Below are positions 1 through 63,767 of a stretch of 63,767 bases of DNA, piece by piece. Each line of letters starts with the position of its first letter. Positions within the stretch are counted from its first letter, which is position 1. The notes under the pieces are model-generated. The model did not search any database. It saw only the letters and a program-made list of their open reading frames with translations, and had not been told where the DNA came from. A program made the position numbers and the translations under genes. Origin of the DNA: a virus (lineage: Duplodnaviria; Caudoviricetes); the IMG/VR virus record IMGVR_UViG_3300042475_001147, positions 1 to 63,767 of that record, one strand, 5' to 3'.

Positions 1-202
1 CAACTCGCCAGAGAACGCCAACTGGGGGTCTTACCAATACGTAAGCCTCCAAGATATCGTCAAGAACTTTCAATTGATGTACGCCGGCAATCACTCGTTG
101 GTGAACAATGAGGAGCGCTACAAGATTCTGTTCCATGCCAAGCGCGCGGTACAGGAGTTAAACTACGATGCGTTCAAGGAAATCAAAGTCCTTGAGTTGA
201 CC
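1..202 (+). repeat. Terminal direct repeat, copy 1 (circular overlap)
   Basis: 1-202 matches 63566-63767 with 3 mismatches (positions 128, 133, 160). Confidence 0.97.
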
Positions 203-883
203 GTAGGTAGCAACCTCAGATACATTCTCCCAAGCGACTACGTCAATTGGGTTCGTATCTCTTTATACCAAGACGGGTATCTGTTGCCAATGACCGAGAA
301 CGTGCAGATTCTTTCTTCACGCGCTTACTTGCAGGACAACCAAGCCAACATCTTGTTCGATCAGAACGGGAATATCCTTCAACCACAGAACTCTCACATC
401 GATACCACAAGATTGAACGGCACCAAGAAGAACATCTACATGAATCCGGGTGGGATGTTTGACGGCCAAGAAGGTTGGAACATTGATGGGCAGTGGTATT
501 TTGAATACGGACTTGGTGAGCGTTATGGTCTTAACACAGAGACCGCCAACGTCAACCCAACCTTTGCCATCGACAAGAAGGCGGGCGTAATCAACTTCAA
601 CTCTGACATGATCGACAGATTGTGCATCCTTGAGTACGTATCAGATGGTATGGAGGGTGGCGATGACTCGTTGATCACGGTGAATAAATTGTTCGAGAAG
701 TACGTGTATGCGTACATCCAGTACGAAATACTCAACTCAAAGTTGGGCGTACAGGAATACATCGTGGCTAGAGCAAGAAAAGAAAAGGCTGCACTTTTGA
801 GAAATGCGAAGATTAGATTGAGCAATATACACCCCGGAAGATTATTGATGAGTCTCCGTGGCATGGATAAGTGGATAAAGTAA
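1..883 (+). CDS. Tail ring/adaptor-type structural protein, 3' part (starts at 63525, spans the junction, ~307 aa)
   Basis: Frame is open from ATG 63525 (MAYLSEYQYYENDGNSPENANWGSYQYVSLQDIV...) through the overlap into ORF 74..883; lies between the MCP cluster and the muzzle-like gene. Confidence 0.7.
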   Translation, partial: NSPENANWGSYQYVSLQDIVKNFQLMYAGNHSLVNNEERYKILFHAKRAVQELNYDAFKEIKVLELTVGSNLRYILPSDYVNWVRISLYQDGYLLPMTENVQILSSRAYLQDNQANILFDQNGNILQPQNSHIDTTRLNGTKKNIYMNPGGMFDGQEGWNIDGQWYFEYGLGERYGLNTETANVNPTFAIDKKAGVINFNSDMIDRLCILEYVSDGMEGGDDSLITVNKLFEKYVYAYIQYEILNSKLGVQEYIVARARKEKAALLRNAKIRLSNIHPGRLLMSLRGMDKWIK

Positions 884-884
884 C

Positions 885-3800
885 ATGGCCAATATAACAA
901 GAAACTTCATAGCAGGTAAGATGAATAAGTCTCTCGATGAGAGATTGGTTCCTGATGGTCAATACATTGACGCGATGAACATCCGCATGGGTTCTACCGA
1001 GAACGCGGAGATAGGCGTCATCGAGAACACCAAAGGGAATGAGTCGCTTACCGCGCTGACATATATCAATGGTACCGCTTTGAGTAACGATGCTAAGTGC
1101 ATTGGTGCTTTTGAGGACGGGGAGGCAGAGACCATCTATTGGTTTGTACATGACCCCAACTTCCCCATCGGGGCTACCGGCAAATTGGATATGATTGTTT
1201 CGTTCAATGTGCTTACGGGCATATTGACTTACCACGTTGTCAGTATCGACGATGGTGGTGGTGTCAATACCACATTGAATTTTAACCCATTGTACTTAAT
1301 CAATGCGATTAACTTGGTGAAGTCGGGGACTGTGAGCGAGAACTTGTTGTTCTTTACTGACGATTACAACCCACCGAGATCAATCAATACCACTCGTACC
1401 TACACAGTTCCCATCGGTAACACTGATCAGTTCTCTGCGGAGTCTATTTTGGTGATTAAGCAACCGCCAATTGCTGCGCCTACATTGCAGATGTTATCGA
1501 CTTCTGGCCAAGAGAACTACATGGAGACGAGGTTCTTGTGTTTCGCATACCGCTATCGCTATGCAGACAACGAGTATTCCGCAACATCTCAGTTCTCTGA
1601 GCCTGCGTTTGTACCGAATGCATTCCAATTCAGTGTTGATAGTTACTTGAACGAGGGCATGGTGAACGCAGCCAACGCTGTGAATATCACCTACAACTCT
1701 GGCGACGAATTGGTTATTGGCATCGACTTACTATTCAAAGAAGCCGGCACAAACATCATCAAGGTAATTGAGAAGTTGGACAAGGCTACTCTTGGCATCG
1801 TGAACAACGCTAGTGTTACGTACCAATTCAGTAACAGCAAGATATTCACTATCTTACCGGAGTCTGAGATTCTAAGACTGTACGACAACGTCCCATTGCA
1901 AGCGAAAGCACAGACATTGATGGGTAACCGATTGATGTATGGCAACTACGTAGAGGGCTATGACTTGGTTGACGAGAACGCCAACCCTGTAATGTTCGAG
2001 TACACCATTGCTTTGGTTACTGAGGAGATTGGTACTACAGAGGTTACAGATAGCACAGCAAGTGGTAATTACAATATAAATAGCGCACAAACCATCGCTG
2101 ATTCAGTAGTTGAGATTGATTTAGACGGAGTGAACTTAGTATCAGGTGCATCATTGTCGCTTGACATTACATTCACCCACGCTACATTTACCGGCAGTAC
2201 GCCATTCCCTAGTGAAACCACTGACAACATCTCGTTGAACTTCACGTTCTTCTTGAACCAAGACTACTCATCGGTGTACGCACTGGCTAGTAGCACTGAG
2301 TTTCAAGATGCAATAGGAACAGCGGCCAACATACAAACTGTAGCCAACGCATGTACTGGTATCACATTTACTGATCAGTTCAACTGTGCAATTCCACAGA
2401 ACCTTGACTCTTTGACAAAGTTTCAGAGTGGTATCAGTGCTGTCAATCAACCAATTGGCATCATAACCACTACGTCAAGCACAGTGATTGGGCTTCAGTT
2501 GCCCGCTATGCGCTTCGTTGACAACGTGACCACTCCGACATTCAACGTGTATGAGTACTATGAGATAAACTTTGCAGAGGCAGTATACCAAGAGATTGCA
2601 ACGCCATCGAGTCTGCACAGTAACCGCGACTATGAGATTGGTATTGTGTACATGGATGAGTTTAACCGATCTAGCACTGCATTGGTAAGTCAGAACAACA
2701 CTGTGCATGTACCATGTGGATTTTCAAAGAACAAAAACTCTATCCAGGTAACAATCCCACCTGCGCAATTGCCACCATTTTGGGCGACTAGATATAAGTT
2801 TGTCATCAAGCCAAGCAATACCTTCTATGAGACCATTTACACATATATATTCTTTACTGACCCAGAATCAAACAACGTATACTTCTTGTTGGATGGTGAG
2901 AATGCTAAGAAGATTGAGCAAGGGGACAGATTGATTGTCAAGGCTGATAGCAGCGGGCCGACACAGAATTGTACCTATGCCACCGTGCTTGAGAAGGATT
3001 CAAAGGCCGCTGACTTCATTACCATCACTAGTCAATTGGACCCTAACGTAGAGATTTCTGTGCCTGCCGGTGTGTACATGAAGATAAATCCAAACAGTTT
3101 CAATATCATCAACGATGAATTGGCTGTTATCGCCCCCGGTACTATAACAGTGTTTACAGATATTGTTGGGGTATATCCCGTATTGCAATATCCGATGAAC
3201 AGGTTGGATTCCGTTACAGGAGATTACGTGGATTACACAGTCCCTGCCGGTAGTCGTATCACAATGTCCCTAAAGTTCGAAAGAAAAGGGGTAAGGGATG
3301 GCCAAGGACGATGCGAGACTCGTACCTATATCCTTGATAAAACATTCGTAGCGTCTGCCAATTATGACAATATGATGGATTGGTGGAATGGAGACAACAT
3401 TGGCAACGCCATCCAAGATGGATACGCATATGCCGGTGGTGGTAACTGTACTCCCGAACTGGAATACATACCAACCATGTCAACCACTGGTTCACCTTCA
3501 CAGTATTCTCTTTGCACAAACTATATTCAGTGGTATAGAGACATATCAAATAATGCATTGATATTAACTATGATTGGTACCGAAAGATGTTCCGGTGCTG
3601 GCCAAAAAGAAGACAGACGTTCTTCAATTACTGCAAACATTCAAGTATTTCGTGCTGAGAACTTGATCATATTCGAAACCGAACCAACCGAGGCATTGCC
3701 CGATGTGTTCTTCGAGAACAATTTGTCGTTGCCGATTACCGGTGGTTTCCATATAGGTAACGTACAAAATCAAACAGCGTCACAGCCTGCATTGGTTGAC

Positions 3801-5300
3801 ACCGAGTTCTTTAATTGCTACTCATTTGGCAATGGAGCGGAGAGTTACAAGGTCAGGGATTCTATTGTTGGTAAATACTTTACGCTCGGAAACAGGGTGA
3901 CAGTTACATCTTCTGAGGACTACAGAAGGATTGATCGCTTCGCTGATATCACATACAGTGGTGTTTACTACGACGAGACCAACGTAAACAGACTGAACGA
4001 ATTCAACCTTGGCTTGCAAAACTTCAAGCAATGCGAGGATTCATTTGGCCCCATTCAGAGAATGGACGCCCGTGAAACGGATGTGTTGGTATTGCAAGAG
4101 GACAAAATATCCTATGTGCTTGCAGGCAAGAACATTCTTTCTGACGCTGGCGTTGGTAGTTCTATCGCTGCCATCCCCGAAGTTCTTGGAACTCAGATAG
4201 CGCGCACCGAGAAGTACGGCATCAGTTTCAACCCCGAGAGTTATGTTCACTGGGGCTACAACAGATTCTTCACCGACGTTAAGCGCGGTGCGGTGATTCA
4301 GTTGTCGGGAAGTATGTACAGCCAAGACCAACTATCTGTGGTTTCAGAGATGGGCATGCGTACTTGGTTTAGAAGTACATTTATCGACTTCTTCGCTACT
4401 CAGAAACTTGGAGGATGGGACCCATACATGAACGAATATGTATTGGTTATCAACGACACTGAGATACCACAGCCCCCACAGTGCGTGTCTTGTGGTCTTC
4501 AGCAGACATTCACATTGAATGATGAGTCATTTCAATACTGCGTTGACCTCAGCCCATTCGTTGGTGATGTGAACATCGACTACACCGTAATCTCAATCAC
4601 CCCTGGCGATACCTTCGAGGTGTCGGCAGTGTACGATGGTACCACCTACACCACAGGCCCAGAGTCTACAAGCGGCACATTGACTTTCAGCAAGGACATC
4701 AACAACGTAAACCTAGCAGACATTACTGTTACCGCCAATGGCACAGTGGTATTGGCTGTATTGGTTAACTGTCCAAACCAAGAGTTGATGACCGTGATTC
4801 AAGTTGTTGTCACCAACGATTATGATGCGGGTCAAACCAACCACGTACAATTCAGATACACTAGCGGAACGTACACATCACCAATTCAAACCACATTCGT
4901 GGAGTTTGTTTCGGGTAGCGCTACTCCATTGGTGTCATTGTATAGCGCAATCACAGGACCAAAAGGATTTGGTTCTATCCCTGTGGATGGTAGCGATGTG
5001 TACTTGATCTCTAACAAGATTGTACCCGATACATTTGACTTCGACGCAGCAAACGACTCGTTTAAGTACTACACATCGAACACGCTATATAACAACAATA
5101 CCGCAGACATTACCACATTGCTCGGATTGGCCAGCACCGCTACGCCAATCACACAATCAGGGAATGTATTCCAATCATTTTTCACGTCGGGCGTGTTGCA
5201 AGATTATCTATATTTGATCTGGGATTACAGATCATCTACAGCAACTGAGTTGTGTTACTCGAACATAGACATACAGGATGTTTGTTGTGGATGCTTATAA
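885..5300 (+). CDS. Tail stabilisation/muzzle-like protein (crAss-type), N-terminal portion, 1471 aa
   Basis: N-terminal NFIAGKMNKSLDERLVPDGQYIDAMN, NRLMYGNY, and C-terminal NRLNEFN/FGPIQ/YGISFNPES/LGGWDPY motifs recalled from crAss-like stabilisation proteins; position in the tail module. Confidence 0.7.
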   Translation: MANITRNFIAGKMNKSLDERLVPDGQYIDAMNIRMGSTENAEIGVIENTKGNESLTALTYINGTALSNDAKCIGAFEDGEAETIYWFVHDPNFPIGATGKLDMIVSFNVLTGILTYHVVSIDDGGGVNTTLNFNPLYLINAINLVKSGTVSENLLFFTDDYNPPRSINTTRTYTVPIGNTDQFSAESILVIKQPPIAAPTLQMLSTSGQENYMETRFLCFAYRYRYADNEYSATSQFSEPAFVPNAFQFSVDSYLNEGMVNAANAVNITYNSGDELVIGIDLLFKEAGTNIIKVIEKLDKATLGIVNNASVTYQFSNSKIFTILPESEILRLYDNVPLQAKAQTLMGNRLMYGNYVEGYDLVDENANPVMFEYTIALVTEEIGTTEVTDSTASGNYNINSAQTIADSVVEIDLDGVNLVSGASLSLDITFTHATFTGSTPFPSETTDNISLNFTFFLNQDYSSVYALASSTEFQDAIGTAANIQTVANACTGITFTDQFNCAIPQNLDSLTKFQSGISAVNQPIGIITTTSSTVIGLQLPAMRFVDNVTTPTFNVYEYYEINFAEAVYQEIATPSSLHSNRDYEIGIVYMDEFNRSSTALVSQNNTVHVPCGFSKNKNSIQVTIPPAQLPPFWATRYKFVIKPSNTFYETIYTYIFFTDPESNNVYFLLDGENAKKIEQGDRLIVKADSSGPTQNCTYATVLEKDSKAADFITITSQLDPNVEISVPAGVYMKINPNSFNIINDELAVIAPGTITVFTDIVGVYPVLQYPMNRLDSVTGDYVDYTVPAGSRITMSLKFERKGVRDGQGRCETRTYILDKTFVASANYDNMMDWWNGDNIGNAIQDGYAYAGGGNCTPELEYIPTMSTTGSPSQYSLCTNYIQWYRDISNNALILTMIGTERCSGAGQKEDRRSSITANIQVFRAENLIIFETEPTEALPDVFFENNLSLPITGGFHIGNVQNQTASQPALVDTEFFNCYSFGNGAESYKVRDSIVGKYFTLGNRVTVTSSEDYRRIDRFADITYSGVYYDETNVNRLNEFNLGLQNFKQCEDSFGPIQRMDARETDVLVLQEDKISYVLAGKNILSDAGVGSSIAAIPEVLGTQIARTEKYGISFNPESYVHWGYNRFFTDVKRGAVIQLSGSMYSQDQLSVVSEMGMRTWFRSTFIDFFATQKLGGWDPYMNEYVLVINDTEIPQPPQCVSCGLQQTFTLNDESFQYCVDLSPFVGDVNIDYTVISITPGDTFEVSAVYDGTTYTTGPESTSGTLTFSKDINNVNLADITVTANGTVVLAVLVNCPNQELMTVIQVVVTNDYDAGQTNHVQFRYTSGTYTSPIQTTFVEFVSGSATPLVSLYSAITGPKGFGSIPVDGSDVYLISNKIVPDTFDFDAANDSFKYYTSNTLYNNNTADITTLLGLASTATPITQSGNVFQSFFTSGVLQDYLYLIWDYRSSTATELCYSNIDIQDVCCGCL

Positions 5301-5309
5301 TTAAAAAGA

Positions 5310-6614
5310 ATGGCTACTAGTTCAACATATTACCTCAACGCCCCATCACTAGGATCAGCAACGGCTGTATTCACAGATGCCGCCATGACCACCTGCGCCC
5401 CCGACGGATTCTATTCGGACGGGGTGATTGTCAGAGAGTTGGTCAGTTGTGCGTTTCTACCACAACAAACATGTCCATCATGCGTGGAGCCATGTCCTGT
5501 TACCACCCTAACTAGTAGTGGCCAAGGATACTTCATTATCGATGTAGACACAGGTGCAGGAACTGGCGCTATTGAGATTACTTTTAATCCAGGCAACGGG
5601 CCATTTGGTCTCATAGGTGTGTACGATGGCAACATATACACATGGGTGAGTTCAGAGAACTTTGGATACTTGGCTTCGGGATCTCCCGCAGAACCGGTAT
5701 ATTTAGGAGACTTTCCTTTTAACTGTGGTATTGTACCCAACAGCCCACACAGCGTAGCAAAGTTTAGATGGGATGGGGCTACAGGCTTCGTTCCATTGAC
5801 AGGCTTAGAGATTGTTTCTGTGATTAATTCACAGGTTCAGTTAACATCTGGAGTACCCGGAGTTTGTCACATGGTGATACCAAAACTAAATGCTACACCA
5901 ACGGATTTAAGATTAATTGTCATATCTCTATGCGCGGCGGCTGCGTCTTTTACAATCAGTGCGACATGCCCAACATCGCTTCCAGTATTTGATAGCAGTG
6001 GTGTTAATGGTAATTCTAATAGTGCATGTTCTGATGCAGTAGACCAAAACTACTACGTTCACCATGTAAATGGATCGGCTGGAACATTGGGTTTGTACGA
6101 CATGGTATTCTTCGATGTCAATGGACAGTTCGCATTGACTGATGGATACTACCACGCTCCGACAGCATGCCCATCACCATACACTTGGTTCAGAGTCGTT
6201 AATGGTGTAATTGTTTTGTTTGGAACTTGCGTATATGGTAGCAATTATACATTGCAAGACTGTGCCACAGGAGATATAGTTGTGGCTACATATGTAGGAT
6301 CAACTATCCCATTAGGGTCTATCGTTTCGGTTGGTTCTAGCAACTGTTGTTGGTCTGTTGTTGGATACACAAGCGAGACTGCTACTGTGACAATCATATC
6401 TGTCCCTCCGGGAGTAACATGTGAAGATTGTTGTGCAACATTTAGCGGAACCAACACCACAGACATCATCTTACAGGTTGACTACACCGATTGTAGCGAT
6501 GTCGCACAGAGTGCCGACGTTAACCCCGGTGACACCTTGGTTATCTGCGCAAAAATCGGAAGCATTATCTCTCCTGGTATGACCTTTACAGCCACCGTAT
6601 GCGGATGCCCATAA
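5310..6614 (+). CDS. Cys-rich (22 Cys) beta-rich virion/tail appendage protein
   Basis: 434-aa ORF in the tail operon, T/S/G/V-rich with many CxxC and CC motifs. Confidence 0.55.
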   Translation: MATSSTYYLNAPSLGSATAVFTDAAMTTCAPDGFYSDGVIVRELVSCAFLPQQTCPSCVEPCPVTTLTSSGQGYFIIDVDTGAGTGAIEITFNPGNGPFGLIGVYDGNIYTWVSSENFGYLASGSPAEPVYLGDFPFNCGIVPNSPHSVAKFRWDGATGFVPLTGLEIVSVINSQVQLTSGVPGVCHMVIPKLNATPTDLRLIVISLCAAAASFTISATCPTSLPVFDSSGVNGNSNSACSDAVDQNYYVHHVNGSAGTLGLYDMVFFDVNGQFALTDGYYHAPTACPSPYTWFRVVNGVIVLFGTCVYGSNYTLQDCATGDIVVATYVGSTIPLGSIVSVGSSNCCWSVVGYTSETATVTIISVPPGVTCEDCCATFSGTNTTDIILQVDYTDCSDVAQSADVNPGDTLVICAKIGSIISPGMTFTATVCGCP

Positions 6615-6624
6615 TTAAATAGCA

Positions 6625-7419
6625 ATGTCAAACTATACACTAACATATAGCCCTAGCGCAGAAGGATGGGTATCGTTCTACTCATACAATCCCGATCTAA
6701 TGATCGGGATGAACAACTACTTCTACACCTTCAAACAAGGGAACCTATACAGGCATAACACCAACGCACAGAGAAACACATTCTACGGGGCATACACGCC
6801 ATCAACTGTGACAAGTGTGTTCAATGACTCACCGTTGGTAAACAAGTTGTTTAAAACGCTAAATATCGAGGGCGACGACACGTGGGCCGCAGTGATGAAC
6901 ACTGACTTGCAGACTGGTGGTTTCATTCAAGCCAACTACTTCGAGAAGAAAGAGCAAGCGTACTTTGCATTCATCAGGAACTCTGGGACTATCCCAGCCA
7001 ATGCGTCTCAGTACCCATTGCGTTCAGTGAATGGTATCGGACGTAGCACGAGCATCGTATCCACCGTGCCATCAGCGGTAGTGGTGAACTACTCGGTGGC
7101 TATCGGTAGCATCATCTCAGTGGGCGATTACCTGTACTACTCATTGCCTCCAACGTACGGCACGCCAATTCTTTTTGGTGAGGTGACTGATATCAATGTG
7201 GATTTGAAGAATGGAATAAACCAATTGATTGTGGACACGACCGTCGTGGGTGGTGGTATCCCTTTGATCCAAGACCCGTACACAATGTACATCAAGAACT
7301 CAATTGCGGAGTCTCATGGATTGCTTGGACACTACTGCGTATTCACTCTGACCAACACCAATACCAACAAGATAGAGTTGTTTACACTCGAGTCTGAGGT
7401 GATGAAAAGTTATCCTTAA
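6625..7419 (+). CDS. Tail protein resembling the C-terminal part of muzzle/stabilisation proteins
   Basis: TLTYS..AEGWVSFYSYNP...NNYFYTFKQGNLYRHN and VFND.P..NKLFKTL..EG motifs. Confidence 0.55.
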   Translation: MSNYTLTYSPSAEGWVSFYSYNPDLMIGMNNYFYTFKQGNLYRHNTNAQRNTFYGAYTPSTVTSVFNDSPLVNKLFKTLNIEGDDTWAAVMNTDLQTGGFIQANYFEKKEQAYFAFIRNSGTIPANASQYPLRSVNGIGRSTSIVSTVPSAVVVNYSVAIGSIISVGDYLYYSLPPTYGTPILFGEVTDINVDLKNGINQLIVDTTVVGGGIPLIQDPYTMYIKNSIAESHGLLGHYCVFTLTNTNTNKIELFTLESEVMKSYP

Positions 7420-7427
7420 AAAAATAA

Positions 7428-7435
7428 TATCTTTG
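7428..7435 (+). promoter_or_regulatory. Bacteroidota -7 promoter box TATCTTTG
   Basis: Matches TAnnTTTG, intergenic, 7 nt before ATG 7443. Confidence 0.65.
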
Positions 7436-7442
7436 TATACAT

Positions 7443-7853
7443 ATGGCGCTCCATGCAAGGCTACTAACTCCTACAGATTACGATACCATTTTAGTACAAT
7501 GGTGGAGCGATTGGGGTTGGACAGCACCTGCTAGAGACTTTCTTCCCGAGGGTGGATTGAGTGGCGTGATGGTATTGGATGAAGACACACCCGTGTGTGC
7601 CGGATTCTTTTATACCACCAACTCAAAGGCTGCTTGGGTAGACTGGATCATATCAAACAAAGAGTACAAAAAGAAGCCACAGAGGAAAGAGGCAATTGCG
7701 TTGTTGATTGAGATATTGACAGCGACCTGCAAGAACCTTGGCTTCAGTTATGTATATGCATTGATCAAGCATCCCTCATTGGTCAATGTTTACAAGTCAG
7801 CAGGATACATAGAGGGCGATAGTTACAACAAAGAAATGATCATCAAATTATAA
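7443..7853 (+). CDS. GNAT-like acetyltransferase-fold protein
   Basis: 136 aa; PVCAGFFY..N...AWVDWIISN...YKSAGY pattern; precedes internal virion genes as in podoviruses. Confidence 0.55.
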   Translation: MALHARLLTPTDYDTILVQWWSDWGWTAPARDFLPEGGLSGVMVLDEDTPVCAGFFYTTNSKAAWVDWIISNKEYKKKPQRKEAIALLIEILTATCKNLGFSYVYALIKHPSLVNVYKSAGYIEGDSYNKEMIIKL

Positions 7854-7857
7854 AGTC

Positions 7858-8814
7858 ATGGCAGCAACAACAGCAGCAGTAGTAGGAGCAGGTACAGCAT
7901 TGGCCGGCTCATATATGTCCTTCAAGCAGGCGAGTCAGCAATCAAAAGCAGCGACCACCGCAAGAATAGAAGCAGAGAAAGCCATTCAAGAAGCCAAGAA
8001 ACGGGCCGAGCAGAATGTGTTCGAGGCATTGTCTCTCACCAAAGAACCATACGAAAGAGCAAGAGAAGCCGCGCTAGTAGCGGGCGCTCAAGCGATTGAG
8101 GCTGGACGCGAAAGCGAAAGAGGTGGAGCCGCAACAGCGGGCCGTGCTTTGATGGCACAGAACCTACAGCAGGGTCAGATTGCAGACATTCAAGCACAGG
8201 AGATGCAAGACTTGAACAAGTTGGTTGCAGGAGAAGAGTCAAGACTGAAAGACTTCGCCGCTAACATCAGCCTTGCAGAAGCAGCAGGTGCGCAACAAGC
8301 TATTAAAGATGCTGAGAAGTTAAGAGCGCAAGCAATGACGCAAGGGTTTCAAGGACTAGGTCAAGTTGCTAGCAGTGTAGGTCAAGCACTCCCTTTGTAT
8401 TACGAAGGTCAAGGCGCCAAGGCATATGACAAACTAGTAGGCCAAGCCACCACGGCAGGGATGAGTCAAGAACAAATTCAAAACCAACTAGCAGCGTTGG
8501 GTACATCTGATCCAAACTTTGCCAAGTTGTCGGGTGTTGGATACGCCGCTAAGTCAGTGGACGCTGATGGTAATCCTATCGCAAACGCAATGACTCCTCT
8601 TCAGTTCCAAGACTTCATGGTTCAGAACCCTGATATCACCAAGCAATTGATCAAGAAAAACATCTTTGCAAACACAGCGCCAGTAATGGATCAATCGGTG
8701 GCCCCGAACCCACCGACGGCACGACCAGCAGTTCCTTATCTTCCTTACAATTCAAAATCAAAGATGTTACCTCCGGATTTGATGTACGGCATTGACCCCT
8801 TTAGCATACAATAA
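7858..8814 (+). CDS. Putative ejection/internal virion protein 1
   Basis: Ala/Gly/Gln-rich helical protein with hydrophobic N-terminus (AAVVGAGTALAGS). Confidence 0.6.
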   Translation: MAATTAAVVGAGTALAGSYMSFKQASQQSKAATTARIEAEKAIQEAKKRAEQNVFEALSLTKEPYERAREAALVAGAQAIEAGRESERGGAATAGRALMAQNLQQGQIADIQAQEMQDLNKLVAGEESRLKDFAANISLAEAAGAQQAIKDAEKLRAQAMTQGFQGLGQVASSVGQALPLYYEGQGAKAYDKLVGQATTAGMSQEQIQNQLAALGTSDPNFAKLSGVGYAAKSVDADGNPIANAMTPLQFQDFMVQNPDITKQLIKKNIFANTAPVMDQSVAPNPPTARPAVPYLPYNSKSKMLPPDLMYGIDPFSIQ

Positions 8815-10595
8815 TGACATACTACAAATACGCAGAACGGGAGGCGAATAGCCAAATAAACTGGGCCGAGGTAAGCAAGGGTCTTACTGATACTATTACT
8901 CAGATTGATCAAGATAGACAGGCCAAGAAGGCCGCTATCGATGAGTCTACCCGTAAGGATATGCTCACGTTGGCTGATGCGCCAAAGGGGGAGAACACAA
9001 CCGCCTCTGAGTGGACCATCAAGTATGCCAACGACATGATGAACTATCGCTTGACGATTGATCGCTTGTTGAAGTCAGGCAAGATGAGCCTACGCGACTA
9101 CCAAGTTGCCGCTCAGAACAGCAAGGACTCTACTAATTTGGTATTCACTATATCAAAGGAGTACCAAGACGAATACAAGTCAATCATGGACAGGAAAAGA
9201 GCGGGAGATTCTTCTCGATTTGAGGTAGAGATGGCCGCTATGAATGAGTCATTGGCAAACATATCATCCACTGTGCCGTACATCAACTCAACCAATGGCA
9301 TGGTGTACTTGGCAACCGGTACTCCCGGTGAAGATGGCGTTCAGCAAATGGGCGACAACTATGTAAGCCTTCAAGCATTGCGTAACAGGGTTAAGACCAA
9401 GATTGATAGGTATGATTTATCTGCTGGTCTTGCTAGCGCAGCAAGTGAATTGGGCGACTATACTATCAGCGAGATAGGCAGGACAGGGTTCCGCAGAACT
9501 GGTATCGTTACAGACATATCTGATCCAACACTCAGAAGTACATACACTCAATGGGAAGATGCCACGGTCAAAGACATAATGGCTAGCAACTATCAGTTGG
9601 CATCTATTTTGGCCGACAACATGAACACCAATCCTAGAACCGGTGGTCAGTACAGAATAACAACCAACAAGGCTGAGTTCGATGCTGACAAAAGTGGGGA
9701 TGTGGTATTGATGGCCAACGAGAATGGCTCTGGGATTGTAATGCCACAGTTCAAAGAGGAACAAAGGAAAGATGTCGAGGCATTTATCAAAGGCCAAATC
9801 AAAAACTACATCGATCAGAAGTCAGAGAAGCGTCCGTTCCAAGAGCCTGAACCATACCGCCCATCGCAAGCGGAGATTGAAGCATCGAATACGGCAAAAA
9901 CAACAAGGCAAAGTGGCAACATGTTAGCCAAGTTGTATAGTGGTGATGCGGCAGAGATACAATCCGCTGTTGATTATTTCAATGGATTAGATGAAGTTGA
10001 CTCAATAGTCAGGGATTCTAGTGGTGTTCAAATAAAATTTAGCAACGGAGAATCAAAGACTGTACAATTCAAAAACCCCGATGGAAGCCTAAAAACTCAA
10101 GCAGACTTTATTCGTTCCGCAACTAGTCACTTAATTGGAAGTGATGCTGACGTAAACGAAGTCCTTAAAGGCTCAATTGGTACTGGTAAAAAAGCATTTA
10201 ATACCACAGGCAAAGCATCTGCTGTTACTACAAGGTCTACGCCAGCCAAACCGCTTACGCCACAACAGAAGGCTAAGAATTACTTATCATCCGCAATAAC
10301 AGCTAATATCATAAATCAAGAGGAAGAGGTAGCAGTTCCTCAATTGCTATCAGCACTAGAAAAACTTGGATTTGATGCAGAAGAAAGCGGTGCTGGTAAT
10401 TATGTTACAATAAAATCACCCGGAACAAAGGATAAGTCTGGGGTATCAAAACAATTTTCTTTAAAAGATGGAGCAGATGAAGCAGCCAAGGTAAGGCAAT
10501 CCATTATTGATTTTGTAACTGCCAACTTGGGTCAAGAAGCATTACTTAATGCTGATCAAGCAGGTGTTCTTGGAGGCGAAGGGGAATTAGATTAA
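8814..10595 (+). CDS. Putative ejection/internal virion protein 2
   Basis: 593-aa ORF coupled by TAATG overlap; position between ejection-like genes. Confidence 0.55.
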   Translation: MTYYKYAEREANSQINWAEVSKGLTDTITQIDQDRQAKKAAIDESTRKDMLTLADAPKGENTTASEWTIKYANDMMNYRLTIDRLLKSGKMSLRDYQVAAQNSKDSTNLVFTISKEYQDEYKSIMDRKRAGDSSRFEVEMAAMNESLANISSTVPYINSTNGMVYLATGTPGEDGVQQMGDNYVSLQALRNRVKTKIDRYDLSAGLASAASELGDYTISEIGRTGFRRTGIVTDISDPTLRSTYTQWEDATVKDIMASNYQLASILADNMNTNPRTGGQYRITTNKAEFDADKSGDVVLMANENGSGIVMPQFKEEQRKDVEAFIKGQIKNYIDQKSEKRPFQEPEPYRPSQAEIEASNTAKTTRQSGNMLAKLYSGDAAEIQSAVDYFNGLDEVDSIVRDSSGVQIKFSNGESKTVQFKNPDGSLKTQADFIRSATSHLIGSDADVNEVLKGSIGTGKKAFNTTGKASAVTTRSTPAKPLTPQQKAKNYLSSAITANIINQEEEVAVPQLLSALEKLGFDAEESGAGNYVTIKSPGTKDKSGVSKQFSLKDGADEAAKVRQSIIDFVTANLGQEALLNADQAGVLGGEGELD

Positions 10596-10601
10596 TAAGC
10601 A

Positions 10602-10609
10602 TATTTTTG
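10602..10609 (+). promoter_or_regulatory. -7 promoter box TATTTTTG
   Basis: Intergenic TAnnTTTG 4 nt before ATG 10614. Confidence 0.55.
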
Positions 10610-10613
10610 TACC

Positions 10614-13600
10614 ATGGATGAATTGCAAAAGTTATACGATGTTCTCATAAGAGATGGATACTATACTAAATCATTTGATGATTTCAAAGTTCAGTTTCAA
10701 GATCCGGGATATCAAGACAAAGTATATGGCGTAGTAGAGAGAGATGGTTTATTTACAAAAGGTAAAGACGCTTTCATTCAGAAATACACGTCACAGGCAG
10801 AGCCTATTGCTGTAAAAAAAAAAGAACCGTCAGAACTTCCGTGGAACCAAAAGCCAGCAGAGCCAAAGGAAGAACCTGCACTCCCGTTTTTGGAATCCAA
10901 GCCTTCGGGTATTTCTTTGGGATCTCAAAGAGTTCCTGAGACTGCCCCTATGTTTGAGGCTCCTCCAATGAGGACCCCCGAAGAAGCACAAGCAATAGTA
11001 GAAGCACCGCAAACCGCCGACTCCGAACAGGGTTGGCTACTTAACACCGTGTCCGCATTGGATCGAGGATTCGCCAAGAACTTAATCGGGAATCCCGTCA
11101 AGGGTATGGGTACATTGCTCGAAGGAGCAACAGCAAAAGTATTTGGTGGGACAGGAAAGGGTCCAATCAGTGATGCATTAATAAGTTTTGGTAATTACTA
11201 CAACAATGCCATTGACGAACTCACTCCTCAAGATGAAGACTTTAAAAACAGTTTGACCGATCAATTTGGCCAAGCATTTGGTCAAGTTGCGTCATTAATA
11301 ATGACAGGCGGTATTGCCGGGGCAGGTAAAGAAGGCGCTGCAATTGCTGCTGCCGCCCCAACAGGAGTCGCAGGCACCGTTGGCGCTGCTGGTAAGCAGT
11401 TGGCTTCTACATTGGTAAGCCCTACCTCTGTGAGTGCGGGTCTATCTATGGGTCAAGCAGAGTTTGACAGAGCCAAAGAATTGGGAGCCACGGACGATCA
11501 AGCATTCGAAGCATTTTACAAGAACGCTGCGGTTGGTTCTGTGCTAGAGCAGATACCTGTTATGCAATTCCTAAAGCGATTCAATCAATCAACAGCCGGC
11601 GGTGTAACGAATTACATCAAAGCCAAGGGTGTTGCAGGATTGACAGGTGGCTTTGAAGAGATGACAACTGAAGTCCTTCAACAACTTTATGCCAACAAAA
11701 CTGCTCAAGAAATATACAACATCAACCAAGAACTGCTCGAAGGGGTAGGTGAATCGGGTGGTGTAGGTTTTGGTGTGGGTTTCATCTTGAACGCGATGGG
11801 TGCTAGGGTGAAGAAGTTAAAGAAGGATGGCAAGCCACAAGAAGCACAGTTAATTGAGAATCAAATTGCAGAATTTGAAAACAAACCCGCTACTCCACCA
11901 CCAAGTTACAGTATCAATGGGATAAATATAGATTCGCCCAATGTTATCAATGATATGATTGAGACAATGGATGTTGAGAATCTAAGTAAAGCCAACATTG
12001 AAATCACCAATGACCCCGTTCTTAGTGCAAAGTTGCAAGACAAGATGGTTACATCTTCGATCAAGGAAGAGGTTCGAGAAGCCAATCCCAATTTGGACGA
12101 GGAGACATTGGATCAAATCACCGCATTAGAAAAGGAACGAAAGAAGTTTGAAGGCAAGAAGACACAGTCAGCCAAGGACAAACTTGCTTCTATCAATTCA
12201 CAAATAAAAACACTACAAGAAAATGCCGTTCAAAAGCCAAGCACAGAGGAGGGCGTGTTACGCCCAGAAGAATCCCAAGTGGGATTGCAAGAAGTGGGAG
12301 AAGGAGACGCCAAAGAGCAAGCCCCTGCCCAAGAAGTTGTCCAAGAAGAAGTAGTCACTCCCGACGAGGACTTGCAAGCGGCACTAGATCGGATTGAAAT
12401 CCCCGAGGATACGGAAGCAGTACAGCCTATTGTAACGCCTAGAAATAAGGCTGAAAGAAAGGAGGCTGCTAGAAGGGGGGATATGGTTTATCATAATTTT
12501 GATGGTTCTATAATTGAATCTACTCGTGAGCAATATGATAATGCACTTAAAGAAATCGCAGAAACAGGGGCTATTGAAAATGTATTTAATTATGGCAAGG
12601 AAGTATCATCAAGACAGGCTCCTAACGAATTAGAAATCCAATATGAGCCTAGCCTTCTCTATATGAAAAAAGAGGATGCCGATAGCGATTTAAAACGAAG
12701 AACTAAAGTCGAGGAAATTACCGATAAGGCTGTGGAAGCATTGCCGGGGGTTGACGATGAGTTGAAGACAATCAATGAATCAATCGGCCGTGTCAAGGAA
12801 GAAGTAGACAGGAACAAAGACGAGCAAACTTTGCAAGACCTTAGTGACAAAGTCGCTAGAGCCAAGAAGAATATCGCTACGGCAGATGACACAGATGTTG
12901 CCATCGAGGATTTCAAGCAGGCTGAAAAGGAAAAGACAGACTTTGAAGAAGCGGTAAGCAAAAAGAAAAACTTCAACAAAGTGGAGGCCCTTATCGCTGA
13001 CGAGATATACCAAAAGGATAGAGGCAACTACGAATATCAAGAACTGTTTGACCAAGACCCACGCCTTGCTGCAATACAAAGCGCCAAGGAAACGATTGAA
13101 CTTGGCAAAGGAGATTTCCTTGACGAAGAGGGAGTTGCTAGATACGAGAACGACATTAAAATACTTGAAGAGGATATCGCCAAGTTCCCCGTAAAGCAAG
13201 CAGAGGCTGCACCAAAAGTGTCTTCAAAGACACCAAAGGCAAAGAGCGTCCCCATTCCTGTGGCTATCCCCAAGCCTACTCCAAAACCCGCACCTGCACC
13301 TGCACCTGCGCCATCTGCTGTGGTATCACAGCCCACAACGAAAGCGATAGGGCCAGAGGCATTACGCCAAGAGTATATCGATAAGATTGCGGAGGTAAGA
13401 CTCAACAAGGATAAGTCAAGAACGCCAAAGCAGATTGATGAAAGGGTTAAAGAGTTGCAAGATGAGTACAAGAAACTCAAGGCTGAGATGACTGCTCCCA
13501 AGCCAAAGGCAGAAGCCAAGCCTGCACCAAAAAAAGCAGCGCCGGCACCAAAGGTAGAAGCGAAGGTAGAGCCAGTGGTATCGAAGAAAGACCAAGCAGA

Positions 13601-16600
13601 AATTAAAAGACTCGAGGATGAGATAGATTACTATCAAGGTCAGATTGACAATGCGATTGAAGAACTAGGAAATACTAATTATAACTACGAAGAAATCGAA
13701 ACAGAAGTCGAAAAGGAAAAAGAGAAATTAGAAGAAAAGAAAATGTCAAAGCAGAAGAGAGAAGACGCAGAAGACGAACTCGATGCTAGACTTGAAGAGG
13801 CCGAAACTGATCGTGACTCCTATCTAGAGCAATACAATAATGAATTAAAAGAGGCACAGAGGGAAAAGAAGAAAGCCGAAAGAAAACTTGCCAAGTTGCA
13901 AGCCAAGCAAGTTGAGACTAAGGCAGAGCCTAGGTCAGTAGTAGAGGAAGACGAGCCATCATACGATGACATCAAAGACCTCGATGTATCTGATCCCACT
14001 TTGCTAGAAAGAGTAGAAGACTTCCTTGATGACATGGATGATAGCCTGTCTGAGTTTGGACGAGGCAACTTGTCTAGTGGTATGGCTATACCATTGGCAA
14101 AGGCCATTATCAAATCCCTAAAGGTATTGGTAAGGGCAGGTATTACATTGCAAGAAGCCATCAAGCGTGTAGCCTCCGATAACAATCTCGAAGCCAAAGA
14201 TGTAGTCAACATGATCAAGGACCTTGACAAGGCCCAATCACCCATGGCCAAGTTGAAATCACAAGTTCAAAGCGAGATCCAAGCAGCGAAAGAAGGCGCA
14301 CGTAGTGTTAGTGATGCAATCAAGGCAATCACCGACTACTTCAACTTCAACGCAGAGCGTGGTAATTTGACACGTAGAGACCTTAGAAGAGTAATTAATG
14401 CCATCGCTAAGATCAAGGATCAAAAGTCCTTAGACAAGGCCGCAGATAAGATATTCGCCATCATTGACAAGGCTAAGACTGATGTCATCGAAGTGAGTTC
14501 GTCCAAAGCATTGGTTTCTCAAATCAAATTGGAGGCGCGTGCCGCCCTTGGTGCCAAGAAAGACATCAACCAAAAGCGTAAAGACTTGTCCGATGCTATC
14601 AAGGCGATGGAAACAACAGGTAAGATATCGGCAGCCAAGGCTAAAGCCATCCTTAATAAGATTGGCAAGGTAAACCTTAACAACCCTGCATCAGTAGATG
14701 TGTTCTTGGATTACGTAGAGAATGTATTTGAGGACGCGGCATACGAGGTTGAATTGGCTGGTATCAATGCTAAACTTGCCAAGGCAAGAAACAATGTTAA
14801 CAAAAAGATCGGTACCGCAAAGACATTGACCACGGTATTGAACAGGTTGTTTAGTATAAAGCCATCATTGATTCCTGTAGAGATACTTGATGACTATAAA
14901 GACATAGTCGATATGTTTGGAGATAGCGCAGCGGTGCTTAAACTCGAAGAAATTACCGAGGTTACACAAAAAGTGCAAGATATACTTGATCAGATTGATG
15001 ATCAATTATCCTTAGTACCAGCATTGGCCACTAAGTTATTTAACTATGACAAGGCTATACTCAATGAGGATGGCGCATTGAATTACTCTGCCACCATCGA
15101 AAAAATGAAGGAAGACAAAGTAATAGATGATGCCGAATACGAATTGATGAGAAAGTACAAGTCTTACATCATGCCAAAAACATCTACAATACCAAAAACT
15201 AAAGCCGAACTGGCAGAAGAAAAGAAGGTATTGGTCAAGCAAGTCAAAGAAGCAGCCAGCGAGGCTACTATTTCGCCATTGGCTAGCGACGATGAGAAAA
15301 AGATGGCGTCAAGCGTTATCAAGTTGTCCAAGACAAACGCTGTTGAGTCGCTTGACAACAGACAACTCGAGAACCTTCTCAAGATATTTGAGAACTTTAA
15401 GAACGGGTACTTCCCCGCCTATGCTAATGGTATCAACAACGACTTGATCGCAGCCGATAACGCCGGATTCTTGAGCAAGGCTATAGCCAAAGCAAAGATG
15501 CCAACCCTAGCCAAGTTAAAGTTGAGAATAACCAACAAAAGAAAAGCCTTGTTCCAAAGAGTCAAGTCTACGCCATTGTTCAACATCGATGAACTATTTG
15601 GGGACTTCAAAGCCAAGGATATATTCAACTCTTTGTTCAATTCATTGGCTCAGAACCAACAGCGTTACGCACTTGAGTTAGAGAAAATCAATCAACGATT
15701 AGAAGATGCACTGAATAAGATTGCCAAGTCATACGGTAACAACGAGAACAAAATCGTTGAGTCCAAGATGAAGATGGCGATCTATCGCATACAGCGAGAG
15801 TTCCAGGCTAACCCCGGCAACCCTAGTGTAAACCCAGCCATTGAGTACATCAACGAAACCATAAAAGCCATCAAGGGTGGTAATACAAATTATGGTGATG
15901 AGGATGCAAAAATGCTCGAGAAGATTGCAAAAGATTACAGCGATGGCAATGGTGGTATAGACGCCAAGAAACTTAAGAACTCTTTCAACACAGCAGAGCA
16001 AGAGGCGATAGATCTTTTTGATAAGATTAACAAAGAGGTAGAAGACAAGGCCATATTCACCGGCGATGTTATTCGTGGCGATAAAGTTAAGTTGCTCAAT
16101 GAGTACAACCACATCAGCGTGTTGCCAACAAAGGGGCAAGAAGCAGATCCAATTGCCGATGTGATGAGCAAGTTCGATTCTAAGAATGTGGTGTCAACCA
16201 AGGCAAAGTCATTAATTGAAAGAACCCCCGAAGCCAAGGCTATCAACTTCGATATATTCTCAACCGTTCAGCGAGGTGCAAAGTTTGTATTGATGGATTA
16301 CTATCTGACAAACCCAGTGAGGGTAGCAAGAAAGACTATCAACACCACGCGCAAGATGATGGAAGAGAATGGCACGCTTACGGAAGACGCGAACACAATC
16401 ATCGATGTAATCAATGACGCATTAGAGTTAGCATTAAAGTCATCACTTGATCAAGCAGCGTTCAATGATTCGTTCACAGAGCAGGTTATCCAAGAGATGG
16501 CCAAGACTGGATATAGAGTGATGCTTGGTGGTATTCCTAGGGCCACTACGGAATTAACTTCCAACATGGCATACGTTGCCATGGTTAATCCTAAAGAGTG

Positions 16601-18074
16601 GTTTACAGGCTTGAAGATGATGAAGATAATCCGTGGTGGTAAAGCGGTTGACATCATGGAAGCGGTGGGCAGTAAGGTTATTAGTCGTGTATACGGATCT
16701 GATCCACTTAAGGGTAGGATGATTGACCCTAGCGTTCTAAGCAAGCGCACCGGTATAGGAGAGAGTAAGTTGAAAAAAGAAACTCTCAATGCAATTGCTA
16801 TCATACACAACAATAGTACGAAGAGATTAAAAAACTTTGCAGAGTTAATTGCTGATGGATTGATCTCCACGCCTGATAAAATCATGATGAGACCTTTGTG
16901 GTTCGGTTCGTTCGACAAAGCATTCCAAGATTTCGCAGGGAAGAAGCCGGACTACGATAAGATTGAAGCCAACGATGCTGACTACATGATTCAAAACAAG
17001 GAGGCTCTCGAGGCAGCCGGTCGTGTAGCGGATGAGAAGGTAACTATGGCAGGTAACGTAGAAAACCCATACATGAATGCGCTCAAGGCTTACATTGCAT
17101 CTGACCAAAAAGGAGTAACCAAGATGGCAAAAGTATTCGACAACTTCATGTTGAAGTTTCAGATTGGTGAATACTTGACGGCACGGAGGGGGCTTTATGC
17201 ATTGATGGGGAATGGCAATATATCAAAAGCGCAAGGAGCAAAGATCATGGCGGCTGTCGTAACTCGTATGACCGTATACACAGTAATGAGTAAGATGGCG
17301 TCGGAGTTCTTCTATGGTCTATTCTTGGATGACGAGGATGAGGATGATGACAAGTCATTCGCTCAGAAGTTGGGGCAAGGATTGGCATCTACCTTCACGA
17401 GTTTATTCCTAGGTAGAGACTTTGGCAACATAGCAAGATCTATGATAAACTATGGCGTAGAGAAAGTAAACGAAAAGTATCTTGACTTCCTTCGCGATGG
17501 CGATTACGATCCATACGAGGATGCCATTCAGTACTCATTCATACCACCCGAGAAGAAAGGCAAATCGCTCGAAGCATTCGACATAATAGCCAACATGTCC
17601 GGGCCTTACTCTCCAGCAGTTAAGTCTTTGGATTTCGTTACAAAGAAACTTACGGAAGAACCAAAGAAAGAAGCAGCGGCAATTGAAAGACAGGGGCAAG
17701 AGAAGACTGTACGTGTCCCTCTCGAAATCCTTGGTAACCTTGGTTACGTGCCATTTTATAAGGACATCAGAGCCATGGTGAACAAGTGGATCTATAGTGA
17801 ACTTGATAAGGAGTTGGACAAGCAAGGTCAGAAAGAGGAAGAGTTCAAGCCAATGGGATTGAACAAGACAGACCTTCAGCGTTACTACCCAGAGATTTAC
17901 GAGCAGTACTATGGCGAGGGAACAGAGGATGCGGCTAGAAGAAAACTCGAGCAAGAAAGAGAAGTACTTGAGCGCCGGATGAAAGACGACTACTACAACT
18001 ACGTTCCTAAACAAGAAATGAAAAAAAGTTCTAAAAGAAAAAGCGGTGGTATAGAACGAAGGATGAGGAAGTAA
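10614..18074 (+). CDS. Giant putative ejection/internal virion protein, 2486 aa
   Basis: Last gene of the virion operon; Gly/Ala hydrophobic segment near the N-terminus, long K/E coiled coils, PAPAP linker. Confidence 0.65.
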   Translation: MDELQKLYDVLIRDGYYTKSFDDFKVQFQDPGYQDKVYGVVERDGLFTKGKDAFIQKYTSQAEPIAVKKKEPSELPWNQKPAEPKEEPALPFLESKPSGISLGSQRVPETAPMFEAPPMRTPEEAQAIVEAPQTADSEQGWLLNTVSALDRGFAKNLIGNPVKGMGTLLEGATAKVFGGTGKGPISDALISFGNYYNNAIDELTPQDEDFKNSLTDQFGQAFGQVASLIMTGGIAGAGKEGAAIAAAAPTGVAGTVGAAGKQLASTLVSPTSVSAGLSMGQAEFDRAKELGATDDQAFEAFYKNAAVGSVLEQIPVMQFLKRFNQSTAGGVTNYIKAKGVAGLTGGFEEMTTEVLQQLYANKTAQEIYNINQELLEGVGESGGVGFGVGFILNAMGARVKKLKKDGKPQEAQLIENQIAEFENKPATPPPSYSINGINIDSPNVINDMIETMDVENLSKANIEITNDPVLSAKLQDKMVTSSIKEEVREANPNLDEETLDQITALEKERKKFEGKKTQSAKDKLASINSQIKTLQENAVQKPSTEEGVLRPEESQVGLQEVGEGDAKEQAPAQEVVQEEVVTPDEDLQAALDRIEIPEDTEAVQPIVTPRNKAERKEAARRGDMVYHNFDGSIIESTREQYDNALKEIAETGAIENVFNYGKEVSSRQAPNELEIQYEPSLLYMKKEDADSDLKRRTKVEEITDKAVEALPGVDDELKTINESIGRVKEEVDRNKDEQTLQDLSDKVARAKKNIATADDTDVAIEDFKQAEKEKTDFEEAVSKKKNFNKVEALIADEIYQKDRGNYEYQELFDQDPRLAAIQSAKETIELGKGDFLDEEGVARYENDIKILEEDIAKFPVKQAEAAPKVSSKTPKAKSVPIPVAIPKPTPKPAPAPAPAPSAVVSQPTTKAIGPEALRQEYIDKIAEVRLNKDKSRTPKQIDERVKELQDEYKKLKAEMTAPKPKAEAKPAPKKAAPAPKVEAKVEPVVSKKDQAEIKRLEDEIDYYQGQIDNAIEELGNTNYNYEEIETEVEKEKEKLEEKKMSKQKREDAEDELDARLEEAETDRDSYLEQYNNELKEAQREKKKAERKLAKLQAKQVETKAEPRSVVEEDEPSYDDIKDLDVSDPTLLERVEDFLDDMDDSLSEFGRGNLSSGMAIPLAKAIIKSLKVLVRAGITLQEAIKRVASDNNLEAKDVVNMIKDLDKAQSPMAKLKSQVQSEIQAAKEGARSVSDAIKAITDYFNFNAERGNLTRRDLRRVINAIAKIKDQKSLDKAADKIFAIIDKAKTDVIEVSSSKALVSQIKLEARAALGAKKDINQKRKDLSDAIKAMETTGKISAAKAKAILNKIGKVNLNNPASVDVFLDYVENVFEDAAYEVELAGINAKLAKARNNVNKKIGTAKTLTTVLNRLFSIKPSLIPVEILDDYKDIVDMFGDSAAVLKLEEITEVTQKVQDILDQIDDQLSLVPALATKLFNYDKAILNEDGALNYSATIEKMKEDKVIDDAEYELMRKYKSYIMPKTSTIPKTKAELAEEKKVLVKQVKEAASEATISPLASDDEKKMASSVIKLSKTNAVESLDNRQLENLLKIFENFKNGYFPAYANGINNDLIAADNAGFLSKAIAKAKMPTLAKLKLRITNKRKALFQRVKSTPLFNIDELFGDFKAKDIFNSLFNSLAQNQQRYALELEKINQRLEDALNKIAKSYGNNENKIVESKMKMAIYRIQREFQANPGNPSVNPAIEYINETIKAIKGGNTNYGDEDAKMLEKIAKDYSDGNGGIDAKKLKNSFNTAEQEAIDLFDKINKEVEDKAIFTGDVIRGDKVKLLNEYNHISVLPTKGQEADPIADVMSKFDSKNVVSTKAKSLIERTPEAKAINFDIFSTVQRGAKFVLMDYYLTNPVRVARKTINTTRKMMEENGTLTEDANTIIDVINDALELALKSSLDQAAFNDSFTEQVIQEMAKTGYRVMLGGIPRATTELTSNMAYVAMVNPKEWFTGLKMMKIIRGGKAVDIMEAVGSKVISRVYGSDPLKGRMIDPSVLSKRTGIGESKLKKETLNAIAIIHNNSTKRLKNFAELIADGLISTPDKIMMRPLWFGSFDKAFQDFAGKKPDYDKIEANDADYMIQNKEALEAAGRVADEKVTMAGNVENPYMNALKAYIASDQKGVTKMAKVFDNFMLKFQIGEYLTARRGLYALMGNGNISKAQGAKIMAAVVTRMTVYTVMSKMASEFFYGLFLDDEDEDDDKSFAQKLGQGLASTFTSLFLGRDFGNIARSMINYGVEKVNEKYLDFLRDGDYDPYEDAIQYSFIPPEKKGKSLEAFDIIANMSGPYSPAVKSLDFVTKKLTEEPKKEAAAIERQGQEKTVRVPLEILGNLGYVPFYKDIRAMVNKWIYSELDKELDKQGQKEEEFKPMGLNKTDLQRYYPEIYEQYYGEGTEDAARRKLEQEREVLERRMKDDYYNYVPKQEMKKSSKRKSGGIERRMRK
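12223..12354 (+). CDS. Nested +1-frame small basic protein MPFKSQAQRR...KKK, 43 aa
   Basis: ATG 12223 after A-rich CAAATAAAAACACTACAAGAAA, stop TAG 12352-12354; resembles free-standing MPFKS-type small phage proteins (from recall). Confidence 0.6.
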   Translation: MPFKSQAQRRACYAQKNPKWDCKKWEKETPKSKPLPKKLSKKK

Positions 18075-18082
18075 CCGGTAAG

Positions 18083-18490
18083 TCAATTATATTTTATATA
18101 TTTGAAGTGCTTTTGTTTTGCGTAGTAGCACATTAGTTCTCCGTGTTCAGCAAGATCAAGATGGGGGAGGAGACTCCCCCATTTTATTTGACCGTCAATG
18201 TTCTTTGCACGGGCATAAATTATCCCATCATCACACGCCCATAACACCACAGGATTGTGGCGCTTCTCTATGAGTTTGAGCATGCGGGATGCTTGCATCA
18301 CCAATGGGTATGCAGTGGCTATGGTCTTGTACCTTGGCACCACCTCCAAGTACGCAAGCAATTCACCATCCCTAAATATCTTGTAGTCGATGTCGCCTTT
18401 GACCTGGGCTTGGTATGTACCACCAAAGGTGGCTATGAATGTTTCGATTGCTTTGTGTTTGCGCCTTTGAATCTCTTCATTAGAAATCAT
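18083..18490 (-). CDS. Hypothetical protein, possible PD-(D/E)XK-fold nuclease
   Basis: DIDYKI...AYLEV resembles the D...ExK core, but the Lys is absent. Confidence 0.4.
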   Translation of the reverse strand: MISNEEIQRRKHKAIETFIATFGGTYQAQVKGDIDYKIFRDGELLAYLEVVPRYKTIATAYPLVMQASRMLKLIEKRHNPVVLWACDDGIIYARAKNIDGQIKWGSLLPHLDLAEHGELMCYYAKQKHFKYIKYN

Positions 18491-18920
18491 CTTCCTCTAT
18501 CGATTTGATTATGGTCTTTATCTCTATGATAATCTGTTGAGCATCCTTGGTTGCCCCCTCGTACTCCCTGTCAACCAACCCCTCGTAAAGATTAGCCAAC
18601 AAATCCTGACATTCTTCAATGTTAAAAAGAATTCTTTCGGCTCTGTCGGACTCTTTTCTTTTTTGAGGATCCATGTCTGTTACTCCATTATACACCTCCG
18701 TGCGTAGCCCATGCTGAGTAAGTTCCTTGATTCTGAACTCTTGAAGTTTCGACAGCCTACCAGTGGGTGTCTTGACTTCACTGAACAGGACTCTAGATCT
18801 TGGCGGTATAGCAACGAGGTCGGGGATGCCATTCTTGTTGGTCTTGATTAATTTGATTACGTAGTAGCCGGCTTGCTCAAGTTGTTTTATTCTCTTTGAT
18901 TGTATCTGTTGCTCGGTCAT
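18480..18920 (-). CDS. VRR-NUC nuclease with C-terminal helical extension
   Basis: MTEQQIQ...GIPDL...FSEVKTPTGRLSKLQ motif; start placed at ATG 18920. Confidence 0.8.
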   Translation of the reverse strand: MTEQQIQSKRIKQLEQAGYYVIKLIKTNKNGIPDLVAIPPRSRVLFSEVKTPTGRLSKLQEFRIKELTQHGLRTEVYNGVTDMDPQKRKESDRAERILFNIEECQDLLANLYEGLVDREYEGATKDAQQIIIEIKTIIKSIEEDDF

Positions 18921-19242
18921 AATTTGATTCCACGAAATGCATCGCTTCTTCAAAACTAATGAAATCCCCGATAACTTTCTTATTGTAAACCAATCTATTT
19001 AGCCAACCACCATCTACCCATACCCTTGTGATGACCACTTTGTCAAGGTATGGGTTGTATGTACTGCGAAAGTAGTCAGCAGATGACTGCGACTTAAGCG
19101 CCCCGTTGAAGTGGGAGTATTCGATGTCATCCTTGTTGTGCTTTGCCATCAGTTCACGGTTGTCATTAAGCCAAATACAAAACTCCATCCATCTAAGTTC
19201 GTCGAACTTATTGAGGATTAACTGGGCGGTAGTTTGTCTCAT
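18877..19242 (-). CDS. Hypothetical protein, distantly like the KQTAVEWL family
   Basis: MRQTTAQ...SADYFRSTY; ATGA-coupled to the upstream gene. Confidence 0.55.
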   Translation of the reverse strand: MRQTTAQLILNKFDELRWMEFCIWLNDNRELMAKHNKDDIEYSHFNGALKSQSSADYFRSTYNPYLDKVVITRVWVDGGWLNRLVYNKKVIGDFISFEEAMHFVESNYDRATDTIKENKTT

Positions 19243-19409
19243 TCTGCATCCAAGTAAAGGGACTTTGCTTTGGCGAAGCCTGCATTGTAAGACAGTTGCT
19301 GATCGATCTTCTCCTTCATGAAGAAGTGTTCTGTTGTTTCCGGTCCCGGCATTGCGCTAGGGTGGTTCTGTTCTAACCATTCGATGAATTGTTCTAATGC
19401 TGATTTCAT
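19239..19409 (-). CDS. Small hypothetical protein (MKSALEQFIEWLE)
   Basis: ATGA overlaps on both sides; EWL...KEK...YNAG pattern. Confidence 0.55.
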   Translation of the reverse strand: MKSALEQFIEWLEQNHPSAMPGPETTEHFFMKEKIDQQLSYNAGFAKAKSLYLDAE

Positions 19410-19558
19410 GTGTTCTCGTTTAAATAATTTCTGAAAAAAATCGCGTGCTTGTACTGCGCAAATCTCGCAGCAATCTCTTGTTGGTAGTACACCCGCCACT
19501 CAATTTGACCATTGACAGTGGCTTGCATTACTCTTGCTGATAAAACATTGTTCTCCAT
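19406..19558 (-). CDS. Small hypothetical protein (MENNVLSARV)
   Basis: Fills the gap after the helicase; coupled to the next gene. Confidence 0.5.
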   Translation of the reverse strand: MENNVLSARVMQATVNGQIEWRVYYQQEIAARFAQYKHAIFFRNYLNENT

Positions 19559-19562
19559 ATTT

Positions 19563-21020
19563 TTACAAACTAAATAAATCTTTCTCAAAGTGTTTAAGTG
19601 TGTAGTCTTTTTTGTCCTTCACTGCTTGGTATATTTTATGCTCGATGCCATCCTTGGCGAAGATCCAATATACCTGGTTCTTCAACCGGTCCATCGTAGT
19701 CATCCGGTCTCTGCTCTGCCAGTAACTCGTCGCACTGAAGTCTATGTTGTAGTACACCAAGTACTCTGCCTTCCTCAATGATATGCCCTCACGCCCCGAC
19801 ACAATCTGAAGCGCGATGTTCTTCCACGTATCGTTGAACTCATCCAACTCCGTAGTCAACTCATCACCGAACACCTGCTTCAGCGCCTCCAACTCCTCCT
19901 TGAACTTGTAGAAGATACCAATCTTGCACCCCTCAAAGTTTTCCTTGATGAACTCTGCCTTGGTGGTGTCGATAATCATTGACTTCCCGCTCTCGAACTT
20001 GATGGTCCCGCTGTACATCTGATGCATCTTGGTCATCAACTTCACCGATGTATCAGCCAGCACCACCTCATCCTTGCCCTCAATCACCAAGTCCGTCTTC
20101 AATCGCTGAATCAACTTGTAAGTAGCCGGCTTCAACTCTACCTCAAGAACTTCTTCGGTGGTCTCGACCACAAAGCCTGCGTCCTTCTGAGAGTAACTGA
20201 TGGTGTATGGCTTCATCATATCTATAATCACTGGCTTACCATCGCTGTAGTCTTTGATGAATAAACTGTTCACCTTCTTGCTCTTGATGTTGGCATACTG
20301 ATCGGCAAAGCGGTAGAAGTTCTTGAACTCCGCGAACGGATTGCCCGGTATGGTGTACACTTGGTGGTACATTTGGCAGTACGACTCCGGCGTTGGCGTT
20401 CCCGACAGCAGTATCACCATTGGCTTTTGCTTGGCGATAATCTGACCGGCCAACTCGGCACGGCCACTTGGCTTAGGGAAAGCACCGAGCGAGTGTGCCT
20501 CATCCAAGATCAACATGTCCCACTTCTTGGTGTCGGCGATGGTGTGCAGACTCTCGTAGTTGATGACGTCAATCTTGAACGATGCACCAAGCATGATGTA
20601 GTCTTGCTCGATGGACGATATGGCTTTCTTCTTGGTGACGAACAGCACGTCCTTGCATCCCATTTTGTCGCTGATCCCAAGCGATGTCAATGTCTTGCCT
20701 GTGCGAACTTCCATCGCCAAGTAAAGGAACCGGTGTCTTTGAAGACACTCGACCCCTTGGTCAATGATCTGTAGTTGGTAATCTCTGAGTTGGATATTTC
20801 CTTTTCCCATTTTATCTAAGTAGAATTTTATGCTGTTGTTTATACGTTCCTCTGCCTCGGGGTTGGGTTCGAACATCGGCTCCTCCACCTGCACATCAAC
20901 CCCTTTGACTTTCTTATTGCGCATGACTGTACTTTCTACGGTACTCTTCAGTAGCAGACACCACTCATACATCTCCTTGTCAGTGTACCCACTAATCGGC
21001 TCAATCAGTTCCCTCATCAT
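19563..21020 (-). CDS. SF2 (SNF2-like) helicase
   Basis: LRDYQ Q-motif, VRTGKT Walker A, LILDEAH, LSGTP, GREGISL, QSRDR. Confidence 0.88.
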   Translation of the reverse strand: MMRELIEPISGYTDKEMYEWCLLLKSTVESTVMRNKKVKGVDVQVEEPMFEPNPEAEERINNSIKFYLDKMGKGNIQLRDYQLQIIDQGVECLQRHRFLYLAMEVRTGKTLTSLGISDKMGCKDVLFVTKKKAISSIEQDYIMLGASFKIDVINYESLHTIADTKKWDMLILDEAHSLGAFPKPSGRAELAGQIIAKQKPMVILLSGTPTPESYCQMYHQVYTIPGNPFAEFKNFYRFADQYANIKSKKVNSLFIKDYSDGKPVIIDMMKPYTISYSQKDAGFVVETTEEVLEVELKPATYKLIQRLKTDLVIEGKDEVVLADTSVKLMTKMHQMYSGTIKFESGKSMIIDTTKAEFIKENFEGCKIGIFYKFKEELEALKQVFGDELTTELDEFNDTWKNIALQIVSGREGISLRKAEYLVYYNIDFSATSYWQSRDRMTTMDRLKNQVYWIFAKDGIEHKIYQAVKDKKDYTLKHFEKDLFSL

Positions 21021-23406
21021 TCTTGACCTCCTTCTTCTTTATAACTAACCACTTACCTGCCATGTCTCTACCTTCCTCCGGCATTGAACTAGACTTGAAC
21101 ACTGCGTATGAGTATACCCACTTGGCAAACTTCTGACGAGACACTGTCATCCTAGACCGTGGCCCATAGTCGGGGTAGTTGTCGACGAAGTCAGAGTACA
21201 ATTCGTTCGTGCGTATTCTCTTGTTAGGCTCGAGCATCTTGTTCTCAAATCCATCCACCAATCCACACCATTCGATGAAATCGTGGCAAGTCTCGGCAGA
21301 CAACTGACGCACCTTTAGGTTGACGAACTTGCTCTTGACAAGGCCGGTGGCTAGGTAAGACTTCAAGCAACCCACCATGTAGTTGTCAAACTCGCACCAA
21401 TCATCATCGTTCCACTCACCGAACATCAACTTCCCAAACTCATCAAGCGGGGTGTAGTTCTTGTTGTAGTATTGGTGTAACTCCAACTCCCACTTGCGTC
21501 GAGCAAACGAGTTACCCGCTCCCTTGATGGCGTAGTTGGTGGTGATGGCAATCTTCGGTGACTTGCTGAATGGTATTTTGATGGCGTCTTTGTTCTTCTT
21601 CTCAAGCGTCAAACCTTCAGTGACAACACTGAAGAGACGCTCGAAGTCAAAGTGTTTCTTCACGTCATCGAACACCAGTATCTGCGTGTCGGCAGACACC
21701 AACTGATAGGCGAACGACCGCTCAAAGGTGAACGACTTACCATCGATGGTCACCACTTTCTTCATGTGAGACAACGCATTCATAAACAATCCCTTACCGG
21801 TACCACCCTCGGGGTTGTCGCTGATTACCTCGTCATTCAAGATGACCGCAGGGCAGAACGATAAATTCTTGTAGCCGTGCATCAAGAACCCGATGGTCGA
21901 CTGCATTGACTCAACCCTTGATGTGTCATTACCGCAGATGTTCTCAATGAACCGGTTGTAGTAGCAACTCTCACGCACATCGCACAGCGAGAACACCCTG
22001 TCAATTACGTGGTCTTTCCATACGTAACCACCCAAGTCCAAGTAGTCAATGGGGATGATGTCTTTCTTGGTAATCTTCACAGCGCAGTTGCGGTAGTACA
22101 GGTAGGCAATGTCCTTGGAGTCCTCGATGAAATAGATTTCAATCGTTGATAGCATGGACAAGAACTCCTCCTTAAAGAACCGCGTGTTGTCGGCGAAGTA
22201 ATTGTATACCGAGATGTCATCCAAGTCAAGCAGGTGCGTAAGCACGAAGTCCTTTATCTCTTTCTCTGATGCGTGGTCTACTAGGTTGTTGGTCACCTTC
22301 ACGAACACGTAGTTCTTGCCACCCTCCGGGCAGTACTTGTAGAAGCCCGAGTCTTCCAAGAACTGCTTGAACTGAATGTGAATAATCTTGATGACTCCCT
22401 TGTCTGACTTGGACCAAAATGTCTGCTTGGAATTCTCTTCCTCAATCTTGGTAAGCACAGTCTCGATTACATCGCTATCCAAGTTGGAGTCCTGCAATTG
22501 GATGCGTATCTCTTTTTTTGGTACACCCCTCCTCATCTTGGCGCGTATCTGATTGATGCGCTCCTCGTCTTGGTATGCCTTGGTGCCAAAGTTCTGCTTG
22601 TTGGCATAGGCAGAATCAATGGTGCGTTGTATCTCCGCCAAGTCGAACGACTCTGTGGCGTACTGATTCAGCACATAGGACGCAAGACTTCGGTTGATAC
22701 CAAAATCATTCAGCGCCATGGCTAGTATGTATGCGTTGTGGTTTCGTTGACCCTCACTCATTGGGTACTTCTTGACCCACCACTTGATGAGGATGTCTAC
22801 AATCTTGTTCTCGTCAGTGATGGTGATGGTCGGAGCATCTACGTTGCGGGTCACCTCTTGGTACTCCGGCTCCTCAATCTTGTCCCATATGGACGAGTTC
22901 TCGTTGATGTATATCAATGGGTCGTAAGACTCATAGCATACCCGAGAGATGTTCTTTGATGTCTTGTCGAAGTACACCGAGTTGAAGTACTTCTCAAGGC
23001 TATTGAAATAGTTCTGATGGTTTTCTGCGTCAGCCGGTATCTTCACCAACACCTTCAAGCCATTGCCCGAAGGGCTGACAAAGGCAGAGAACACAAACTT
23101 GTTCTTGGTAAGCATATCCTTGTCCTCAAGCAATGCCTTCTGCTTCTCATACCCATCAAAGTCCAAGCATATTAAACCACTATGCTCAAGCAAAGCGTTG
23201 TCATTTCTCTTGTTAAACGTACCCGAAAAGCAGATGGCGGGTAGTTGTTTCTTCAATTCGTTTCGCTCGGTCTTATTCTTTTCAGACCTAATTCTCTTGA
23301 CGAGATCCTTACTCGTCCCCTCCTTGATGCGAATCAATATACCCATCACACCACGGTGAAACGGTGTCGATGTGTCCTTGATACTTTGGAAAATAGTTAC
23401 ATTCAT
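21001..23406 (-). CDS. Primase-helicase (BT4734/VirE-N-like, PriCT-like and P-loop domains)
   Basis: LPAICFSGTF, HSGLICLDFD, SPSGNGLKV, EGQRNH, GGTGKG Walker A, LVFDD Walker B, ITTN. Confidence 0.85.
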   Translation of the reverse strand: MNVTIFQSIKDTSTPFHRGVMGILIRIKEGTSKDLVKRIRSEKNKTERNELKKQLPAICFSGTFNKRNDNALLEHSGLICLDFDGYEKQKALLEDKDMLTKNKFVFSAFVSPSGNGLKVLVKIPADAENHQNYFNSLEKYFNSVYFDKTSKNISRVCYESYDPLIYINENSSIWDKIEEPEYQEVTRNVDAPTITITDENKIVDILIKWWVKKYPMSEGQRNHNAYILAMALNDFGINRSLASYVLNQYATESFDLAEIQRTIDSAYANKQNFGTKAYQDEERINQIRAKMRRGVPKKEIRIQLQDSNLDSDVIETVLTKIEEENSKQTFWSKSDKGVIKIIHIQFKQFLEDSGFYKYCPEGGKNYVFVKVTNNLVDHASEKEIKDFVLTHLLDLDDISVYNYFADNTRFFKEEFLSMLSTIEIYFIEDSKDIAYLYYRNCAVKITKKDIIPIDYLDLGGYVWKDHVIDRVFSLCDVRESCYYNRFIENICGNDTSRVESMQSTIGFLMHGYKNLSFCPAVILNDEVISDNPEGGTGKGLFMNALSHMKKVVTIDGKSFTFERSFAYQLVSADTQILVFDDVKKHFDFERLFSVVTEGLTLEKKNKDAIKIPFSKSPKIAITTNYAIKGAGNSFARRKWELELHQYYNKNYTPLDEFGKLMFGEWNDDDWCEFDNYMVGCLKSYLATGLVKSKFVNLKVRQLSAETCHDFIEWCGLVDGFENKMLEPNKRIRTNELYSDFVDNYPDYGPRSRMTVSRQKFAKWVYSYAVFKSSSMPEEGRDMAGKWLVIKKKEVKNDEGTD

Positions 23407-23423
23407 GTTGATTTCGTAATGGT

Positions 23424-23758
23424 TATGACAATTTTATGTTGAAAATATGTTGACTTTCAAAATCGTAAGTTATTGATATTCAATTAGTTACTTTAATTTA
23501 TGTTGAAAATGTTAAAAATGAAAATGAAAATAGAATAATAAATAAATAGAGAGAGAGATAAAGAGAGAGAGAGAATAAGGAATTTTTTTTTAACATTTCA
23601 ACATTTTAGGGGGACAAAAAAGGGGAGCGAACTCCCCTTAAGTCCCGTCTTTGTTGGTCTTACCAAGGTAACTCGTCCTCCGTATTTTCAACATGGGGTT
23701 GTACATTTTTCGACATACCCCCCTGATTTTTTGACATTTCACCCTGATTTTTCGACAT
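23424..23758. other. Origin-like element A (ATGTTGAAAAT repeats, dyad, AT-rich and (GA)n tract, phased iterons)
   Basis: AT-rich segment upstream of the primase, homologous to 39180-39390; TTTTYRACAT copies end at 23694, 23716, 23737, 23758. Confidence 0.65.
23616..23639 (-). terminator. Intrinsic terminator after the SSB gene
   Basis: Minus strand AAGGGGAG-TTCG-CTCCCCTT followed by a T run. Confidence 0.85.
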
Positions 23759-23968
23759 GTTGGTAGGTTCGTACATATCGAGTTCACAATATGGGTTACC
23801 ACTTCTGCCGTACTTGATGGATACATTCACCCATCCATTCTTTTGGTGTTCTTTCATGAACGCTACTGCGTCTTCAACTTTGATTGAGAGTCTGCCTACT
23901 ACAAACTCGGGGGCGTTCTCGTTTCTCTTGAAAGAGAAGCCATCTGCGAATACTTTTTCTTGTGACAT
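23660..23968 (-). CDS. Putative single-stranded DNA-binding protein, 102 aa
   Basis: Start MSQEKVFADG; acidic C-terminus EDELPW; next to SSAP and exonuclease. Confidence 0.65.
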   Translation of the reverse strand: MSQEKVFADGFSFKRNENAPEFVVGRLSIKVEDAVAFMKEHQKNGWVNVSIKYGRSGNPYCELDMYEPTNMSKNQGEMSKNQGGMSKNVQPHVENTEDELPW

Positions 23969-23972
23969 GTGT

Positions 23973-24710
23973 TTATAAAATTTCTTTGATGTAATGGTTA
24001 ATGATAGACTCGGTGGCGTTGTCACCGTAGTACACTTTGAAAACTTCTGAGGCACGCTCAACTTTCTTGGCTCCGCCTTCAACGAACTCTGTTGATGGTA
24101 TAAACATCCCAAGTTGGCGGGTCTCTTTGTCGACAGCCAAGAAGACCAATGGTCTACCGAACAACTGTTGGTAGATGTAGCACTGGCTGTCGTAGTTGTA
24201 CGAGCGGGCAGAGTACTTGAACTTGTTGATGTCTGCTGTGGTCTTGAGGTCAATCACGTAATCGTCGGTGACGATGTCGGCCTTCCCTTTCCAAGTCAAG
24301 CCACACAACTCGGTCACCTCGGGTACCTCGTACTTGGCGCCAATTTGGTAGATCATTTCGTAGAACGTGTAGTTCTGCTTGACAGCGGCGGCCCACCCAG
24401 ATACTTCCTCTACCTCCTTCTGCAACATGCAGAACTCAACACCCTTCTCTTGGATGAACGACTTGTACTCCTTGGTGGTGCGTGTTGATGTGTCACACAC
24501 GGGGAAGTCAATCACCTTGTGTGGCTCGATAAGAAGTTGGTGGAACAACCGCCCTTCCGCAAAGGCTTTGCCGTCCTTCCGAGATCTGCCATAAGCGGCC
24601 GGATTGTTGAGCAAAGTTCCTATGTCTGAGTTGGACAGGAACTGTCTGCCTATCCCAGTATAGTATTCTTGGTCGTTTTCAAGCGATTTAAGCAACTCAA
24701 CCCTGTCCAT
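23973..24710 (-). CDS. PD-(D/E)XK exonuclease (RecE/DUF3799-like)
   Basis: LSNSDI, GRLFH.LLIEP, KGKADI, IDLKTT, YDSQ..IY. Confidence 0.85.
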   Translation of the reverse strand: MDRVELLKSLENDQEYYTGIGRQFLSNSDIGTLLNNPAAYGRSRKDGKAFAEGRLFHQLLIEPHKVIDFPVCDTSTRTTKEYKSFIQEKGVEFCMLQKEVEEVSGWAAAVKQNYTFYEMIYQIGAKYEVPEVTELCGLTWKGKADIVTDDYVIDLKTTADINKFKYSARSYNYDSQCYIYQQLFGRPLVFLAVDKETRQLGMFIPSTEFVEGGAKKVERASEVFKVYYGDNATESIINHYIKEIL

Positions 24711-25398
24711 TGGTATCTACTATAGTCTTGAGTGATTTGAGTGCAGCAGGAGCGATTGTAAAGCGTTGCTTCAAAATCTTCTCGATGTCCTCGAATGATT
24801 TGGTCTTGTTGTCATCGATCCATTTGGTAACTTTTGCCCAGTCTTCGCTGTCAACTTTCAGTTGTGGCTTGGCATCGGCGGGTGCCTTTGCGGTAGCGAC
24901 CGGCGCCTTGGCGATAGGCTTGCTTGTTGTGTTGGCAACTGCGTCGGCTTCTGACTCGGGCAAATCCTCACCGGCAAAGATGTAATGGCCGAGACCAAAC
25001 ATCGCCAAGTTCTTAACCAAGCAACGCATCAAAGTTTTGTTGATGTCAAACATGCTTGCTTGCTCAACTGACTTGTCGCCGTAGCGGGTAGAGTAGGTGT
25101 AAGCCTCGTGCTTCATCGCCTTGTTGGCACCATCCATAACCGGAAGCCACATCTCAAGCGTCTGCCCTTGGATGGTTACTTGGGTCATAACCATGTAGCC
25201 GAGCGATGCGTCGTGGAAGTAAGGCAGGAATGTGCTTGGCTCACGAAGGACTAGGTAGGATGCATCGGGGTAGGCTTTCTTTACTTCGGCCCAAGCCCAA
25301 GCCCATGACAGGTAGGTCAGCCCGCTTTTCTTTTCGACCTTGTCGTTGACATTGATAGCGCTCAATGTTTCGAATACTGATTTTGTTTCTTTAGTCAT
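24697..25398 (-). CDS. Single-strand annealing protein (Sak3/DUF1071-like)
   Basis: LTYLSWAWAW, MWLPVMD..N, INKTLMRCLVK.LAMFGLG.YI.AGEDLP. Confidence 0.85.
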   Translation of the reverse strand: MTKETKSVFETLSAINVNDKVEKKSGLTYLSWAWAWAEVKKAYPDASYLVLREPSTFLPYFHDASLGYMVMTQVTIQGQTLEMWLPVMDGANKAMKHEAYTYSTRYGDKSVEQASMFDINKTLMRCLVKNLAMFGLGHYIFAGEDLPESEADAVANTTSKPIAKAPVATAKAPADAKPQLKVDSEDWAKVTKWIDDNKTKSFEDIEKILKQRFTIAPAALKSLKTIVDTNGQG

Positions 25399-25409
25399 AT
25401 AAAATTTAA

Positions 25410-25733
25410 TTAGATTTTTGTTTCCAATTCAAAGCCAACTGCACTCTGAATTCTGTCTACCAAGAACCGGTAGTCCGGATCTGTGTCGACCTTTTCTTTT
25501 ATCTTGTTGATGCCGCCCTTTACTGCTGGGTGTTTGAGGGGCAAGCCCTTCTCCTCCATCAGTCGGATGATATCCGCAAGGGATATGTCTCTCTCCATGC
25601 ATAGGAAGAAAAGCAACTGCCTTGCGTCCACGATATCTTGTCTCTTGGTTCTTTCGAACATCACCTCCGGTGTCTTCATACCGAAGGTCTTTGCTACTTG
25701 TTTTACGAATTGATTAAATAGTATTTTTTTCAT
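25410..25733 (-). CDS. DnaA C-terminal (domain IV)-like DNA-binding protein
   Basis: RTKRQDIVDARQLLFFLC....SLADI...H.AV..GI.KI resembles the Bac_DnaA_C pattern. Confidence 0.65.
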   Translation of the reverse strand: MKKILFNQFVKQVAKTFGMKTPEVMFERTKRQDIVDARQLLFFLCMERDISLADIIRLMEEKGLPLKHPAVKGGINKIKEKVDTDPDYRFLVDRIQSAVGFELETKI

Positions 25734-26104
25734 TTGCTTTTATTAAATAATTGGTCAGCCTCATACCTCCATATGAAACTTAAAATGTCTTTTATTTCTC
25801 TTGATTTAACTTTGGTGTGCATCTCGTCAGACTCTTGATTGTCAAAGGATTCATAAAGATAATCTCTATCAATTAATACTTGGATATCAAAGCCACCTGC
25901 ATAACTAAGTACTTCTACACAGTCTCTATCGTATCCCAATGCGAATGCTAGATCCCAATCGGCCAACTTCACAACCATGGTGTCGATGAATTCCCTCTTG
26001 GTTACGGGATGCCCATCAAGCACACGCTGTAGGAACTGAATGGCCCTCTTGTTTGGATGCACTTGCATCTTCTCGTTCAATAATTCTTTGCGTAAGTCTT
26101 TCAT
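25730..26104 (-). CDS. Hypothetical protein
   Basis: 124-aa ORF, ATGA-coupled. Confidence 0.6.
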   Translation of the reverse strand: MKDLRKELLNEKMQVHPNKRAIQFLQRVLDGHPVTKREFIDTMVVKLADWDLAFALGYDRDCVEVLSYAGGFDIQVLIDRDYLYESFDNQESDEMHTKVKSREIKDILSFIWRYEADQLFNKSK

Positions 26105-26457
26105 TCTTCTTCTTTAGGTTTAAGTCTGTACTGATTGTCGCCTTCATCAACCAAATCGAAATAGGTCTTGCACTTGTAGCAATGGTCTATCTCTTCCATG
26201 AATTCTTTGATGTCTTGCGCGTCCGGCTCCCAGTCTTCAAACATTTCAGACTCTACGAGTTTGGTGTTGTTGCAGATGGGGCAGGTGTAGTGTGCGCTGA
26301 TCGTCCAAGTAGTTACCTCGCTGACTCTGAGGTCCACGGGCGCACCTTTCTCAGCGTTGTCTAATGCTTTTTGAATTAATTTTATCTGACTACGGTTACC
26401 GAACTGAAGCGGCACCTCTTTCCCGTCAAGATAAAACTTACCTTTCTTAAGTATCAT
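26101..26457 (-). CDS. Hypothetical zinc-ribbon protein
   Basis: CPIC...CYKC. Confidence 0.6.
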   Translation of the reverse strand: MILKKGKFYLDGKEVPLQFGNRSQIKLIQKALDNAEKGAPVDLRVSEVTTWTISAHYTCPICNNTKLVESEMFEDWEPDAQDIKEFMEEIDHCYKCKTYFDLVDEGDNQYRLKPKEEE

Positions 26458-26487
26458 AGTTCTCCAATAAGTTTGCTTTTGTTGTTA

Positions 26488-26495
26488 CAAATATA
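26488..26495 (-). promoter_or_regulatory. -7 box TATATTTG, probable replication-operon promoter
   Basis: CAAATATA on +, in the intergenic gap upstream of 26457. Confidence 0.6.
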
Positions 26496-26511
26496 ATACA
26501 AAGATGCTACA

Positions 26512-26685
26512 TCATTTGATTGAATCTTTTATTTTTTCTTTCAACTCTTCGAGTTCCTCTCTCCACTCGGTGACGAGTGTTAACTCCCTTGGATCTTCAA
26601 AGTTGTACGATGGGGCAACCTCTGTGTTGGCATCGATCTTCTCAATGATTGCGTGCAGTCTTCTGAATATATCTTGGTGTGTCAT
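26512..26685 (-). CDS. Small hypothetical protein (MTHQDIF)
   Basis: ATG immediately downstream of the palindrome at 26691-26706. Confidence 0.5.
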   Translation of the reverse strand: MTHQDIFRRLHAIIEKIDANTEVAPSYNFEDPRELTLVTEWREELEELKEKIKDSIK

Positions 26686-26706
26686 AGCCGGTGTCTTTAA
26701 AGACAC

Positions 26707-26802
26707 TCAGAACTTCCCCGTCTTGTTGTGCATCATCGCCTTAATGCATTGATCATCAAGCCAACGGAGAAAGTTCCAAGCGTTCCTAATAACTTTAATC
26801 AT
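26707..26802 (-). CDS. 31-aa peptide MIKVIRNAWNFLRWLDDQCIKAMMHNKTGKF
   Basis: Hand-translated; fills the gap in the operon. Confidence 0.4.
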   Translation of the reverse strand: MIKVIRNAWNFLRWLDDQCIKAMMHNKTGKF

Positions 26803-26814
26803 CTTCAAAGATAG

Positions 26815-27330
26815 TTAACCAAATGCAACTTCTCCCATCACCAAGTACTGGAACACAGCGTCAGCATCACCGGCATCATAGTCGCCGGTAATCATGTTCA
26901 TCATGCACACAAGTGCTTGGCCTTCATCGTTAATCAATTGCAGTCTGTCCTTGATGCTGTCGTAGGTGAGCGTGCCAAGAATGTCCTCGCTCTCTGCGTC
27001 ATACACATCAATCTCAGCGCCGTGTTCAGCGATGGCTTTCCATGTGGCTACCGACAGCGGGCCATCGGGTTCAACTGATCTGACAATCTCCAAGGTGTAG
27101 TCTTGGATATCATACCAATAGTTGCTACCACCTTCCAATGCTGTGACGAATATGTTTTCCATCACATCGTTATCAACTTGGATGTTGATTGATAGGTCTT
27201 TGTTCTTGTCGAGTACCGACATGATTGCGCGGTGTAGTGCGTTGATGTTCGGCCCTGTTGGTTCGAGATTCAATAGCCCTCTGTTGATGATTGATGTTAC
27301 AATCTCTCTTGTCTTTCTAGTGTTGCTCAT
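26815..27330 (-). CDS. Phage hypothetical protein
   Basis: IFVTALEGGSNYW...DAGDADAVFQY.VMGEV.FG; start ATG 27330 with GGAGG upstream. Confidence 0.65.
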   Translation of the reverse strand: MSNTRKTREIVTSIINRGLLNLEPTGPNINALHRAIMSVLDKNKDLSINIQVDNDVMENIFVTALEGGSNYWYDIQDYTLEIVRSVEPDGPLSVATWKAIAEHGAEIDVYDAESEDILGTLTYDSIKDRLQLINDEGQALVCMMNMITGDYDAGDADAVFQYLVMGEVAFG

Positions 27331-27547
27331 TGTTACCTCCGAATGTTTCGTTGTAGTATTGTTCACCAGTTATTGGTAGTGTACTTTCAGGATAATCAAT
27401 TCCATGAACTGTTCCTTTGTTGTATGCAGTTTCAATTCTTTCTTTCTCCATTTCTTTGGCTTGTTTCCAATCTGCAACGGTTAAATCTCTATTATATGCA
27501 ATTTCCCATAACCACTCCACTGCCGTTTGTTGTTTATTGTTTGTCAT
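27317..27547 (-). CDS. MTNNKQQTAVEWL-family small protein, cassette 4
   Basis: QAKEMEKE.I..AY..G...EQYYNETFGG. Confidence 0.7.
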   Translation of the reverse strand: MTNNKQQTAVEWLWEIAYNRDLTVADWKQAKEMEKERIETAYNKGTVHGIDYPESTLPITGEQYYNETFGGNNEQH

Positions 27548-27773
27548 CTCCGTAGGTTTCGTTATAGTATTCATTAAAGTCAACTTTCATTAGACCATTT
27601 TCCCAACTTTTTATGTGTTGGTCTTTTTCCATTTCTTTGGCTTGTTCTTTTAATTGCTTTAACCTTTGATTTTTTTCATCTTTTGATATATGTTCAGCCC
27701 AATAATCATAATGTAAAATTTCCATTTGTTCTGCCAACCACTCCACTGCCGTCTGTTGTTTATTGTTTGTCAT
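27534..27773 (-). CDS. MTNNKQQTAVEWL-family small protein, cassette 3
   Basis: Same N- and C-terminal motifs (QAKEMEK, EYYNETYG). Confidence 0.7.
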   Translation of the reverse strand: MTNNKQQTAVEWLAEQMEILHYDYWAEHISKDEKNQRLKQLKEQAKEMEKDQHIKSWENGLMKVDFNEYYNETYGDDKQ

Positions 27774-28036
27774 TTGTTACCTCCCTTGTGTATTATGTTT
27801 TTGCAGTTTCCTTTGTGACATAGAATATTACCCTTGTAATTCTCACAAATAAAGTATTCACATTCTTCAATTACACATACTTTAAGCGGGTCTGATGCTA
27901 ATTTACCTTTACTGGGTATTGTGTAGTTTGTGGGTTTTGATGATACTGTCGGTTCTTCGCAACCACTCACCATTCCGATAAGTAATGTTGCTAATAATAG
28001 TTTTTTCACTGCCGTTTGTTGTTTATTGTTTGTCAT
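27770..28036 (-). CDS. Putative lipoprotein carrying the MTNNKQQTAV leader, cassette 2
   Basis: KKLLLATLLIGMVSG-C lipobox-like signal; Cys/His-rich C-terminus CHKGNCKN..H. Confidence 0.65.
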   Translation of the reverse strand: MTNNKQQTAVKKLLLATLLIGMVSGCEEPTVSSKPTNYTIPSKGKLASDPLKVCVIEECEYFICENYKGNILCHKGNCKNIIHKGGNK

Positions 28037-28443
28037 TGCTCACCTCCTCCGAATGTTTCGTTGTAGTATTGTTGTGAAAAATCTTCTGCACTTTGTCGTT
28101 TTTCAAGATATTCTAAACCATAAGGCAAATTATTAAGATGAATAAACATATCCATTTGAGCATTTTTAATTTCATCCTTTCGCATTGCTTCGGCTTGTTC
28201 AAGTGCTTTGTCAATATCAAATCCTCTCAATCTCAAATTGATGTCTTTTTTGATTTGTTCAACCAACCACTCTACGCTACTCTGTTTATTGTTGCTCATT
28301 GTTTTTTCTTTTTCCATAAGTTCTTTAAGTTCTTTTTTTCTTTGTTCTCTTAGTTGTTCTCGGTTTTCAATACGCCATTTATTTTTTTCTATTGAATCGG
28401 TTTTGTATGCTTTATCGATTAGGTCTTTGATTTTGTCATTCAT
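28033..28443 (-). CDS. KQSSVEWL-family protein with N-terminal extension, cassette 1
   Basis: Internal in-frame MSNNKQSSVEWL at 28299; ends QQYYNETFGGGEQ. Confidence 0.65.
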   Translation of the reverse strand: MNDKIKDLIDKAYKTDSIEKNKWRIENREQLREQRKKELKELMEKEKTMSNNKQSSVEWLVEQIKKDINLRLRGFDIDKALEQAEAMRKDEIKNAQMDMFIHLNNLPYGLEYLEKRQSAEDFSQQYYNETFGGGEQ

Positions 28444-28450
28444 TGTTCGT

Positions 28451-28918
28451 TTATTTAAGCATAAAGTTTACTGCGTTTGTGGATCCAGACATGTTGAACT
28501 TAAACATGTCAGAAGTGCAATGGCTTTCGTTAACTCTAATTACTGCCGAAGAACACGCTTTAAAGTCCTTGAAAAACTCTGCCTGTTCTACTGCAAGTAA
28601 GTCGTCAATTAAGAAGAGAACCTTAGAATTAGATGATTTCATTCCTTCAATGCTGTATCTCTTTGGCTCTCCGTTAACTACCAGTGCTACATCTACGGTG
28701 ATCATGTCATCACAAAAGTAACTTCCACCTAAGTAGAATGATAGTTGTTCGCCTACAACTTCTAACTTGATAAATGCTTTATCTAGTGCATCACTACAAT
28801 AAGAAATCTTGTAGGGTGCATCAAGTTTGTTGTCTACTGTTTTGGTTACCCACTGAGAGTAACTTTTGTTGGCTCCCATAAAAAGAATGAGAGTGAGGAT
28901 TAGATTTTTATTTTTCAT
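28451..28918 (-). CDS. Putative secreted/periplasmic protein
   Basis: MKNKNLILTLILFMGANKSYS-Q signal-peptide-like N-terminus with Gln at +1. Confidence 0.6.
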   Translation of the reverse strand: MKNKNLILTLILFMGANKSYSQWVTKTVDNKLDAPYKISYCSDALDKAFIKLEVVGEQLSFYLGGSYFCDDMITVDVALVVNGEPKRYSIEGMKSSNSKVLFLIDDLLAVEQAEFFKDFKACSSAVIRVNESHCTSDMFKFNMSGSTNAVNFMLK

Positions 28919-29082
28919 TGTTTTTTATTTTTAAGTTGGTACAATGCTATCATCACCATGAACAGGAATGATAGCCCCATGCCACCGGCAATGATCTGCG
29001 CAGTGATAGGGTACTTGACGATGCACCATCCATACACGAGGCCGGATAGGATGGTGGCGATTACGATGATGAAGTTCCTCAT
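28915..29082 (-). CDS. 55-aa protein with two transmembrane segments
   Basis: Hand-translated MRNFIIVIATILSGLVYGWCIVKYPITAQIIAGGMGLSFLFMVMIALYQLKNKKQ; ATGA-coupled at both ends. Confidence 0.6.
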   Translation of the reverse strand: MRNFIIVIATILSGLVYGWCIVKYPITAQIIAGGMGLSFLFMVMIALYQLKNKKQ

Positions 29083-29276
29083 TGTGCTACTGATTTATAG
29101 ATGCGAGTGCTGCCGTCGTCCATGATGGTCATCGGTAGTTTGAACTTGCGCACAGTTCCCTGCACGCTGTTGATGAACTTCTCTCTGTTGTCTGCATCAA
29201 GATACAACAACCGATCGATGATCTCTTGGACGAACTCTCTGCGTTCCTCCACCGAATTGATTCTTTTCTCCATCAT
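29079..29276 (-). CDS. Hypothetical protein
   Basis: 65 aa, ATGA-coupled. Confidence 0.55.
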   Translation of the reverse strand: MMEKRINSVEERREFVQEIIDRLLYLDADNREKFINSVQGTVRKFKLPMTIMDDGSTRIYKSVAQ

Positions 29277-29548
29277 TGTCTGTCCTCCTCTTCGATTTCT
29301 TTTTGATCAACCATCAAAGCGTTGCCGAGTATAAGCGTCTCCGCCATACTGCTAGCCAACATGTTGGGCTTCAGCCCAAGTAACATTCCCTCCTCGTTTA
29401 CAATAAACGTCATGCCTAATCGCGTTCTCACATACTCGATGTACCCGCCGACTGCGTTCTGTTTCTTGCTGAGGTCTGAAGCGTCGTAGTTATCAACTAC
29501 TTCGCCATCCGTTGTAATTAGTATTGCCATAATTTTATTTGATTTCAA
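29273..29548 (-). CDS. DUF3846-like protein
   Basis: Q.AVGGYIE.V...IVNEEG.L.GL.PN..AS...ILGNA. Confidence 0.7.
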   Translation of the reverse strand: MKSNKIMAILITTDGEVVDNYDASDLSKKQNAVGGYIEYVRTRLGMTFIVNEEGMLLGLKPNMLASSMAETLILGNALMVDQKEIEEEDRQ

Positions 29549-30020
29549 ATTCTACATAAGTTCCGTCGATACTCTTGCGAGCAATGACCTTGTGTGTCCC
29601 GTTGCTGATGTCTGCAATAGCCCCGCATTCATACACACCCACACCATAGTCTGCGGTGTTGGTGATGTGAGACATTGCGCAGTACCACTTGTCGCCATCC
29701 TTCGCTGTCTTGTATGGCTCACGTGGCATCGTCACTGCCACCTTGTCGTTGCGGTAATCTGCATCGTCAAAGAAGCCCATCTGCTCACTCTGTACCAATA
29801 CCTCGTGGGTCTCATTCTCTGATGTCATGATGCGTGCATCTTCGTGTGTTGCTTTGAACTGGGTCAGCGTTAGATCAGCATCAACCGATGCAGTCACACA
29901 CCACACACCACGACGCACCTTGCTGAACTCGATGCAGTCGATAGTGTCTTTGATGACACACGGGTCAGCGACAACCATCTTGCCGGACTTGTTGATGAAC
30001 TTCAGTAATAGGTTAATCAT
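29535..30020 (-). CDS. Hypothetical protein
   Basis: 161 aa; SGKMVVADPC and QMGFFD motifs. Confidence 0.6.
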   Translation of the reverse strand: MINLLLKFINKSGKMVVADPCVIKDTIDCIEFSKVRRGVWCVTASVDADLTLTQFKATHEDARIMTSENETHEVLVQSEQMGFFDDADYRNDKVAVTMPREPYKTAKDGDKWYCAMSHITNTADYGVGVYECGAIADISNGTHKVIARKSIDGTYVEFEIK

Positions 30021-30288
30021 TTGCTCCGAATATAGAAAAGTTTTTTACCATTGCGTTAGATATCATTTCATTTACTGTTTGATCCGGTATGCCGAGGTCA
30101 CGCTTGGCGATGTCCTCATTGAAGTACCGAGTGGATAATACCAAATGTACTATCTGCTCCTCGATGTTTTCTTCGATGCGTTTCTTCACGTCGAAAGATG
30201 CTTGCTTGTACAGCCCGCGCTGTTTGACCAAGGTGATACCATAGTTCACCTCTTTGATTAATAGTGCTTGTAGTTCTACGATTGTCAT
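30013..30288 (-). CDS. Hypothetical protein (MTIVELQALL)
   Basis: Start reassigned to ATG 30288, after the upstream stop. Confidence 0.55.
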   Translation of the reverse strand: MTIVELQALLIKEVNYGITLVKQRGLYKQASFDVKKRIEENIEEQIVHLVLSTRYFNEDIAKRDLGIPDQTVNEMISNAMVKNFSIFGAND

Positions 30289-30292
30289 ATGT

Positions 30293-31021
30293 TTATGAGT
30301 GATTAAAAATGTATACTGATTTACTTCCCTTGCCGGTGGTGCCACTGCATAGTGTACACTTACTGCAAGTACTCTTATACCCCGCCTCCTTGGACGCCGG
30401 GCAGTTGACCATGCCGGTGTGCTTGGTGTGGGTGCTGTCATCCATGAACGACTGCCACCCCATAGTCTCTGCCAACTCTGTCTGCTCAAGGTTGTGGGTC
30501 GATGCCATGAAGAACTGTCTATAATCGTACGCCCATGGCTTTCTCCATTGGTGTGTGTACCCTGTCCAAGACTTGGCAACCGTACACATATCCCGCATCA
30601 AATCGATGGGTATCAGTACCGGCTCACCGTAAGTACCGAACCGCACATACCGATCACTACACATAGCCACGACCAATGCATGTAGCATGTCGTCCAACTT
30701 GGGGATATCATCCCAGTGTTTGTGCTTGGTTGCAATGCTACGCAACTGCGATACCATACCTGAATACTGCATCATCTTGTGGGTGTAGCAACCTTTCAAC
30801 TCGGCGCCACTACCCATAGAATACGGGCAGTCAAAACACACATCGCCGTCCTTGCTGAAGAACGATTGCATGCTTGACTTGGATTGAGCGTCCTCGAATT
30901 GGTCTCGGCTGTAGTGATAGGTCTGAACAATCTTCTCCGATACCGGAGCAATCTTGTCGTTCGATGTGAACCCTAAACGCACAACGCATAGGGTGTCCCC
31001 AATAATAAACTCTGTTCTCAT
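30293..31021 (-). CDS. Cys-rich Gp88-like putative metal/Fe-S protein
   Basis: CFDCPY...CY, VRFGTYGEP, WTGYTHQW, CPAS...CSKCTLC. Confidence 0.55.
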   Translation of the reverse strand: MRTEFIIGDTLCVVRLGFTSNDKIAPVSEKIVQTYHYSRDQFEDAQSKSSMQSFFSKDGDVCFDCPYSMGSGAELKGCYTHKMMQYSGMVSQLRSIATKHKHWDDIPKLDDMLHALVVAMCSDRYVRFGTYGEPVLIPIDLMRDMCTVAKSWTGYTHQWRKPWAYDYRQFFMASTHNLEQTELAETMGWQSFMDDSTHTKHTGMVNCPASKEAGYKSTCSKCTLCSGTTGKGSKSVYIFNHS

Positions 31022-31143
31022 GTGTTTGCTTTTGTTTTACGCTTTTGTTACAAGTCCGCATCGAAGATGCGTCCTTGTGTCTTCGAAGACACGGTGATGA
31101 AAAACCAAATTCAAAAGACACCGTGTCCTCTCTGACAACATTA

Positions 31144-31176
31144 CAAAGGTAGTATAAATCTATGACAATTCCAAAT
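31144..31176 (-). promoter_or_regulatory. Early promoter (TTTG-20 nt-TACCTTTG)
   Basis: Canonical Bacteroidota spacing; shares ATTTGGAATTGTCATA with the promoters at 36.9 and 37.1 kb. Confidence 0.75.
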
Positions 31177-31204
31177 CTATATCTACCAATTTCTTTGTTG
31201 AATA

Positions 31205-31429
31205 CTAGTCTTCAAGTCTTTGTTCTTGTTCGTCTATGTAATCCGAATAGTAATCGAGCAAGCCTTCGGCGTATATACCCATATCTGCATCGATGCCTTG
31301 CTCATGCAGTAATTCCTCGGGGTCAGCGCCGTGGTCAATCGACCGGCACATCCGCCTGATTTCTTCAGTGCATCGTTCTGCGGTGTATTCATTCCGAACA
31401 CACATCGCATTAAATAAATCAATCTTCAT
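31205..31429 (-). CDS. Hypothetical protein
   Basis: MKIDLFNAMC...GADPEELLHEQG. Confidence 0.55.
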   Translation of the reverse strand: MKIDLFNAMCVRNEYTAERCTEEIRRMCRSIDHGADPEELLHEQGIDADMGIYAEGLLDYYSDYIDEQEQRLED

Positions 31430-31679
31430 ACTCTTCGTAGTGAATGAACTCACATAGTTTGTCGTTGATCATCTCGATGATTTCCCTCTCGTGTACATCA
31501 AAGAATTTCTTGAGGATGTCCATCTTCTGCTCGTCGGTAAACGTGCGTTGGTTGTCGTTGATGATGTCCACATCGTCAGTACACCACCGCAGTGCCAGTG
31601 GGAAAACGAATCGATTCTGCTCAAGTACATTCTGTAAATCTTGAGGGGTTTGGTAGGGGTTCATATTAAATTTTGTCAT
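31419..31679 (-). CDS. Hypothetical protein
   Basis: LRWCTDDV motif; acidic. Confidence 0.55.
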   Translation of the reverse strand: MTKFNMNPYQTPQDLQNVLEQNRFVFPLALRWCTDDVDIINDNQRTFTDEQKMDILKKFFDVHEREIIEMINDKLCEFIHYEEYED

Positions 31680-32280
31680 GGTCGTTTGTGTTGGTGTCAT
31701 CGAAGACACTTTGTAGTTCTGATTTGAATTCTTCCCATTGCTTCCCGTCCATTACTTCTTGCAGGTCTTTGAAGTGTTCGATTGCGTCCTCCAATGAGTC
31801 GTAATCTGCATCCTCTATGCCCTCAAGGATTGAGTCCGTGCCGTCACTCAGTACCCTGTACTGATAGTAGGATAGTTGCTTGTCGTTTGTTACCTCGCCC
31901 ACCTCGGCGCTGAAGAACCCGCCGAAGTCCATGCCAGGCTCCTCGTACTCCGCCTCTACATTGAGGTTGTATACCGCGCTGAGTTTGCGAAAGAACTCAC
32001 ACATAGGACTCCATGCCGACGAGCCTATGAGATTTACGTGGTCTTTGTTGTCGTCGATGTCAACGTCGAACCACTTACTACCATACCGCAAGTACACATC
32101 GTACTCGGGGTCGCCCTCTTGCCACGGAGGCAAGCCCAATGCCACCGAGTAAGTGCCGTACCACAACAGCCCGCTGTTCTCTGCGTTCAATTCCATCGCC
32201 TTGTTTACATTGGCGATTAACTTCTCGAGGTCTGCCCTATCACCGGTAAAGCATGACCAATTCCAACAATGATTTGCCAT
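31666..32280 (-). CDS. YubB/DUF1281 ferredoxin-like domain protein
   Basis: MANHCWN, YGSKW, SAWSP, YEEPGMDFGG. Confidence 0.7.
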   Translation of the reverse strand: MANHCWNWSCFTGDRADLEKLIANVNKAMELNAENSGLLWYGTYSVALGLPPWQEGDPEYDVYLRYGSKWFDVDIDDNKDHVNLIGSSAWSPMCEFFRKLSAVYNLNVEAEYEEPGMDFGGFFSAEVGEVTNDKQLSYYQYRVLSDGTDSILEGIEDADYDSLEDAIEHFKDLQEVMDGKQWEEFKSELQSVFDDTNTNDHDKI

Positions 32281-32282
32281 AG

Positions 32283-32819
32283 TTATTTTGTTTTTCTTTC
32301 GTACATGTTCTTGATTTTTGCAATAAATTCCGCGTTCTTACATAGGCATTCGAATGTGTAGTCGTTGCTTCTGAAAGAATACAGCAGTGTGGGTTCCAAT
32401 GCCATCACCTCCCATATCGGCTCACCATCAAGCAATGGGTGATTGCCCGTGAGTTTGGCATCAAAGTAAAAATCGTAGTCGCTATTCCTGTCGGAGTACA
32501 TTGATACCTTAATACTTGTGCCTCGTCTGCCATTTTGAGTCTCCCACCAATCACTTGTAATCTGTAGGTTTAGACCCAGTGCATTTATCTCGTGCCACAA
32601 TGCCTCGTAGTTTTCTTGGAAGATTGGTTCCATTGCTGAGAACACAGCCTCATTGTGCTTTTTGATTCTTGCAATCTCGTCCCTCTTGCGTTGGACTGAG
32701 TTGATGATGTCGTCCACGCCTAGCAAGGACTCGCCTCGGCTTGCCCGCTTTGATTGGTTGTGGCTGATGAATTCTTCGGTGATCTGATCGATCAAGTTTT
32801 GTTGGTTTTCAGTTAACAT
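32283..32819 (-). CDS. Hypothetical protein
   Basis: 178-aa ORF in the operon. Confidence 0.6.
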   Translation of the reverse strand: MLTENQQNLIDQITEEFISHNQSKRASRGESLLGVDDIINSVQRKRDEIARIKKHNEAVFSAMEPIFQENYEALWHEINALGLNLQITSDWWETQNGRRGTSIKVSMYSDRNSDYDFYFDAKLTGNHPLLDGEPIWEVMALEPTLLYSFRSNDYTFECLCKNAEFIAKIKNMYERKTK

Positions 32820-33007
32820 GATTGTGTTTTATTAAGTTGTTCGTCCCATAGTTCTGCCCGGTATTGTATCTCCTGCATATCTAGGTAAACTGTGATTGAA
32901 TCCTCCAATGTATTGTTCCATACTTGGATTGATAGATGGCAATCGCCGGACTCCACTTCGTAGTCGTTGGCTTTGAACCATGCGTGTGCTTTTTCTATTT
33001 GTGTCAT
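32813..33007 (-). CDS. Hypothetical protein
   Basis: 64 aa, coupled. Confidence 0.55.
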   Translation of the reverse strand: MTQIEKAHAWFKANDYEVESGDCHLSIQVWNNTLEDSITVYLDMQEIQYRAELWDEQLNKTQSC

Positions 33008-33237
33008 AGTGTGTAGATTACATTGTCTTGTGCGTCGTCTTGATAGTACATAGCCCCGCCGTCGTTGCCCTCATCATCCTTTTGTGACAGGAGGAAAGAT
33101 CCGTCGGTGAACCTGATAACTAATGGTCTTTTGTACCACCCCATGCCCTTGCACTCCTGCTCGGTCATGTAGCGTACGCTCTCAATCCTCTTGCCTACGA
33201 GGAAAGTAAAGTTGCTTGCGTGCTGTTGGTCTGTCAT
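33004..33237 (-). CDS. Phage hypothetical protein
   Basis: LVGKRI..VRYM...DDEGNDGGA. Confidence 0.65.
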   Translation of the reverse strand: MTDQQHASNFTFLVGKRIESVRYMTEQECKGMGWYKRPLVIRFTDGSFLLSQKDDEGNDGGAMYYQDDAQDNVIYTL

Positions 33238-33782
33238 GATATTTTATTTAAGATTGCCTCCTTGATTTCTGCCGTGGTAATCCTTGACAAGTAACTACCC
33301 AATTCATCCTTGAGTCCGCTTGTTTCGTGGTCGTGTCCGTAGTAGCCGAGGTTCGTGTCGACCAACTCAGTGTCTTCGAAGACACTCACTCCAAACATCT
33401 CGCCGTTCATGTAGTGGCTGAATGTTTTTAGTTCGCTTGTCGCCCACTTATACGCCTGCTCTGCCGTACCTGATTCTAGCACGATAAAGCCAACCTTGCC
33501 CGAGTCCCACTTACAGTCGAATGAATTGATTGAGAATGCCAACCCGCTGTGGTCGTACATGAATACCGGGTATACCCACTTGTACTGAAGTTGCAATGCC
33601 TCTTCCATCTCAGCCCACGATGCGTAGTCCTCGTGTCTAATGCCAATCTCGTTGGGGAAATTGTACCGCTTGTGGAACAGGGCGAACTTGGTCTCATTGT
33701 CCCACTCTCGTGGGCTGTCTGCAAACTGATCGTAGAATATCTCTACCGAGATATTGTCTACACTGATTTCTTGTTCTATCAT
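33234..33782 (-). CDS. Acidic phage hypothetical protein
   Basis: SPREWDN, YDHSG, WDSG.VGFI motifs. Confidence 0.65.
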   Translation of the reverse strand: MIEQEISVDNISVEIFYDQFADSPREWDNETKFALFHKRYNFPNEIGIRHEDYASWAEMEEALQLQYKWVYPVFMYDHSGLAFSINSFDCKWDSGKVGFIVLESGTAEQAYKWATSELKTFSHYMNGEMFGVSVFEDTELVDTNLGYYGHDHETSGLKDELGSYLSRITTAEIKEAILNKIS

Positions 33783-33786
33783 GGTT

Positions 33787-34461
33787 TTAGTTATTAATCG
33801 GTGTCGTCACGACACCGCTTAGCATATCAATTAGTTGGTCGCTTGTGTAGGTTACGTGTTCGTCGTCGTAGTCCGTGGCTTGGATAAATCCTTCGCGTAG
33901 TTCTTCGTCGATGTCGTAACTGTCCATATACTCACGCAAGTATTCGTGTATCATCCACTCTTCTTGGCATTGGAACAACTTGGCATTGGTGTACCCACCA
34001 CGAGCATCGCATCCGCCGTGAATTTGTAGCAACAAGTACTGCTCGTCGTTGATGGTAAGCCAACTGCCTTGCAGTATCTGCGATAGGTCTGACTCCCCAT
34101 TGTAGGTGTTGAAAGTGTGTCCAATCCTCACCTCGCACTTGGTGTCAAGCCAATCCCATTGTGCCTTGCTGACGCCATACACCTCGCCATCCGCATCCCA
34201 ATCCTGGCATGGCATCTCGTTGAAGTAATCGCATACCCAATCCGTTTGTAGTTGGCTTAGGTAATGGAACACCGACACTCGCCTATCCAAATAGTTTCCA
34301 CACCTGTGGTAGGTGTAACTCTCCTCGGGTTCGCCTTCGAAATCCTCGATGGTCTTACCTTGGTTCCGCTCCCATGCCCTGCCGTACGCACCCCCACTAT
34401 CGAGGAAGTGCGTGCCGGTATTCTCTATGAGCATGCCGTAAATTATTTCTTTGGTTCTCAT
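33787..34461 (-). CDS. Acidic phage hypothetical protein
   Basis: ENTG.H.LDSGGAYGR.W, NTYN.E..LSQ, QIHGGCDARGGYT. Confidence 0.7.
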   Translation of the reverse strand: MRTKEIIYGMLIENTGTHFLDSGGAYGRAWERNQGKTIEDFEGEPEESYTYHRCGNYLDRRVSVFHYLSQLQTDWVCDYFNEMPCQDWDADGEVYGVSKAQWDWLDTKCEVRIGHTFNTYNGESDLSQILQGSWLTINDEQYLLLQIHGGCDARGGYTNAKLFQCQEEWMIHEYLREYMDSYDIDEELREGFIQATDYDDEHVTYTSDQLIDMLSGVVTTPINN

Positions 34462-34778
34462 GATAACTCGTCTCTTAAATTAGCCATTATCTGATAAGCC
34501 CAATCCTTGATGGAGCCATCGACTGAATACTCCCAACTCAAATCGACCGTGATGTCCATTCCACATACACTTGTGTCCATTTCCACCATGTCGGTGAGAT
34601 ACATGTCGCTTCTGAAGTTGCTTGCCAACTCCTCTGCGATGCGTCTAATCACCTCGTCGGTGAGTGTCATCGAAGACACTTGGTTTGCCTTTGCCTCAGC
34701 AAGCAATGCCTGCATCTGCTGTAAATTTGCCTCGGTGCGTTGCACCATTTCTTCCATGATTTTGATTTGGTTTTCCAT
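34458..34778 (-). CDS. Hypothetical protein (MENQIK)
   Basis: ATG 34778 after A-rich leader. Confidence 0.55.
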   Translation of the reverse strand: MENQIKIMEEMVQRTEANLQQMQALLAEAKANQVSSMTLTDEVIRRIAEELASNFRSDMYLTDMVEMDTSVCGMDITVDLSWEYSVDGSIKDWAYQIMANLRDELS

Positions 34779-34788
34779 ATTTGTTTTT

Positions 34789-35160
34789 TTAATTGGTTTG
34801 CTCTTGCGGTGTCGTAACGACACTAGTTTCTCGTTTGTCGTACTCAACAAGGGGCGTTTCGGTGCCGTCAATCTCGTTGAATGCCTTGATTAAATAGTTT
34901 GCGTAGGTTACATAGAAATCAGGGCTGAAAAAGCCTATAATTCCTTTTGCCATATCTGCCCTGTCTTTCTCGTAGATCTTGGGAATCTGCCCTACCAACA
35001 CTTTCGTGTCGCTTTGAATCCGTTGCAATAAATACATCGCATACATTGGATGCATAGTCATGATGGCATCAGCCAACATTGCCTGTTGTGATTTTTTCTT
35101 CTTACTCATGATTTGTGTTCTATTAAAAGGGTTTCTATTCTTTTTAGTTGCTTTTGCCAA
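34789..35160 (-). CDS. Hypothetical protein
   Basis: Start probably the internal MSKKKK at 35109 (ATGA-coupled). Confidence 0.55.
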   Translation of the reverse strand: MAKATKKNRNPFNRTQIMSKKKKSQQAMLADAIMTMHPMYAMYLLQRIQSDTKVLVGQIPKIYEKDRADMAKGIIGFFSPDFYVTYANYLIKAFNEIDGTETPLVEYDKRETSVVTTPQEQTN

Positions 35161-35420
35161 TAGTTGTATTCCTCCCGAGTTTGCTCATTGGGTTCGTTGT
35201 TGTAGTCCTCATCTATCGCATCCATTGCGACATGAACTGCCCTAATCATTTCATCCAACTCGAAGTCGTTCGTCACCGAGTCTATGAATACGTTTGAGGT
35301 TGCGTCTGCGAGTTTGTAGCCATCCAAGAACGCCATCGCTAATGCCATGTCGTCAAAGGTTGCGATGGTTTGCGTACCCAAATCGCCCAAGTCAATGCCC
35401 ACTTCGTATATCTTCCTCAT
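35106..35420 (-). CDS. Hypothetical protein (MRKIYEVG)
   Basis: ATGA-coupled to the RadC-like gene. Confidence 0.55.
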   Translation of the reverse strand: MRKIYEVGIDLGDLGTQTIATFDDMALAMAFLDGYKLADATSNVFIDSVTNDFELDEMIRAVHVAMDAIDEDYNNEPNEQTREEYNYWQKQLKRIETLLIEHKS

Positions 35421-35896
35421 GACATCAAGCCCTCCTCTGCCATGGATGTGTATGATTCCAGTGTGAGTATAATGTGGTCGACCAACTTGATATCGAAGAG
35501 GTTCAGTGCCTGCTTGATTTGCCCTGTAATCTTGATATCTTGGTCGGATGGGGTCTTGTTGCCACTCGGGTGATTGTGCATCAATACCACTCCCGATGCA
35601 TTGCACATCAACGCACTTTGAACCATGCCCTTGACGTCCGCCACAGTGCCGTTGACACTGCCCTTTGACAACTGCATGAACCCAATAGGGCGGTTGTGGT
35701 AGTTCAGATACCCAATCCACATCTCTTCGTGGTGTTCCATCACCTCTTCGGGAAAGATGCCACGAAAGAATTTCGCCGCGTGTTCAGAGTTTCTAATCTG
35801 TGTTTTGACGAGTGACTCGTCAAGATCGGTGCGTCGGTATCCAATACTGACCTCACCCAAGAACCATTTGTTTTTCATATTGCTTTTGTTTTGCAT
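35417..35896 (-). CDS. RadC-like JAB-domain protein
   Basis: EE.WI.YLN..N, SKG...GT.AD, HNHPSG...PS..D, LVDHII. Confidence 0.88.
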   Translation of the reverse strand: MQNKSNMKNKWFLGEVSIGYRRTDLDESLVKTQIRNSEHAAKFFRGIFPEEVMEHHEEMWIGYLNYHNRPIGFMQLSKGSVNGTVADVKGMVQSALMCNASGVVLMHNHPSGNKTPSDQDIKITGQIKQALNLFDIKLVDHIILTLESYTSMAEEGLMS

Positions 35897-35906
35897 CCTA
35901 GTGTCG

Positions 35907-36239
35907 TTACGACACCGATTCCTCGGATATAAAGAATTTCAAATCCGCATTGTTTTCAGCGATGAGTTCACGCATTTTTGCCTCGGCTTTCTCTCTTGTA
36001 AAGTGTACGCTGTACATGATGTACTTGTCCATATCGGTTGAATACTCGTCTTCTGAATACACCATGAATACACTTGTTGGTATCGGTGGTGGCGGATCTA
36101 CCACGCTCTCGGTGAGTATGCCGTGATTGTTGATGGCAAGTTGCTCAAACGCAGGTAGCAATGCCATGTAAGTCCATTCATCTGCGATGGTAGCCACACA
36201 TTCCGCATGACCGCCGTGTTCTATGTATACATTTATCAT
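35907..36239 (-). CDS. Hypothetical protein
   Basis: Its TAA stop is the centre of the palindrome at 35901. Confidence 0.55.
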   Translation of the reverse strand: MINVYIEHGGHAECVATIADEWTYMALLPAFEQLAINNHGILTESVVDPPPPIPTSVFMVYSEDEYSTDMDKYIMYSVHFTREKAEAKMRELIAENNADLKFFISEESVS

Positions 36240-36247
36240 GTGTTGGT

Positions 36248-36445
36248 TTATTTTGATACAATCCTTATATACCATAGGTCTGATATATTTTCTTGGTTAA
36301 ACTCAAACTCAAACCCTTTGAGCGTGTAAACTAATCCTTGCTTCTCTGCAATCTCCATAAATTCATCGTCAGACAAGTCCATAATAAATCTTGTTGTTGA
36401 GCCTTCCCATTCATTAGGGTTGATGGCGTAGATTCTGTGTTCCAT
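36248..36445 (-). CDS. Hypothetical protein
   Basis: LSDDEFMEIAEKQGLVYTL..FE..FN. Confidence 0.6.
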   Translation of the reverse strand: MEHRIYAINPNEWEGSTTRFIMDLSDDEFMEIAEKQGLVYTLKGFEFEFNQENISDLWYIRIVSK

Positions 36446-36457
36446 ATTTGCTAGTGT

Positions 36458-36646
36458 TTATTTTGAGTGTCGTAACGACACCAGTTTTTCAATTTGTTCG
36501 GGCGTCTCCGTTACACGGATAGTTCCGATAATAGTTGATACCATCGTGCCACCATCGGTTGCCGATGCCACATAGATAGAACTTGGGTTGACCAAGACAC
36601 GGCGTGTCTCACCGCCCACAATGATTTGGTGTAATGCGATTAACAT
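36458..36646 (-). CDS. Small beta-rich hypothetical protein
   Basis: VLVNPSSI...IRVTETPEQI pattern. Confidence 0.55.
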   Translation of the reverse strand: MLIALHQIIVGGETRRVLVNPSSIYVASATDGGTMVSTIIGTIRVTETPEQIEKLVSLRHSK

Positions 36647-36909
36647 AGTTGTTTAGTTAGTTCGTTCGTGTGCCTTTCAATTAACCCATAAGCGTTACAT
36701 ACGCTCTGTGCAAACGCCTCAATTTCATGCCTTGACGCGTTCGGTGTCGTAACGACACCGCTTTGCATCAGATAATAGTCGGCGATGGTTTGCAACATCT
36801 CCTTGTACATACATACGGCACGCTCTCGGGTGCATTTGTTAAATGTCATCAACTGCATGATGACCTTGTCGGATAGTGTCGTAACGACACCGCTTTTTTG
36901 GTTATTCAT
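36640..36909 (-). CDS. Hypothetical protein containing two palindrome-encoded SGVVTT motifs
   Basis: ATG after AAATCAAATCAAA leader, downstream of the promoter. Confidence 0.55.
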   Translation of the reverse strand: MNNQKSGVVTTLSDKVIMQLMTFNKCTRERAVCMYKEMLQTIADYYLMQSGVVTTPNASRHEIEAFAQSVCNAYGLIERHTNELTKQLC

Positions 36910-36939
36910 TTTGATTTGATTTGGTTCTTATTTCAACAC

Positions 36940-37152
36940 TACAAAGGTACGACAAAGGTATGACAATTCCAAATTGTAAGTCGTGCATCTCCAAGTTGTG
37001 AACTGACTTGCCTTGTGAGTGAACTTGCCGTGTCGTGGTGTCGTAACGACACCGCTTTTTCTTGCCTTGCCTTGCTCGTGTCCGTGTCTTTCGTTCTTGC
37101 CATTCCATCAACAATACAAAGGTACGACAAAGGTATGACAATTCCAAATTGT
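36940..37152 (-). promoter_or_regulatory. Tandem identical early promoters (38-bp direct repeat, 175-bp period)
   Basis: TACAAAGGTACGACAAAGGTATGACAATTCCAAATTGT at 36940-36977 and 37115-37152; reads TTTG-20 nt-TACCTTTG on the minus strand. Confidence 0.8.
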
Positions 37153-37424
37153 CTTGCCGTTTCGCCAACTTCAAAACTGGGCGTGTCCTTGCCGTGTCAC
37201 CCACCAATTTTTGGTGGGTGGTGGGTGTCGTAACGACACCGAAAATATCGGGCGTTTCTTTCCACCGATGGGGTGTAACTTTCCACCATAAAAAAATGAG
37301 GCGTTAAATTAGGCGTTTTAAGGGCATTAAAATAGTGGGGTGAGGGTTAGGTATACCAAAGGGTGAGAAAGTGCGTGTAATGGCTTAAAATAGGGGTAAA
37401 ATGTAGGGGTGAAATAATAGGGGC

Positions 37425-37457
37425 AAAAAAAATACCCCTCCAATATCGGAGGGGTAT
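37425..37457 (-). terminator. Intrinsic terminator downstream of the 245-aa gene
   Basis: Minus strand ATACCCCTCC-GATATT-GGAGGGGTAT plus T run; second hairpin AACCCCCCAAATTTGGGGGGTT at ~37494-37515. Confidence 0.8.
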
Positions 37458-37539
37458 AATAGTGCTATTAATTAATAACCCATATAAACACGAAACCCCC
37501 CAAATTTGGGGGGTTAGTGTTGGGGGTTAATTGGGTTGC

Positions 37540-38277
37540 TTATTTGAGCAACTTGTTAACGGCAATGGGTTTCTTTTCCCTTTGCACTGCATCCAATTTC
37601 TCACGCTGTTTGGGCGTTGTCTTTTTCTCCGCATACTTGCTCTTGATGTGGGCAGTAATGCGTATCAAAAGTTCGTTAATTTCCGCGTCGGTGAAATTCG
37701 TTTCACTTGTGCCGTCGGTGAAAAAGTTCAATTTTAACTTTCCCGATTTGATACCCCAAAGGGTTTCACGGCGTTCGCCACCATCACGCAAATCGGATAA
37801 ACTTTCGCCGTCGGTGTCCGCCTCGCCCTTGTGGTCGTCGTAACTTTTCGCCCATGTGTTGAGGGCATCAATAGAACGCGTCGGGGTTTCGCCGTTTGCC
37901 TCCATCTCATCACATTTGGCGATAAATTTGTTCACGATGTTGGGGGCGATACCGCCGACCTTGACAAGGCGATGAAACCAACTTTTTGTGATTTTGTAAA
38001 CCGCCCAAATTATGGCGTCTTGATTTGGTAACTCCTTTGCAGTCAAGCCCTCATCTTTCAACTTGTTTTTCACCGCCTTGCAAAACTCATCAAAAATGGG
38101 TTTCAACTTTGCCAAATCTTGTGCAAGAATGAGAGACGCCGTAAATTTCGCCTTGTCAAGGTCGTTCAATTTGCTAAACGCAGTTTTAATCTCGTTCACT
38201 TTCAACGCCTTGCTTTGCTTTCCTTTTGAAGCCATTAACATTCCGCTAATGGTTGCTTCGATTTTTTGGTTTTTCAT
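37540..38277 (-). CDS. Basic 245-aa protein, first gene of the early arm; possibly DNA-binding
   Basis: Monocistronic with its own promoter and terminator; Lys-rich, helical. Confidence 0.7.
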   Translation of the reverse strand: MKNQKIEATISGMLMASKGKQSKALKVNEIKTAFSKLNDLDKAKFTASLILAQDLAKLKPIFDEFCKAVKNKLKDEGLTAKELPNQDAIIWAVYKITKSWFHRLVKVGGIAPNIVNKFIAKCDEMEANGETPTRSIDALNTWAKSYDDHKGEADTDGESLSDLRDGGERRETLWGIKSGKLKLNFFTDGTSETNFTDAEINELLIRITAHIKSKYAEKKTTPKQREKLDAVQREKKPIAVNKLLK

Positions 38278-38297
38278 ATTTCGTCATTAAGACGATA

Positions 38298-38329
38298 CAA
38301 TACTACTACAAAGATTTTACAATACCAAA
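38298..38329 (-). promoter_or_regulatory. Early promoter variant (TTTG-20 nt-TAGTATTG)
   Basis: Same spacing as the other early promoters; TTTGGTATTGT resembles TTTGGAATTGT. Confidence 0.55.
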
Positions 38330-38583
38330 CTATTTGTATTTTTTTCGGTGTCGGTGTCGTAACGACACCGCGTAAACCCTTGATAGTCAAGGGGTTGCGG
38401 GGTTGGGGGTAAAATACACAATTTGCGGGTGTGCATCACGATGGAGGGCAACCCCATAGCCAAAAGGCGATGAATCTATGAAAAAAGGGCAAAAATCGGG
38501 GCAAAAAAGGGGAAAAGGGGAGGGGGGCTATGCGAAAAAAAGTGACTTTCTCTATGGGTCGTGCGCGCAAATCGGGGGGTATA

Positions 38584-38638
38584 ACCCCCACACTGAGAGT
38601 GTCTAGTATCTCCTGTACCCCCACACTGAGAGTATCTA
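38584..38638 (+). repeat. 22-bp direct repeat ACCCCCACACTGAGAGTRTCTA, 2 copies
   Basis: 38584-38605 and 38617-38638, 21/22 identical. Confidence 0.9.
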
Positions 38639-38673
38639 ACCTCTTCAAGAACATTGCTTATATTTGCTCAATC

Positions 38674-38886
38674 ATGATAAAGAAGTTCAACATTGTAGCG
38701 AGCCATATCAGTTATGGTGCTACGCAAGAGAGTCCCAGTTACGAGATGGGCATTAGCAAGTATGCGCAGATGCGCAAGGATCGTATGAAGGAGCAGAAGA
38801 TTGAGATGATGAGCGAGGCATACAAGAGAGCCGAGCGAAGTGAGGATGCAATGGAGATGCTTATGCCAATTGTAAAACGCGGTTAA
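38674..38886 (+). CDS. 70-aa hypothetical protein
   Basis: TATATTTG at 38659-38666 upstream; terminator downstream. Confidence 0.6.
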   Translation: MIKKFNIVASHISYGATQESPSYEMGISKYAQMRKDRMKEQKIEMMSEAYKRAERSEDAMEMLMPIVKRG

Positions 38887-38930
38887 GCGCATCAATCACA
38901 TAAGGATGCCGAAGGCAGACTTGTCATTAT

Positions 38931-38956
38931 GAAGGGGGCTATATGCTCCCTTTTTT
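38931..38956 (+). terminator. Intrinsic terminator
   Basis: AAGGGGGC-TATAT-GCTCCCTT plus T run. Confidence 0.7.
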
Positions 38957-39020
38957 CGTCCCCATAGGGCAAGAATTGTCCTATGTCTGACCCCATTTGG
39001 TCCCAAATCGCCCCTCAAAA

Positions 39021-39390
39021 GCCAACATAAATGTCCCCAAATTCAACATAAAGTTGTCATTTTTCGACATAAGTGCCTCGATTTTCAACATAATTGGCCT
39101 AAAAAACAACATGTTTTTGGCATGAATTGAAATTTTCAACATGCCTTATTACTACATAACTTAGACAATTCTACAATACTATGACAATTGCATGTTAAAC
39201 TTAACATAGTTTATGTTAAAAATATGTTGAAATTGAAATTAGTAACTCATTGAAAATAAAGGAGTTAAAAGGAAATATGTTGAAAATGTTGAAAATGAAA
39301 CCGAAATGAAAATAAAAAAAAAAGTTGCGCATTAAGAAAAGAGAGAGAGAGATAAGGAAAAGTCAACATCAACATTAACATATTCAACAT
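39021..39390. other. Origin-like element B
   Basis: CRACAT copies end at 39028, 39049, 39070, 39091, 39112 (exact 21-bp period); core homologous to 23424-23606. Confidence 0.65.
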
Positions 39391-39434
39391 CACAAATTTT
39401 GTGATGGAGGAAAATGTGAAAGGAGATCGTCCTG

Positions 39435-39464
39435 TTGCACATACGATGTGAAGATGTATATTTG
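39435..39464 (+). promoter_or_regulatory. groEL promoter (TTG-19 nt-TATATTTG)
   Basis: Canonical Bacteroidota -33/-7 arrangement. Confidence 0.7.
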
Positions 39465-39488
39465 TGGTATCAAATCAAATCGAATTAT

Positions 39489-41111
39489 ATGAATTTAGGT
39501 TATTCTCCGAAGGACTTGGCTTTTGACGAAGAGGCACAAGGCAAGTTGGTTAGTGGTATCAAGAAACTTTCCAAGGCAGTTAAGAGTACATTGGGGCCTA
39601 GCGGCAACACGGTATTGATTGAGTCACCCAACCATACGCATGGCCTTACGGTCACCAAGGATGGTGTAACTGTGGCCAAGTCGATAGACTTGATTGACCC
39701 GATTGAGAACTTGGCTGTGAAGATTGTCAAGCAGGCTGCCGATCGCACTGCGACGGAGGCGGGTGATGGTACGACTACGAGTATTGTGCTGACGGAGTCT
39801 TTGATTCTTAATGGCTTGGACCATTTGAACGCGAACCCGTCATTGAACCGTACTGAACTGCTACGCAGTTTGGTGGAGGTGAGTGATTTGGTGGTGGAGA
39901 AGTTGAAGCAGAATGGTAAGAAGTTGACGAACGCTATGCTTACGGACGTGGCTACGATTTCTGCCAACAATGACAAAAACATTGGTGGGATAATTGCTGG
40001 CGTTTACAAGGAAGTTGGTAAGACTGGTATTGTAACGGTGGAGAGAAGCCAAAGTACAGAGACGTATGCGGAGACTACGCTCGGGTTGAAGATTGATAGG
40101 GGGTATTTGAGTCCGTTGTTCATCAATGATCAGAAGAAGGACGAGTGCGTGTACGAGGATGTGATGGTATTGGTGGCTGACATGGAGATTAGCAACATCC
40201 TGCAATTGGAGTTGGTATTGAAGCCCATCATTCAGGAGAACAAGAAGATTTTATTGATTGCACCGTGCAATGTTAACGTGGTGAACACGTTGGCTGCGAA
40301 CGTAATGAAGAACAACCTGAAGATTGTGGCTATCCAACCACCTAGTTTTGGGTATAAGCAGCACGAGTTGATGCAGGACATCGCTGTGAGTGTGGGTGCA
40401 ACCTACTATAGCGAGAAGACCGGCGACGATTTGAGCCTGATCAACTACTCGGACCTAGGCCATGCCGCCAAAGTGATCGTCTCTTCAGACAAAACCATAC
40501 TGATTAAATCCACCGCGCGCTCTAACCAGCAGACAATCGACGAGCGAGTGGCTCAATTGTGGCAATCACACGCACAAGCAGCAAAGAAAGCAGACAAGGA
40601 CTTTCTGTTGGAGCGCATCGCCTCCTTGACTGGTGGTATTGGTGTCATATACGTTGGTGGAAACACCGACTTGGAGCAGAAGGAGTTGTACGACCGCGTC
40701 GATGACGCAGTATGTGCCGTTCGTTCGGCCCTCGAGGAAGGCATTTTGCCGGGTTCTGGACGCGCTTTGCACCACATTGCTACCCAAGATACCATGTTCT
40801 CATCGATCGTGCCTCACAGCGCAGAAAAATTAGCCGCCATTCATATCCTAAAACAATCCCTACAAGCCCCACTCAACCAAATCCTGACCAACGCTGGCAT
40901 AAGTGTACACTCTGTGTACGATGATGTGACTGAATTCAACATGGGCTACAACTTGAAGACAGGATCTCACGGTGATTTGATCAAGATGGGTGTAGTTGAC
41001 CCGTTGAAGGTAACGCGATGTGCTTTGCAGAACGCCATCAGCGTAGCGGTAACCATTTTATCCACCAACGCAATCGTGACAATGGCACGAGTATACGAAC
41101 CACAGCCATGA
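39489..41111 (+). CDS. groEL: Chaperonin GroEL, 540 aa
   Basis: TLGPSG, VTKDGVTVAK, AGDGTTT, ATISANND, DRGYLSP, ALEEGILPG, GVVDP.KV.R.AL.NA; no GGM tail. Confidence 0.97.
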   Translation: MNLGYSPKDLAFDEEAQGKLVSGIKKLSKAVKSTLGPSGNTVLIESPNHTHGLTVTKDGVTVAKSIDLIDPIENLAVKIVKQAADRTATEAGDGTTTSIVLTESLILNGLDHLNANPSLNRTELLRSLVEVSDLVVEKLKQNGKKLTNAMLTDVATISANNDKNIGGIIAGVYKEVGKTGIVTVERSQSTETYAETTLGLKIDRGYLSPLFINDQKKDECVYEDVMVLVADMEISNILQLELVLKPIIQENKKILLIAPCNVNVVNTLAANVMKNNLKIVAIQPPSFGYKQHELMQDIAVSVGATYYSEKTGDDLSLINYSDLGHAAKVIVSSDKTILIKSTARSNQQTIDERVAQLWQSHAQAAKKADKDFLLERIASLTGGIGVIYVGGNTDLEQKELYDRVDDAVCAVRSALEEGILPGSGRALHHIATQDTMFSSIVPHSAEKLAAIHILKQSLQAPLNQILTNAGISVHSVYDDVTEFNMGYNLKTGSHGDLIKMGVVDPLKVTRCALQNAISVAVTILSTNAIVTMARVYEPQP

Positions 41112-41365
41112 AGCCCATCGGAAAGTACATAGTCATCTCCAACATTGAGGAGGAAGTAAAGACGGACACAGGTCTGTTGTTGTCGGCCAGAGATGCTGAC
41201 GAGTTTAGGTACAAGAAGGCCAAGGTAGTGGCTTCGGGAACGGATGTAACCCATATCAAAGAGGGTGATGTGATCCATTATGATAAGGGTCACTCATTCA
41301 CGATGGTGATCAGTGGGCATCACTACACGATCATACAGGAGCGGGATGTAGTTATTGTCCTCTAG
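41108..41365 (+). CDS. groES: Co-chaperonin GroES, 85 aa
   Basis: MKPIGKYIVI...TDTGLLL...KVVASG...IKEGDVI.Y...IIQERDV; ATGA-coupled to groEL. Confidence 0.9.
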   Translation: MKPIGKYIVISNIEEEVKTDTGLLLSARDADEFRYKKAKVVASGTDVTHIKEGDVIHYDKGHSFTMVISGHHYTIIQERDVVIVL

Positions 41366-41855
41366 AGCGGCGTATGCGCTCATTGCGCAGGCGTTCGGCT
41401 TCTTGGGCTGCGGCAAACTCGGCCTCTTTCTTTTTATTCTCCTTGATTTCCTCGACCATAGTGGCCATGAAGTTCTTGTAGCGGGTCTCGAGGTAGCGCT
41501 TACGGCGCTTGTCCATACGTTGGGTGATGGTAGGAAAGCCATCGCCATTGAGGATGGAGTAGATGTTGTTGATTACGCGTTGTGTTTTGATGGTCACTTC
41601 ATAGACATCTCGTTTGGCGTACTTGTTTCCGCTTGGGAGCCTTGTGATCCATCCGCGCTCGCATAGGCTTTGCAGTCGCTTGACGTTCCAAGGCATGGTC
41701 TTTTCGTATTTCTCGAACTGGTAGTTGCTGAAGTATTTTTCATCGTGGATATAGAACAGCACGTCAAGATCATCTTGGTTTAGATTATACTTCATCATGG
41801 TGTACTTCCGTACGATCCTCCAGTACTTCATGTAGGAATAGTGTGGGGCATTCAT
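41352..41855 (-). CDS. Putative winged-helix (MarR-like) protein
   Basis: LNQDDLDVLFYI...LQSLCERGWI...YEVT pattern. Confidence 0.55.
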   Translation of the reverse strand: MNAPHYSYMKYWRIVRKYTMMKYNLNQDDLDVLFYIHDEKYFSNYQFEKYEKTMPWNVKRLQSLCERGWITRLPSGNKYAKRDVYEVTIKTQRVINNIYSILNGDGFPTITQRMDKRRKRYLETRYKNFMATMVEEIKENKKKEAEFAAAQEAERLRNERIRRSRGQ

Positions 41856-41900
41856 TTAATTAAATTTGATTACATTTGTGATGCAAAAATAACCATACCT

Positions 41901-42065
41901 ATGAAAAAATCACAATCAATGGGCGGATTGCCAAAGGCATCCATGATGAAAGAGCCTGCTGCTAAAAAAAGCGCTGGTAAAGTAGTTCCTACAGGCAAAG
42001 GTGCAACTGCCAAGTTGATGGCTGGTGCCAAGAAAGCCGCAATGGCCAAGAAAAAAGGTTATTAA
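41901..42065 (+). CDS. Small Lys/Ala-rich protein, 54 aa
   Basis: TACATTTG at 41871-41878 upstream. Confidence 0.55.
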   Translation: MKKSQSMGGLPKASMMKEPAAKKSAGKVVPTGKGATAKLMAGAKKAAMAKKKGY

Positions 42066-42070
42066 TCTTT

Positions 42071-42361
42071 ATGGCTAACAAGTCCAAGATGGCGTGCAAT
42101 CGCCCGGTTCCTTCAGACAGACCGGGTAAGAAGAAGATGGTCAAGGCGTGTGCCGGTGGCAAGGAGAAACTCCTGCATTTTGGTGCAAAGGGGTACGGAA
42201 ATAACTATTCTGCCGCTGCCCGTAAATCTTTCAAGGCACGCCATTCTTGCGACACTGCTAGTGACAAGTTAACGCCCAGGTATTGGGCGTGTAAGAATTT
42301 ATGGGCCGGGCCGGGTGGTGCTACCACTCCATCGCCCAAAAGCCGGAAGGGGAAGTACTAA
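42071..42361 (+). CDS. Small basic phage protein
   Basis: KKKMVKAC..GKEKL.HFG...RKSFKARH.C...RYWAC..LW. Confidence 0.75.
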   Translation: MANKSKMACNRPVPSDRPGKKKMVKACAGGKEKLLHFGAKGYGNNYSAAARKSFKARHSCDTASDKLTPRYWACKNLWAGPGGATTPSPKSRKGKY

Positions 42362-42696
42362 TGAAAGACGCTTGCTACAAAAAAGTCAAGGCATCGTACG
42401 ATGTGTTCCCATCTGCTCGCGCGTCACAGGCGATTGCCAAGTGCAGGAAGGGATCGGGTGCTGTGAACAAAAGCGAAAAGGGTGCAGACCTCAAGCGTTG
42501 GCAGGCGGAGAAGTGGGTGGACACGAAGAGTGGCAAGGCGTGTGGTGCGGGTGGTAAGAACGAGTACTGCCGTCCGACCAAGAGAGTATCTGCACAGACT
42601 CCAAAGACCAAGTCAGAGATCAGCCCATCGAAGTTAGCGGCGAAGAAGGCCGAGAAGAGTAGGGTTGGTATGGGATCGAGGGTATCGAAAGTATAA
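42361..42696 (+). CDS. Small basic phage protein (DUF5872-like)
   Basis: KDACYKKVK..Y..FPSA.AS.AI.KCR; LKRW..EKWVD...CG....YCRP. Confidence 0.7.
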   Translation: MKDACYKKVKASYDVFPSARASQAIAKCRKGSGAVNKSEKGADLKRWQAEKWVDTKSGKACGAGGKNEYCRPTKRVSAQTPKTKSEISPSKLAAKKAEKSRVGMGSRVSKV

Positions 42697-42724
42697 TAGA
42701 AAAAAATCTATAAATTTGCAGTAT

Positions 42725-42895
42725 ATGGAAAACAACAAAAGCAAAGGATTGGGTGACACTGTGGAGAAGATCACAACTGCCACCGGCATTAAGAAAGTAG
42801 TAGAGACCGTGGCTAAGGCGACTGGCAAACCATGTGGTTGTGGTCAGCGCAAGGACGCGTTGAACAGAATATTCCCTTACAATAACGAGAAATAA
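42725..42895 (+). CDS. Small protein SKGLGDT.EK.T..TGIK...CGC..RK..LN
   Basis: TAAATTTG at 42711-42718 upstream; recognisable small phage family. Confidence 0.7.
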   Translation: MENNKSKGLGDTVEKITTATGIKKVVETVAKATGKPCGCGQRKDALNRIFPYNNEK

Positions 42896-43255
42896 ATGCC
42901 GGTCCAATCGCTACAGCACTATCATGGGGCTTTGGTAACTCCTTCCGATACGGAGAGTTTACAACAAAACCTAAGCACGAGCAATCGTAGTAGTTGTCTG
43001 TACGTGGGTATTGGAGGCAATGTGCATATATTGACAGTGGGCGGGGACAACGTCACATTTTTTGGTGTCCCATCAGGGACATTCATTCCTGTACACACAT
43101 CATGGGTATTTGCAACTGGCACGACTGCGTCGAGCATCATTGCATTGGACATGGTTGGTGGATCAAGCGACGACTGCTACTCTACAGACGTGTGGCAGAA
43201 CATCAGCATCTTGTGGCAAGACTGGAACACGCACTGGAACGACTGCTTAACATAA
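42896..43255 (+). CDS. Head-spike base-like protein (RcGTA Rcc01079-like), paralog 1
   Basis: VTPSD...LYVG.GG.V......G..VTF.GV..G.F.PV...V.ATGTTA..I.A. Confidence 0.65.
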   Translation: MPVQSLQHYHGALVTPSDTESLQQNLSTSNRSSCLYVGIGGNVHILTVGGDNVTFFGVPSGTFIPVHTSWVFATGTTASSIIALDMVGGSSDDCYSTDVWQNISILWQDWNTHWNDCLT

Positions 43256-43271
43256 CTAAGAAAATAATAAT

Positions 43272-44966
43272 ATGGGAACTTCTTTATTTAATACCACCCC
43301 TCAGAACACATACCCGAGTCTGATCAAGATCGGTGATAACCTTCCACTGACCGCAACGCTCAAGCGTCTGTCTGATGGTAATGGAAACGACTTGCCACTG
43401 TTGGTATCCACCACAGGTATCACCAACTATGGCGCTGGCGCAATCACAAGCAATACCGCCTTTGGTGCTACTGCATTGGACAGCAACACAACTGGGTCTA
43501 ATAACACGGCGTTTGGACTAAACGCATTAACGGCTAATAGCACAGGCACGACCAACACCGCTATCGGTGCATTGTCGCTTGAGAGCAATACAGCATCCAA
43601 TAACACCGCTTTGGGTTATCGTTCACTAAGGGCGAATACAAGCGGAACGCAAAACGTAGGTGTAGGGGTAGATTCTTTGTTAAGTAATACAACAGGAAAT
43701 AGCAATACAGGTTTAGGTTATAGGGCTTTGAATTTTAATACTACGGGTTTTAACAATACGGCAGTAGGTAGAGATTCGGGCTACGATACAACTACAGGTA
43801 GTAATAATACATCTGTGGGCGTTGCTGCTTTGTTATCTACTACAACAGGAAGTAATAACACCGCTATTGGTGAGGATGCGTTATTAACTAACGTTACAGG
43901 AGGTAATAATACTGCTTTAGGTCAAGCCGCTTTATATAGCAACACCGCCTCCAACAACACCGCCGTAGGTTACGAGGCTGCGTATCAAAATACAAGTGGT
44001 ACGGCTATAACTGCAATAGGTTATCAAGCGTTGAGATTTTCAACAGGTTCGGGTAATAGTGCAGTTGGTACTCAATCGTTATTTTCAAATTCAACAGGTG
44101 CTAGTAACTCTGCATTTGGGGATAGTTCTTTACTTTCTAACACAACAGGCAGTAATAACGTAGGTGTTGGTTGCGCTTCATTAGCGTTTAATACAACAGG
44201 AGGTAACAATACCGCCGTAGGTCGTGATTCATTACGAAACAACACCGCATCAAACAACGTTGCCGTAGGTTTTGAGGCTGCGTTAACTAATACGAGTGGG
44301 GTAGAAATTACTGCAATAGGTTATCGTGCTTTACGTAATAATACAGGTAGTTACAATACCTCTGTTGGTTTTGATTCAATGAGGGATAATTCAACAGGCA
44401 ATGAAAATACCGCAGTAGGTGATGCCGCATTAAGGTCAAATACAACGGGAAGCAACAATGCTGCATTTGGTACTGGAAGTTTAATATTTAATACTACGGG
44501 AAGCAATAGTACCGCTTTAGGATATTATTCTTTATTCAACAACACAGCCTCCAACAACACCGCCGTAGGTTTTGAGGCAGGGTATAGTAATACGAGTCAA
44601 ATAAACATTACTGCAATCGGTTATCAAGCATTAAAACTCTCAACGGGAAATTACAATACCGCAGTAGGTCATGCTTCATTGGTATCAAATACATCGGGTG
44701 AACAAAATACCGCAGTTGGTCGTGCATCTATGTCCGATAACGTAACGGGAAACTATAATACCGCAGTAGGATTAAATACTGCATCGGGTGACTTTTCGGG
44801 TTCTTTAATTTTGGGAGTAAGCGCAACCGCAACAGGAAACAACCAAGCCGTTTTTGGTAGTGCAGGAACTAACGCAGGTGCTATCACCTCTGAATCCCTT
44901 TCCTCAGACGCAACTTGGAGCGTACGCATCAACGGAACTGCATACAAAATTTTACTTAAAGCATAA
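43272..44966 (+). CDS. Beta-solenoid fibre/spike protein with 16-17-aa NTTG.NNTA.G..AL repeats
   Basis: Repeats run through most of the 564 aa. Confidence 0.8.
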   Translation: MGTSLFNTTPQNTYPSLIKIGDNLPLTATLKRLSDGNGNDLPLLVSTTGITNYGAGAITSNTAFGATALDSNTTGSNNTAFGLNALTANSTGTTNTAIGALSLESNTASNNTALGYRSLRANTSGTQNVGVGVDSLLSNTTGNSNTGLGYRALNFNTTGFNNTAVGRDSGYDTTTGSNNTSVGVAALLSTTTGSNNTAIGEDALLTNVTGGNNTALGQAALYSNTASNNTAVGYEAAYQNTSGTAITAIGYQALRFSTGSGNSAVGTQSLFSNSTGASNSAFGDSSLLSNTTGSNNVGVGCASLAFNTTGGNNTAVGRDSLRNNTASNNVAVGFEAALTNTSGVEITAIGYRALRNNTGSYNTSVGFDSMRDNSTGNENTAVGDAALRSNTTGSNNAAFGTGSLIFNTTGSNSTALGYYSLFNNTASNNTAVGFEAGYSNTSQINITAIGYQALKLSTGNYNTAVGHASLVSNTSGEQNTAVGRASMSDNVTGNYNTAVGLNTASGDFSGSLILGVSATATGNNQAVFGSAGTNAGAITSESLSSDATWSVRINGTAYKILLKA

Positions 44967-44984
44967 AATAACTAAATTCGCAAT

Positions 44985-45323
44985 ATGACAACATTCACTT
45001 GGGCAGTAACTGCCCTTTACACAGAAACAGTAGGCACAGAGCAGGACTACGTAGTGATCGCTAACTACCTTGTATTGGGTGGTGATGGCACTTATGGTGC
45101 TGAAATCTCTAACATCGCGCGTTTCTCTACAGAGAACGTAGAGAATTTCGTACCATACGCTGAACTCACAGAGCCAATCGTTATCGGATGGATCCAGGCT
45201 GAGTTGGGTGTGGACGGAGTAGCAAACATCGAGGCATGCATTCAAGGACAGATCGACAGTCAGGCTAATCCTCCTGTTGTTCCTGTGAACACCCCATTGC
45301 CTTGGGCGACACCAGCAAACTAA
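44985..45323 (+). CDS. Fibre-associated protein or chaperone
   Basis: FVPYAELTE..VIGW...QID.Q.NP...PLPW; follows the fibre gene. Confidence 0.6.
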   Translation: MTTFTWAVTALYTETVGTEQDYVVIANYLVLGGDGTYGAEISNIARFSTENVENFVPYAELTEPIVIGWIQAELGVDGVANIEACIQGQIDSQANPPVVPVNTPLPWATPAN

Positions 45324-45337
45324 TTAAATCAAATCAT

Positions 45338-45496
45338 ATGACACAAGAAAACGCAAAGCAAGTAATCGCAGAAGCCCTGCACATGGCAATCGCAAAAGGT
45401 TGCTACGGACTGATCGAAGTTCAGAACATTGTAAAAGCCCTTGAGGTAATCAACGATGTTCCTGTGATTGAGTTCGGATCCGTTGAAGAGGCTTAA
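45338..45496 (+). CDS. Small hypothetical protein
   Basis: ATG after AAATCAAATCAT leader. Confidence 0.5.
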   Translation: MTQENAKQVIAEALHMAIAKGCYGLIEVQNIVKALEVINDVPVIEFGSVEEA

Positions 45497-45511
45497 GCCA
45501 AACCATTAACC

Positions 45512-45547
45512 AAAACAGAAGGAGCCACACGGCTCCTTTTTTGTTTT
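45512..45547 (+). terminator. Intrinsic terminator
   Basis: AAGGAGCC-ACAC-GGCTCCTT plus T run. Confidence 0.85.
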
Positions 45548-45595
45548 CCAATCATATTATTTAAAATCCATATATTTGTATCAAAGAATAAAAAC

Positions 45596-45862
45596 ATGGC
45601 TTATCAGAAACTTCAAATCAGTAGAGCAGCCGCTGTAACTCCCAGTGACACAGTAGATATCCCCAGTGTTTCCACCCAGAGTGGCGTAGGAAACAATGGA
45701 TGTGTATTATACGTTGGCGGATTCGGCGACGTTCGTGTGCTAACTGCTGGCGGTGACGATGTAACATTTGTTGGAATCAACGGTGGGACATTTGTACCGG
45801 TGCAGGTACTTAAGGTTTTCGCAACCAACACGAATGCGACAAACATTGTAGCAATGTGGTAA
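45596..45862 (+). CDS. Head-spike base-like protein, paralog 2
   Basis: AAAVTPSD...LYVGGFGDV.V.T.GG..VTF.G...G.F.PVQV..V.AT.T.ATNIVA; TATATTTG at 45571-45578. Confidence 0.7.
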   Translation: MAYQKLQISRAAAVTPSDTVDIPSVSTQSGVGNNGCVLYVGGFGDVRVLTAGGDDVTFVGINGGTFVPVQVLKVFATNTNATNIVAMW

Positions 45863-45865
45863 CCG

Positions 45866-46114
45866 ATGCAGATTAGTATATCCAACTTGGTCGGTTCCAT
45901 GTACCCATTTTACAATGGGGCTGACTACATCATGAACCTATATGTCGACAGGGTAACTGCCGACGGCGGATACTTAGAGGGTGTAGGCTGTGCATTGAAC
46001 AAACTATCTGGGTACAATTTACCATCACAATATTCAACACGCGTCCAACTTGACGGCGGCTACCAAGAGGCAGCCGTATGTGCAACACGCGCAATACAAG
46101 AATTATCTTTATGA
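45866..46114 (+). CDS. Small virion-associated protein with duplicated RV..DGGY.E...CA motif
   Basis: Internal repeat visible in the translation. Confidence 0.55.
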   Translation: MQISISNLVGSMYPFYNGADYIMNLYVDRVTADGGYLEGVGCALNKLSGYNLPSQYSTRVQLDGGYQEAAVCATRAIQELSL

Positions 46115-47784
46115 GCAATTTATTAGAACAAGCATCATTAGTAATGATCCCTTCTGGGTACAAGGAGGACGTAGTATACAGTGAGATCCCCATCAACGGA
46201 GCCGGCGATTTGGCGTTCACCCGAGCATCCAACGGGACAAGGATCAACAGCCAGGGATTGGTTGAGGTTTGCCCGTGGAATTTGTTAGAACAATCAAATA
46301 CTTTTAGCACAAGCCCGTGGGCAAATACCAATGTAACATTAACAAGCGGACAAACCGACCCAAACGGAGGGGCAACAGCATTTCGTGCGCAATTTTCTGG
46401 AGTTTCTTATTTGTTGCAAAATTTAACTGCATTAAATGGGACAAATTCAATCTATGCAAAAGCGTACGGGAGTACCGCAAAAATTAGATTATGCGACCCA
46501 AACGGCTCTTTTGGTACGCAGTATAATTTAACGACTGAATGGCAAAGAATTACAACAAGTGGGAACGCATTGGCGGGAATTTCAATCGATTCATATATTG
46601 ACGGAGGTTGGACATCGCAAGATATAGTAATCGCATTTGCACAAACCAACATCGGCTCAACCGCCAAACCCTATTTCCCCACAACCGACAGATTAAATGT
46701 TCCAAGATTAACTTATCAAAATGGCGGGGGCGGGTGTCCAAGTTTGTTGTTGGAGAAGCAGAGTACGAATTTGGTGACTTATTCAGAGCAGTTTGATAAT
46801 GCAGATTGGACTAAACTACAAACAAGCATAAGCGCAAATTCAGTAACAAGCCCCGACGGAACTACAAATGCAGACACATTGACCGCCGATGGAAGTTCAA
46901 ACGAGCATCAATTAAGAAGCACAGGTATTTTCACAATTACAAGCGGACAAGCATACACAACTTCAATTTTTGCGAAAGCGGGTACAAATAATTTTGTACA
47001 ATTAATTGGTTCGGGTGCAATCTTTTCCGCTACAACTTACGCAAATTTTAACATTGCTACGGGTGTTATTGGTGATGTTGGTGCGGGAACTACTGCAAAA
47101 ATAGATAATTTGGGTAACGGGTGGTATAGGTGTTCAATGATTGCAACTGCGATTTCAACAACATCGACAAACACTTTCCTATTCAATATCGTTACATCAA
47201 ATACGGCAATTCGTGGCGAATCAAATACACTTTCAACAAGTGTTTATGTATGGGGCGCACAAGTCGAAGCGTCATCTTACCCCACATCCTACATCCCAAC
47301 CACATCAGCAAGTGCCACAAGGGTGGCGGATACTTGTTTTAAGACGGGGATAACTAGTTTGATTGGGCAGACGGAGGGGGTGATGTTTGTCGATTGGAAC
47401 TTCACGGGTAATTATGATGTCAGTGGAATACTGGCAATTCAATTAATTACTGGTAGCAGTTTTGCTTATATTTATATTCAGAGTTCGGGGAGTTTAATTT
47501 TTGAATTATGGGATAATGGATTTCAGCAATCAATTATGACTTCTACAATAGGCGCAATAGGTCGCAAAAAAATGGCATTTGCTTACAAACAAAATGATTT
47601 TGCGGCTTATATGAATGGAACGCAATTAGCAACAGATACAAGCGGAACTGTCGGGGCGATGGGAAGCCTTTATGTGGGCGGAGGAAATACAAGTAATTAC
47701 GCAATTAATGGCGGAATGAACCAAGCCATCCTATTCCCAACCCGCCTAACAAACGCCGAATTGGCATCCATCACCAGTTTATAA
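46111..47784 (+). CDS. Spike/fibre protein with CBM-like and LamG/ConA-like domains
   Basis: FTRAS..TR.N, NVPRL.Y, LLLE.QSTNL..YSE.F, NGWYRC, WGAQ.EA..YPTSYIPT...ATR.AD. Confidence 0.75.
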   Translation: MSNLLEQASLVMIPSGYKEDVVYSEIPINGAGDLAFTRASNGTRINSQGLVEVCPWNLLEQSNTFSTSPWANTNVTLTSGQTDPNGGATAFRAQFSGVSYLLQNLTALNGTNSIYAKAYGSTAKIRLCDPNGSFGTQYNLTTEWQRITTSGNALAGISIDSYIDGGWTSQDIVIAFAQTNIGSTAKPYFPTTDRLNVPRLTYQNGGGGCPSLLLEKQSTNLVTYSEQFDNADWTKLQTSISANSVTSPDGTTNADTLTADGSSNEHQLRSTGIFTITSGQAYTTSIFAKAGTNNFVQLIGSGAIFSATTYANFNIATGVIGDVGAGTTAKIDNLGNGWYRCSMIATAISTTSTNTFLFNIVTSNTAIRGESNTLSTSVYVWGAQVEASSYPTSYIPTTSASATRVADTCFKTGITSLIGQTEGVMFVDWNFTGNYDVSGILAIQLITGSSFAYIYIQSSGSLIFELWDNGFQQSIMTSTIGAIGRKKMAFAYKQNDFAAYMNGTQLATDTSGTVGAMGSLYVGGGNTSNYAINGGMNQAILFPTRLTNAELASITSL

Positions 47785-48488
47785 TGGCAGTCGTTTATAT
47801 ACATATGAAACCAGAAAGTAAAGAGGTCTTTTATGTAGGCATTGGAAACGATGTTAAACGGGCTTATCATTTTGGTTCAAGAAGTGAGATTTGGAAACGC
47901 CATTATAATAAATATGGGGTATTAGTAAATGTTCTTTGTTCGGATATAGAATTAAATTCAGCCAAAGAAATTGAAAAATGGTTAATTGCATATTATGGTA
48001 AAAAACAATTATGCAATAGGACTGATGGCGGTGAAGGTTTTTTTGGTGGCAAACATTCGGAAGAATCAAAACAAAAAATGAGTGCGAAATTAAAAGGGCG
48101 CATTGCAACCGAAGAAACCAAAGCCAAAATAAGTGAAAAGTTGAAAGGTCATCCAAATTACAATTTGTCGCACACCGATGAGGCAAAGCGTAAAATAGGC
48201 GAAGCGTGGAAAGGTAAAAAAAGAAGTGAGTATTTTTGCCAACAAGTCAAGCAATCAAAAATAGGGTATTGCCCAAGTCGACAAGCCATTGAAAATGGAG
48301 TTAAAAAAAGACAAGAAACGGCAAGTTTAATCCAAGAAATTACCACGGGATTTGTAGGCAAAATTTGGGAAATTGAAAGTAAATTTGAGATTGACCGCAG
48401 AGCCGTTTATTATAACTGTCAATTAATGAAACCAATCACAAAAGGAATGGGCAAGGGATTGCAATTCCAAAAAATAACAACTTTGTAA
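47784..48488 (+). CDS. Free-standing GIY-YIG-like homing endonuclease with NUMOD3 repeats
   Basis: VVYIH...FYVGIG...RA...E..LI..Y...L.N.TDGGEG; HSEESKQKMS and EETKAKIS repeats. Confidence 0.8.
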   Translation: MAVVYIHMKPESKEVFYVGIGNDVKRAYHFGSRSEIWKRHYNKYGVLVNVLCSDIELNSAKEIEKWLIAYYGKKQLCNRTDGGEGFFGGKHSEESKQKMSAKLKGRIATEETKAKISEKLKGHPNYNLSHTDEAKRKIGEAWKGKKRSEYFCQQVKQSKIGYCPSRQAIENGVKKRQETASLIQEITTGFVGKIWEIESKFEIDRRAVYYNCQLMKPITKGMGKGLQFQKITTL

Positions 48489-48489
48489 A

Positions 48490-48861
48490 ATGAAGACCTT
48501 CACAAAATACGAATTCGCAAACGAAACCGAGTGGGCAACATACCAAGCCCAAATACAACAAACAAACATCAGCCCCGATGGTACGGAAACAAAATCCTAT
48601 GTAGGTTGTGCCGTTGTGGAATTAGGTAACATTTGTTTTGCCACGGATGAAGAAGGCAACTGCACAGACCTATCCACACAATGGGCGATTGACATTCTTT
48701 GGTACGAAGAACCCAAACCCGATTTCACGGCCTTTGAAGTATGGCCAAATCCCGTTGGCGTTCATACTTTTTCGGGTGATGACAATTTGTACCTGGTTGG
48801 ATATTGTGCCAAGTTCCCCGACTCTCCCTATTGTATTAAACCCGATAACCCAACAGAATAA
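48490..48861 (+). CDS. Hypothetical protein, fibre-module associated
   Basis: KYEF...AVVELG...DILW...GVHTF.G. Confidence 0.6.
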   Translation: MKTFTKYEFANETEWATYQAQIQQTNISPDGTETKSYVGCAVVELGNICFATDEEGNCTDLSTQWAIDILWYEEPKPDFTAFEVWPNPVGVHTFSGDDNLYLVGYCAKFPDSPYCIKPDNPTE

Positions 48862-49136
48862 TGGCCGTTCCTAAGAAAACCCCCGTCCCTGTCAGTTTTG
48901 AACAATTTAAAAAAAATCCAGTTGCGGCCGTGGCTTTTTGCATGCTTGTGGCTGTTAGCTATTTGTATATGGACCTTCGTTCGTCCAATCAAACGCAGAT
49001 TGACGAGTGCCGCAAAGAGATGGCGGTACTTCGTGCAGAGCAGAAGCAAGCCTACCGCGCACTGAAGACAGCCGACTCCGCTCTGTCAGCGGCAATTACT
49101 GAACTACGTATAATCAATTCAATGAAGAAGTTATGA
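48861..49136 (+). CDS. Membrane-anchored coiled-coil protein (lysis cassette)
   Basis: One TM segment followed by a coiled coil. Confidence 0.55.
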   Translation: MAVPKKTPVPVSFEQFKKNPVAAVAFCMLVAVSYLYMDLRSSNQTQIDECRKEMAVLRAEQKQAYRALKTADSALSAAITELRIINSMKKL

Positions 49137-49558
49137 AACACTTACTCCTGATCTTCACCGGTCTATTTATAACCGGCTATCTGTTTACCGAGTCTTGGGC
49201 TGTAGAATCCCCTAAGACAAACGAAATCGATGCGTTGCTAGCCAAGGTATCAAAGAACATAAACAATGCCTCACAGGCCACCGCAATGGCCAAGGAGGTA
49301 TCTCAGAAGATGGCAGAAGAAAAGGCCAAGGAGAAAGAGCAACTCAAGCAATCGGTAACTGACGCTATGGCCAAGGTTGAAAAGATGGAGAAGGTGCAAG
49401 AGATGTACGCTGCCAAGATGATTGCCAACGGCATTGACACCACCGTCGAGGAGGTTAAGATGACCGGGCCTGCATACGACGCCTATTTGAACTATGTTGA
49501 AGAGGGCGGCAAAGATGACTTTGAATATTTCAGAATGTACCTATGGCAACAAAAGTAA
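49133..49558 (+). CDS. Signal/TM-anchored coiled-coil protein (lysis cassette)
   Basis: MKHLLLIFTGLFITGYLF N-terminus. Confidence 0.55.
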   Translation: MKHLLLIFTGLFITGYLFTESWAVESPKTNEIDALLAKVSKNINNASQATAMAKEVSQKMAEEKAKEKEQLKQSVTDAMAKVEKMEKVQEMYAAKMIANGIDTTVEEVKMTGPAYDAYLNYVEEGGKDDFEYFRMYLWQQK

Positions 49559-49689
49559 AAAGCAACACGGCATCCTCATGGAAGCCAAAGCCCAAGGTCT
49601 CTAGACCCGGCGTTGTTTCCAAGAAGAAGAGTTCTTCATTGAAGACCTCTAAGAATTACGTCAAAAAATATAAAGGACAAGGGAAATGA
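49543..49689 (+). CDS. 48-aa basic peptide ending KKYKGQGK
   Basis: Hand-translated; ATGA-coupled to the next gene. Confidence 0.6.
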   Translation: MATKVKSNTASSWKPKPKVSRPGVVSKKKSSSLKTSKNYVKKYKGQGK

Positions 49690-49916
49690 AAAAACTATTA
49701 GAAATTTTTAAGGGAGACAAAGGCGAGTTCTCAAGCAAGCGCTTTGTCGGAATCATTGGTGCCTTCGTTTTATTTGGAACCATGGCTCACAACTCCATGT
49801 CTCCACAGGACATAGCCCCAAGCGCCGAACTGGTGCAAGCCGTAGAGTGGGTAACCATTCTGACGTTGGGCTTTACGTCCATCGACAAGTTCTCAAACAA
49901 GAAATCAGAAGAGTGA
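49686..49916 (+). CDS. Holin-like protein with two TM segments
   Basis: SSKRFVG..G...LG.TSIDKF; two hydrophobic segments. Confidence 0.55.
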   Translation: MKKLLEIFKGDKGEFSSKRFVGIIGAFVLFGTMAHNSMSPQDIAPSAELVQAVEWVTILTLGFTSIDKFSNKKSEE

Positions 49917-50299
49917 GATACCTGATCATCATACTTCTTCTATCGTCCTGCTCTGCCCAGTGGCATATCAAGCAGGCGTGCAAGAAGGATCCTGTTATCT
50001 GCGCCCCGGATACGCTCACCTTCACCGACACGATCAAGGTGAATGACTCTTTGTACTTCGAGAAGATCGTAGTCACCAAGGAGATTGACACCATCACCAT
50101 TGATACGGGTGGTATTCAAGTCAAGGTAATCCGATACAAGGACACCATCAAGACCATCGTCACTCAAAAACCAAAGACAATTATCAGGACCAAGACCATC
50201 ACAACCAAGCCAAGATTGGTATACAAAGAGCAAGATTATCCTTGGTGGCTTGTAATTGTTGCAGTAATTCTATTTATTTTGCTGATTATTAAACGATAA
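49913..50299 (+). CDS. Putative unimolecular spanin
   Basis: GTG start; lipobox LLSS-C, beta-rich middle, C-terminal TM WWLVIVAVILFILLIIKR. Confidence 0.65.
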   Translation: MRYLIIILLLSSCSAQWHIKQACKKDPVICAPDTLTFTDTIKVNDSLYFEKIVVTKEIDTITIDTGGIQVKVIRYKDTIKTIVTQKPKTIIRTKTITTKPRLVYKEQDYPWWLVIVAVILFILLIIKR

Positions 50300-50303
50300 G
50301 ACC

Positions 50304-50792
50304 ATGAACCTTACAGAACATTTTTCAATGAAGGAGTTGACTCACAGTCAGACTGCCATCAAGAACGGGATTCCTAACATCCCCAAAGACCCACAGGTTG
50401 TAGCCAACCTAACACTATTGTGCGAGAAAGTGCTTGAGCCATTGCGCGAAGGCATGAAATGCCCCATCAGAATCAGCAGCGGATACCGCTCACCTGAGTT
50501 GAACAAACTCATTGGTGGTGCCAAGGCGAGCCAACACAACATTGGTGAGGCTGTCGACATTGACTTGGACGAGAAGAACGCAGAGTTGTTTTCTTACATC
50601 GTGAACAACCTTGACTTCGACCAAATCATTTGGGAGTTCGGAGATGACAAGAACCCTGACTGGGTACACATATCTTACAAGGCTGCCGGTAACCGCAAGC
50701 AATTGTTGAAGGCATTGAAGTTGAATGGCAAGACATCCTACCAAGTGATGGATGCTTCTAAGTTCAAAGCCAAGAAGAAAGCAAGCAAGTAA
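50304..50792 (+). CDS. Endolysin, peptidase M15A family
   Basis: SSGYRS..LN..IGGA..SQH..GEAVD...WVHIS. Confidence 0.9.
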   Translation: MNLTEHFSMKELTHSQTAIKNGIPNIPKDPQVVANLTLLCEKVLEPLREGMKCPIRISSGYRSPELNKLIGGAKASQHNIGEAVDIDLDEKNAELFSYIVNNLDFDQIIWEFGDDKNPDWVHISYKAAGNRKQLLKALKLNGKTSYQVMDASKFKAKKKASK

Positions 50793-50816
50793 ATTGGTTT
50801 AGTCATAGTACATCAG

Positions 50817-50847
50817 TCCCCCTCCACCAAGGGGGATTTTTGTTTTT
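50817..50847 (+). terminator. Intrinsic terminator
   Basis: TCCCCCT-CCACCA-AGGGGGA plus T run. Confidence 0.75.
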
Positions 50848-50882
50848 AAAAAAGGTATATATTTGTACTAAAATCAAATCAA

Positions 50883-51113
50883 ATGAACTTAACAAAAGAA
50901 GAACTAGAAGCAATCCAGCAAATGAATGCTGAGTACAACCGTTTGAGGCTGAACATTTCAGACCTTGAGATGCAAAAACACTCTGTATTAATGATGCTTG
51001 ATTCCTTGCGTGAGAAATTCTCCAATCACGAGAGGCTGTTGATTGATCGCTACGGAGCAGATGCGGTGATCAACATGCAGACAGGGGAGATAACCAACAA
51101 AGAAAAAAAATAA
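50883..51113 (+). CDS. Small coiled-coil protein
   Basis: TATATTTG at 50858-50865; ends YG...INMQTGEI. Confidence 0.65.
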   Translation: MNLTKEELEAIQQMNAEYNRLRLNISDLEMQKHSVLMMLDSLREKFSNHERLLIDRYGADAVINMQTGEITNKEKK

Positions 51114-51454
51114 TGGCACCTGCAAAATTCATTGGAATGCTATTCCAATCACGCGACATGATGCACTTGATGCATCTCAAGACTGAATCCTTCGCCGAGC
51201 ATAAGGCGCTTAACGCGTACTATGATGGTATCTTGGAGTTCACCGACAGTTTCACTGAGTCGTACTTCGGTTACTACGGGCGTTTGGATATCACAATCCC
51301 CCAGTCTACAGCAGAGGATGCCATTACCCACTTGAAGTCATTGGCAAAGACCATCGACGACGAGTACAAGAACTACCCTCATTGCTTGCAGAACATTCTT
51401 GATGAGATGTCAGCCCTTATCTACAAAACCTTATACCTATTAACACTTACCTAA
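51113..51454 (+). CDS. Ferritin/Dps-like four-helix protein (DUF5856-like)
   Basis: H..HL.T.SFAEHKAL..YYD......D...E.Y.G.YG...LQNI.DE...LI..T.Y.L. Confidence 0.7.
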   Translation: MAPAKFIGMLFQSRDMMHLMHLKTESFAEHKALNAYYDGILEFTDSFTESYFGYYGRLDITIPQSTAEDAITHLKSLAKTIDDEYKNYPHCLQNILDEMSALIYKTLYLLTLT

Positions 51455-51455
51455 G

Positions 51456-52061
51456 ATGAAAATTTCACAGTATAACGTCGACAGTTCCCCGACCGTATCG
51501 GATAAATTAATTGGAACAGAAGTATCATCAAGCAACGAAACTAAGAACTATACTATTGGTTCTATTGCTGCCTTATGTGCTAGTGTTTTTGAATTCACTC
51601 CTGTGTTGGTTGCTACATCCACCGTGAACCAACTACCCAGTGGTCTTGATAATCCGTTGCAGGTTAGTTTCGGTGCGGCTCAAGGAACATCGGGCGACGC
51701 TGTGATGATTGCATCTAACGGGACCATTACCTTCAACCAAACTGGCTTGTATCTGATCAACGGCTATGGCAACATAGAACGTCAAGGTTCTTCCGGTGGT
51801 GTTACTGTTACTTTGTTCCGCTTCTTGGTGAACGGAGTTCAATCTAGTAGCACTAAGGGAGTCGAGTTAGATTCTACCGGTGTTATGTTCCCGTATGAAA
51901 TAACCATACCGATCAACATTACAACCGCTGGTACTACCATGTCTTTCGAGATTATGCGCGACAGTTCAGGTGTAAATAACGGTGGGTTGTACACTCATAC
52001 CAACTTGGGTGGATGGAGCAATGTGCCATCAGCCGAGATAAGTATCTGGCAACTCCAATAA
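51456..52061 (+). CDS. Virion decoration-type protein, C1q/BclA-like beta domain
   Basis: N-terminal KISQY...DKLIG...TKNYT; GTITF.QTGLY.I. Confidence 0.5.
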   Translation: MKISQYNVDSSPTVSDKLIGTEVSSSNETKNYTIGSIAALCASVFEFTPVLVATSTVNQLPSGLDNPLQVSFGAAQGTSGDAVMIASNGTITFNQTGLYLINGYGNIERQGSSGGVTVTLFRFLVNGVQSSSTKGVELDSTGVMFPYEITIPINITTAGTTMSFEIMRDSSGVNNGGLYTHTNLGGWSNVPSAEISIWQLQ

Positions 52062-52096
52062 CATCATTAACAAAATCAAATCTAATCAAATGAAAT

Positions 52097-52324
52097 ATGG
52101 ACATCAGGAAAATAGCGATTGGTCCGGACTACAAGGGGGGTGCTATGCATTATATCGTGGGGCAAAAGGTGCTGAACGATACCAATGAGATACACCTAAT
52201 CAAGTACGACGAACGTAAGCAATCGATCAAAATTTACATCATCAACCCCAAGCAAGAGGTTGTGCTTTGGAAGGAGTTTTCTTCTACCATCCCTGTATCC
52301 ATAGAATACAACATTAACTATTGA
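52097..52324 (+). CDS. Phage hypothetical protein
   Basis: IRKI.IG.DYK..AMHY.VGQ...WKEF...P.SIEYN. Confidence 0.7.
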   Translation: MDIRKIAIGPDYKGGAMHYIVGQKVLNDTNEIHLIKYDERKQSIKIYIINPKQEVVLWKEFSSTIPVSIEYNINY

Positions 52325-52887
52325 TGCAGTCACCATTTTATTTTATCGCCAAGCCAGTAAAGGGGAAGCGATATAACAACACCAAGGAGATTGGTGGTAT
52401 CGAGTTGATTATCAGCACCTCCGAAGAAGATCATAAATTCTCAAACCGAGAAGCAGAGGTCATTGAAGTACCCCGTGGGTACGACGGGCCGATTGTTCCG
52501 GGAGACATATTATTAGTACACCACAATGTTTTCAAATTCTACAACGACATCAAAGGAAATCGAAAGAGTGGGAAGAGTTTCTTTCGTGAAGATTTATTTT
52601 TCATCGAACTTGACCAATTTTTCCTATACCAACATAGCGGGCAGTGGCATGCATACGATCGATATTGTTTCGTCAAGCCCATACCTGTACAGAAATCATA
52701 CATCTTTAAGCCGTTCAAGGAAGAACCCTTGATGGGGGAGATGGTCTACCCCAACGACTACCTTGTCAGCAAGGGCGTGAATTCGGGTGACCTAGTGTGC
52801 TTTCAGCCTGAGAGCGAGTACGAGTTTGAGGTAGACGGAGAGAAGTTGTACAGGATATACGATCATCAGATAACAATTAAACTATGA
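52324..52887 (+). CDS. Double-domain GroES-like protein
   Basis: Two barrel-like units (EVIEVP...I.PGD.LLVHH; GEMVY...V.SGDLV.F...YEF.VDGEKLY). Confidence 0.6.
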   Translation: MQSPFYFIAKPVKGKRYNNTKEIGGIELIISTSEEDHKFSNREAEVIEVPRGYDGPIVPGDILLVHHNVFKFYNDIKGNRKSGKSFFREDLFFIELDQFFLYQHSGQWHAYDRYCFVKPIPVQKSYIFKPFKEEPLMGEMVYPNDYLVSKGVNSGDLVCFQPESEYEFEVDGEKLYRIYDHQITIKL

Positions 52888-53363
52888 ATTTAGGGATATT
52901 AGACAACGTATTAATTGACCCAGAGAGATACATAAGGGAGATCCATAGTGGGGAGTTTATTGATGTGGTTGATGGGGACAGGGTGTTCCATAACATTCAA
53001 CCAAGATCCAGCGTCGACATGTTCGCGCGTACAGCGATGGCCTATTTGGGTCCGGACTTCTACGTGACGTTTAATTTCGTTCGCAAGTCACCGCTTGGGC
53101 AGCAAGAACCGAACTTCATCCACACCGATGAGATGATGGGCGATGTTACCGCGATACTCTATCTGAGCAAGGACCACCCGAAAGAAGATGGCACTACCAT
53201 CTATGACCAGGACGGTGAAAGGTCTTGCGTGTTGTATTCGAAGTTCAATCGCATGGTGATATTCGATTCTGAGTTGGCGCACTCCCGTAACATTTTTGAG
53301 AACTTCGGAGAGGGTGACGATTCAAGGCTCATCCAAGTTGCATTCCTAAAAAGCCAACCATGA
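52884..53363 (+). CDS. 2OG-Fe(II) oxygenase-like protein
   Basis: IHTD, TAILYL, GTTIY, FNR.VIFD....HS, R..QV.F. Confidence 0.75.
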   Translation: MNLGILDNVLIDPERYIREIHSGEFIDVVDGDRVFHNIQPRSSVDMFARTAMAYLGPDFYVTFNFVRKSPLGQQEPNFIHTDEMMGDVTAILYLSKDHPKEDGTTIYDQDGERSCVLYSKFNRMVIFDSELAHSRNIFENFGEGDDSRLIQVAFLKSQP

Positions 53364-53644
53364 TAGACAACAAGGAAATCAAAATCAAGATCATCGAGGC
53401 GGGATATATTGCTGTTGAGAGGCTGATTAAGGTGGCTCAAGAGGATATCATAAAGCCGGGGGATGACGACGAGTTATCGGCTGACAAATTAAAGAACGCT
53501 GCGGCTACCAAAAAGTTGGCTATATTTGATGCATTCGATATTCTAAACCGCATCATTGCGGAGAGAGAGAACATCGACATGGTTGAGAGTGGCCCTAAAA
53601 AATCAGATTCTAAACGTGGTTTCGCAGAGAGAAGATCAAAATAG
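53360..53644 (+). CDS. Putative terminase small subunit
   Basis: Helical 94 aa immediately before TerL; LKNAAATKKLAIFDAF.IL, ends GFAERRSK. Confidence 0.55.
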   Translation: MIDNKEIKIKIIEAGYIAVERLIKVAQEDIIKPGDDDELSADKLKNAAATKKLAIFDAFDILNRIIAERENIDMVESGPKKSDSKRGFAERRSK

Positions 53645-55868
53645 CCTGTACATTGAACTGAAGGACTACATTCCAAAGACGGTCTTGAACCACAAGAACG
53701 CGCTGAAGGGATGGCGTTACGGATACAATGAGCAGTACGACATGGTGATAATCTCCAAGAGCGGGCAGATCGGGCAGATCATGAAGATCTCCGGTCTCAT
53801 CGTTGCGTTGCCACTGGCACCCGAGAAGGTGTACTCTCGCAGCAAGAAGATAGCCGAGCAGTATTGGGAGCGTCAAGAATATCCCAAGGAACTACAGCGC
53901 ATTCAGTCAATCTTCCAATGGAACGAACTCCCCTCGGAGTTTAAGGATCGGTGGATTGATCATATCGAAAGCCACTACGACAGTCGTGAGCAAGGCTTTT
54001 GGTTTATGAACTATGGCGAACCCACCTACGTGACGGGGAGCCATTGGATGTACCTTCAGTGGTCTAGCATTGACGTTGGTTACCCCGACTACCGGGAAGC
54101 CAACAGGATATTCTTCATCTTTTGGGAAGCGTGCAAGGCGGACATTCGCTGCTTCGGGATGATCTACTTGAAGATACGTCGTTCGGGATTCTCGTTCATG
54201 TGTTCTTCAGAGGTGGTAAACATCGGTACGTTGGCACGAGATTCAAGGGTGGGCATTCTGTCCAAGACCGGTATCGATGCCAAGAAGATGTTCACCGACA
54301 AGGTCGTGCCTATCAACAGCAAGTTGCCGTTCTTCTTCAAGCCGGTGATGGATGGTATGGACAAGCCGAAGACTGAATTGGCATACCGAGTACCAGCGTC
54401 GAAGATCACTAAGAAGAACATGTACGATGTTTCGTTGGATGAGATTGATGGGTTGGATACCACCATTGACTGGCGTAACACGGAAGAGAACTCATATGAC
54501 GGGGAAAAGTTGTTGTTCTTGGCGCATGACGAGAGCGCCAAGTGGGTGAAGCCCAACAACATCCTCAACAACTGGCGCGTAACCAAGACCTGTTTGCGTG
54601 TCGGTAGCAAGATTATCGGCAAGTGCATGATGGGTTCAACGTCCAATGCACTGAGCAAGGGTGGTGATAACTACAAGAGACTATACGAAGATTCAAATGC
54701 AGCAATTAGAAATGCTAACGGACAGACTAAGAGTGGCTTATACAATCTGTTTATTCCGATGGAGTGGAACATGGAGGGCTTTATCGATCGATTCGGTATG
54801 CCTGTGTTTAGGACTCCTAGCAACCCGGTAAAGGGGGTTGACAACAACTGGATCAAGATTGGTGCCATTGATTATTGGGATGCGGAGGTTGCTTCGCTCA
54901 AGAACGACGCGGATTCGTTGAACGAATTCTACCGTCAGTTCCCACGCACGGAGTCACACGCATTCCGTGATGAGAGCAAGTCATCGCTCTTCAACCTTAC
55001 CAAAATCTACCAACAGATTGACTACAACGACTCGCAAGTGTTGGCCCACACGGTGACACGCGGGACGTTTATGTGGAAGGATGGCATCAAGGATACCAAG
55101 GTGCTGTTCGTCCCTGACAATAGAGGCAGGTTCTTGGTGAGTTGGGTCCCCGACTCCAACATGCAGAACAGCATGATCACCCGCAATGGGATCAAGTACC
55201 CCGGAAACGAGCATCTCGGTTCGTTCGGTTGTGACTCATACGATATTTCGGCCACCGTCGATGGGCGTGGGTCTAATGGTGCGTTACACGGGCTGACCAA
55301 GTACCACATGGACAATGCCCCCACCAACGAGTTCTTCCTTGAGTACATATCGAGGCCACCAACGGCGGAGATATTCTTCGAGGACGTGCTGATGGCATTG
55401 GTATTCTATGGTATGCCGGTGCTAGCGGAGAACAACAAACCGCGATTGCTATACCATTTGAAGAACAGGGGCTACCGAGGATACAGCATCAACCGACCCG
55501 ACAAGTTGTACAACAATCTGTCCAAGACAGAACGCGAGTTGGGTGGTATACCAAACTCATCGGAGGACGTGAGGCAGTCGCACGCTGCGGCCATCGAGTC
55601 CTACATCGAGAAGCACATCGGGTTTGACTTTGAAGGGCGGTACAGAGACTCTGATTTGATAGGCACAATGCCATTCAATAAGACACTCGAGGACTGGGCA
55701 AAGTTCGATATATCCAACAGGACACGCTTCGATGCGTCAATCAGTTCGGGGCTTGCTATTATGGCAAATCAAAAACACCTATATTTACCTGAAAAAAAAG
55801 AATCAAAAATTAGCATTACTTTTGCAAGGTACTCAAACAAAGGGGATATAAGTGAAATCATTCGATAA
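53616..55868 (+). CDS. terL: Terminase large subunit (probable GTG start)
   Basis: LKIRRSGFS Walker A variant, LAHDE Walker B, MGST, FGCDSYD and FDA.ISSG nuclease motifs. Confidence 0.88.
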   Translation: MVSQREDQNSLYIELKDYIPKTVLNHKNALKGWRYGYNEQYDMVIISKSGQIGQIMKISGLIVALPLAPEKVYSRSKKIAEQYWERQEYPKELQRIQSIFQWNELPSEFKDRWIDHIESHYDSREQGFWFMNYGEPTYVTGSHWMYLQWSSIDVGYPDYREANRIFFIFWEACKADIRCFGMIYLKIRRSGFSFMCSSEVVNIGTLARDSRVGILSKTGIDAKKMFTDKVVPINSKLPFFFKPVMDGMDKPKTELAYRVPASKITKKNMYDVSLDEIDGLDTTIDWRNTEENSYDGEKLLFLAHDESAKWVKPNNILNNWRVTKTCLRVGSKIIGKCMMGSTSNALSKGGDNYKRLYEDSNAAIRNANGQTKSGLYNLFIPMEWNMEGFIDRFGMPVFRTPSNPVKGVDNNWIKIGAIDYWDAEVASLKNDADSLNEFYRQFPRTESHAFRDESKSSLFNLTKIYQQIDYNDSQVLAHTVTRGTFMWKDGIKDTKVLFVPDNRGRFLVSWVPDSNMQNSMITRNGIKYPGNEHLGSFGCDSYDISATVDGRGSNGALHGLTKYHMDNAPTNEFFLEYISRPPTAEIFFEDVLMALVFYGMPVLAENNKPRLLYHLKNRGYRGYSINRPDKLYNNLSKTERELGGIPNSSEDVRQSHAAAIESYIEKHIGFDFEGRYRDSDLIGTMPFNKTLEDWAKFDISNRTRFDASISSGLAIMANQKHLYLPEKKESKISITFARYSNKGDISEIIR

Positions 55869-56530
55869 TGGCTTGCGTCTATAGACATATAAGGAAAGAT
55901 ACCAATATGCCATTCTATATAGGAATAGGCGTTGACACCAAAAGGGCGTATTCTAAAACTCATAGAAACGCTTATTGGAAGTCAATTGTATCTGCTTGTG
56001 ACTATGACGTTCACATCTTGTTTGATGACATCGACTATGAATTTGCAAAGCAAAAAGAAATAGAACTCATTAGCCTTTACAAAAGGAAGTCAGATGGCGG
56101 AACACTATGTAACATCACATCAGGTGGTGATGGTGTGAGAGGCATCGTTCACAGCGAAGAGGCTAGATTAAAAATGGGTGAGCCTAACAAGGGCAAAACC
56201 ATATCTCAATGGCATAGACAAAGAATATCAGAGTTCCACACAGGGAAGGTTGTATCAAAAGAGACCAGACAAAAAATGTCAGATAGCGTTTCCGGCGAAA
56301 AGAATCACGCTTATGGGAAGACCACATCAGAGGAGACTAAAGAAAAAATGTCCAAATCCCAACCAAAGGGAGAAAACAACAAAGCCTCTAAATTGACAGA
56401 ATCAAATGTAATCCAAATAAGAAGTCTCCACGTTGGAGGGCAAAGCCAAAGGTCAATAGCAAAACAATTTGGTGTGTGCAAGGCTACAATCCGATGTATA
56501 ATAAATAGAGAAACTTGGAGATACGTATAA
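55868..56530 (+). CDS. Free-standing GIY-YIG-like homing endonuclease with NUMOD3 repeats and C-terminal HTH
   Basis: CVYRH...FYIGIG...RAY...E.ELI..Y...L.N.T.GGDG; SQRSIAKQFGV. Confidence 0.8.
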   Translation: MACVYRHIRKDTNMPFYIGIGVDTKRAYSKTHRNAYWKSIVSACDYDVHILFDDIDYEFAKQKEIELISLYKRKSDGGTLCNITSGGDGVRGIVHSEEARLKMGEPNKGKTISQWHRQRISEFHTGKVVSKETRQKMSDSVSGEKNHAYGKTTSEETKEKMSKSQPKGENNKASKLTESNVIQIRSLHVGGQSQRSIAKQFGVCKATIRCIINRETWRYV

Positions 56531-56531
56531 A

Positions 56532-58967
56532 ATGGAAGATATTAAAATTAACATATCGGCTACAGGATTTCCTGATCAGTTCGCCTCTGATCAGGAAAAA
56601 GCGTCTGCCGAATACGGGTTGCAAATAGGCGGCGCAATTTCTTACGAATGGTTCCGCAAAGACGGAAACCAATGTAGATACTATGGTCAGTGGAGAGACT
56701 TCCACAGGCTCAGACTTTACGCTCGTGGTGAGCAGTCTGTGCAGAAGTACAAGAACGAACTCGCTATCGATGGCGACTTGTCTTACTTGAATTTGGACTG
56801 GACACCAGTACCGGTTATCCCAAAGTTTGTGGATATTGTGGTGAACGGGATGTCAGACAGATTATTCAAGGTAAAGGCTTACTCGCAGGACGCATTGTCT
56901 CAGGCAAAGCGTAGCAAATACCAAGACATTATCGAATCTCAGATGGTATCAAAGGATATCCTAGAGATTGTTCAACAGCGTACAGGCATTAGCGCATTCA
57001 CGGTTAACCCCGAGGATCTACCATCTAACGATGAGGAGTTGGCATTGTACATGCAGTTGAAATACAAGCCAGCGATTGAGATTGCAGAAGAGGAAGCCAT
57101 CAATACCATCCTTGACGAGAACAAGTATCTCGACTTGAGAAAGCGTGTCGACTACGACATGACTGTTATTGGTATCGGTGTAACCAAGCACGAGTTTCTC
57201 CCCGGCGCAGGTGTTCAAGTGTCTTACGTAGACCCCGCTAACGTGGTTTACAGTTACACTGAAGACCCATACTTCAAAGATTGCTTCTATTGGGGCGAGA
57301 TTAAATCATTACCAATTATTGAGTTACTAAAGATAGACCCCACGCTGACCAATGCTGACTTGGAAGAAATTGCCAAGAGCAGTCAGAACTGGTACAACTA
57401 TTACAACGTGGCTCAGTTCTATCAGAACACCCTATTCTATAGGGACACCACCACTCTCCTTTACTTTAACTATAAAACCACCAAGAAGATTGTTTATAAG
57501 AAGAAGTATCTAGAGGGTGGGGGCGTCCGCTACATTGAGAAAGATGACACCTTCAATCCACCAATGGATATGATGGAGGATGGCAAGTTCGAGAGAGTAG
57601 AGAAGACCATCGATGTATGGTATGAGGGCGTTATGGTCATGGGTACCAACTACTTATTGAAGTGGGAGATGTCCAAGAACATGGTACGTCCCAAGTCTTC
57701 TGTACAGCATGCATTGCCAAACTATGTGGCATGTGCGCCTCGTATGTACAAAGGAACTATTGAGTCTTTGGTTCGCAGAATGATTCCATTCGCTGACTTG
57801 ATTCAATTGACTCACTTGAAGTTGCAACAAGTAATTGCTCGTACAGTACCTGATGGTGTATTCATTGATGCCGATGGTCTGAACGAAGTTGATTTAGGAA
57901 CAGGCAATGCCTACAACCCGGAGGATGCATTGAGATTGTACTTCCAAACGGGTAGTGTTATCGGTCGTAGTTATACCCAAGAGGGTGACTTCAACAACGC
58001 ACGAGTGCCTATCACCCAATTGACATCCAACTCTGGCGCCGCCAAGACGCAGATGCTGATCGCCAACTACAACCACTACATGGATATGTTGCGCACAGTG
58101 ACCGGCTTGAACGAGGCAAGAGATGCATCCACCCCTGACCCCAACTCATTGGTTGGTCTTCAGAAGTTGGCCGCATTGAATTCAAACACAGCAACTCGCC
58201 ACATCTTGGATGCTGGCTTATATATATTCAGATCAATCGCAGAAGCATTGACCTACCGCGTTGCGGACATCCTGCAATACGCAGACTTCAAGGACGACTT
58301 CATCAGTCGTATCGGAAAGTACAACGTCTCTATCTTGGAGGAAATCAAGGAGTTATACATCTATGACTTTGGTATCTTCTTGGAGATCGCTCCTGACGAA
58401 GAGCAGCGCGCGCAGTTGGAAGCCAACATTCAGGTGGCTTTGTCAAAGGGTGACATCAATCTTGAGGATGCAATTGATATCCGCGAGATCAAGAACCTTA
58501 AGATGGCAAACCAATTGCTGAAGGTTAAGCGTATGAAGTTGCAAGAGCATAGGGACAAAATGGAAATGATGAAGCAACAGATGGCTGCTCAACAGAACAT
58601 GGAACTCCAGCAGATGGCTTCTCAATCTGCCATGATGAAGATCGAGGCAGAAGGCCAATCTAAGATGCGTGTCAAGCAGGCTGAGGTGGCCTTTGAGATT
58701 GAGCGCATGAAGGCAGAAGCCGGGCTGAAGCAACAGTTGATGGGCGAGGAGTTCAAGTACAACATGGCGATTGCCGGATTGAACAACCAAACATTGACTA
58801 GCAGAGAGATGTCCAAGGAAGAAGCCAAGGCAAAGCGGATTAGTCAACAGAACTCGGAGCAATCCAAGTTGATCAATCAGCGCAAGAACGACCTACCGCC
58901 AATCAACTTCGAGTCAAATGAAGACTCGCTTGATGGCTTTGATTTGTCGGTGTTCGAGCCTCGCTAA
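56532..58967 (+). CDS. Portal protein
   Basis: 811 aa after TerL; LNLDWTPVP.IPKFVDIVVNG and TGLNEARD motifs; Gln/Met-rich coiled C-terminus. Confidence 0.8.
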   Translation: MEDIKINISATGFPDQFASDQEKASAEYGLQIGGAISYEWFRKDGNQCRYYGQWRDFHRLRLYARGEQSVQKYKNELAIDGDLSYLNLDWTPVPVIPKFVDIVVNGMSDRLFKVKAYSQDALSQAKRSKYQDIIESQMVSKDILEIVQQRTGISAFTVNPEDLPSNDEELALYMQLKYKPAIEIAEEEAINTILDENKYLDLRKRVDYDMTVIGIGVTKHEFLPGAGVQVSYVDPANVVYSYTEDPYFKDCFYWGEIKSLPIIELLKIDPTLTNADLEEIAKSSQNWYNYYNVAQFYQNTLFYRDTTTLLYFNYKTTKKIVYKKKYLEGGGVRYIEKDDTFNPPMDMMEDGKFERVEKTIDVWYEGVMVMGTNYLLKWEMSKNMVRPKSSVQHALPNYVACAPRMYKGTIESLVRRMIPFADLIQLTHLKLQQVIARTVPDGVFIDADGLNEVDLGTGNAYNPEDALRLYFQTGSVIGRSYTQEGDFNNARVPITQLTSNSGAAKTQMLIANYNHYMDMLRTVTGLNEARDASTPDPNSLVGLQKLAALNSNTATRHILDAGLYIFRSIAEALTYRVADILQYADFKDDFISRIGKYNVSILEEIKELYIYDFGIFLEIAPDEEQRAQLEANIQVALSKGDINLEDAIDIREIKNLKMANQLLKVKRMKLQEHRDKMEMMKQQMAAQQNMELQQMASQSAMMKIEAEGQSKMRVKQAEVAFEIERMKAEAGLKQQLMGEEFKYNMAIAGLNNQTLTSREMSKEEAKAKRISQQNSEQSKLINQRKNDLPPINFESNEDSLDGFDLSVFEPR

Positions 58968-59016
58968 ACCATATTCGAAAAAATATATAAATTTGTAAAA
59001 AATTAAATCTAATCAA

Positions 59017-60156
59017 ATGGAAATCAAAGTAAGAGAAGTAAGGCCAATCGAAAGTAAAGGCGTACAAGAGTTGGAAGAAGAATTGCTGAACAAGCATGAG
59101 GAACAGATACAGGTGCAAGCCGTATCGATGGACCATCAGAGAACTCCCGCGCCGGCTCCTGAGCCAACACCCGAGTTAGAGCCTGAGTTGCAGCCAGAGT
59201 CGCAGCCAGAGCCACAACTACAGAGTGCTGAGTTACAGGAGGAAGACGTTCTTTCATATATTAGCAAGCGCTACAATAAACAAATCAACTCATTTGATGA
59301 GTTGGTCTCTGAGAGATCCGACGAGCAATTGCCCGAGGACGTATCAGCATACTTGAAGTACCGCAAAGAGACAGGCCGTGGGTTTGAAGACTTCCTCAAG
59401 TTGAAAGAAGACTTCGACACAATGGACCCTGACAACATCTTACGCAGTTACTTTAAGTCAACACAGGTTGGTTTGGACGACGAAGATATCGATGTCATGA
59501 TGGAAGACTACTCATACAATGAGGACTTGGACGATGACTCGACTATCAAGAAAGCCAAACTGGCCAAGAAAAAAATGATTGCAGAAGCCAAGCAATACTT
59601 CACTACTCAGAAAGAGAAATACAAAATGCCCCTTGAGTCAAGAACGGCAGACGTTTCTCCCGAAGAAAAAGAGGAGTTGCAGGCATACAAGCAATATATA
59701 TCGCAGGCGAAAACTATGGAGCAAGAAGCCGAGCGTAAGCGTGATTGGTTTTCAAAGAAAACCGACGAGGTATTTAACAATGAGTTCAAAGGTTTTGAGT
59801 TCAAGTTGAATGACCAAGTTGTACGTTTCGCACCGGGGGATGCTGCCGAATTGAAGAAAGCCCAATTGACACCAACAAACTTTATCAATAAGTACTTGGA
59901 TGAGAGCGGGATGATCAAGGATGCAGCGGGTTATCATAGAGCGTTGGCGGTGGCAATGAACCCCGAAAGGTTTGCCAAGTTCTTTTATGAGCAAGGCATG
60001 TCAGCAGCGACAGAGGATGTCAATCGCAAAATTAAGAACATTAATATGAGCGAAAGACAGGCCCCTCAGTCAACGGTGAAAGACGGGTTCCAGGTTAAAT
60101 CGGTGAACCCTGATTCCGGCAAAGGTTTGAGAATCCGAAGCATGAAAAAAATCTAA
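59017..60156 (+). CDS. Putative capsid scaffolding protein
   Basis: Acidic, between portal and MCP; TAAATTTG at 58988-58995. Confidence 0.65.
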   Translation: MEIKVREVRPIESKGVQELEEELLNKHEEQIQVQAVSMDHQRTPAPAPEPTPELEPELQPESQPEPQLQSAELQEEDVLSYISKRYNKQINSFDELVSERSDEQLPEDVSAYLKYRKETGRGFEDFLKLKEDFDTMDPDNILRSYFKSTQVGLDDEDIDVMMEDYSYNEDLDDDSTIKKAKLAKKKMIAEAKQYFTTQKEKYKMPLESRTADVSPEEKEELQAYKQYISQAKTMEQEAERKRDWFSKKTDEVFNNEFKGFEFKLNDQVVRFAPGDAAELKKAQLTPTNFINKYLDESGMIKDAAGYHRALAVAMNPERFAKFFYEQGMSAATEDVNRKIKNINMSERQAPQSTVKDGFQVKSVNPDSGKGLRIRSMKKI

Positions 60157-60182
60157 CTACAACAAAGAAAAATTAAACTACA

Positions 60183-61643
60183 ATGGCAGTTTTATCTACC
60201 CCGACCTATCAGTTGCAGCCGAGTGCGCAACAGGTCCCCCTATCTACTAACTACATTACCGACTTCAACTTCTTGAACCAGTATCTTCCTGATACTTACG
60301 AGAAAGAATTTGAGCGTTACGGTAATCGTACTATCGCTTCTTTCTTGCGTATGGTTGGCGCTGAAATGCCATCCAACTCAGACATGATCAAATGGGCTGA
60401 ACAAGGCCGTTTGCACATCAAGTACATCAACTGTACTACCACCGTGTTGTCTAGCGCAGATACTGCGACTTTCACCATCAACGACGTGTTGGTTCCTAAC
60501 CGTGCTTCTATTGGTTTGACTGCCGGTAGCATCGCATTGCGTGTAGGCCAAACTGTAGTTATCACTCCTAACGTTGCTGGTCCTACCCAGAACAAAGGTA
60601 TCATCACTGCCGTTAACACTAGTGCTGGCACTATCGATGTTGCTTTCTACGAAGCAGCCGGTATGACCAACGCATCTGCTGGTAACACTTTCACAATCTT
60701 CATCTACGGTTCTGAATTCAAAAAAGGAACTAACGGAATGCAAGGTTCTTTGGAAGCAGAAGATGAAATCTTCGACAACAGTCCTATCATCATCAAGGAT
60801 AAGTACGCGGTATCTGGTTCTGACATGGCTCAGATCGGATGGATCGAGGTTACTACCGAGAATGGTGCATCTGGATTCTTGTGGTACTTGAAGTCTGAGC
60901 ATGAGACTCGTTTGCGTTTCGAAGACTATTTGGAAACCGCTATGATCGAAGCCGTTCCTGCCGTAAGTGGTTCAGGTGCTGTTGCTGCTGGTTACAAAGG
61001 TTCTGAAGGTGTGTTCTACGTAGTAAACGACCGTGGAAACGTATGGGGCGGTGGTAACCCAACCACTTTGGCCGACTTCGATTCTATCGTTTCTCGTTTG
61101 GACAAGCAAGGTTCTATCGAAGAGAACGTAATCTTCGTTAACCGTGACTTCAGTTTCGACATCGACGACATGTTGGCTACCTTGAATGGTTTCAACGGTG
61201 GTACTGCCGCAAACGGTGCGTCTTTCGGTTTGTTCGACAACGATATCAACATGGCCTTGAACTTGGGCTTCAGTGGTTTCCGTCGTGGTTATGACTTCTA
61301 CAAGTCTGACTGGAAATACTTGAACGATCCTACCATGCGTGGTGGTTTGACTGCATCTACTACTGGTGCTAGTACTGCCAACGTAATCACTGGTTTGTTG
61401 GTACCTGCTGGTTCTACCACAGTATACGACCAAGTGTTGGGTAAGAACGCCAAGCGTCCTTTCTTGCACGTTCGTTACCGCGCAACTGCCACTGAGGATC
61501 GTCGTTACAAGACTTGGATCACAGGTTCTGCCGGTGGTGCTGCTACTAGCGACTTGGATGCTATGGAAGTTAACTTCTTGTCTGAGCGTTGTGTATGTAC
61601 CTTGGGTGCTAATAACTTCGTATTGTTCCGTTACGGTGCCTAA
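60183..61643 (+). CDS. Major capsid protein
   Basis: 486 aa, strongly biased codon usage, W.EQGRLH and LGF.GFRRGYDF motifs, terminator downstream. Confidence 0.85.
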   Translation: MAVLSTPTYQLQPSAQQVPLSTNYITDFNFLNQYLPDTYEKEFERYGNRTIASFLRMVGAEMPSNSDMIKWAEQGRLHIKYINCTTTVLSSADTATFTINDVLVPNRASIGLTAGSIALRVGQTVVITPNVAGPTQNKGIITAVNTSAGTIDVAFYEAAGMTNASAGNTFTIFIYGSEFKKGTNGMQGSLEAEDEIFDNSPIIIKDKYAVSGSDMAQIGWIEVTTENGASGFLWYLKSEHETRLRFEDYLETAMIEAVPAVSGSGAVAAGYKGSEGVFYVVNDRGNVWGGGNPTTLADFDSIVSRLDKQGSIEENVIFVNRDFSFDIDDMLATLNGFNGGTAANGASFGLFDNDINMALNLGFSGFRRGYDFYKSDWKYLNDPTMRGGLTASTTGASTANVITGLLVPAGSTTVYDQVLGKNAKRPFLHVRYRATATEDRRYKTWITGSAGGAATSDLDAMEVNFLSERCVCTLGANNFVLFRYGA

Positions 61644-61679
61644 TCTGTAATAACACAGACAAGTTGATTTAAATAATCA

Positions 61680-61710
61680 GGAGGGTGTCAGCAATGGCAC
61701 TCTCCTTTTT
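61680..61710 (+). terminator. Intrinsic terminator after the MCP gene
   Basis: GGAGGGTGTCA-GCAA-TGGCACTCTCC plus T run. Confidence 0.8.
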
Positions 61711-61737
61711 AAAAAGAAAATCTTATCAAATTATATC

Positions 61738-62490
61738 ATGAAACACAACATCGTATCAGTAGACAAGGTCTACAAACTTTTACATTCGTCTCCACTTTCT
61801 TTCACTATCCCATCAAGAAGCACACGCAGATTTCCTCTGTTGTGGTTTGATGAGGACAACAACGTCAATCGCCCATTGCGATATGCAGTAAACCAAAAAT
61901 CCCCATTTGAAGAGGAGCAAGATGGCAACGCCATTGTTGAGCCGATCATCTTCGAGGATGGTATGCTTCGTGTTCCAAAGAACAACCCTGTACTCCAACA
62001 CTTCCTCCACTACCATCCAATGAATGGTACTGTATTCACAGAGGTTAACTACGAGAAGGATGCACAGAAAGAGGTTGACTTCTTGAACGAAGAGGTTGAT
62101 GCTTTGATGGAGGCTCGCTCATTGTCAATAGAGCAACTTGAGAATGTCGCTCGAGTTCTATTTGGCAAAGACCCCTCTGTTGTTAGCACAGCGGAATTGA
62201 AGAGAGACATTTTGATTTACGCCAAGAGAGACCCAAAGGGATTCTTGAACCTTATTAATGACCCAATGCTCAAGTTGGAATCTAATGTCCACAAGTACTT
62301 TGATAGCAAAGTGTTGGCATTTAGAAACGGCAACAAGGAGGTATGGTTTAACATCCCAAGCAACAAGCGCAAGATGATGAACGTACCATTCGGGTCCGAT
62401 CCATACACTGAAGTGGCTTTGTTCCTCCAAACAGAAGAGGGAATTGACGCCATCAAGTTGCTTGAGAAAAGCATGGAAGTGCAATACTAA
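61738..62490 (+). CDS. Head-module hypothetical protein
   Basis: LLWFDE...R.LRYA.NQKSPF, ELKRD; directly after the MCP gene. Confidence 0.65.
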   Translation: MKHNIVSVDKVYKLLHSSPLSFTIPSRSTRRFPLLWFDEDNNVNRPLRYAVNQKSPFEEEQDGNAIVEPIIFEDGMLRVPKNNPVLQHFLHYHPMNGTVFTEVNYEKDAQKEVDFLNEEVDALMEARSLSIEQLENVARVLFGKDPSVVSTAELKRDILIYAKRDPKGFLNLINDPMLKLESNVHKYFDSKVLAFRNGNKEVWFNIPSNKRKMMNVPFGSDPYTEVALFLQTEEGIDAIKLLEKSMEVQY

Positions 62491-62507
62491 ACTTTTCTTT
62501 TTACCTA

Positions 62508-62540
62508 AAGAGAGGGGGCAAATGCTCCCTCTTTTTTTTT
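62508..62540 (+). terminator. Intrinsic terminator
   Basis: AGAGGGGGCA-AA-TGCTCCCTCT plus long T run. Confidence 0.8.
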
Positions 62541-62565
62541 CTTTATCTTTGCCTTAAGCAACATT

Positions 62566-63519
62566 ATGATCAATGAAGTAAGAAATACCGTACTGTCTAT
62601 CATCAACAAGAATAACTACGGCTATATATCTCCGTCTGACTTTAACTTATTTGCCAGTCAGGCACAGATGGAATTGTACGAGGAGATGTTCTCTTCTTAC
62701 AACAAGATCATCACGATGGAGAACAATCGGGTGTCAGGCACAGACTACGCAGACTTGAAAAGAACTTACGAGGAGGCCATGGAGATATTCAACGTGACCA
62801 ATCCTGTTAGCCATTTCGCTGGTAGCGTATTCTTTCTGCCAAGTTTATCAACCACAGGGGATGCTTACTACATGATGACCAAGGTTATCTGTTATCCGAC
62901 CGTGCTTGACAGCGGAACCAACACCTCTGTTGTGGCTTTCCAATTGGTTGATAGCGGTGCTACATTCACCACAGCGGGCATTGTCCCCGGGGATTTGATG
63001 GTCAATACCACCACATACGCGCAGGCCAATGTAGTAGTGGTATCAAGCAACACCGTGATCCTGTTGGATAACAACATATTTACAACCACTCCTGCCAACT
63101 ATTTGATTCTGAAAGCATCAGCGGCAGTAGAAGCAGAGAAGGTGACTCAAGCAAAGTCAACTCTTTTGAATACATCCACCCTCACTGCGCCATCAACATT
63201 GTTCCCCGCCTACACACAGCAGGCCGAGGTAATGACTGTGATGCCAGTAAGTTACAAGATTCCCGGCCAGGTGATTGCCAACTACTTTAGATACCCATTG
63301 GAGCCGAAGTGGACATACATCAGCATCACAGGTGGTGAGCCAGTGTTCGACCAATCACAGCCTGACTATCAAGACTTTGAACTTCCCGAGGACTACCAAT
63401 ACAAGTTGGCTACCAAGATCCTTGAATATGCAGGTATGTCTATCAGAGAGGCTGAAGTAGTTCAATTCGGAATGACTCAGCAAGCACACGAACAGCCTTC
63501 ATTTAGCGTACAACAATAA
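62566..63519 (+). CDS. Tail ring/adaptor-type structural protein
   Basis: VL.I.NK...GY..P..FN..A.QAQ and Y.R.P..P.W...DFELP...IL.YAG motifs; TATCTTTG at 62544-62551. Confidence 0.7.
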   Translation: MINEVRNTVLSIINKNNYGYISPSDFNLFASQAQMELYEEMFSSYNKIITMENNRVSGTDYADLKRTYEEAMEIFNVTNPVSHFAGSVFFLPSLSTTGDAYYMMTKVICYPTVLDSGTNTSVVAFQLVDSGATFTTAGIVPGDLMVNTTTYAQANVVVVSSNTVILLDNNIFTTTPANYLILKASAAVEAEKVTQAKSTLLNTSTLTAPSTLFPAYTQQAEVMTVMPVSYKIPGQVIANYFRYPLEPKWTYISITGGEPVFDQSQPDYQDFELPEDYQYKLATKILEYAGMSIREAEVVQFGMTQQAHEQPSFSVQQ

Positions 63520-63524
63520 CAACT

Positions 63525-63767
63525 ATGGCTTATTTATCCGAGTATCAATACTACGAAAACGATGGCAACTCGCCAGAGAACGCCAACTGGGGGTCTTACC
63601 AATACGTAAGCCTCCAAGATATCGTCAAGAACTTTCAATTGATGTACGCCGGCAATCACTCGTTGGTGAACAATGAGGAGCGCTACAAGATTTTGTTTCA
63701 TGCCAAGCGCGCGGTACAGGAGTTGAACTACGATGCGTTCAAGGAAATCAAAGTCCTTGAGTTGACC
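63525..63767 (+). CDS. 5' part of the junction-spanning ring-type protein
   Basis: ATG 63525; open to the window end and continues at the window start. Confidence 0.8.
   Translation, partial: MAYLSEYQYYENDGNSPENANWGSYQYVSLQDIVKNFQLMYAGNHSLVNNEERYKILFHAKRAVQELNYDAFKEIKVLELT
63566..63767 (+). repeat. Terminal direct repeat, copy 2
   Basis: Matches 1-202. Confidence 0.97.

What the first reader, a model, noticed from the sequence alone, without database searches (positions are those of the whole stretch)
12223..12354. Hidden gene overprinted in the +1 frame of the 2486-aa virion protein
The main frame reads ENAVQKPSTEEGVLRPEESQVGLQEVGEGDAKEQAP, a linker-like acidic stretch. The +1 frame reads MPFKSQAQRRACYAQKNPKWDCKKWEKETPKSKPLPKKLSKKK*. 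It has an A-rich Bacteroidota-type initiation context and, from recall, matches small basic phage proteins found as stand-alone genes (MPFKS.AQR...W...TPK...LP.K). One 132-bp stretch would thus encode an acidic linker and a very basic peptide. It is either a live dual-coding gene or a captured gene now read out of frame. It is below the ORF-track cutoff.
Basis: partly seen in the sequence, partly recalled or inferred. Interest (0 to 1): 0.72.

Follow-up and report, generated by a model that had tools for sequence, protein, structure and literature searches.

The report
Hidden small gene inside giant phage gene
A 43-residue, very basic protein gene is hidden in the +1 reading frame of this phage's giant virion gene; it is kept intact in many related phages and is this phage's only copy of a widespread small phage protein family whose function is unknown.

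Summary
The ORF is real: 12223-12354 (+), ATG start, 43 aa, in the +1 frame of the 2486-aa gene 10614-18074. Its length alone is unremarkable, since it sits in a 48-codon stop-free run and the gene's longest is 98.

Conservation makes the case.
- In a 1401-nt blastn query, only this stretch matched other phages.
- I picked 80 relatives by the giant protein's C-terminal region, without using the peptide. Of these, 64 carry an intact ATG-started homologue nested +1. Two more have it outside the host frame; one of these follows the giant gene's stop. Ten lack it and 4 cannot be judged.
- Substitutions fall on the peptide's third codon positions.
- dN/dS is 0.13-0.14 in the peptide frame, against 0.15 for stand-alone copies. 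In the host frame it is 1.3-1.6.
- Host synonymous variation reaches its gene-wide minimum here.

Homologues also occur in three other settings:
- as stand-alone genes, several right after the giant gene's stop in syntenic relatives;
- nested in an unrelated scaffold-position gene;
- as an N-terminal module on diverse enzymes.

The family has 4,440 cluster representatives.

I read it as a live overprinted gene. Translation itself is not shown, and the function is unknown. My guess is a virion or DNA-associated adaptor.

The parts
12223..12354 (+). Nested +1 ORF with ATG start and TAG stop. It encodes a 43-aa basic protein (MPFKSQAQRR...KKK) of the 'MPFKS' small-protein family.
   Evidence: HMM E = 7e-25; the only copy in the window; the only copy in the complete 63,767-nt record. 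Conservation and selection.
12198..12222 (+). A-rich, G-poor leader without a Shine-Dalgarno motif, in front of the nested ATG. The host frame reads it as ...NSQIKTLQE. I infer it is the internal initiation region.
   Evidence: One search gives the sequence. Across nested copies the 20 nt upstream are 58-60% A, against 37.5% A in host genes overall. SD-like 4-mers occur in 0 of 60 Cys-type copies and 2 of 56 RRWMY-type copies; control positions give 12% and 20%.
10614..18074 (+). Host gene for a giant 2486-aa virion-module protein. Residues 1643-2451 match phrog_32588 (unknown function). It is the last + strand gene of the structural block.
   Evidence: neighbouring virion structural PHROGs; homology to other giant hosts.
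12222..12356 (+). Host-frame reading of the same DNA: an acidic linker, about residues 537-581 of the giant protein (NAVQKPSTEEGVLRPEESQVGLQEVGEGDAKEQAPAQEVVQEEVV).
   Evidence: pI 4.05. In this stretch the host frame is no better conserved than the unused third frame: 0.414 vs 0.433 in the unbiased set and 0.609 vs 0.621 in the Cys-type set.

Best explanation
Window 12223-12354 is a live protein-coding gene lying wholly inside the giant virion gene, one base out of frame (+1). I infer that ribosomes start independently at its own ATG, helped by an A-rich leader without a Shine-Dalgarno motif, and make a 43-aa, strongly basic protein. The model shows two short helices followed by a Lys-rich tail.

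The small gene is the older and more constrained partner. It belongs to a very large family of phage proteins that start with MPFKS. In other phages the family occurs as stand-alone genes, often placed directly after the giant gene's stop codon. It also occurs as the N-terminal module of larger proteins.

The giant protein merely reads the same DNA in the only other stop-free frame, which gives a poorly constrained acidic linker. Each phage examined carries one copy, either nested or stand-alone, so here the nested copy supplies the function.

What is shown: the ORF, its homology, its retention, and purifying selection in its own frame. What is inferred: that it is translated, and what it does. 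My guess for the function, at roughly one chance in three, is a virion-internal or DNA-associated adaptor in which the conserved N-terminal module docks and the basic tail binds nucleic acid.
For: 1. DNA island. A blastn of window 11600-13000 against 50,697 phage records matched in 69 records. The matches covered only query 603-754, which is window 12202-12353. Identity was 83% to MW202828 and 78-80% to 68 Flavobacterium elemo phages. Both kinds of record keep an intact +1 ORF of 43 and 42 aa. At the match, each record annotates only the giant CDS.

2. Unbiased retention. I picked 80 loci by the host's C-terminal region; 156 of 201 pattern hits were confirmed and the best 80 kept. Their fates:
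- 64 have an ATG-started homologue of 37-68 aa nested +1 in the giant ORF.
- 2 have it outside the host frame.
- 4 run off the contig.
- 10 have none.
Host identity to the window in that region is only 24-50% for 77 of the 80.

3. Which frame is selected. In the unbiased set of 56 unique sequences, pairwise differences fall 0.322 / 0.250 / 0.428 on peptide codon positions 1 / 2 / 3. Position 2 is the host's wobble base. Amino-acid identity is 0.615 in the peptide frame, 0.414 in the host frame and 0.433 in the unused frame. NG86 dN/dS is 0.143 and 0.126 in the peptide frame of nested copies, against 0.152 for stand-alone copies. In the host frame it is 1.29 and 1.63.

4. Host synonymous variation among the window and three close relatives has a median of 0.44 over 160 windows. 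Its minimum of 0.035 lies on the overlap.

5. The host protein does not force the ORF. I redrew synonymous codons with the host protein held fixed. The ATG and an open +1 frame were kept in a mean of 8.9% of draws over 55 hosts.

6. It is a real protein family.
- 4,440 representatives at E <= 0.001 and 479 at E <= 1e-10. In 136 of the best 150 the match starts at residue 1-3.
- Stand-alone copies sit directly after the giant gene's stop in L083, L088, L105, L111, L130, L152 and L194. In L088, L105, L111, L130 and L152 the downstream genes are 57-67% identical to the window's downstream genes.
- 5 of 5 such records hold exactly one copy.
- The window's complete record also holds exactly one copy.

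7. The same cassette is nested +1 in an unrelated gene of about 386-409 aa lying between the portal gene and the phrog_13704 gene. That gene's homologue in the window (59017-60156) lacks the cassette.
Against: - No direct evidence of translation or of a protein product was obtained. No Ribo-seq, mass spectrometry or RNA ends were examined.
- The ORF's length is within what the +1 frame gives by chance.
- 10 of the 76 judgeable homologous giant genes have no detectable copy in the locus or anywhere in their records. Two of those records are estimated 94% and 99% complete. The gene is therefore dispensable, or unrecognisably diverged, in some relatives.
- The window's own peptide hits no Pfam or PHROG family at E <= 10. 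Only relatives hit phrog_1375, and weakly, at E about 1e-4.
- The first two locus sets were chosen by peptide similarity, so their statistics are biased towards peptide conservation. Only searches are free of that bias.
- Sequences are related by descent, so counts of loci are not independent events.
- The proposed function rests on context only.
Confidence: 0.86

Rival explanations
1. The conserved feature is a motif of the giant protein itself (AVQK..GVL....VGLQEV), and the +1 ORF is an untranslated by-product of that motif.
For: The host-frame translation is recognisably similar between distant hosts. For example, blastp gives 44-59% identity over 45-70 residues between the window and many hosts. 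Any overlap must conserve both frames to some degree.
Against: - In this stretch the host frame is no better conserved than the unused third frame: 0.414 vs 0.433 and 0.609 vs 0.621.
- The host's wobble position is the least variable of the three.
- Host-frame dN/dS is 1.3-1.6.
- With the host protein fixed, the ATG and open frame survive only 8.9% of synonymous redraws.
- The same peptide exists where the host-like frame is closed by stops, as in stand-alone copies.
- 10 homologous giant proteins do without the segment.
Confidence: 0.04
2. It is a captured small gene that is now dead: a relic read only in the host frame and not yet decayed.
For: - The cassette is compositionally distinct: 53% GC against 43.7% for the host gene.
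- It occurs in unrelated host genes, as a mobile insert would.
- A decayed partial second copy exists in elemoA (L002 2613, 10 codons then a stop).
Against: - A relic would lose its ATG or gain stops. Instead, 64 of 76 judgeable relatives as distant as 24-50% host identity keep an ATG and an open frame.
- Peptide-frame dN/dS equals that of stand-alone copies.
- It is the only copy in a complete genome, while syntenic relatives carry one stand-alone copy instead.
Confidence: 0.05
3. The island is a nucleic-acid element (an RNA structure, an internal promoter or a packaging signal) rather than a coding sequence.
For: Two perfect hairpins are visible in the window's copy: GGGCG..CGCCC and AATCCCA..TGGGATT. 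Conservation is sharp at the DNA level.
Against: - The fold of window 12195-12360 has z = -1.23, and 26 of 200 shuffles fold as well.
- The consensus structure of 18 copies is -2.28 kcal/mol, with 7 pairs and no compensatory change. The two hairpins are not part of it.
- Variation has a three-base period in phase with the peptide frame.
- The encoded peptide is homologous to thousands of called proteins.
Confidence: 0.02
4. The +1 frame is reached by programmed frameshifting from the giant gene. That would give a truncated giant protein with a basic tail rather than a separate 43-aa protein.
For: The frames are on the same strand and one base apart. An A10 run lies upstream in the same gene at 10814-10823, but it is 1.4 kb away.
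Against: - Met1 is invariant in all 127 aligned members, and all 64 nested copies of the unbiased set start with ATG. A frameshift product would not need that.
- Stand-alone genes begin at that very codon.
- The peptide frame is closed by a stop 0-25 codons upstream of the ATG in most loci.
- I did not look for a slippery site at the junction.
Confidence: 0.02

Closest known systems
Embedded two-component spanin genes of phage lambda (Rz1 inside Rz). I recall the +1 frame from general knowledge. For PMC6139136 and PMC5295617 I saw only the search listing and abstracts.
   Same: A small phage gene lies wholly inside a larger gene on the same strand, out of frame, with its own start codon. The two genes sit in the same late operon.
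   Different: - Rz1 is an outer-membrane lipoprotein with a signal sequence and lipobox. This peptide has neither on reading the sequence, and is a soluble-looking polycation.
- The host here is a giant virion protein, or in other phages a scaffold-position gene, not a lysis gene.
- The embedded gene here also exists widely as a free-standing gene and as a fused module.
Classical overprinted genes of small viruses (phiX174 B in A and E in D; reviewed in PMC8227390 and PMC3494269, of which I saw only the abstracts; the phiX174 examples are recalled).
   Same: One DNA stretch is read in two frames on one strand. The frame under weaker constraint shows an inflated dN/dS.
   Different: In the usual case the embedded frame is the young, de novo gene. 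Here the embedded gene is the old, widespread one (4,440 cluster representatives). The host-frame reading, an acidic linker, is the derived and weakly constrained one.
phrog_1375 (phage protein family of unknown function) and Pfam DUF3008 (PF11450).
   Same: Small phage or bacterial proteins. Stand-alone and fused relatives hit phrog_1375 at E = 6e-5 to 2e-4. The Atlas puts a DUF3008-carrying viral cluster nearest among named clusters, at a score of 0.84, which is a lead only.
   Different: The window's peptide hits neither library at E <= 10. None of the 14 relatives scanned against Pfam hits PF11450. The function of both families is unknown, so membership would add no mechanism.
Virion-packaged polyvalent or cargo proteins (Iyer et al. 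2017, PMC5512222; I read passages and section 29) and the capsid-targeting sequences of T4 internal proteins (recalled).
   Same: The MPFKS module sits at the N-terminus of proteins carrying InPase, phage tail lysozyme, LigD_N, NUDIX, SET, GNAT, DnaJ and zincin-like peptidase domains. InPase, GNATs, zincin-like metallopeptidases and peptidoglycan-targeting enzymes are among the domain kinds that paper describes in phage polyvalent proteins predicted to be packaged and injected.
   Different: The paper has no occurrence of 'overlapping' or 'DUF3008'. The module hits none of the Pfam families, which to my recollection include that paper's LPD domains. A targeting role is my inference and is not tested.

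Membership tests
MPFKS small-protein family (unnamed; defined here by alignments A1, A2 and A4) | N-terminal MPFKS, Q8, P18, W25, E28 and an L-P pair near residue 35, followed by a basic tail; the module starts at residue 1 | tested here: met
   In A4 (127 sequences) M1, P2, S5, Q8 and P18 are invariant, and F3, K4, W25, E28 and L35 are at least 90% conserved; the window's peptide has all of them. The HMM built from A1 scores the window ORF at E = 7e-25, but the peptide is itself one of A1's 18 rows. Independent of that, phmmer of the peptide found 17 small proteins at E <= 0.01, the best at 1e-16.
MPFKS small-protein family | Exists as independently called genes, so it is not merely an alternative frame of another gene | tested here: met
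   - Stand-alone copies with no long ORF in the other frames.
- Annotated CDSs in FlowerPower (gene 48) and in 023Pt_psg01.
- 4,440 representative proteins.
Embedded out-of-frame phage genes (Rz/Rz1 type architecture) | The whole ORF, with its own start codon, lies inside a larger ORF on the same strand in another frame | tested here: met
   12223-12354 lies inside 10614-18074 in the +1 frame with an ATG start. The same holds in 64 of 80 unbiased loci.
Embedded out-of-frame phage genes (Rz/Rz1 type architecture) | Both products are made and functional | not testable with these tools
   Only evolutionary signatures are available. No expression or protein data were examined.
o-spanin (Rz1-like) | Signal peptide with a lipobox Cys; outer-membrane lipoprotein | tested here: not met
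   The sequence has no hydrophobic N-terminal segment and no lipobox. It has 15 basic residues in 43. This is a reading of the sequence; no predictor was run.
Pfam DUF3008 (PF11450) | Match to the Pfam profile at or above the gathering score | tested here: not met
   There was no Pfam hit for the peptide at E <= 10, nor a PF11450 hit for the 14 relatives scanned at E <= 1 or 0.1. The only link is an Atlas feature score of 0.84 to a cluster in which 37% of members carry PF11450.
phrog_1375 | Match to the PHROG profile | tested here: inconclusive
   The window's peptide has no hit at E <= 10. Relatives L152, P0012, L115 and L127 hit at E = 6e-5 to 2e-4, and P0016 at 0.11.

The most novel reading that the evidence does not exclude
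The 130-nt MPFKS cassette is a self-contained, portable gene that can lodge inside unrelated structural genes. This works because exactly one of its alternative frames is stop-free, so the host reads through it as a harmless acidic linker. That is overprinting in reverse: an old small gene is swallowed by, or inserted into, larger genes.

The cassette then supplies the phage's only copy of a general N-terminal docking module. On this reading the module brings a basic tail, or in fused forms enzymatic cargo, into the virion for delivery with the DNA.
Probability: 0.3. Interest if true: 0.8.

Novelty: new variant of a known kind. Interest (0 to 1): 0.66.

Why it matters
- **Missed annotation.** Standard gene callers forbid nested genes. 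The 68 GenBank elemo phage records matched at the cassette list only 'structural protein' under the match, and the two records I opened (elemoA 7-9A and MW202828) annotate only the giant CDS there. The same hidden gene turned up in 64 of 80 metagenomic relatives. A conserved phage gene is therefore being missed systematically.
- **An unusual polarity of overlap.** The embedded gene is the ancient, constrained one, and the host's linker is the by-product. The same gene also alternates between nested, adjacent and fused positions across relatives. That makes a natural experiment on how overlaps arise and are kept.
- **A large family with no known function.** The family has 4,440 cluster representatives at 50% identity. 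Its fusion partners are domain kinds described in polyvalent proteins. It is a tractable target, because cultured elemo phages and their Flavobacterium host exist.
- **A warning for evolutionary analysis.** Measured over this stretch, the host frame shows dN/dS above 1 that has nothing to do with positive selection.

Tried and rejected
**Searches that found nothing useful**
- Pfam and PHROG scans of the peptide gave no hits at E <= 10.
- A PDB sequence search with profile A2 gave only a chance match, E = 0.74 to a protocadherin.
- A Foldseek search of the AF2 model against PDB gave 0 matches. Against BFVD it gave 8 weak matches, E 0.02-2.4, all uncharacterised viral proteins that are probably homologues. 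I did not run pdb_via_wide, because a 43-residue two-helix model would match unspecifically.
- tblastn of other subfamily peptides against cultured phages added only 7 Streptomyces phage records and two marine phages. The KQQV subtype found nothing.
- P0098, a 1633-aa protein fused to the module, shows no similarity to the window's giant protein (best E = 1.1). I therefore dropped the idea that the giant protein carries the module in frame elsewhere.

**RNA-structure reading.** Rejected.

**Complex prediction.** The peptide (A4) with the giant protein's conserved region (A3, 619 aa) returned 'no answer' (score 0.00 in two runs). This is not evidence either way.

**The 10 host-selected loci without the peptide**
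- A relaxed HMM search found nothing (best E = 0.54).
- Their whole records also have none.

**The giant-protein region in phages with the scaffold-nested copy.** It was found in 0 of 5 records. The small gene is therefore not tied to that giant family.

**Lysis-peptide idea.** I considered a cationic lysis peptide, a phage 'disruptin' (recalled), because one Streptomyces phage homologue sits beside a holin. I rate this low, because the module is fused to many unrelated enzymes. It was not tested.

**Literature.** I searched for 'MPFKS', 'DUF3008' (0 papers), overlapping or overprinting genes in phage, Rz1 and embedded genes, and the elemo phages. None of the listed titles or abstracts describes this nested gene. 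These were listings only, apart from PMC5512222. Supplements are closed, so that paper's domain tables were not seen.

**Not done.** The look-up of sequencing runs and read laying, because RNA coverage cannot separate the nested gene from its host.

**Rows dropped**
- My scripts located copies by the exact string MPFKS. 13 of the 80 loci lacked it and were not examined: L010, L025, L026, L034, L053, L055, L056, L059, L060, L064, L068, L078 and L081.
- 2 of the 80 loci (L158, L160) were missed for the same reason.
- L160's MPFKS ORF is unrelated and was excluded.
- L057, L086 and L108 were left out of the stand-alone set.

Full report
**The observation**

The window is a complete 63,767-nt virus record, estimated 100% complete by CheckV. 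It carries terminase, portal and several virion structural PHROGs.

The ORF at 12223-12354 (+) exists as described. It has an ATG start, 43 codons and a TAG stop, and it lies in the +1 frame of the 2486-aa ORF 10614-18074.

- The peptide has 13 K and 2 R against 3 acidic residues, pI 10.26.
- The host frame reads the same DNA as an acidic stretch of pI 4.05.

Length alone proves nothing. The host gene's +1 frame has stop-free runs of up to 98 codons, and this ORF sits in a 48-codon run.

**A DNA island**

I ran a blastn of 1401 nt around the ORF against 50,697 phage records. It matched in 69 records, and only at query 603-754, which is window 12202-12353. Sixty-eight were Flavobacterium 'elemo' phages at 78-80% identity, and one was the uncultured podovirus MW202828 at 83%.

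Both kinds of record keep an intact +1 ORF:

- MPFKSKQQMKACYAQNNPKWDCKKW... (43 aa) in MW202828.
- MPFKSKAQMKACYSQDNPKWDCKKW... (42 aa) in elemoA.

Each lies inside a giant CDS, 'reticulocyte binding/rhoptry protein' and 'structural protein' respectively. At the match, each record annotates nothing but that CDS.

**Homologues**

A word-indexed search found 17 small proteins of 41-64 aa. One group shares the window's Cys pair (ACYAQ.NPKWDCKKW). Another has the pattern MPFKSQAQRR[WYF]MY...WEKETPKG.LP.

Scans of IMG/VR with these alignments confirmed 216 of 600 and 472 of 599 pattern hits, and I kept the best 80 of each.

The scripts classed 149 MPFKS ORFs of at least 35 codons. They covered 163 sequences: L001-L162 plus a window segment. 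Thirteen loci of the first set and two of the second lacked the exact string and were not examined. The classes were:

| Class | Count |
|---|---|
| Nested in giant ORFs (at least 700 aa in view) | 60 |
| Nested in ORFs of about 380-410 aa | 60 |
| Not nested | 26 |
| ORFs over 90 codons that begin with MPFKS (two in-frame fusions; the third, L160, is unrelated) | 3 |

Every nested copy has the same phase, with the peptide at +1 of the host. In the listings the third frame is usually closed by a stop within or near the cassette. That would explain the constant phase.

**An unbiased sample**

Those loci were chosen by the peptide, so I also searched with the host alone. The query was the conserved C-terminal region of the giant protein, window 14487-16343 aligned with nine relatives (A3). 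This confirmed 156 of 201 hits, and I kept the best 80.

An HMM of the peptide then gave these results for the 80 loci:

| Result | Loci |
|---|---|
| ATG-started homologue of 37-68 aa, nested +1 inside the giant ORF | 64 |
| Copy outside the host frame (L194: 9 nt after the giant gene's stop; L199: host frame interrupted) | 2 |
| Host runs off the contig | 4 |
| No copy | 10 |

The ten remained negative under a relaxed search and over their whole records. Two of those records are 94% and 99% complete.

**Which frame is under selection**

In the unbiased set of 56 unique sequences:

- Pairwise differences fall 0.322 / 0.250 / 0.428 on peptide codon positions 1 / 2 / 3. These are host positions 2 / 3 / 1. 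The host's wobble base is therefore the most conserved, and the peptide's wobble base the most variable.
- Mean amino-acid identity is 0.615 in the peptide frame, 0.414 in the host frame and 0.433 in the unused frame.

The peptide-selected sets agree. NG86 dN/dS values are:

| Set | Peptide frame | Host frame |
|---|---|---|
| Nested Cys-type | 0.143 | 1.29 |
| Nested non-Cys | 0.126 | 1.63 |
| Stand-alone | 0.152 | not applicable |

Among the window and its three closest relatives (L163-L165), I measured the fraction of identical host residues encoded by different codons. Its median over 160 sliding windows is 0.44. Its minimum, 0.035, falls on the overlap.

I also held each host protein fixed and redrew synonymous codons. 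The ATG and the open frame survived in a mean of 8.9% of draws over 55 hosts.

**Rivals**

- *RNA structure.* The window's two neat hairpins are not conserved. The fold has z = -1.23. The consensus of 18 copies has 7 pairs at -2.28 kcal/mol with no compensatory change.
- *Frameshifting.* Met1 is invariant in 127 aligned members, and stand-alone genes start at that codon.
- *A dead relic.* This does not fit the retention and dN/dS figures above, nor the copy-number result below.

**Initiation**

There is no Shine-Dalgarno motif. SD-like 4-mers occur in 0 of 60 Cys-type nested copies, against 12% of control positions, and in 2 of 56 RRWMY-type copies, against 20%.

The 20 nt upstream are 58-60% A and 12-13% G. 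Host genes overall are 37.5% A and 21.8% G. This fits leader-composition-dependent initiation, as known for Bacteroidota from general knowledge. It is an inference here.

**One copy per genome, in alternative places**

In L083, L088, L105, L111, L130, L152 and L194 the small gene stands alone directly after the giant gene's stop codon. For example, the giant ORF ends at 3999 and the small gene's ATG is at 4001.

L088's giant protein is 37.6% identical to window residues 1292-2471. In L088, L105, L111, L130 and L152 the downstream genes are 57-67% identical to the window genes that lie beyond the giant gene.

Five of five such records contain exactly one copy, including one complete record with terminal repeats. 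The window also has exactly one copy, the nested one.

In the 60 'mid' loci the host is a different gene:

- It starts 106-196 nt upstream of the nested ATG.
- It follows an ORF of about 800 aa, which is phrog_6547 (portal) in L009, the one locus where I scanned it.
- In L009 it precedes a phrog_13704 structural gene. This is the usual scaffold position, which is an inference from gene order.

That host is 29-38% identical to window ORF 59017-60156, which has no nested copy. Five records of this kind have no homologue of the giant protein's A3 region. The same cassette therefore lives in two unrelated host genes.

**The family**

A full HMM search of 1.84 billion representatives found 4,440 proteins at E <= 0.001 and 479 at E <= 1e-10. 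In 136 of the best 150 the match begins at residue 1-3, and their lengths run from 45 to 575 aa.

Longer members carry the module in front of several kinds of domain:

- InPase
- Phage_lysozyme2
- LigD_N, and in one case also a DNA ligase domain
- DUF5661
- NUDIX
- SET
- DnaJ
- IF3_C
- a GNAT (the source's own name for the protein)
- an M48-like peptidase with glycine zippers

Only about 15 of the 120 listed long proteins have any precomputed Pfam domain.

Several of these domain kinds (InPase, GNATs, zincin-like metallopeptidases, peptidoglycan-targeting enzymes) are described in virion-packaged 'polyvalent proteins' (PMC5512222; passages and section 29 read). That paper mentions neither this module nor overlapping genes.

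GenBank annotates stand-alone members as hypothetical proteins in Streptomyces phage FlowerPower (gene 48, between a 'peptidase' and a holin) and in phage 023Pt_psg01.

AlphaFold2 with the 127-sequence alignment gives two helices, residues 6-15 and 22-28, and an extended tail, at mean pLDDT 75.9. No solved structure matches.

**Interpretation**

The small gene is the constrained and older partner. The giant protein's acidic linker is the alternative reading of that gene's DNA.

How the overlap arose is not settled. It may have been a fusion of flanking genes across the small gene, or an insertion of the cassette into linkers. Three observations favour a portable cassette:

- the cassette's higher GC, 53% against 43.7%;
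- its presence in two unrelated hosts;
- a decayed partial duplicate in elemoA.

The function is unknown. The evidence bearing on it is the late-operon position, the link to virion genes, the strict N-terminal placement, the basic tail and the cargo-like fusion partners. From these I guess a virion-internal or DNA-associated docking module, at about one chance in three.

**Limits**

- Translation is not shown.
- Loci are related by descent, so counts are not independent.
- Two of the three locus sets were chosen by the peptide.

Noticed in passing
window 10883-10940: A second stretch of the giant gene (host residues ...LPFLESKPSGISLGSQRVPE...) is nucleotide-identical in the window and L163-L165, while its flanks vary. 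Host synonymous variation drops to 0.085-0.15 there, against a median of 0.44. I saw no ATG-started alternative-frame ORF. It could be a recombined block, a cis element or a strongly constrained motif.
   Followed up: partly
window 10814-10823: An A10 homopolymer (reading VKKKE) inside the giant gene is conserved in all four close relatives. Runs of this length can cause transcriptional or ribosomal slippage. This was not examined.
   Followed up: no
L002 2613-2645 (elemoA 7-9A, MT497017): About 400 nt upstream of the intact nested gene there is a second, decayed copy of its start (MPFKSKKLMK, then a stop). The host frame repeats QEDAVQKQ there. This looks like a remnant of a duplicated cassette whose +1 frame was not maintained.
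   Followed up: no
window 59017-60156: This 379-aa gene lies between the portal gene (56532-58967) and the phrog_13704 structural gene (60183-61643). It is the homologue (29-38% identity) of the gene that hosts the nested MPFKS ORF in 60 other loci. In the window, its N-terminal Pro/Glu-rich linker carries no nested copy.
   Followed up: yes
L057 4001-4123: In this scaffold-position host the host frame has a stop 44 nt after the nested ATG, while the 41-aa peptide ORF is intact. L058 has the same peptide with an open host frame. This is either a sequencing error or a case where the small gene outlives its host frame.
   Followed up: no
L210 and L108 compared with L184 (same peptide sequence): The giant ORF opens only 16 codons before the nested ATG in L210/L108, but 681 codons before it in L184. 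The giant gene therefore seems to be split just upstream of the small gene in some contigs.
   Followed up: no
BFVD hits of model m1b490e18ba89: The best weak structural matches (E = 0.02-0.03, 39-48% identity) are uncharacterised proteins of Harvfovirus and Terrestrivirus. I recall these as giant viruses of eukaryotes. The module may therefore reach beyond tailed phages.
   Followed up: no
P0121 (128 aa, 591-nt contig) and P0040 (294 aa): In P0121 the MPFKS module is followed by an IF3 C-terminal domain (precomputed PF00707), apparently in place of the usual N-terminal part of IF3. P0040 has the module at the N-terminus and a second, diverged copy (…FQSKAQQRKMFA…EWAKDTPNIEKLPEKK…) at the C-terminus, flanking a DUF5661 domain.
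   Followed up: no
window 12249-12263 and 12271-12286: Two perfect hairpins (GGGCG-TGTTA-CGCCC and AATCCCA-AG-TGGGATT) lie within the nested ORF in the window's copy. They are not kept in relatives.
   Followed up: yes

What the first reader, a model, noticed from the sequence alone, without database searches (positions are those of the whole stretch)
33799..38370. Polarised palindrome system: GTGTCGTAACGACAC sites packed toward the putative first-entering end
Nine copies of a 15-19-bp palindrome lie in 4.6 kb (33801, 34809, 35901, 36467, 36744, 36876, 37038, 37225, 38354) and I found none elsewhere. Seven have centre A, one T and one C. They override coding: read as VVTT in four places, as VSLRH in one, and as a stop codon in another, so selection acts on the nucleic acid. 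They share half-sites with the N6 class but hold the terminal territory, overlapping it only at 33.8-34.7 kb. Together the 17 sites form a two-tier gradient starting at the arm-divergence point. I know no described phage element like this. Hypotheses: loading sites for a protein that pulls in or shields entering DNA; a parS/matS-like positioning array; operators or decoys for a dimeric regulator with two spacer preferences; or, for N5 only, mRNA hairpins, since four lie at gene 3' ends. Candidate partners are the 245-aa first gene, the winged-helix protein, an ejection protein or a host factor.
Basis: partly seen in the sequence, partly recalled or inferred. Interest (0 to 1): 0.88.

Follow-up and report, generated by a model that had tools for sequence, protein, structure and literature searches.

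The report
Palindrome operator array with cognate early protein
A freshwater Bacteroidota phage and its relatives write one exact 15-16-base palindrome many times into their early genes, and the variant used tracks one part of the first early protein, so this is probably an undescribed regulator and binding-site system.

Summary
Nine exact GTGTCGTNACGACAC sites lie at 33801-38368 and nowhere else in the window, against 0 expected.

- **Family trait.** All 29 loci fetched through the 245-aa first gene carry GTGTC-N5/6-GACAC sites. The outer GTGTC/GACAC never varies. The inner bases differ by lineage: GTTAC here, TTCGAA in most, GTTAAC x14 in GenBank MW202828.1, and GC-rich forms in L026 and L009.
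- **Selection on the nucleic acid.** Sites are written into conserved genes by substitution, in all three frames.
- **Mosaic boundaries** fall at the sites.
- **Partner.** The 245-aa family occurs in 7 of 7 array-bearing genomes and is absent from a palindrome-free cultured relative. The protein is itself mosaic. The palindrome class follows its central module, not its C-terminal module. A homodimer is predicted.

Best reading (0.5): the protein binds these sites on double-stranded DNA as a dimer and controls early transcription. This works like stoperators, but it is not a member of that system. An RNA-hairpin role remains open. The "first-entering end" idea has no support.

The parts
38354..38368 (.). 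PAL N5 site 1. It lies upstream of the first-gene promoter, centred about -68 from my inferred start site. The extended 19-bp palindrome is CGGTGTCGTAACGACACCG.
   Evidence: A palindrome starts 90-108 nt upstream of the matched gene start in 26 of 29 loci fetched through the gene. The other 3 (L018, L025, L026) have under 80 nt of upstream sequence.
37225..37239 (.). PAL N5 site 2. Intergenic, after the two terminators and upstream of promoter P2. A strong second hairpin follows it directly on the sense strand.
37038..37052 (.). PAL N5 site 3. Intergenic, about +65 from the inferred P2 start and upstream of P3.
36876..36890 (.). PAL N5 site 4. Codons 7-12 of the 89-aa gene (GVVTT), about +52 from the inferred P3 start.
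36744..36758 (.). PAL N5 site 5. Codons 51-56 of the 89-aa gene (GVVTT).
36467..36481 (.). PAL N5 site 6. 3' end of the 62-aa gene (VSLRH), 21 nt before the next ATG. It is also a mosaic breakpoint.
35901..35915 (.). PAL N5 site 7. Its centre base makes the TAA stop of the 122-aa gene. It lies 4 nt before the RadC-like gene ATG and is a mosaic breakpoint.
34809..34823 (.). PAL N5 site 8. 3' end of the 106-aa gene (VVTT), 30 nt before the next ATG. Also N5 in the L019/L021 lineage.
33801..33815 (.). PAL N5 site 9. 3' end of the 224-aa gene (VVTT), 18 nt before the next ATG. Also N5 in the L019/L021 lineage.
34664..34679 (.). PAL N6 site inside the 106-aa gene (VSSMT). It sits at the same place in all lineages examined.
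33370..33385 (.). PAL N6 site (TTCGAA) inside the 182-aa gene (SVFEDT).
31694..31709 (.). PAL N6 site at the 3' end of the 204-aa gene.
31077..31092 (.). PAL N6 site (TTCGAA) in the leader, about +45 to +60 from the promoter at 31144-31175. A second hairpin follows it.
29944..29959 (.). PAL N6 site inside the 161-aa gene.
26691..26706 (.). PAL N6 site (TTTAAA centre). Intergenic, 5 nt before an ATG.
20733..20748 (.). PAL N6 site inside the SNF2-type helicase gene (CLQRH). It was made by substitution, with no indel relative to homologues.
13218..13233 (.). A lone PAL N6 site in the late arm, inside the 2486-aa virion gene.
37540..38277 (-). gp245, the first gene of the leftward arm (245 aa, pI 9.4). 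It is the candidate palindrome reader.
37942..38028 (-). Codons 84-112 of gp245: a helix-turn-helix-like segment (helices 86-94 and 98-108, KSWFHRLVKVG) that co-varies with the palindrome class.
   Evidence: No known HTH family matched.
38299..38330 (-). Inferred promoter P1 of gp245 (TTTG-N20-TAGTATTG, one mismatch to the -7 box).
   Evidence: Read by eye and the conserved flanks. The consensus is recalled and comes from no call.
37117..37148 (-). Promoter P2, a perfect TTTG-N20-TAnnTTTG.
36942..36973 (-). Promoter P3, a perfect TTTG-N20-TAnnTTTG.
31144..31175 (-). Third perfect promoter of this type.
37424..37513 (-). Two GC-stem hairpins, each followed by a U-tract, after gp245. These look like intrinsic terminators. 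The palindromes lack such tracts.
   Evidence: Read.
36640..36909 (-). 89-aa gene carrying two embedded palindromes at conserved places.

Best explanation
The palindromes are an array of binding sites (operators) on double-stranded DNA for a homodimer of gp245, the first early protein.

How I think it works:
- Each monomer reads one GTGTC(G/T) half-site. The two half-site centres are 10-11 bp apart, about one helical turn.
- gp245 is made first, from its own promoter. That promoter has a site just upstream, and two terminators follow the gene.
- As gp245 accumulates it occupies the sites. These lie after the strong host-type promoters and at gene junctions along the leftward arm, and they control early transcription. 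The most likely effect is shut-off and elongation roadblock, as with stoperators. The sign of the effect is a guess.

Shown:
- The sites are real, exact and family-wide.
- They are selected at the nucleic-acid level.
- gp245 co-occurs with them, and its central module co-varies with their inner sequence.

Inferred:
- That gp245 binds them.
- That binding is to DNA rather than RNA.
- What binding does.

A demonstrated side effect is that the conserved sites coincide with boundaries of gene-cassette exchange.
For: 1. **Exact and clustered.** 9 of 9 sites are exact, with 0 expected.

2. **Family-wide.** 29 of 29 loci fetched through gp245 alone have sites.
   - G001 has 14 sites, all in its last 9.5 kb.
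   - MW202828.1 has 14 of 14 GTGTCGTTAACGACAC in 43745-55154.

3. **Conservation pattern.**
   - Of 135 distinct near-matches, 128 have intact outer half-sites.
   - The centre is the variable part: CG 102, TG 22, CA 14 of 141 N6 sites, plus the N5 form.
   - Invariant ends with a variable centre is the pattern of dimer operators. That comparison is my inference.

4. **Written into genes by substitution, in three frames.**
   - VSSKT or GVVTT in the 89-aa gene.
   - CVVNDT, SVFEDT and CLQRH in replication genes, with no indels.

5. **Co-occurrence.**
   - The gp245 family has one member in 7 of 7 array-bearing genomes. These include G001, which shares almost no structural genes with the window, and G004/6/7/8, in which blastp found none of the window's other early-arm genes (26-38 kb) apart from one weak gp245 hit and two small ORFs in G008.
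   - Flavobacterium phage elemoA has neither a repeated palindrome nor a gp245 hit.

6. **Specificity co-variation in a natural 2x2**.
   - Central module A (helix KSWFHRLVK) goes with G at position 6: WIN, L026, L009.
   - Central module B (KS[FY]xYK) goes with T at position 6: L019, G001 and others.
   - The C-terminal modules cross-assort. WIN-L019 are 89% identical there and G001-L009 83%, while WIN-L009 are 34%.
   - MW202828.1 has a third helix (KAQGHKYAR) and a third palindrome (GTTAAC).

7. **Homodimer predicted.** Score 0.72 against a best control of 0.00. In the tool's calibration this mark was reached by 20 of 30 proteins solved as pairs and 1 of 23 solved as single chains. Runs agreed in at least 57% of contacts, and partner pLDDT was at least 75.

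8. **Site upstream of the gene's own promoter.** This site lies outside the transcript that I infer for P1, and it is present in 26 of 29 loci.

9. **No consistent strand bias of asymmetric centres.** TG 22 against CA 14. In G006 both orientations occur in each arm.

10. **The other universal DNA-binding candidate does not track the class.** The DnaA_C-like protein has helix HSSxIHGI both in MW (GTTAAC) and in G006/G007 (TTCGAA).
Against: - **gp245 matches no known DNA-binding family.** Pfam gave nothing. A PDB profile search gave a best E-value of 0.43. Foldseek gave nothing at E <= 0.001 for the whole model, nor for the high-confidence central domain (pLDDT 90.5). 'Helix-turn-helix' therefore rests on predicted secondary structure and on a sequence pattern that I recall.
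- **The co-variation rests on about three independent class changes.** Genetic linkage of the gene and the proximal sites cannot be fully excluded.
- **Both classes coexist in one genome.** The window has 9 N5 and 8 N6 sites, and L019/L021 have 2 N5 among N6 sites. A single reader must tolerate both, or some sites are relics.
- **Features that point to a single-stranded hairpin.**
  - The inner pair 6-11 changes T-A to G-C on both sides (108 against 13).
  - In some relatives the flanks extend the stem with different sequences.
  - A second, variable hairpin follows 48 of 122 sites. The same measure gives 23 of 122 upstream and 106 of 520 at random.
  - In G006 one site is the apex of a terminator-like hairpin with a U9 tract.
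- **Site positions relative to promoters fit no single mode.** They lie at -68, -110, -122 and +45 to +70.
- **No binding or expression data exist.** Metatranscriptome contigs gave no transcript ends.
Confidence: 0.5

Rival explanations
1. The element works as an RNA hairpin in the early transcripts. gp245 or a host factor binds it, as lambda N binds boxB in nut sites or as HK022 put RNA acts. Alternatively it is a processing or stability signal between cistrons.
For: - All sites in the arm lie in the transcribed sense direction.
- 3 of 3 perfect host-type promoters have a site 45-70 nt downstream of the start.
- In MW202828.1 the usual layout is stop, 3 nt, palindrome, 17-25 nt, ATG.
- Two-sided changes keep pairing at positions 6-11, and in some relatives at the flanks.
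- A variable second hairpin is enriched just downstream: 48 of 122 against 106 of 520 at random.
- gp245 is the first gene, is basic (pI 9.4), diverges fast and is followed by terminators, like lambda N. That comparison is recalled.
Against: - The stem base is invariant while the loop is the most variable part. RNA-hairpin readers usually show the opposite (recalled).
- The conserved site upstream of the gp245 promoter should not be transcribed.
- About half of the sites lie inside genes at conserved places, where cleavage would be harmful.
- There is no consistent strand bias of asymmetric centres.
- The 6-8-bp stems lack U-tracts, whereas the two terminator-like hairpins after gp245 have them.
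- No Rfam family matched.
- A symmetric homodimer is predicted.
Confidence: 0.2
2. The main role is as recombination linkers. Short identical sequences at gene boundaries let co-infecting relatives exchange gene cassettes, as PeSL elements do in T4-type phages. The regulatory look is secondary.
For: - Homology breakpoints fall at the sites.
  - The WIN/L015 alignment ends at the last base of the 36467 site, and the 65-aa gene is an indel beside it.
  - WIN/L021 are 75.8% identical up to that site, non-homologous between two sites, then 92.9% identical from the base after the 35901 site.
  - Gene order differs at sites in L010, L011 and L028.
- A relative in an RNA-library contig joins 36227 to 36467, exactly at a site.
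- The phage encodes a Sak annealing protein and a PDDEXK exonuclease.
- PeSL precedent: PMC2839356 (passages read) and PMC4122927 (abstract read).
Against: - 15-16 bp is short for homologous exchange.
- About half of the sites lie inside conserved genes, including replication genes, where no cassette boundary exists.
- Linkers would not need palindromy, an invariant GTGTC, or co-variation with a protein module.
- Breakpoints at gene junctions are expected anyway.
Confidence: 0.08
3. A host factor or another phage function reads the sites. Candidates are a host regulator, a Chi-like signal that tames a host exonuclease, the phage primase-helicase, or a protein that organises, partitions or protects incoming DNA.
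For: - The same exact 16-mer occurs in phages in which blastp detected none or almost none of the window's early genes.
- Besides gp245, only four families are universal: SNF2 helicase, primase-helicase, exonuclease and the DnaA_C-like protein.
- Site density falls with distance from the divergent promoter region.
Against: - Lineage-specific inner variants that are uniform within a genome (14 of 14 in MW202828.1) need a lineage-specific reader.
- The profile search did find gp245 in all of these genomes.
- Bacterial genomes show no arrays. 85 stretches were found in 596 billion bases, against about 139 expected by my arithmetic. Multi-hit genomes were longer REP-like palindromes or mis-binned phage contigs.
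- The DnaA_C-like helix does not track the class.
- No physical genome end is known.
Confidence: 0.12
4. The palindromes are hairpin-form promoters for a phage RNA polymerase delivered with the DNA, as in coliphage N4.
For: - The elements can form hairpins, are sequence-conserved, and sit 5-30 nt upstream of many early ATGs.
- A 2486-aa virion protein of unknown function exists.
Against: - The giant protein has no DFDxD motif and no PDB sequence match. Its C-terminal part looks like polyvalent-protein domains.
- G001 keeps a 14-site array, but its largest ORF is 797 aa.
- Perfect host-type promoters already drive the arm.
- Many sites are inside genes.
Confidence: 0.03

Closest known systems
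Stoperator/operator arrays of Cluster A mycobacteriophages (L5 gp71-type repressor)
   Same: - Many copies of one short, near-invariant site dispersed along the transcribed genome.
- Sites lie in promoters and in short intergenic spaces, or overlap codons.
- Lineage-specific variants match the cognate protein.
- The proposed action is a block to both initiation and elongation (PMC9283540, passages read; PMC6550527, search listing only).
   Different: - Stoperators are 13-mer asymmetric sites bound by a monomer, and they act only in one orientation. Here the site is a 15-16-bp palindrome and a homodimer is predicted.
- gp245 matches no family in Pfam, and the repressor structure (PMC9283540) did not appear in the PDB profile search.
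- No integrase or lysogeny module turned up among the 46 proteins that I scanned.
PeSL cassettes of T4-type phages
   Same: - Conserved stem-loop-bearing elements lie in front of small orphan early genes.
- Cassette indels and swaps have their breakpoints at the elements (PMC2839356, passages; PMC4122927, abstract; here).
   Different: - PeSLs are about 100-bp composites that hold a sigma-70-type promoter and a variable G/C stem-loop terminator.
- Here the element is one exact 15-16-mer, without its own promoter (only 3 perfect promoters in the window) and without a U-tract.
- It is also written inside conserved genes.
Lambda N / nut (boxB) antitermination, and HK022 put RNA
   Same: - A 15-nt interrupted palindrome lies downstream of early promoters.
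   Different: - Lambdoid phages have two nut sites, not 9-19.
- N is a small arginine-rich peptide that reads the loop. Here the loop is the variable part, one site lies upstream of the promoter, and many lie inside genes.
KorB-OB of IncP plasmids and ParB-parS centromere sites
   Same: 13-16-bp palindromes are scattered over a replicon and bound by a dimer that silences promoters at a distance (recalled).
   Different: No ParB/KorB domain was found in gp245 or in any of the 46 window proteins that I scanned.
Conserved inverted repeats (CIRs) of Streptomyces phage phiC31, and C1 operators of phage P1
   Same: One operator sequence is repeated at many places in a phage genome and bound by one repressor (recalled; my search returned no relevant paper).
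   Different: - Both are temperate systems with known repressor families.
- P1 operators are asymmetric.

Membership tests
Cluster A stoperator system | Many dispersed copies of one short conserved site, in promoters and short intergenic spaces | tested here: met
   17 sites in the window. 6 of 16 left-arm sites have a gene start within 45 nt downstream, against about 12% expected.
Cluster A stoperator system | An asymmetric 13-mer, bound by a monomer, acting only in one orientation | tested here: not met
   The site is a 15-16-bp palindrome. A homodimer is predicted.
Cluster A stoperator system | A repressor homologous to L5 gp71 (HTH plus stoperator domain) | tested here: not met
   gp245 has no Pfam, PHROG-function or PDB match.
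PeSL cassettes | Each element contains a host-type early promoter | tested here: not met
   Only 3 perfect TTTG-N18-22-TAnnTTTG matches in the window, none inside a palindrome.
PeSL cassettes | Stem-loop that terminates transcription | tested here: inconclusive
   A hairpin is possible, but the window's sites have no U-tract, whereas the two terminator-like hairpins after gp245 have one. One G006 site has a U9 tract.
PeSL cassettes | Indel and replacement breakpoints at the elements | tested here: met
Lambda N-nut antitermination | Hairpin in the nascent early transcript downstream of early promoters | tested here: inconclusive
   3 of 3 perfect promoters have a site at about +45 to +70. The site beside the gp245 promoter is upstream of it.
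Lambda N-nut antitermination | A small arginine-rich-motif protein, and a boxA element | not tested
   gp245 is 245 aa and basic. I ran no search for an arginine-rich motif or for boxA.
REP elements with RAYT transposase | Extragenic location, and a Y1 (RAYT) transposase in the genome | tested here: not met
   10 of 17 window sites are inside genes. No transposase appeared among the 46 proteins scanned against Pfam. The smaller right-arm ORFs were not scanned.
ParB-parS / KorB-OB | ParB/KorB-family binding protein | tested here: not met
   No such Pfam hit. One of the 21 aligned gp245-family sequences gave SoPB_HTH at E 0.14, which is not significant.
N4-type hairpin promoters | A virion RNA polymerase | tested here: not met
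   No DFDxD motif and no PDB match. G001 has an array but no giant protein. A very divergent polymerase cannot be excluded.

The most novel reading that the evidence does not exclude
gp245 and its palindromes form an undescribed, modular regulator/operator system of virulent Bacteroidota podophages.

- A swappable central module of the first early protein sets which palindrome variant the phage uses. At least three natural specificity classes exist.
- The phage then writes that variant by point substitution into promoters, gene junctions and coding sequence, in all three frames, along the early arm.
- The array acts as a whole-arm timer or roadblock. More boldly, it marks the early arm of the incoming genome for protection or staged entry.
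- The sites double as linkers for cassette exchange.
Probability: 0.3. Interest if true: 0.78.

Novelty: new variant of a known kind. Interest (0 to 1): 0.68.

Why it matters
- **It explains an unknown first gene.** It gives a testable function to the first gene of a widespread group of lake phages of Bacteroidota, and to a very conspicuous sequence feature of their genomes.
- **It would add a new regulatory case.** Little is known about the control of early gene expression in Bacteroidota phages. If confirmed, this would be a second, independent case of a phage regulating a whole transcription unit through many dispersed sites.
- **It shows how such systems change specificity.** The natural module swap (central module against palindrome class) shows a protein and its sites changing specificity together. 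It also offers orthogonal protein/site pairs for genetic tools in Bacteroidota.
- **It bears on phage mosaicism.** The coincidence of sites with mosaic boundaries links regulation to how phage genomes become mosaic.

Tried and rejected
**Close DNA relatives.** blastn of 33000-39000 against GenBank phages found nothing. A scan of IMG/VR for the 17-mer gave 3 single, probably chance, hits.

**Flanks of homologues.** I used the search for related loci instead.

**Known RNA families.** Rfam gave 0 hits on the window. It gave only sub-threshold hits plus a tmRNA and a tRNA on three relatives. No tRNA was found in the window.

**gp245 fold.**
- The full-length model (pLDDT 71.5) had no PDB match at E <= 0.001.
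- The BFVD viral library gave only unnamed viral proteins.
- The protein atlas gave unnamed viral clusters, plus a weak DUF3102 lead carried by 30% of one cluster's members.
- The central-domain model had no PDB match.

**Virion RNA polymerase idea.** Rejected. The crAss-like phage preprint 10.1101/2020.03.07.982082 (passages read) reports no common motif upstream of its early transcripts.

**Host regulon idea.** The genome-collection scan was at chance level.

**Transcript ends.** Four metatranscriptome runs, held as contigs only, cover parts of the region. They cannot show starts, ends or strand, and parts without cover mean nothing.

**Strand test.** The G.U-versus-A.C wobble test on flanks was uninformative, because the sense strand is A-rich.

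**Helical phasing.** Spacing of adjacent sites varies among lineages (read). I did not pursue it.

**Literature.**
- The exact 15- and 16-mers occur in no phage paper. The 2 hits are unrelated papers.
- A keyword search for palindromic repeats in Flavobacterium phages returned nothing relevant.
- The phiC31 search returned nothing relevant.
- These searches cover only the held library. Supplementary files were not consulted.

Full report
**1. The observation**

The pattern GTGTCGTNACGACAC occurs 9 times in the window, at the stated coordinates. None was expected in 100 shuffles. Allowing 3 mismatches adds a single weak hit. The window is a whole IMG/VR virus record of 63767 bp, and it holds no further copy.

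Seven sites have centre A on the + strand, one has T and one has C. All genes from 18.1 to 38.3 kb are on the minus strand.

- VVTT four times.
- VSLRH once.
- The stop codon of the 122-aa gene is supplied by the centre of the 35901 site.

A second class, GTGTC-N6-GACAC, has 8 sites between 13218 and 34679. Flanks are unrelated beyond 2-4 bases, so the copies are not remnants of one duplication.

**2. Setting**

- The leftward arm starts with a monocistronic 245-aa gene (gp245, 37540-38277).
- Two GC-stem hairpins with U-tracts follow it. I read these.
- Next come two tandem perfect Bacteroidota-type promoters (TTTG-N20-TAnnTTTG; the consensus is recalled) at 37117-37148 and 36942-36973.
- A third promoter lies at 31144-31175. 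These are the only three perfect matches in the window.
- Each is followed by a palindrome about 45-70 nt downstream of the inferred start.
- The arm then carries small unknown genes and a RadC-like gene. Further on come a Sak annealing protein, a PDDEXK exonuclease and a DnaA_C-like small protein, then a primase-helicase, an SNF2-type helicase and a VRR-NUC nuclease.
- The rightward arm starts with GroEL and GroES.
- The closest GenBank record is MW202828.1, with 78% identity in the terminase. Cultured relatives are Flavobacterium and Cellulophaga podophages at about 44%.

**3. Relatives**

Using an alignment of gp245 homologues I fetched 29 loci. All 29 carry GTGTC-N5/6-GACAC sites at matching places. 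In 26 of them one site starts 90-108 nt upstream of the gene. The other 3 lack upstream sequence.

The outer pentamers never vary, but the inner part depends on lineage:

| Lineage or genome | Inner sequence |
|---|---|
| Loci at least 81% identical in gp245 (L013-L018) | GTTAC (N5) |
| Most other lineages | TTCGAA |
| L011 | TTTGAA |
| L009 | GTCGGC |
| L026 | mixed GC-rich forms |
| MW202828.1 | GTTAAC, 14 of 14, all in its early arm |

N5 equals the GTTAAC form minus one central base.

Site distribution differs among genomes:
- G001 (36.7 kb, called complete) has 14 sites, all in its last 9.5 kb.
- G004 has 19 sites, 13 of them in 6 kb.
- G006 (complete, 55 kb) has 12 sites spread over the whole genome.

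Of 135 distinct near-matches, 128 have both outer pentamers intact.

**4. Selection on the nucleic acid**

- The 89-aa gene is highly conserved. At two fixed places it reads VSSKT in TTCGAA lineages and GVVTT here.
- In replication genes, sites arise without indels at variable positions and in all three frames: CVVNDT, SVFEDT and CLQRH.
- About half of the sites sit at gene 3' ends or junctions. In the window this is 6 of 16, against about 12% expected. Over 11 loci it is 27 of 129, against 16.8 expected.
- In MW202828.1 the usual layout is stop, 3 nt, palindrome, 17-25 nt, ATG.

**5. Mosaic boundaries**

blastn of the arm against relatives breaks at the sites:
- WIN/L015 homology ends at the last base of the 36467 site. 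The 65-aa gene is an indel beside it.
- WIN/L021 are 75.8% identical up to that site and unrelated between two sites. From the base after the 35901 site they are 92.9% identical for 5 kb.

The N5 sites of the window are the seven in the divergent proximal module, plus two that the L019/L021 lineage also has as N5. The 'two-tier gradient' therefore reflects mosaic ancestry.

**6. Who reads the sites?**

Same-family phages G004, G006, G007 and G008 share structural and replication genes with the window. By blastp they share none or almost none of its early-arm genes. G001 shares the early arm but almost no structural genes.

A profile of gp245 finds exactly one member in each of 7 array-bearing genomes.

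An iterated search of all 322 window ORFs of 50 aa or more found real genes with hits in all six other genomes from only five families:
- gp245;
- the SNF2 helicase;
- the primase-helicase;
- the exonuclease;
- the DnaA_C-like protein.

One further ORF with six hits overlaps the primase gene on the opposite strand, and I take it as an artefact.

All 55 gp245-family hits in the fetched loci have a site nearby. Several loci duplicate one contig, and loci L037-L104 had been chosen by the palindrome itself.

Flavobacterium phage elemoA has no repeated palindrome and no gp245 hit.

**7. Co-variation**

gp245 is predicted to be mostly helical. Helices 86-94 and 98-108 flank a short turn, and K98, S99, L104 and K106 are invariant or nearly so.

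| Helix | Palindrome | Genomes |
|---|---|---|
| KSWFHRLVK | G at position 6 | WIN clade, L026, L009 |
| KS[FY]xYK | T at position 6 | L019, G001 and others |
| KAQGHKYAR | GTTAAC | MW202828.1 |

The protein is mosaic:
- In residues 84-112, WIN is 72% identical to L026 and 62% to L009, but 38% to L019 and 38% to G001.
- In residues 165-235, WIN is 89% identical to L019 and 34% to L009, while G001 is 83% identical to L009.

All four module combinations exist, and the palindrome class follows the central module. The DnaA_C-like protein does not track the class.

A homodimer is predicted with score 0.72 against a best control of 0.00. In the tool's calibration the mark was reached by 20 of 30 proteins solved as pairs and 1 of 23 solved as single chains. 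Runs agreed in at least 57% of contacts, and partner pLDDT was at least 75. This is the model's confidence, not a measurement.

**8. DNA or RNA?**

For double-stranded DNA:
- Invariant ends and a variable centre.
- Half-site centres 10-11 bp apart.
- The conserved site upstream of the gene's own promoter.
- No consistent strand bias.
- A symmetric dimer.

For a hairpin:
- Two-sided change at pair 6-11 (T-A 108, G-C 13 of 141).
- Stem-extending flanks of differing sequence in G004 and others.
- A variable second hairpin just downstream of 48 of 122 sites, against 23 of 122 upstream and 106 of 520 at random. In some relatives it is inserted in frame as 8-17 extra codons in the 89-aa gene.

gp245 matches no known nucleic-acid-binding family. 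I therefore put the DNA-operator reading at 0.5 and the RNA reading at 0.2.

**9. Comparison with known systems**

- It works most like the stoperator arrays of Cluster A mycobacteriophages (PMC9283540, passages read). It fails their defining features of asymmetry, a monomeric reader and repressor homology.
- It shares cassette boundaries with PeSLs (PMC2839356, passages; PMC4122927, abstract). It lacks their promoter and their variable stem.
- I found no paper holding these sequences in a phage context.

I class it as a new variant of a known kind, namely dispersed operator arrays, with a new reader protein.

**10. Limits**

- There are no binding, expression or terminus data.
- The co-variation rests on about three independent class changes.
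- The promoter consensus, the helix-turn-helix pattern and several comparators are recalled, not tested.
- Supplementary files were not seen.

Noticed in passing
window 37198-37221 and 31040-31075 (minus strand); L010:11484-11520, L019:1743-1775, L032:4066-4120: A second strong hairpin often starts 3-5 nt after a palindrome. Its stem sequence differs from site to site, and a tail such as TTGTCAA, CGTTAAC or CGTAAC follows. It is seen at 48 of 122 sites, against 106 of 520 random places. In some relatives it sits in frame as 8-17 extra codons inside the 89-aa gene, once as a tandem pair.
   Followed up: partly
window 36990-37215 (minus strand) and the matching regions of L013, L015, L021: The promoter region between sites is full of GGCAAG and GACACGG repeats. 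Extra GACAC half-sites occur on the sense strand only: 12 GTGTC against 6 GACAC on the + strand in 36001-38000, with about 1.7 expected per 2 kb.
   Followed up: partly
window 38375-38395 (minus strand); same place in L008, L010, L011, L019, L021, L032: A second conserved small palindrome, TTGAnTATCAA, lies 11-15 nt upstream of the palindrome that precedes gp245, in all lineages looked at.
   Followed up: no
window 39017-39112 and 39221-39300: 21-bp-period direct repeats ending in TTCAACAT, with nearby AATATGTTGAAA repeats, lie in the divergent intergenic region. They look like an origin with iterons. The universal DnaA_C-like protein (25410-25733) is a candidate reader.
   Followed up: no
window 1-883 and 62566-63767: The genes at the two ends of the window are neighbours in relatives (G006 19471-20442 and 20442-21353), and MW202828.1 is recorded as circular. 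The record's ends are therefore arbitrary: the genome is circularly permuted or terminally redundant.
   Followed up: partly
L010:6670-7102 (minus strand): A relative's rightward arm carries a full-length tmRNA gene (83.6 bits, gathering score 47) next to a tRNA.
   Followed up: no
L107, L110, L120, L126, L159 (Pirellulaceae MAG); L142, L150, L184 (Saprospiraceae MAG); L123: The same 16-mer GTGTCTTCGAAGACAC forms the apex of longer REP-like palindromes, repeated in two bacterial MAGs and present once in a Bernardetia contig. This is probably chance amplified by repeat families, but I did not examine it further.
   Followed up: partly
L156 (Chthoniobacterales MAG), L151 (Chitinophagia MAG), L160 and L175 (Bacteroidota MAGs): Short contigs binned into bacterial MAGs are pieces of phages of this family, with the same flanks as L021 or the window's 161-aa gene. 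They are mis-binned, or at best weak host hints.
   Followed up: partly
window 41352-41855 (minus strand): A 167-aa gene lies on the opposite strand beside GroES. It is conserved in G006, G007 and G008 at about 30% identity, and its MW202828.1 counterpart is annotated 'repressor protein'. It has no Pfam hit here.
   Followed up: no
window 37540-38277: gp245 is itself a recombinant mosaic of at least three modules (N-terminal, central, C-terminal), which assort independently among lineages.
   Followed up: yes
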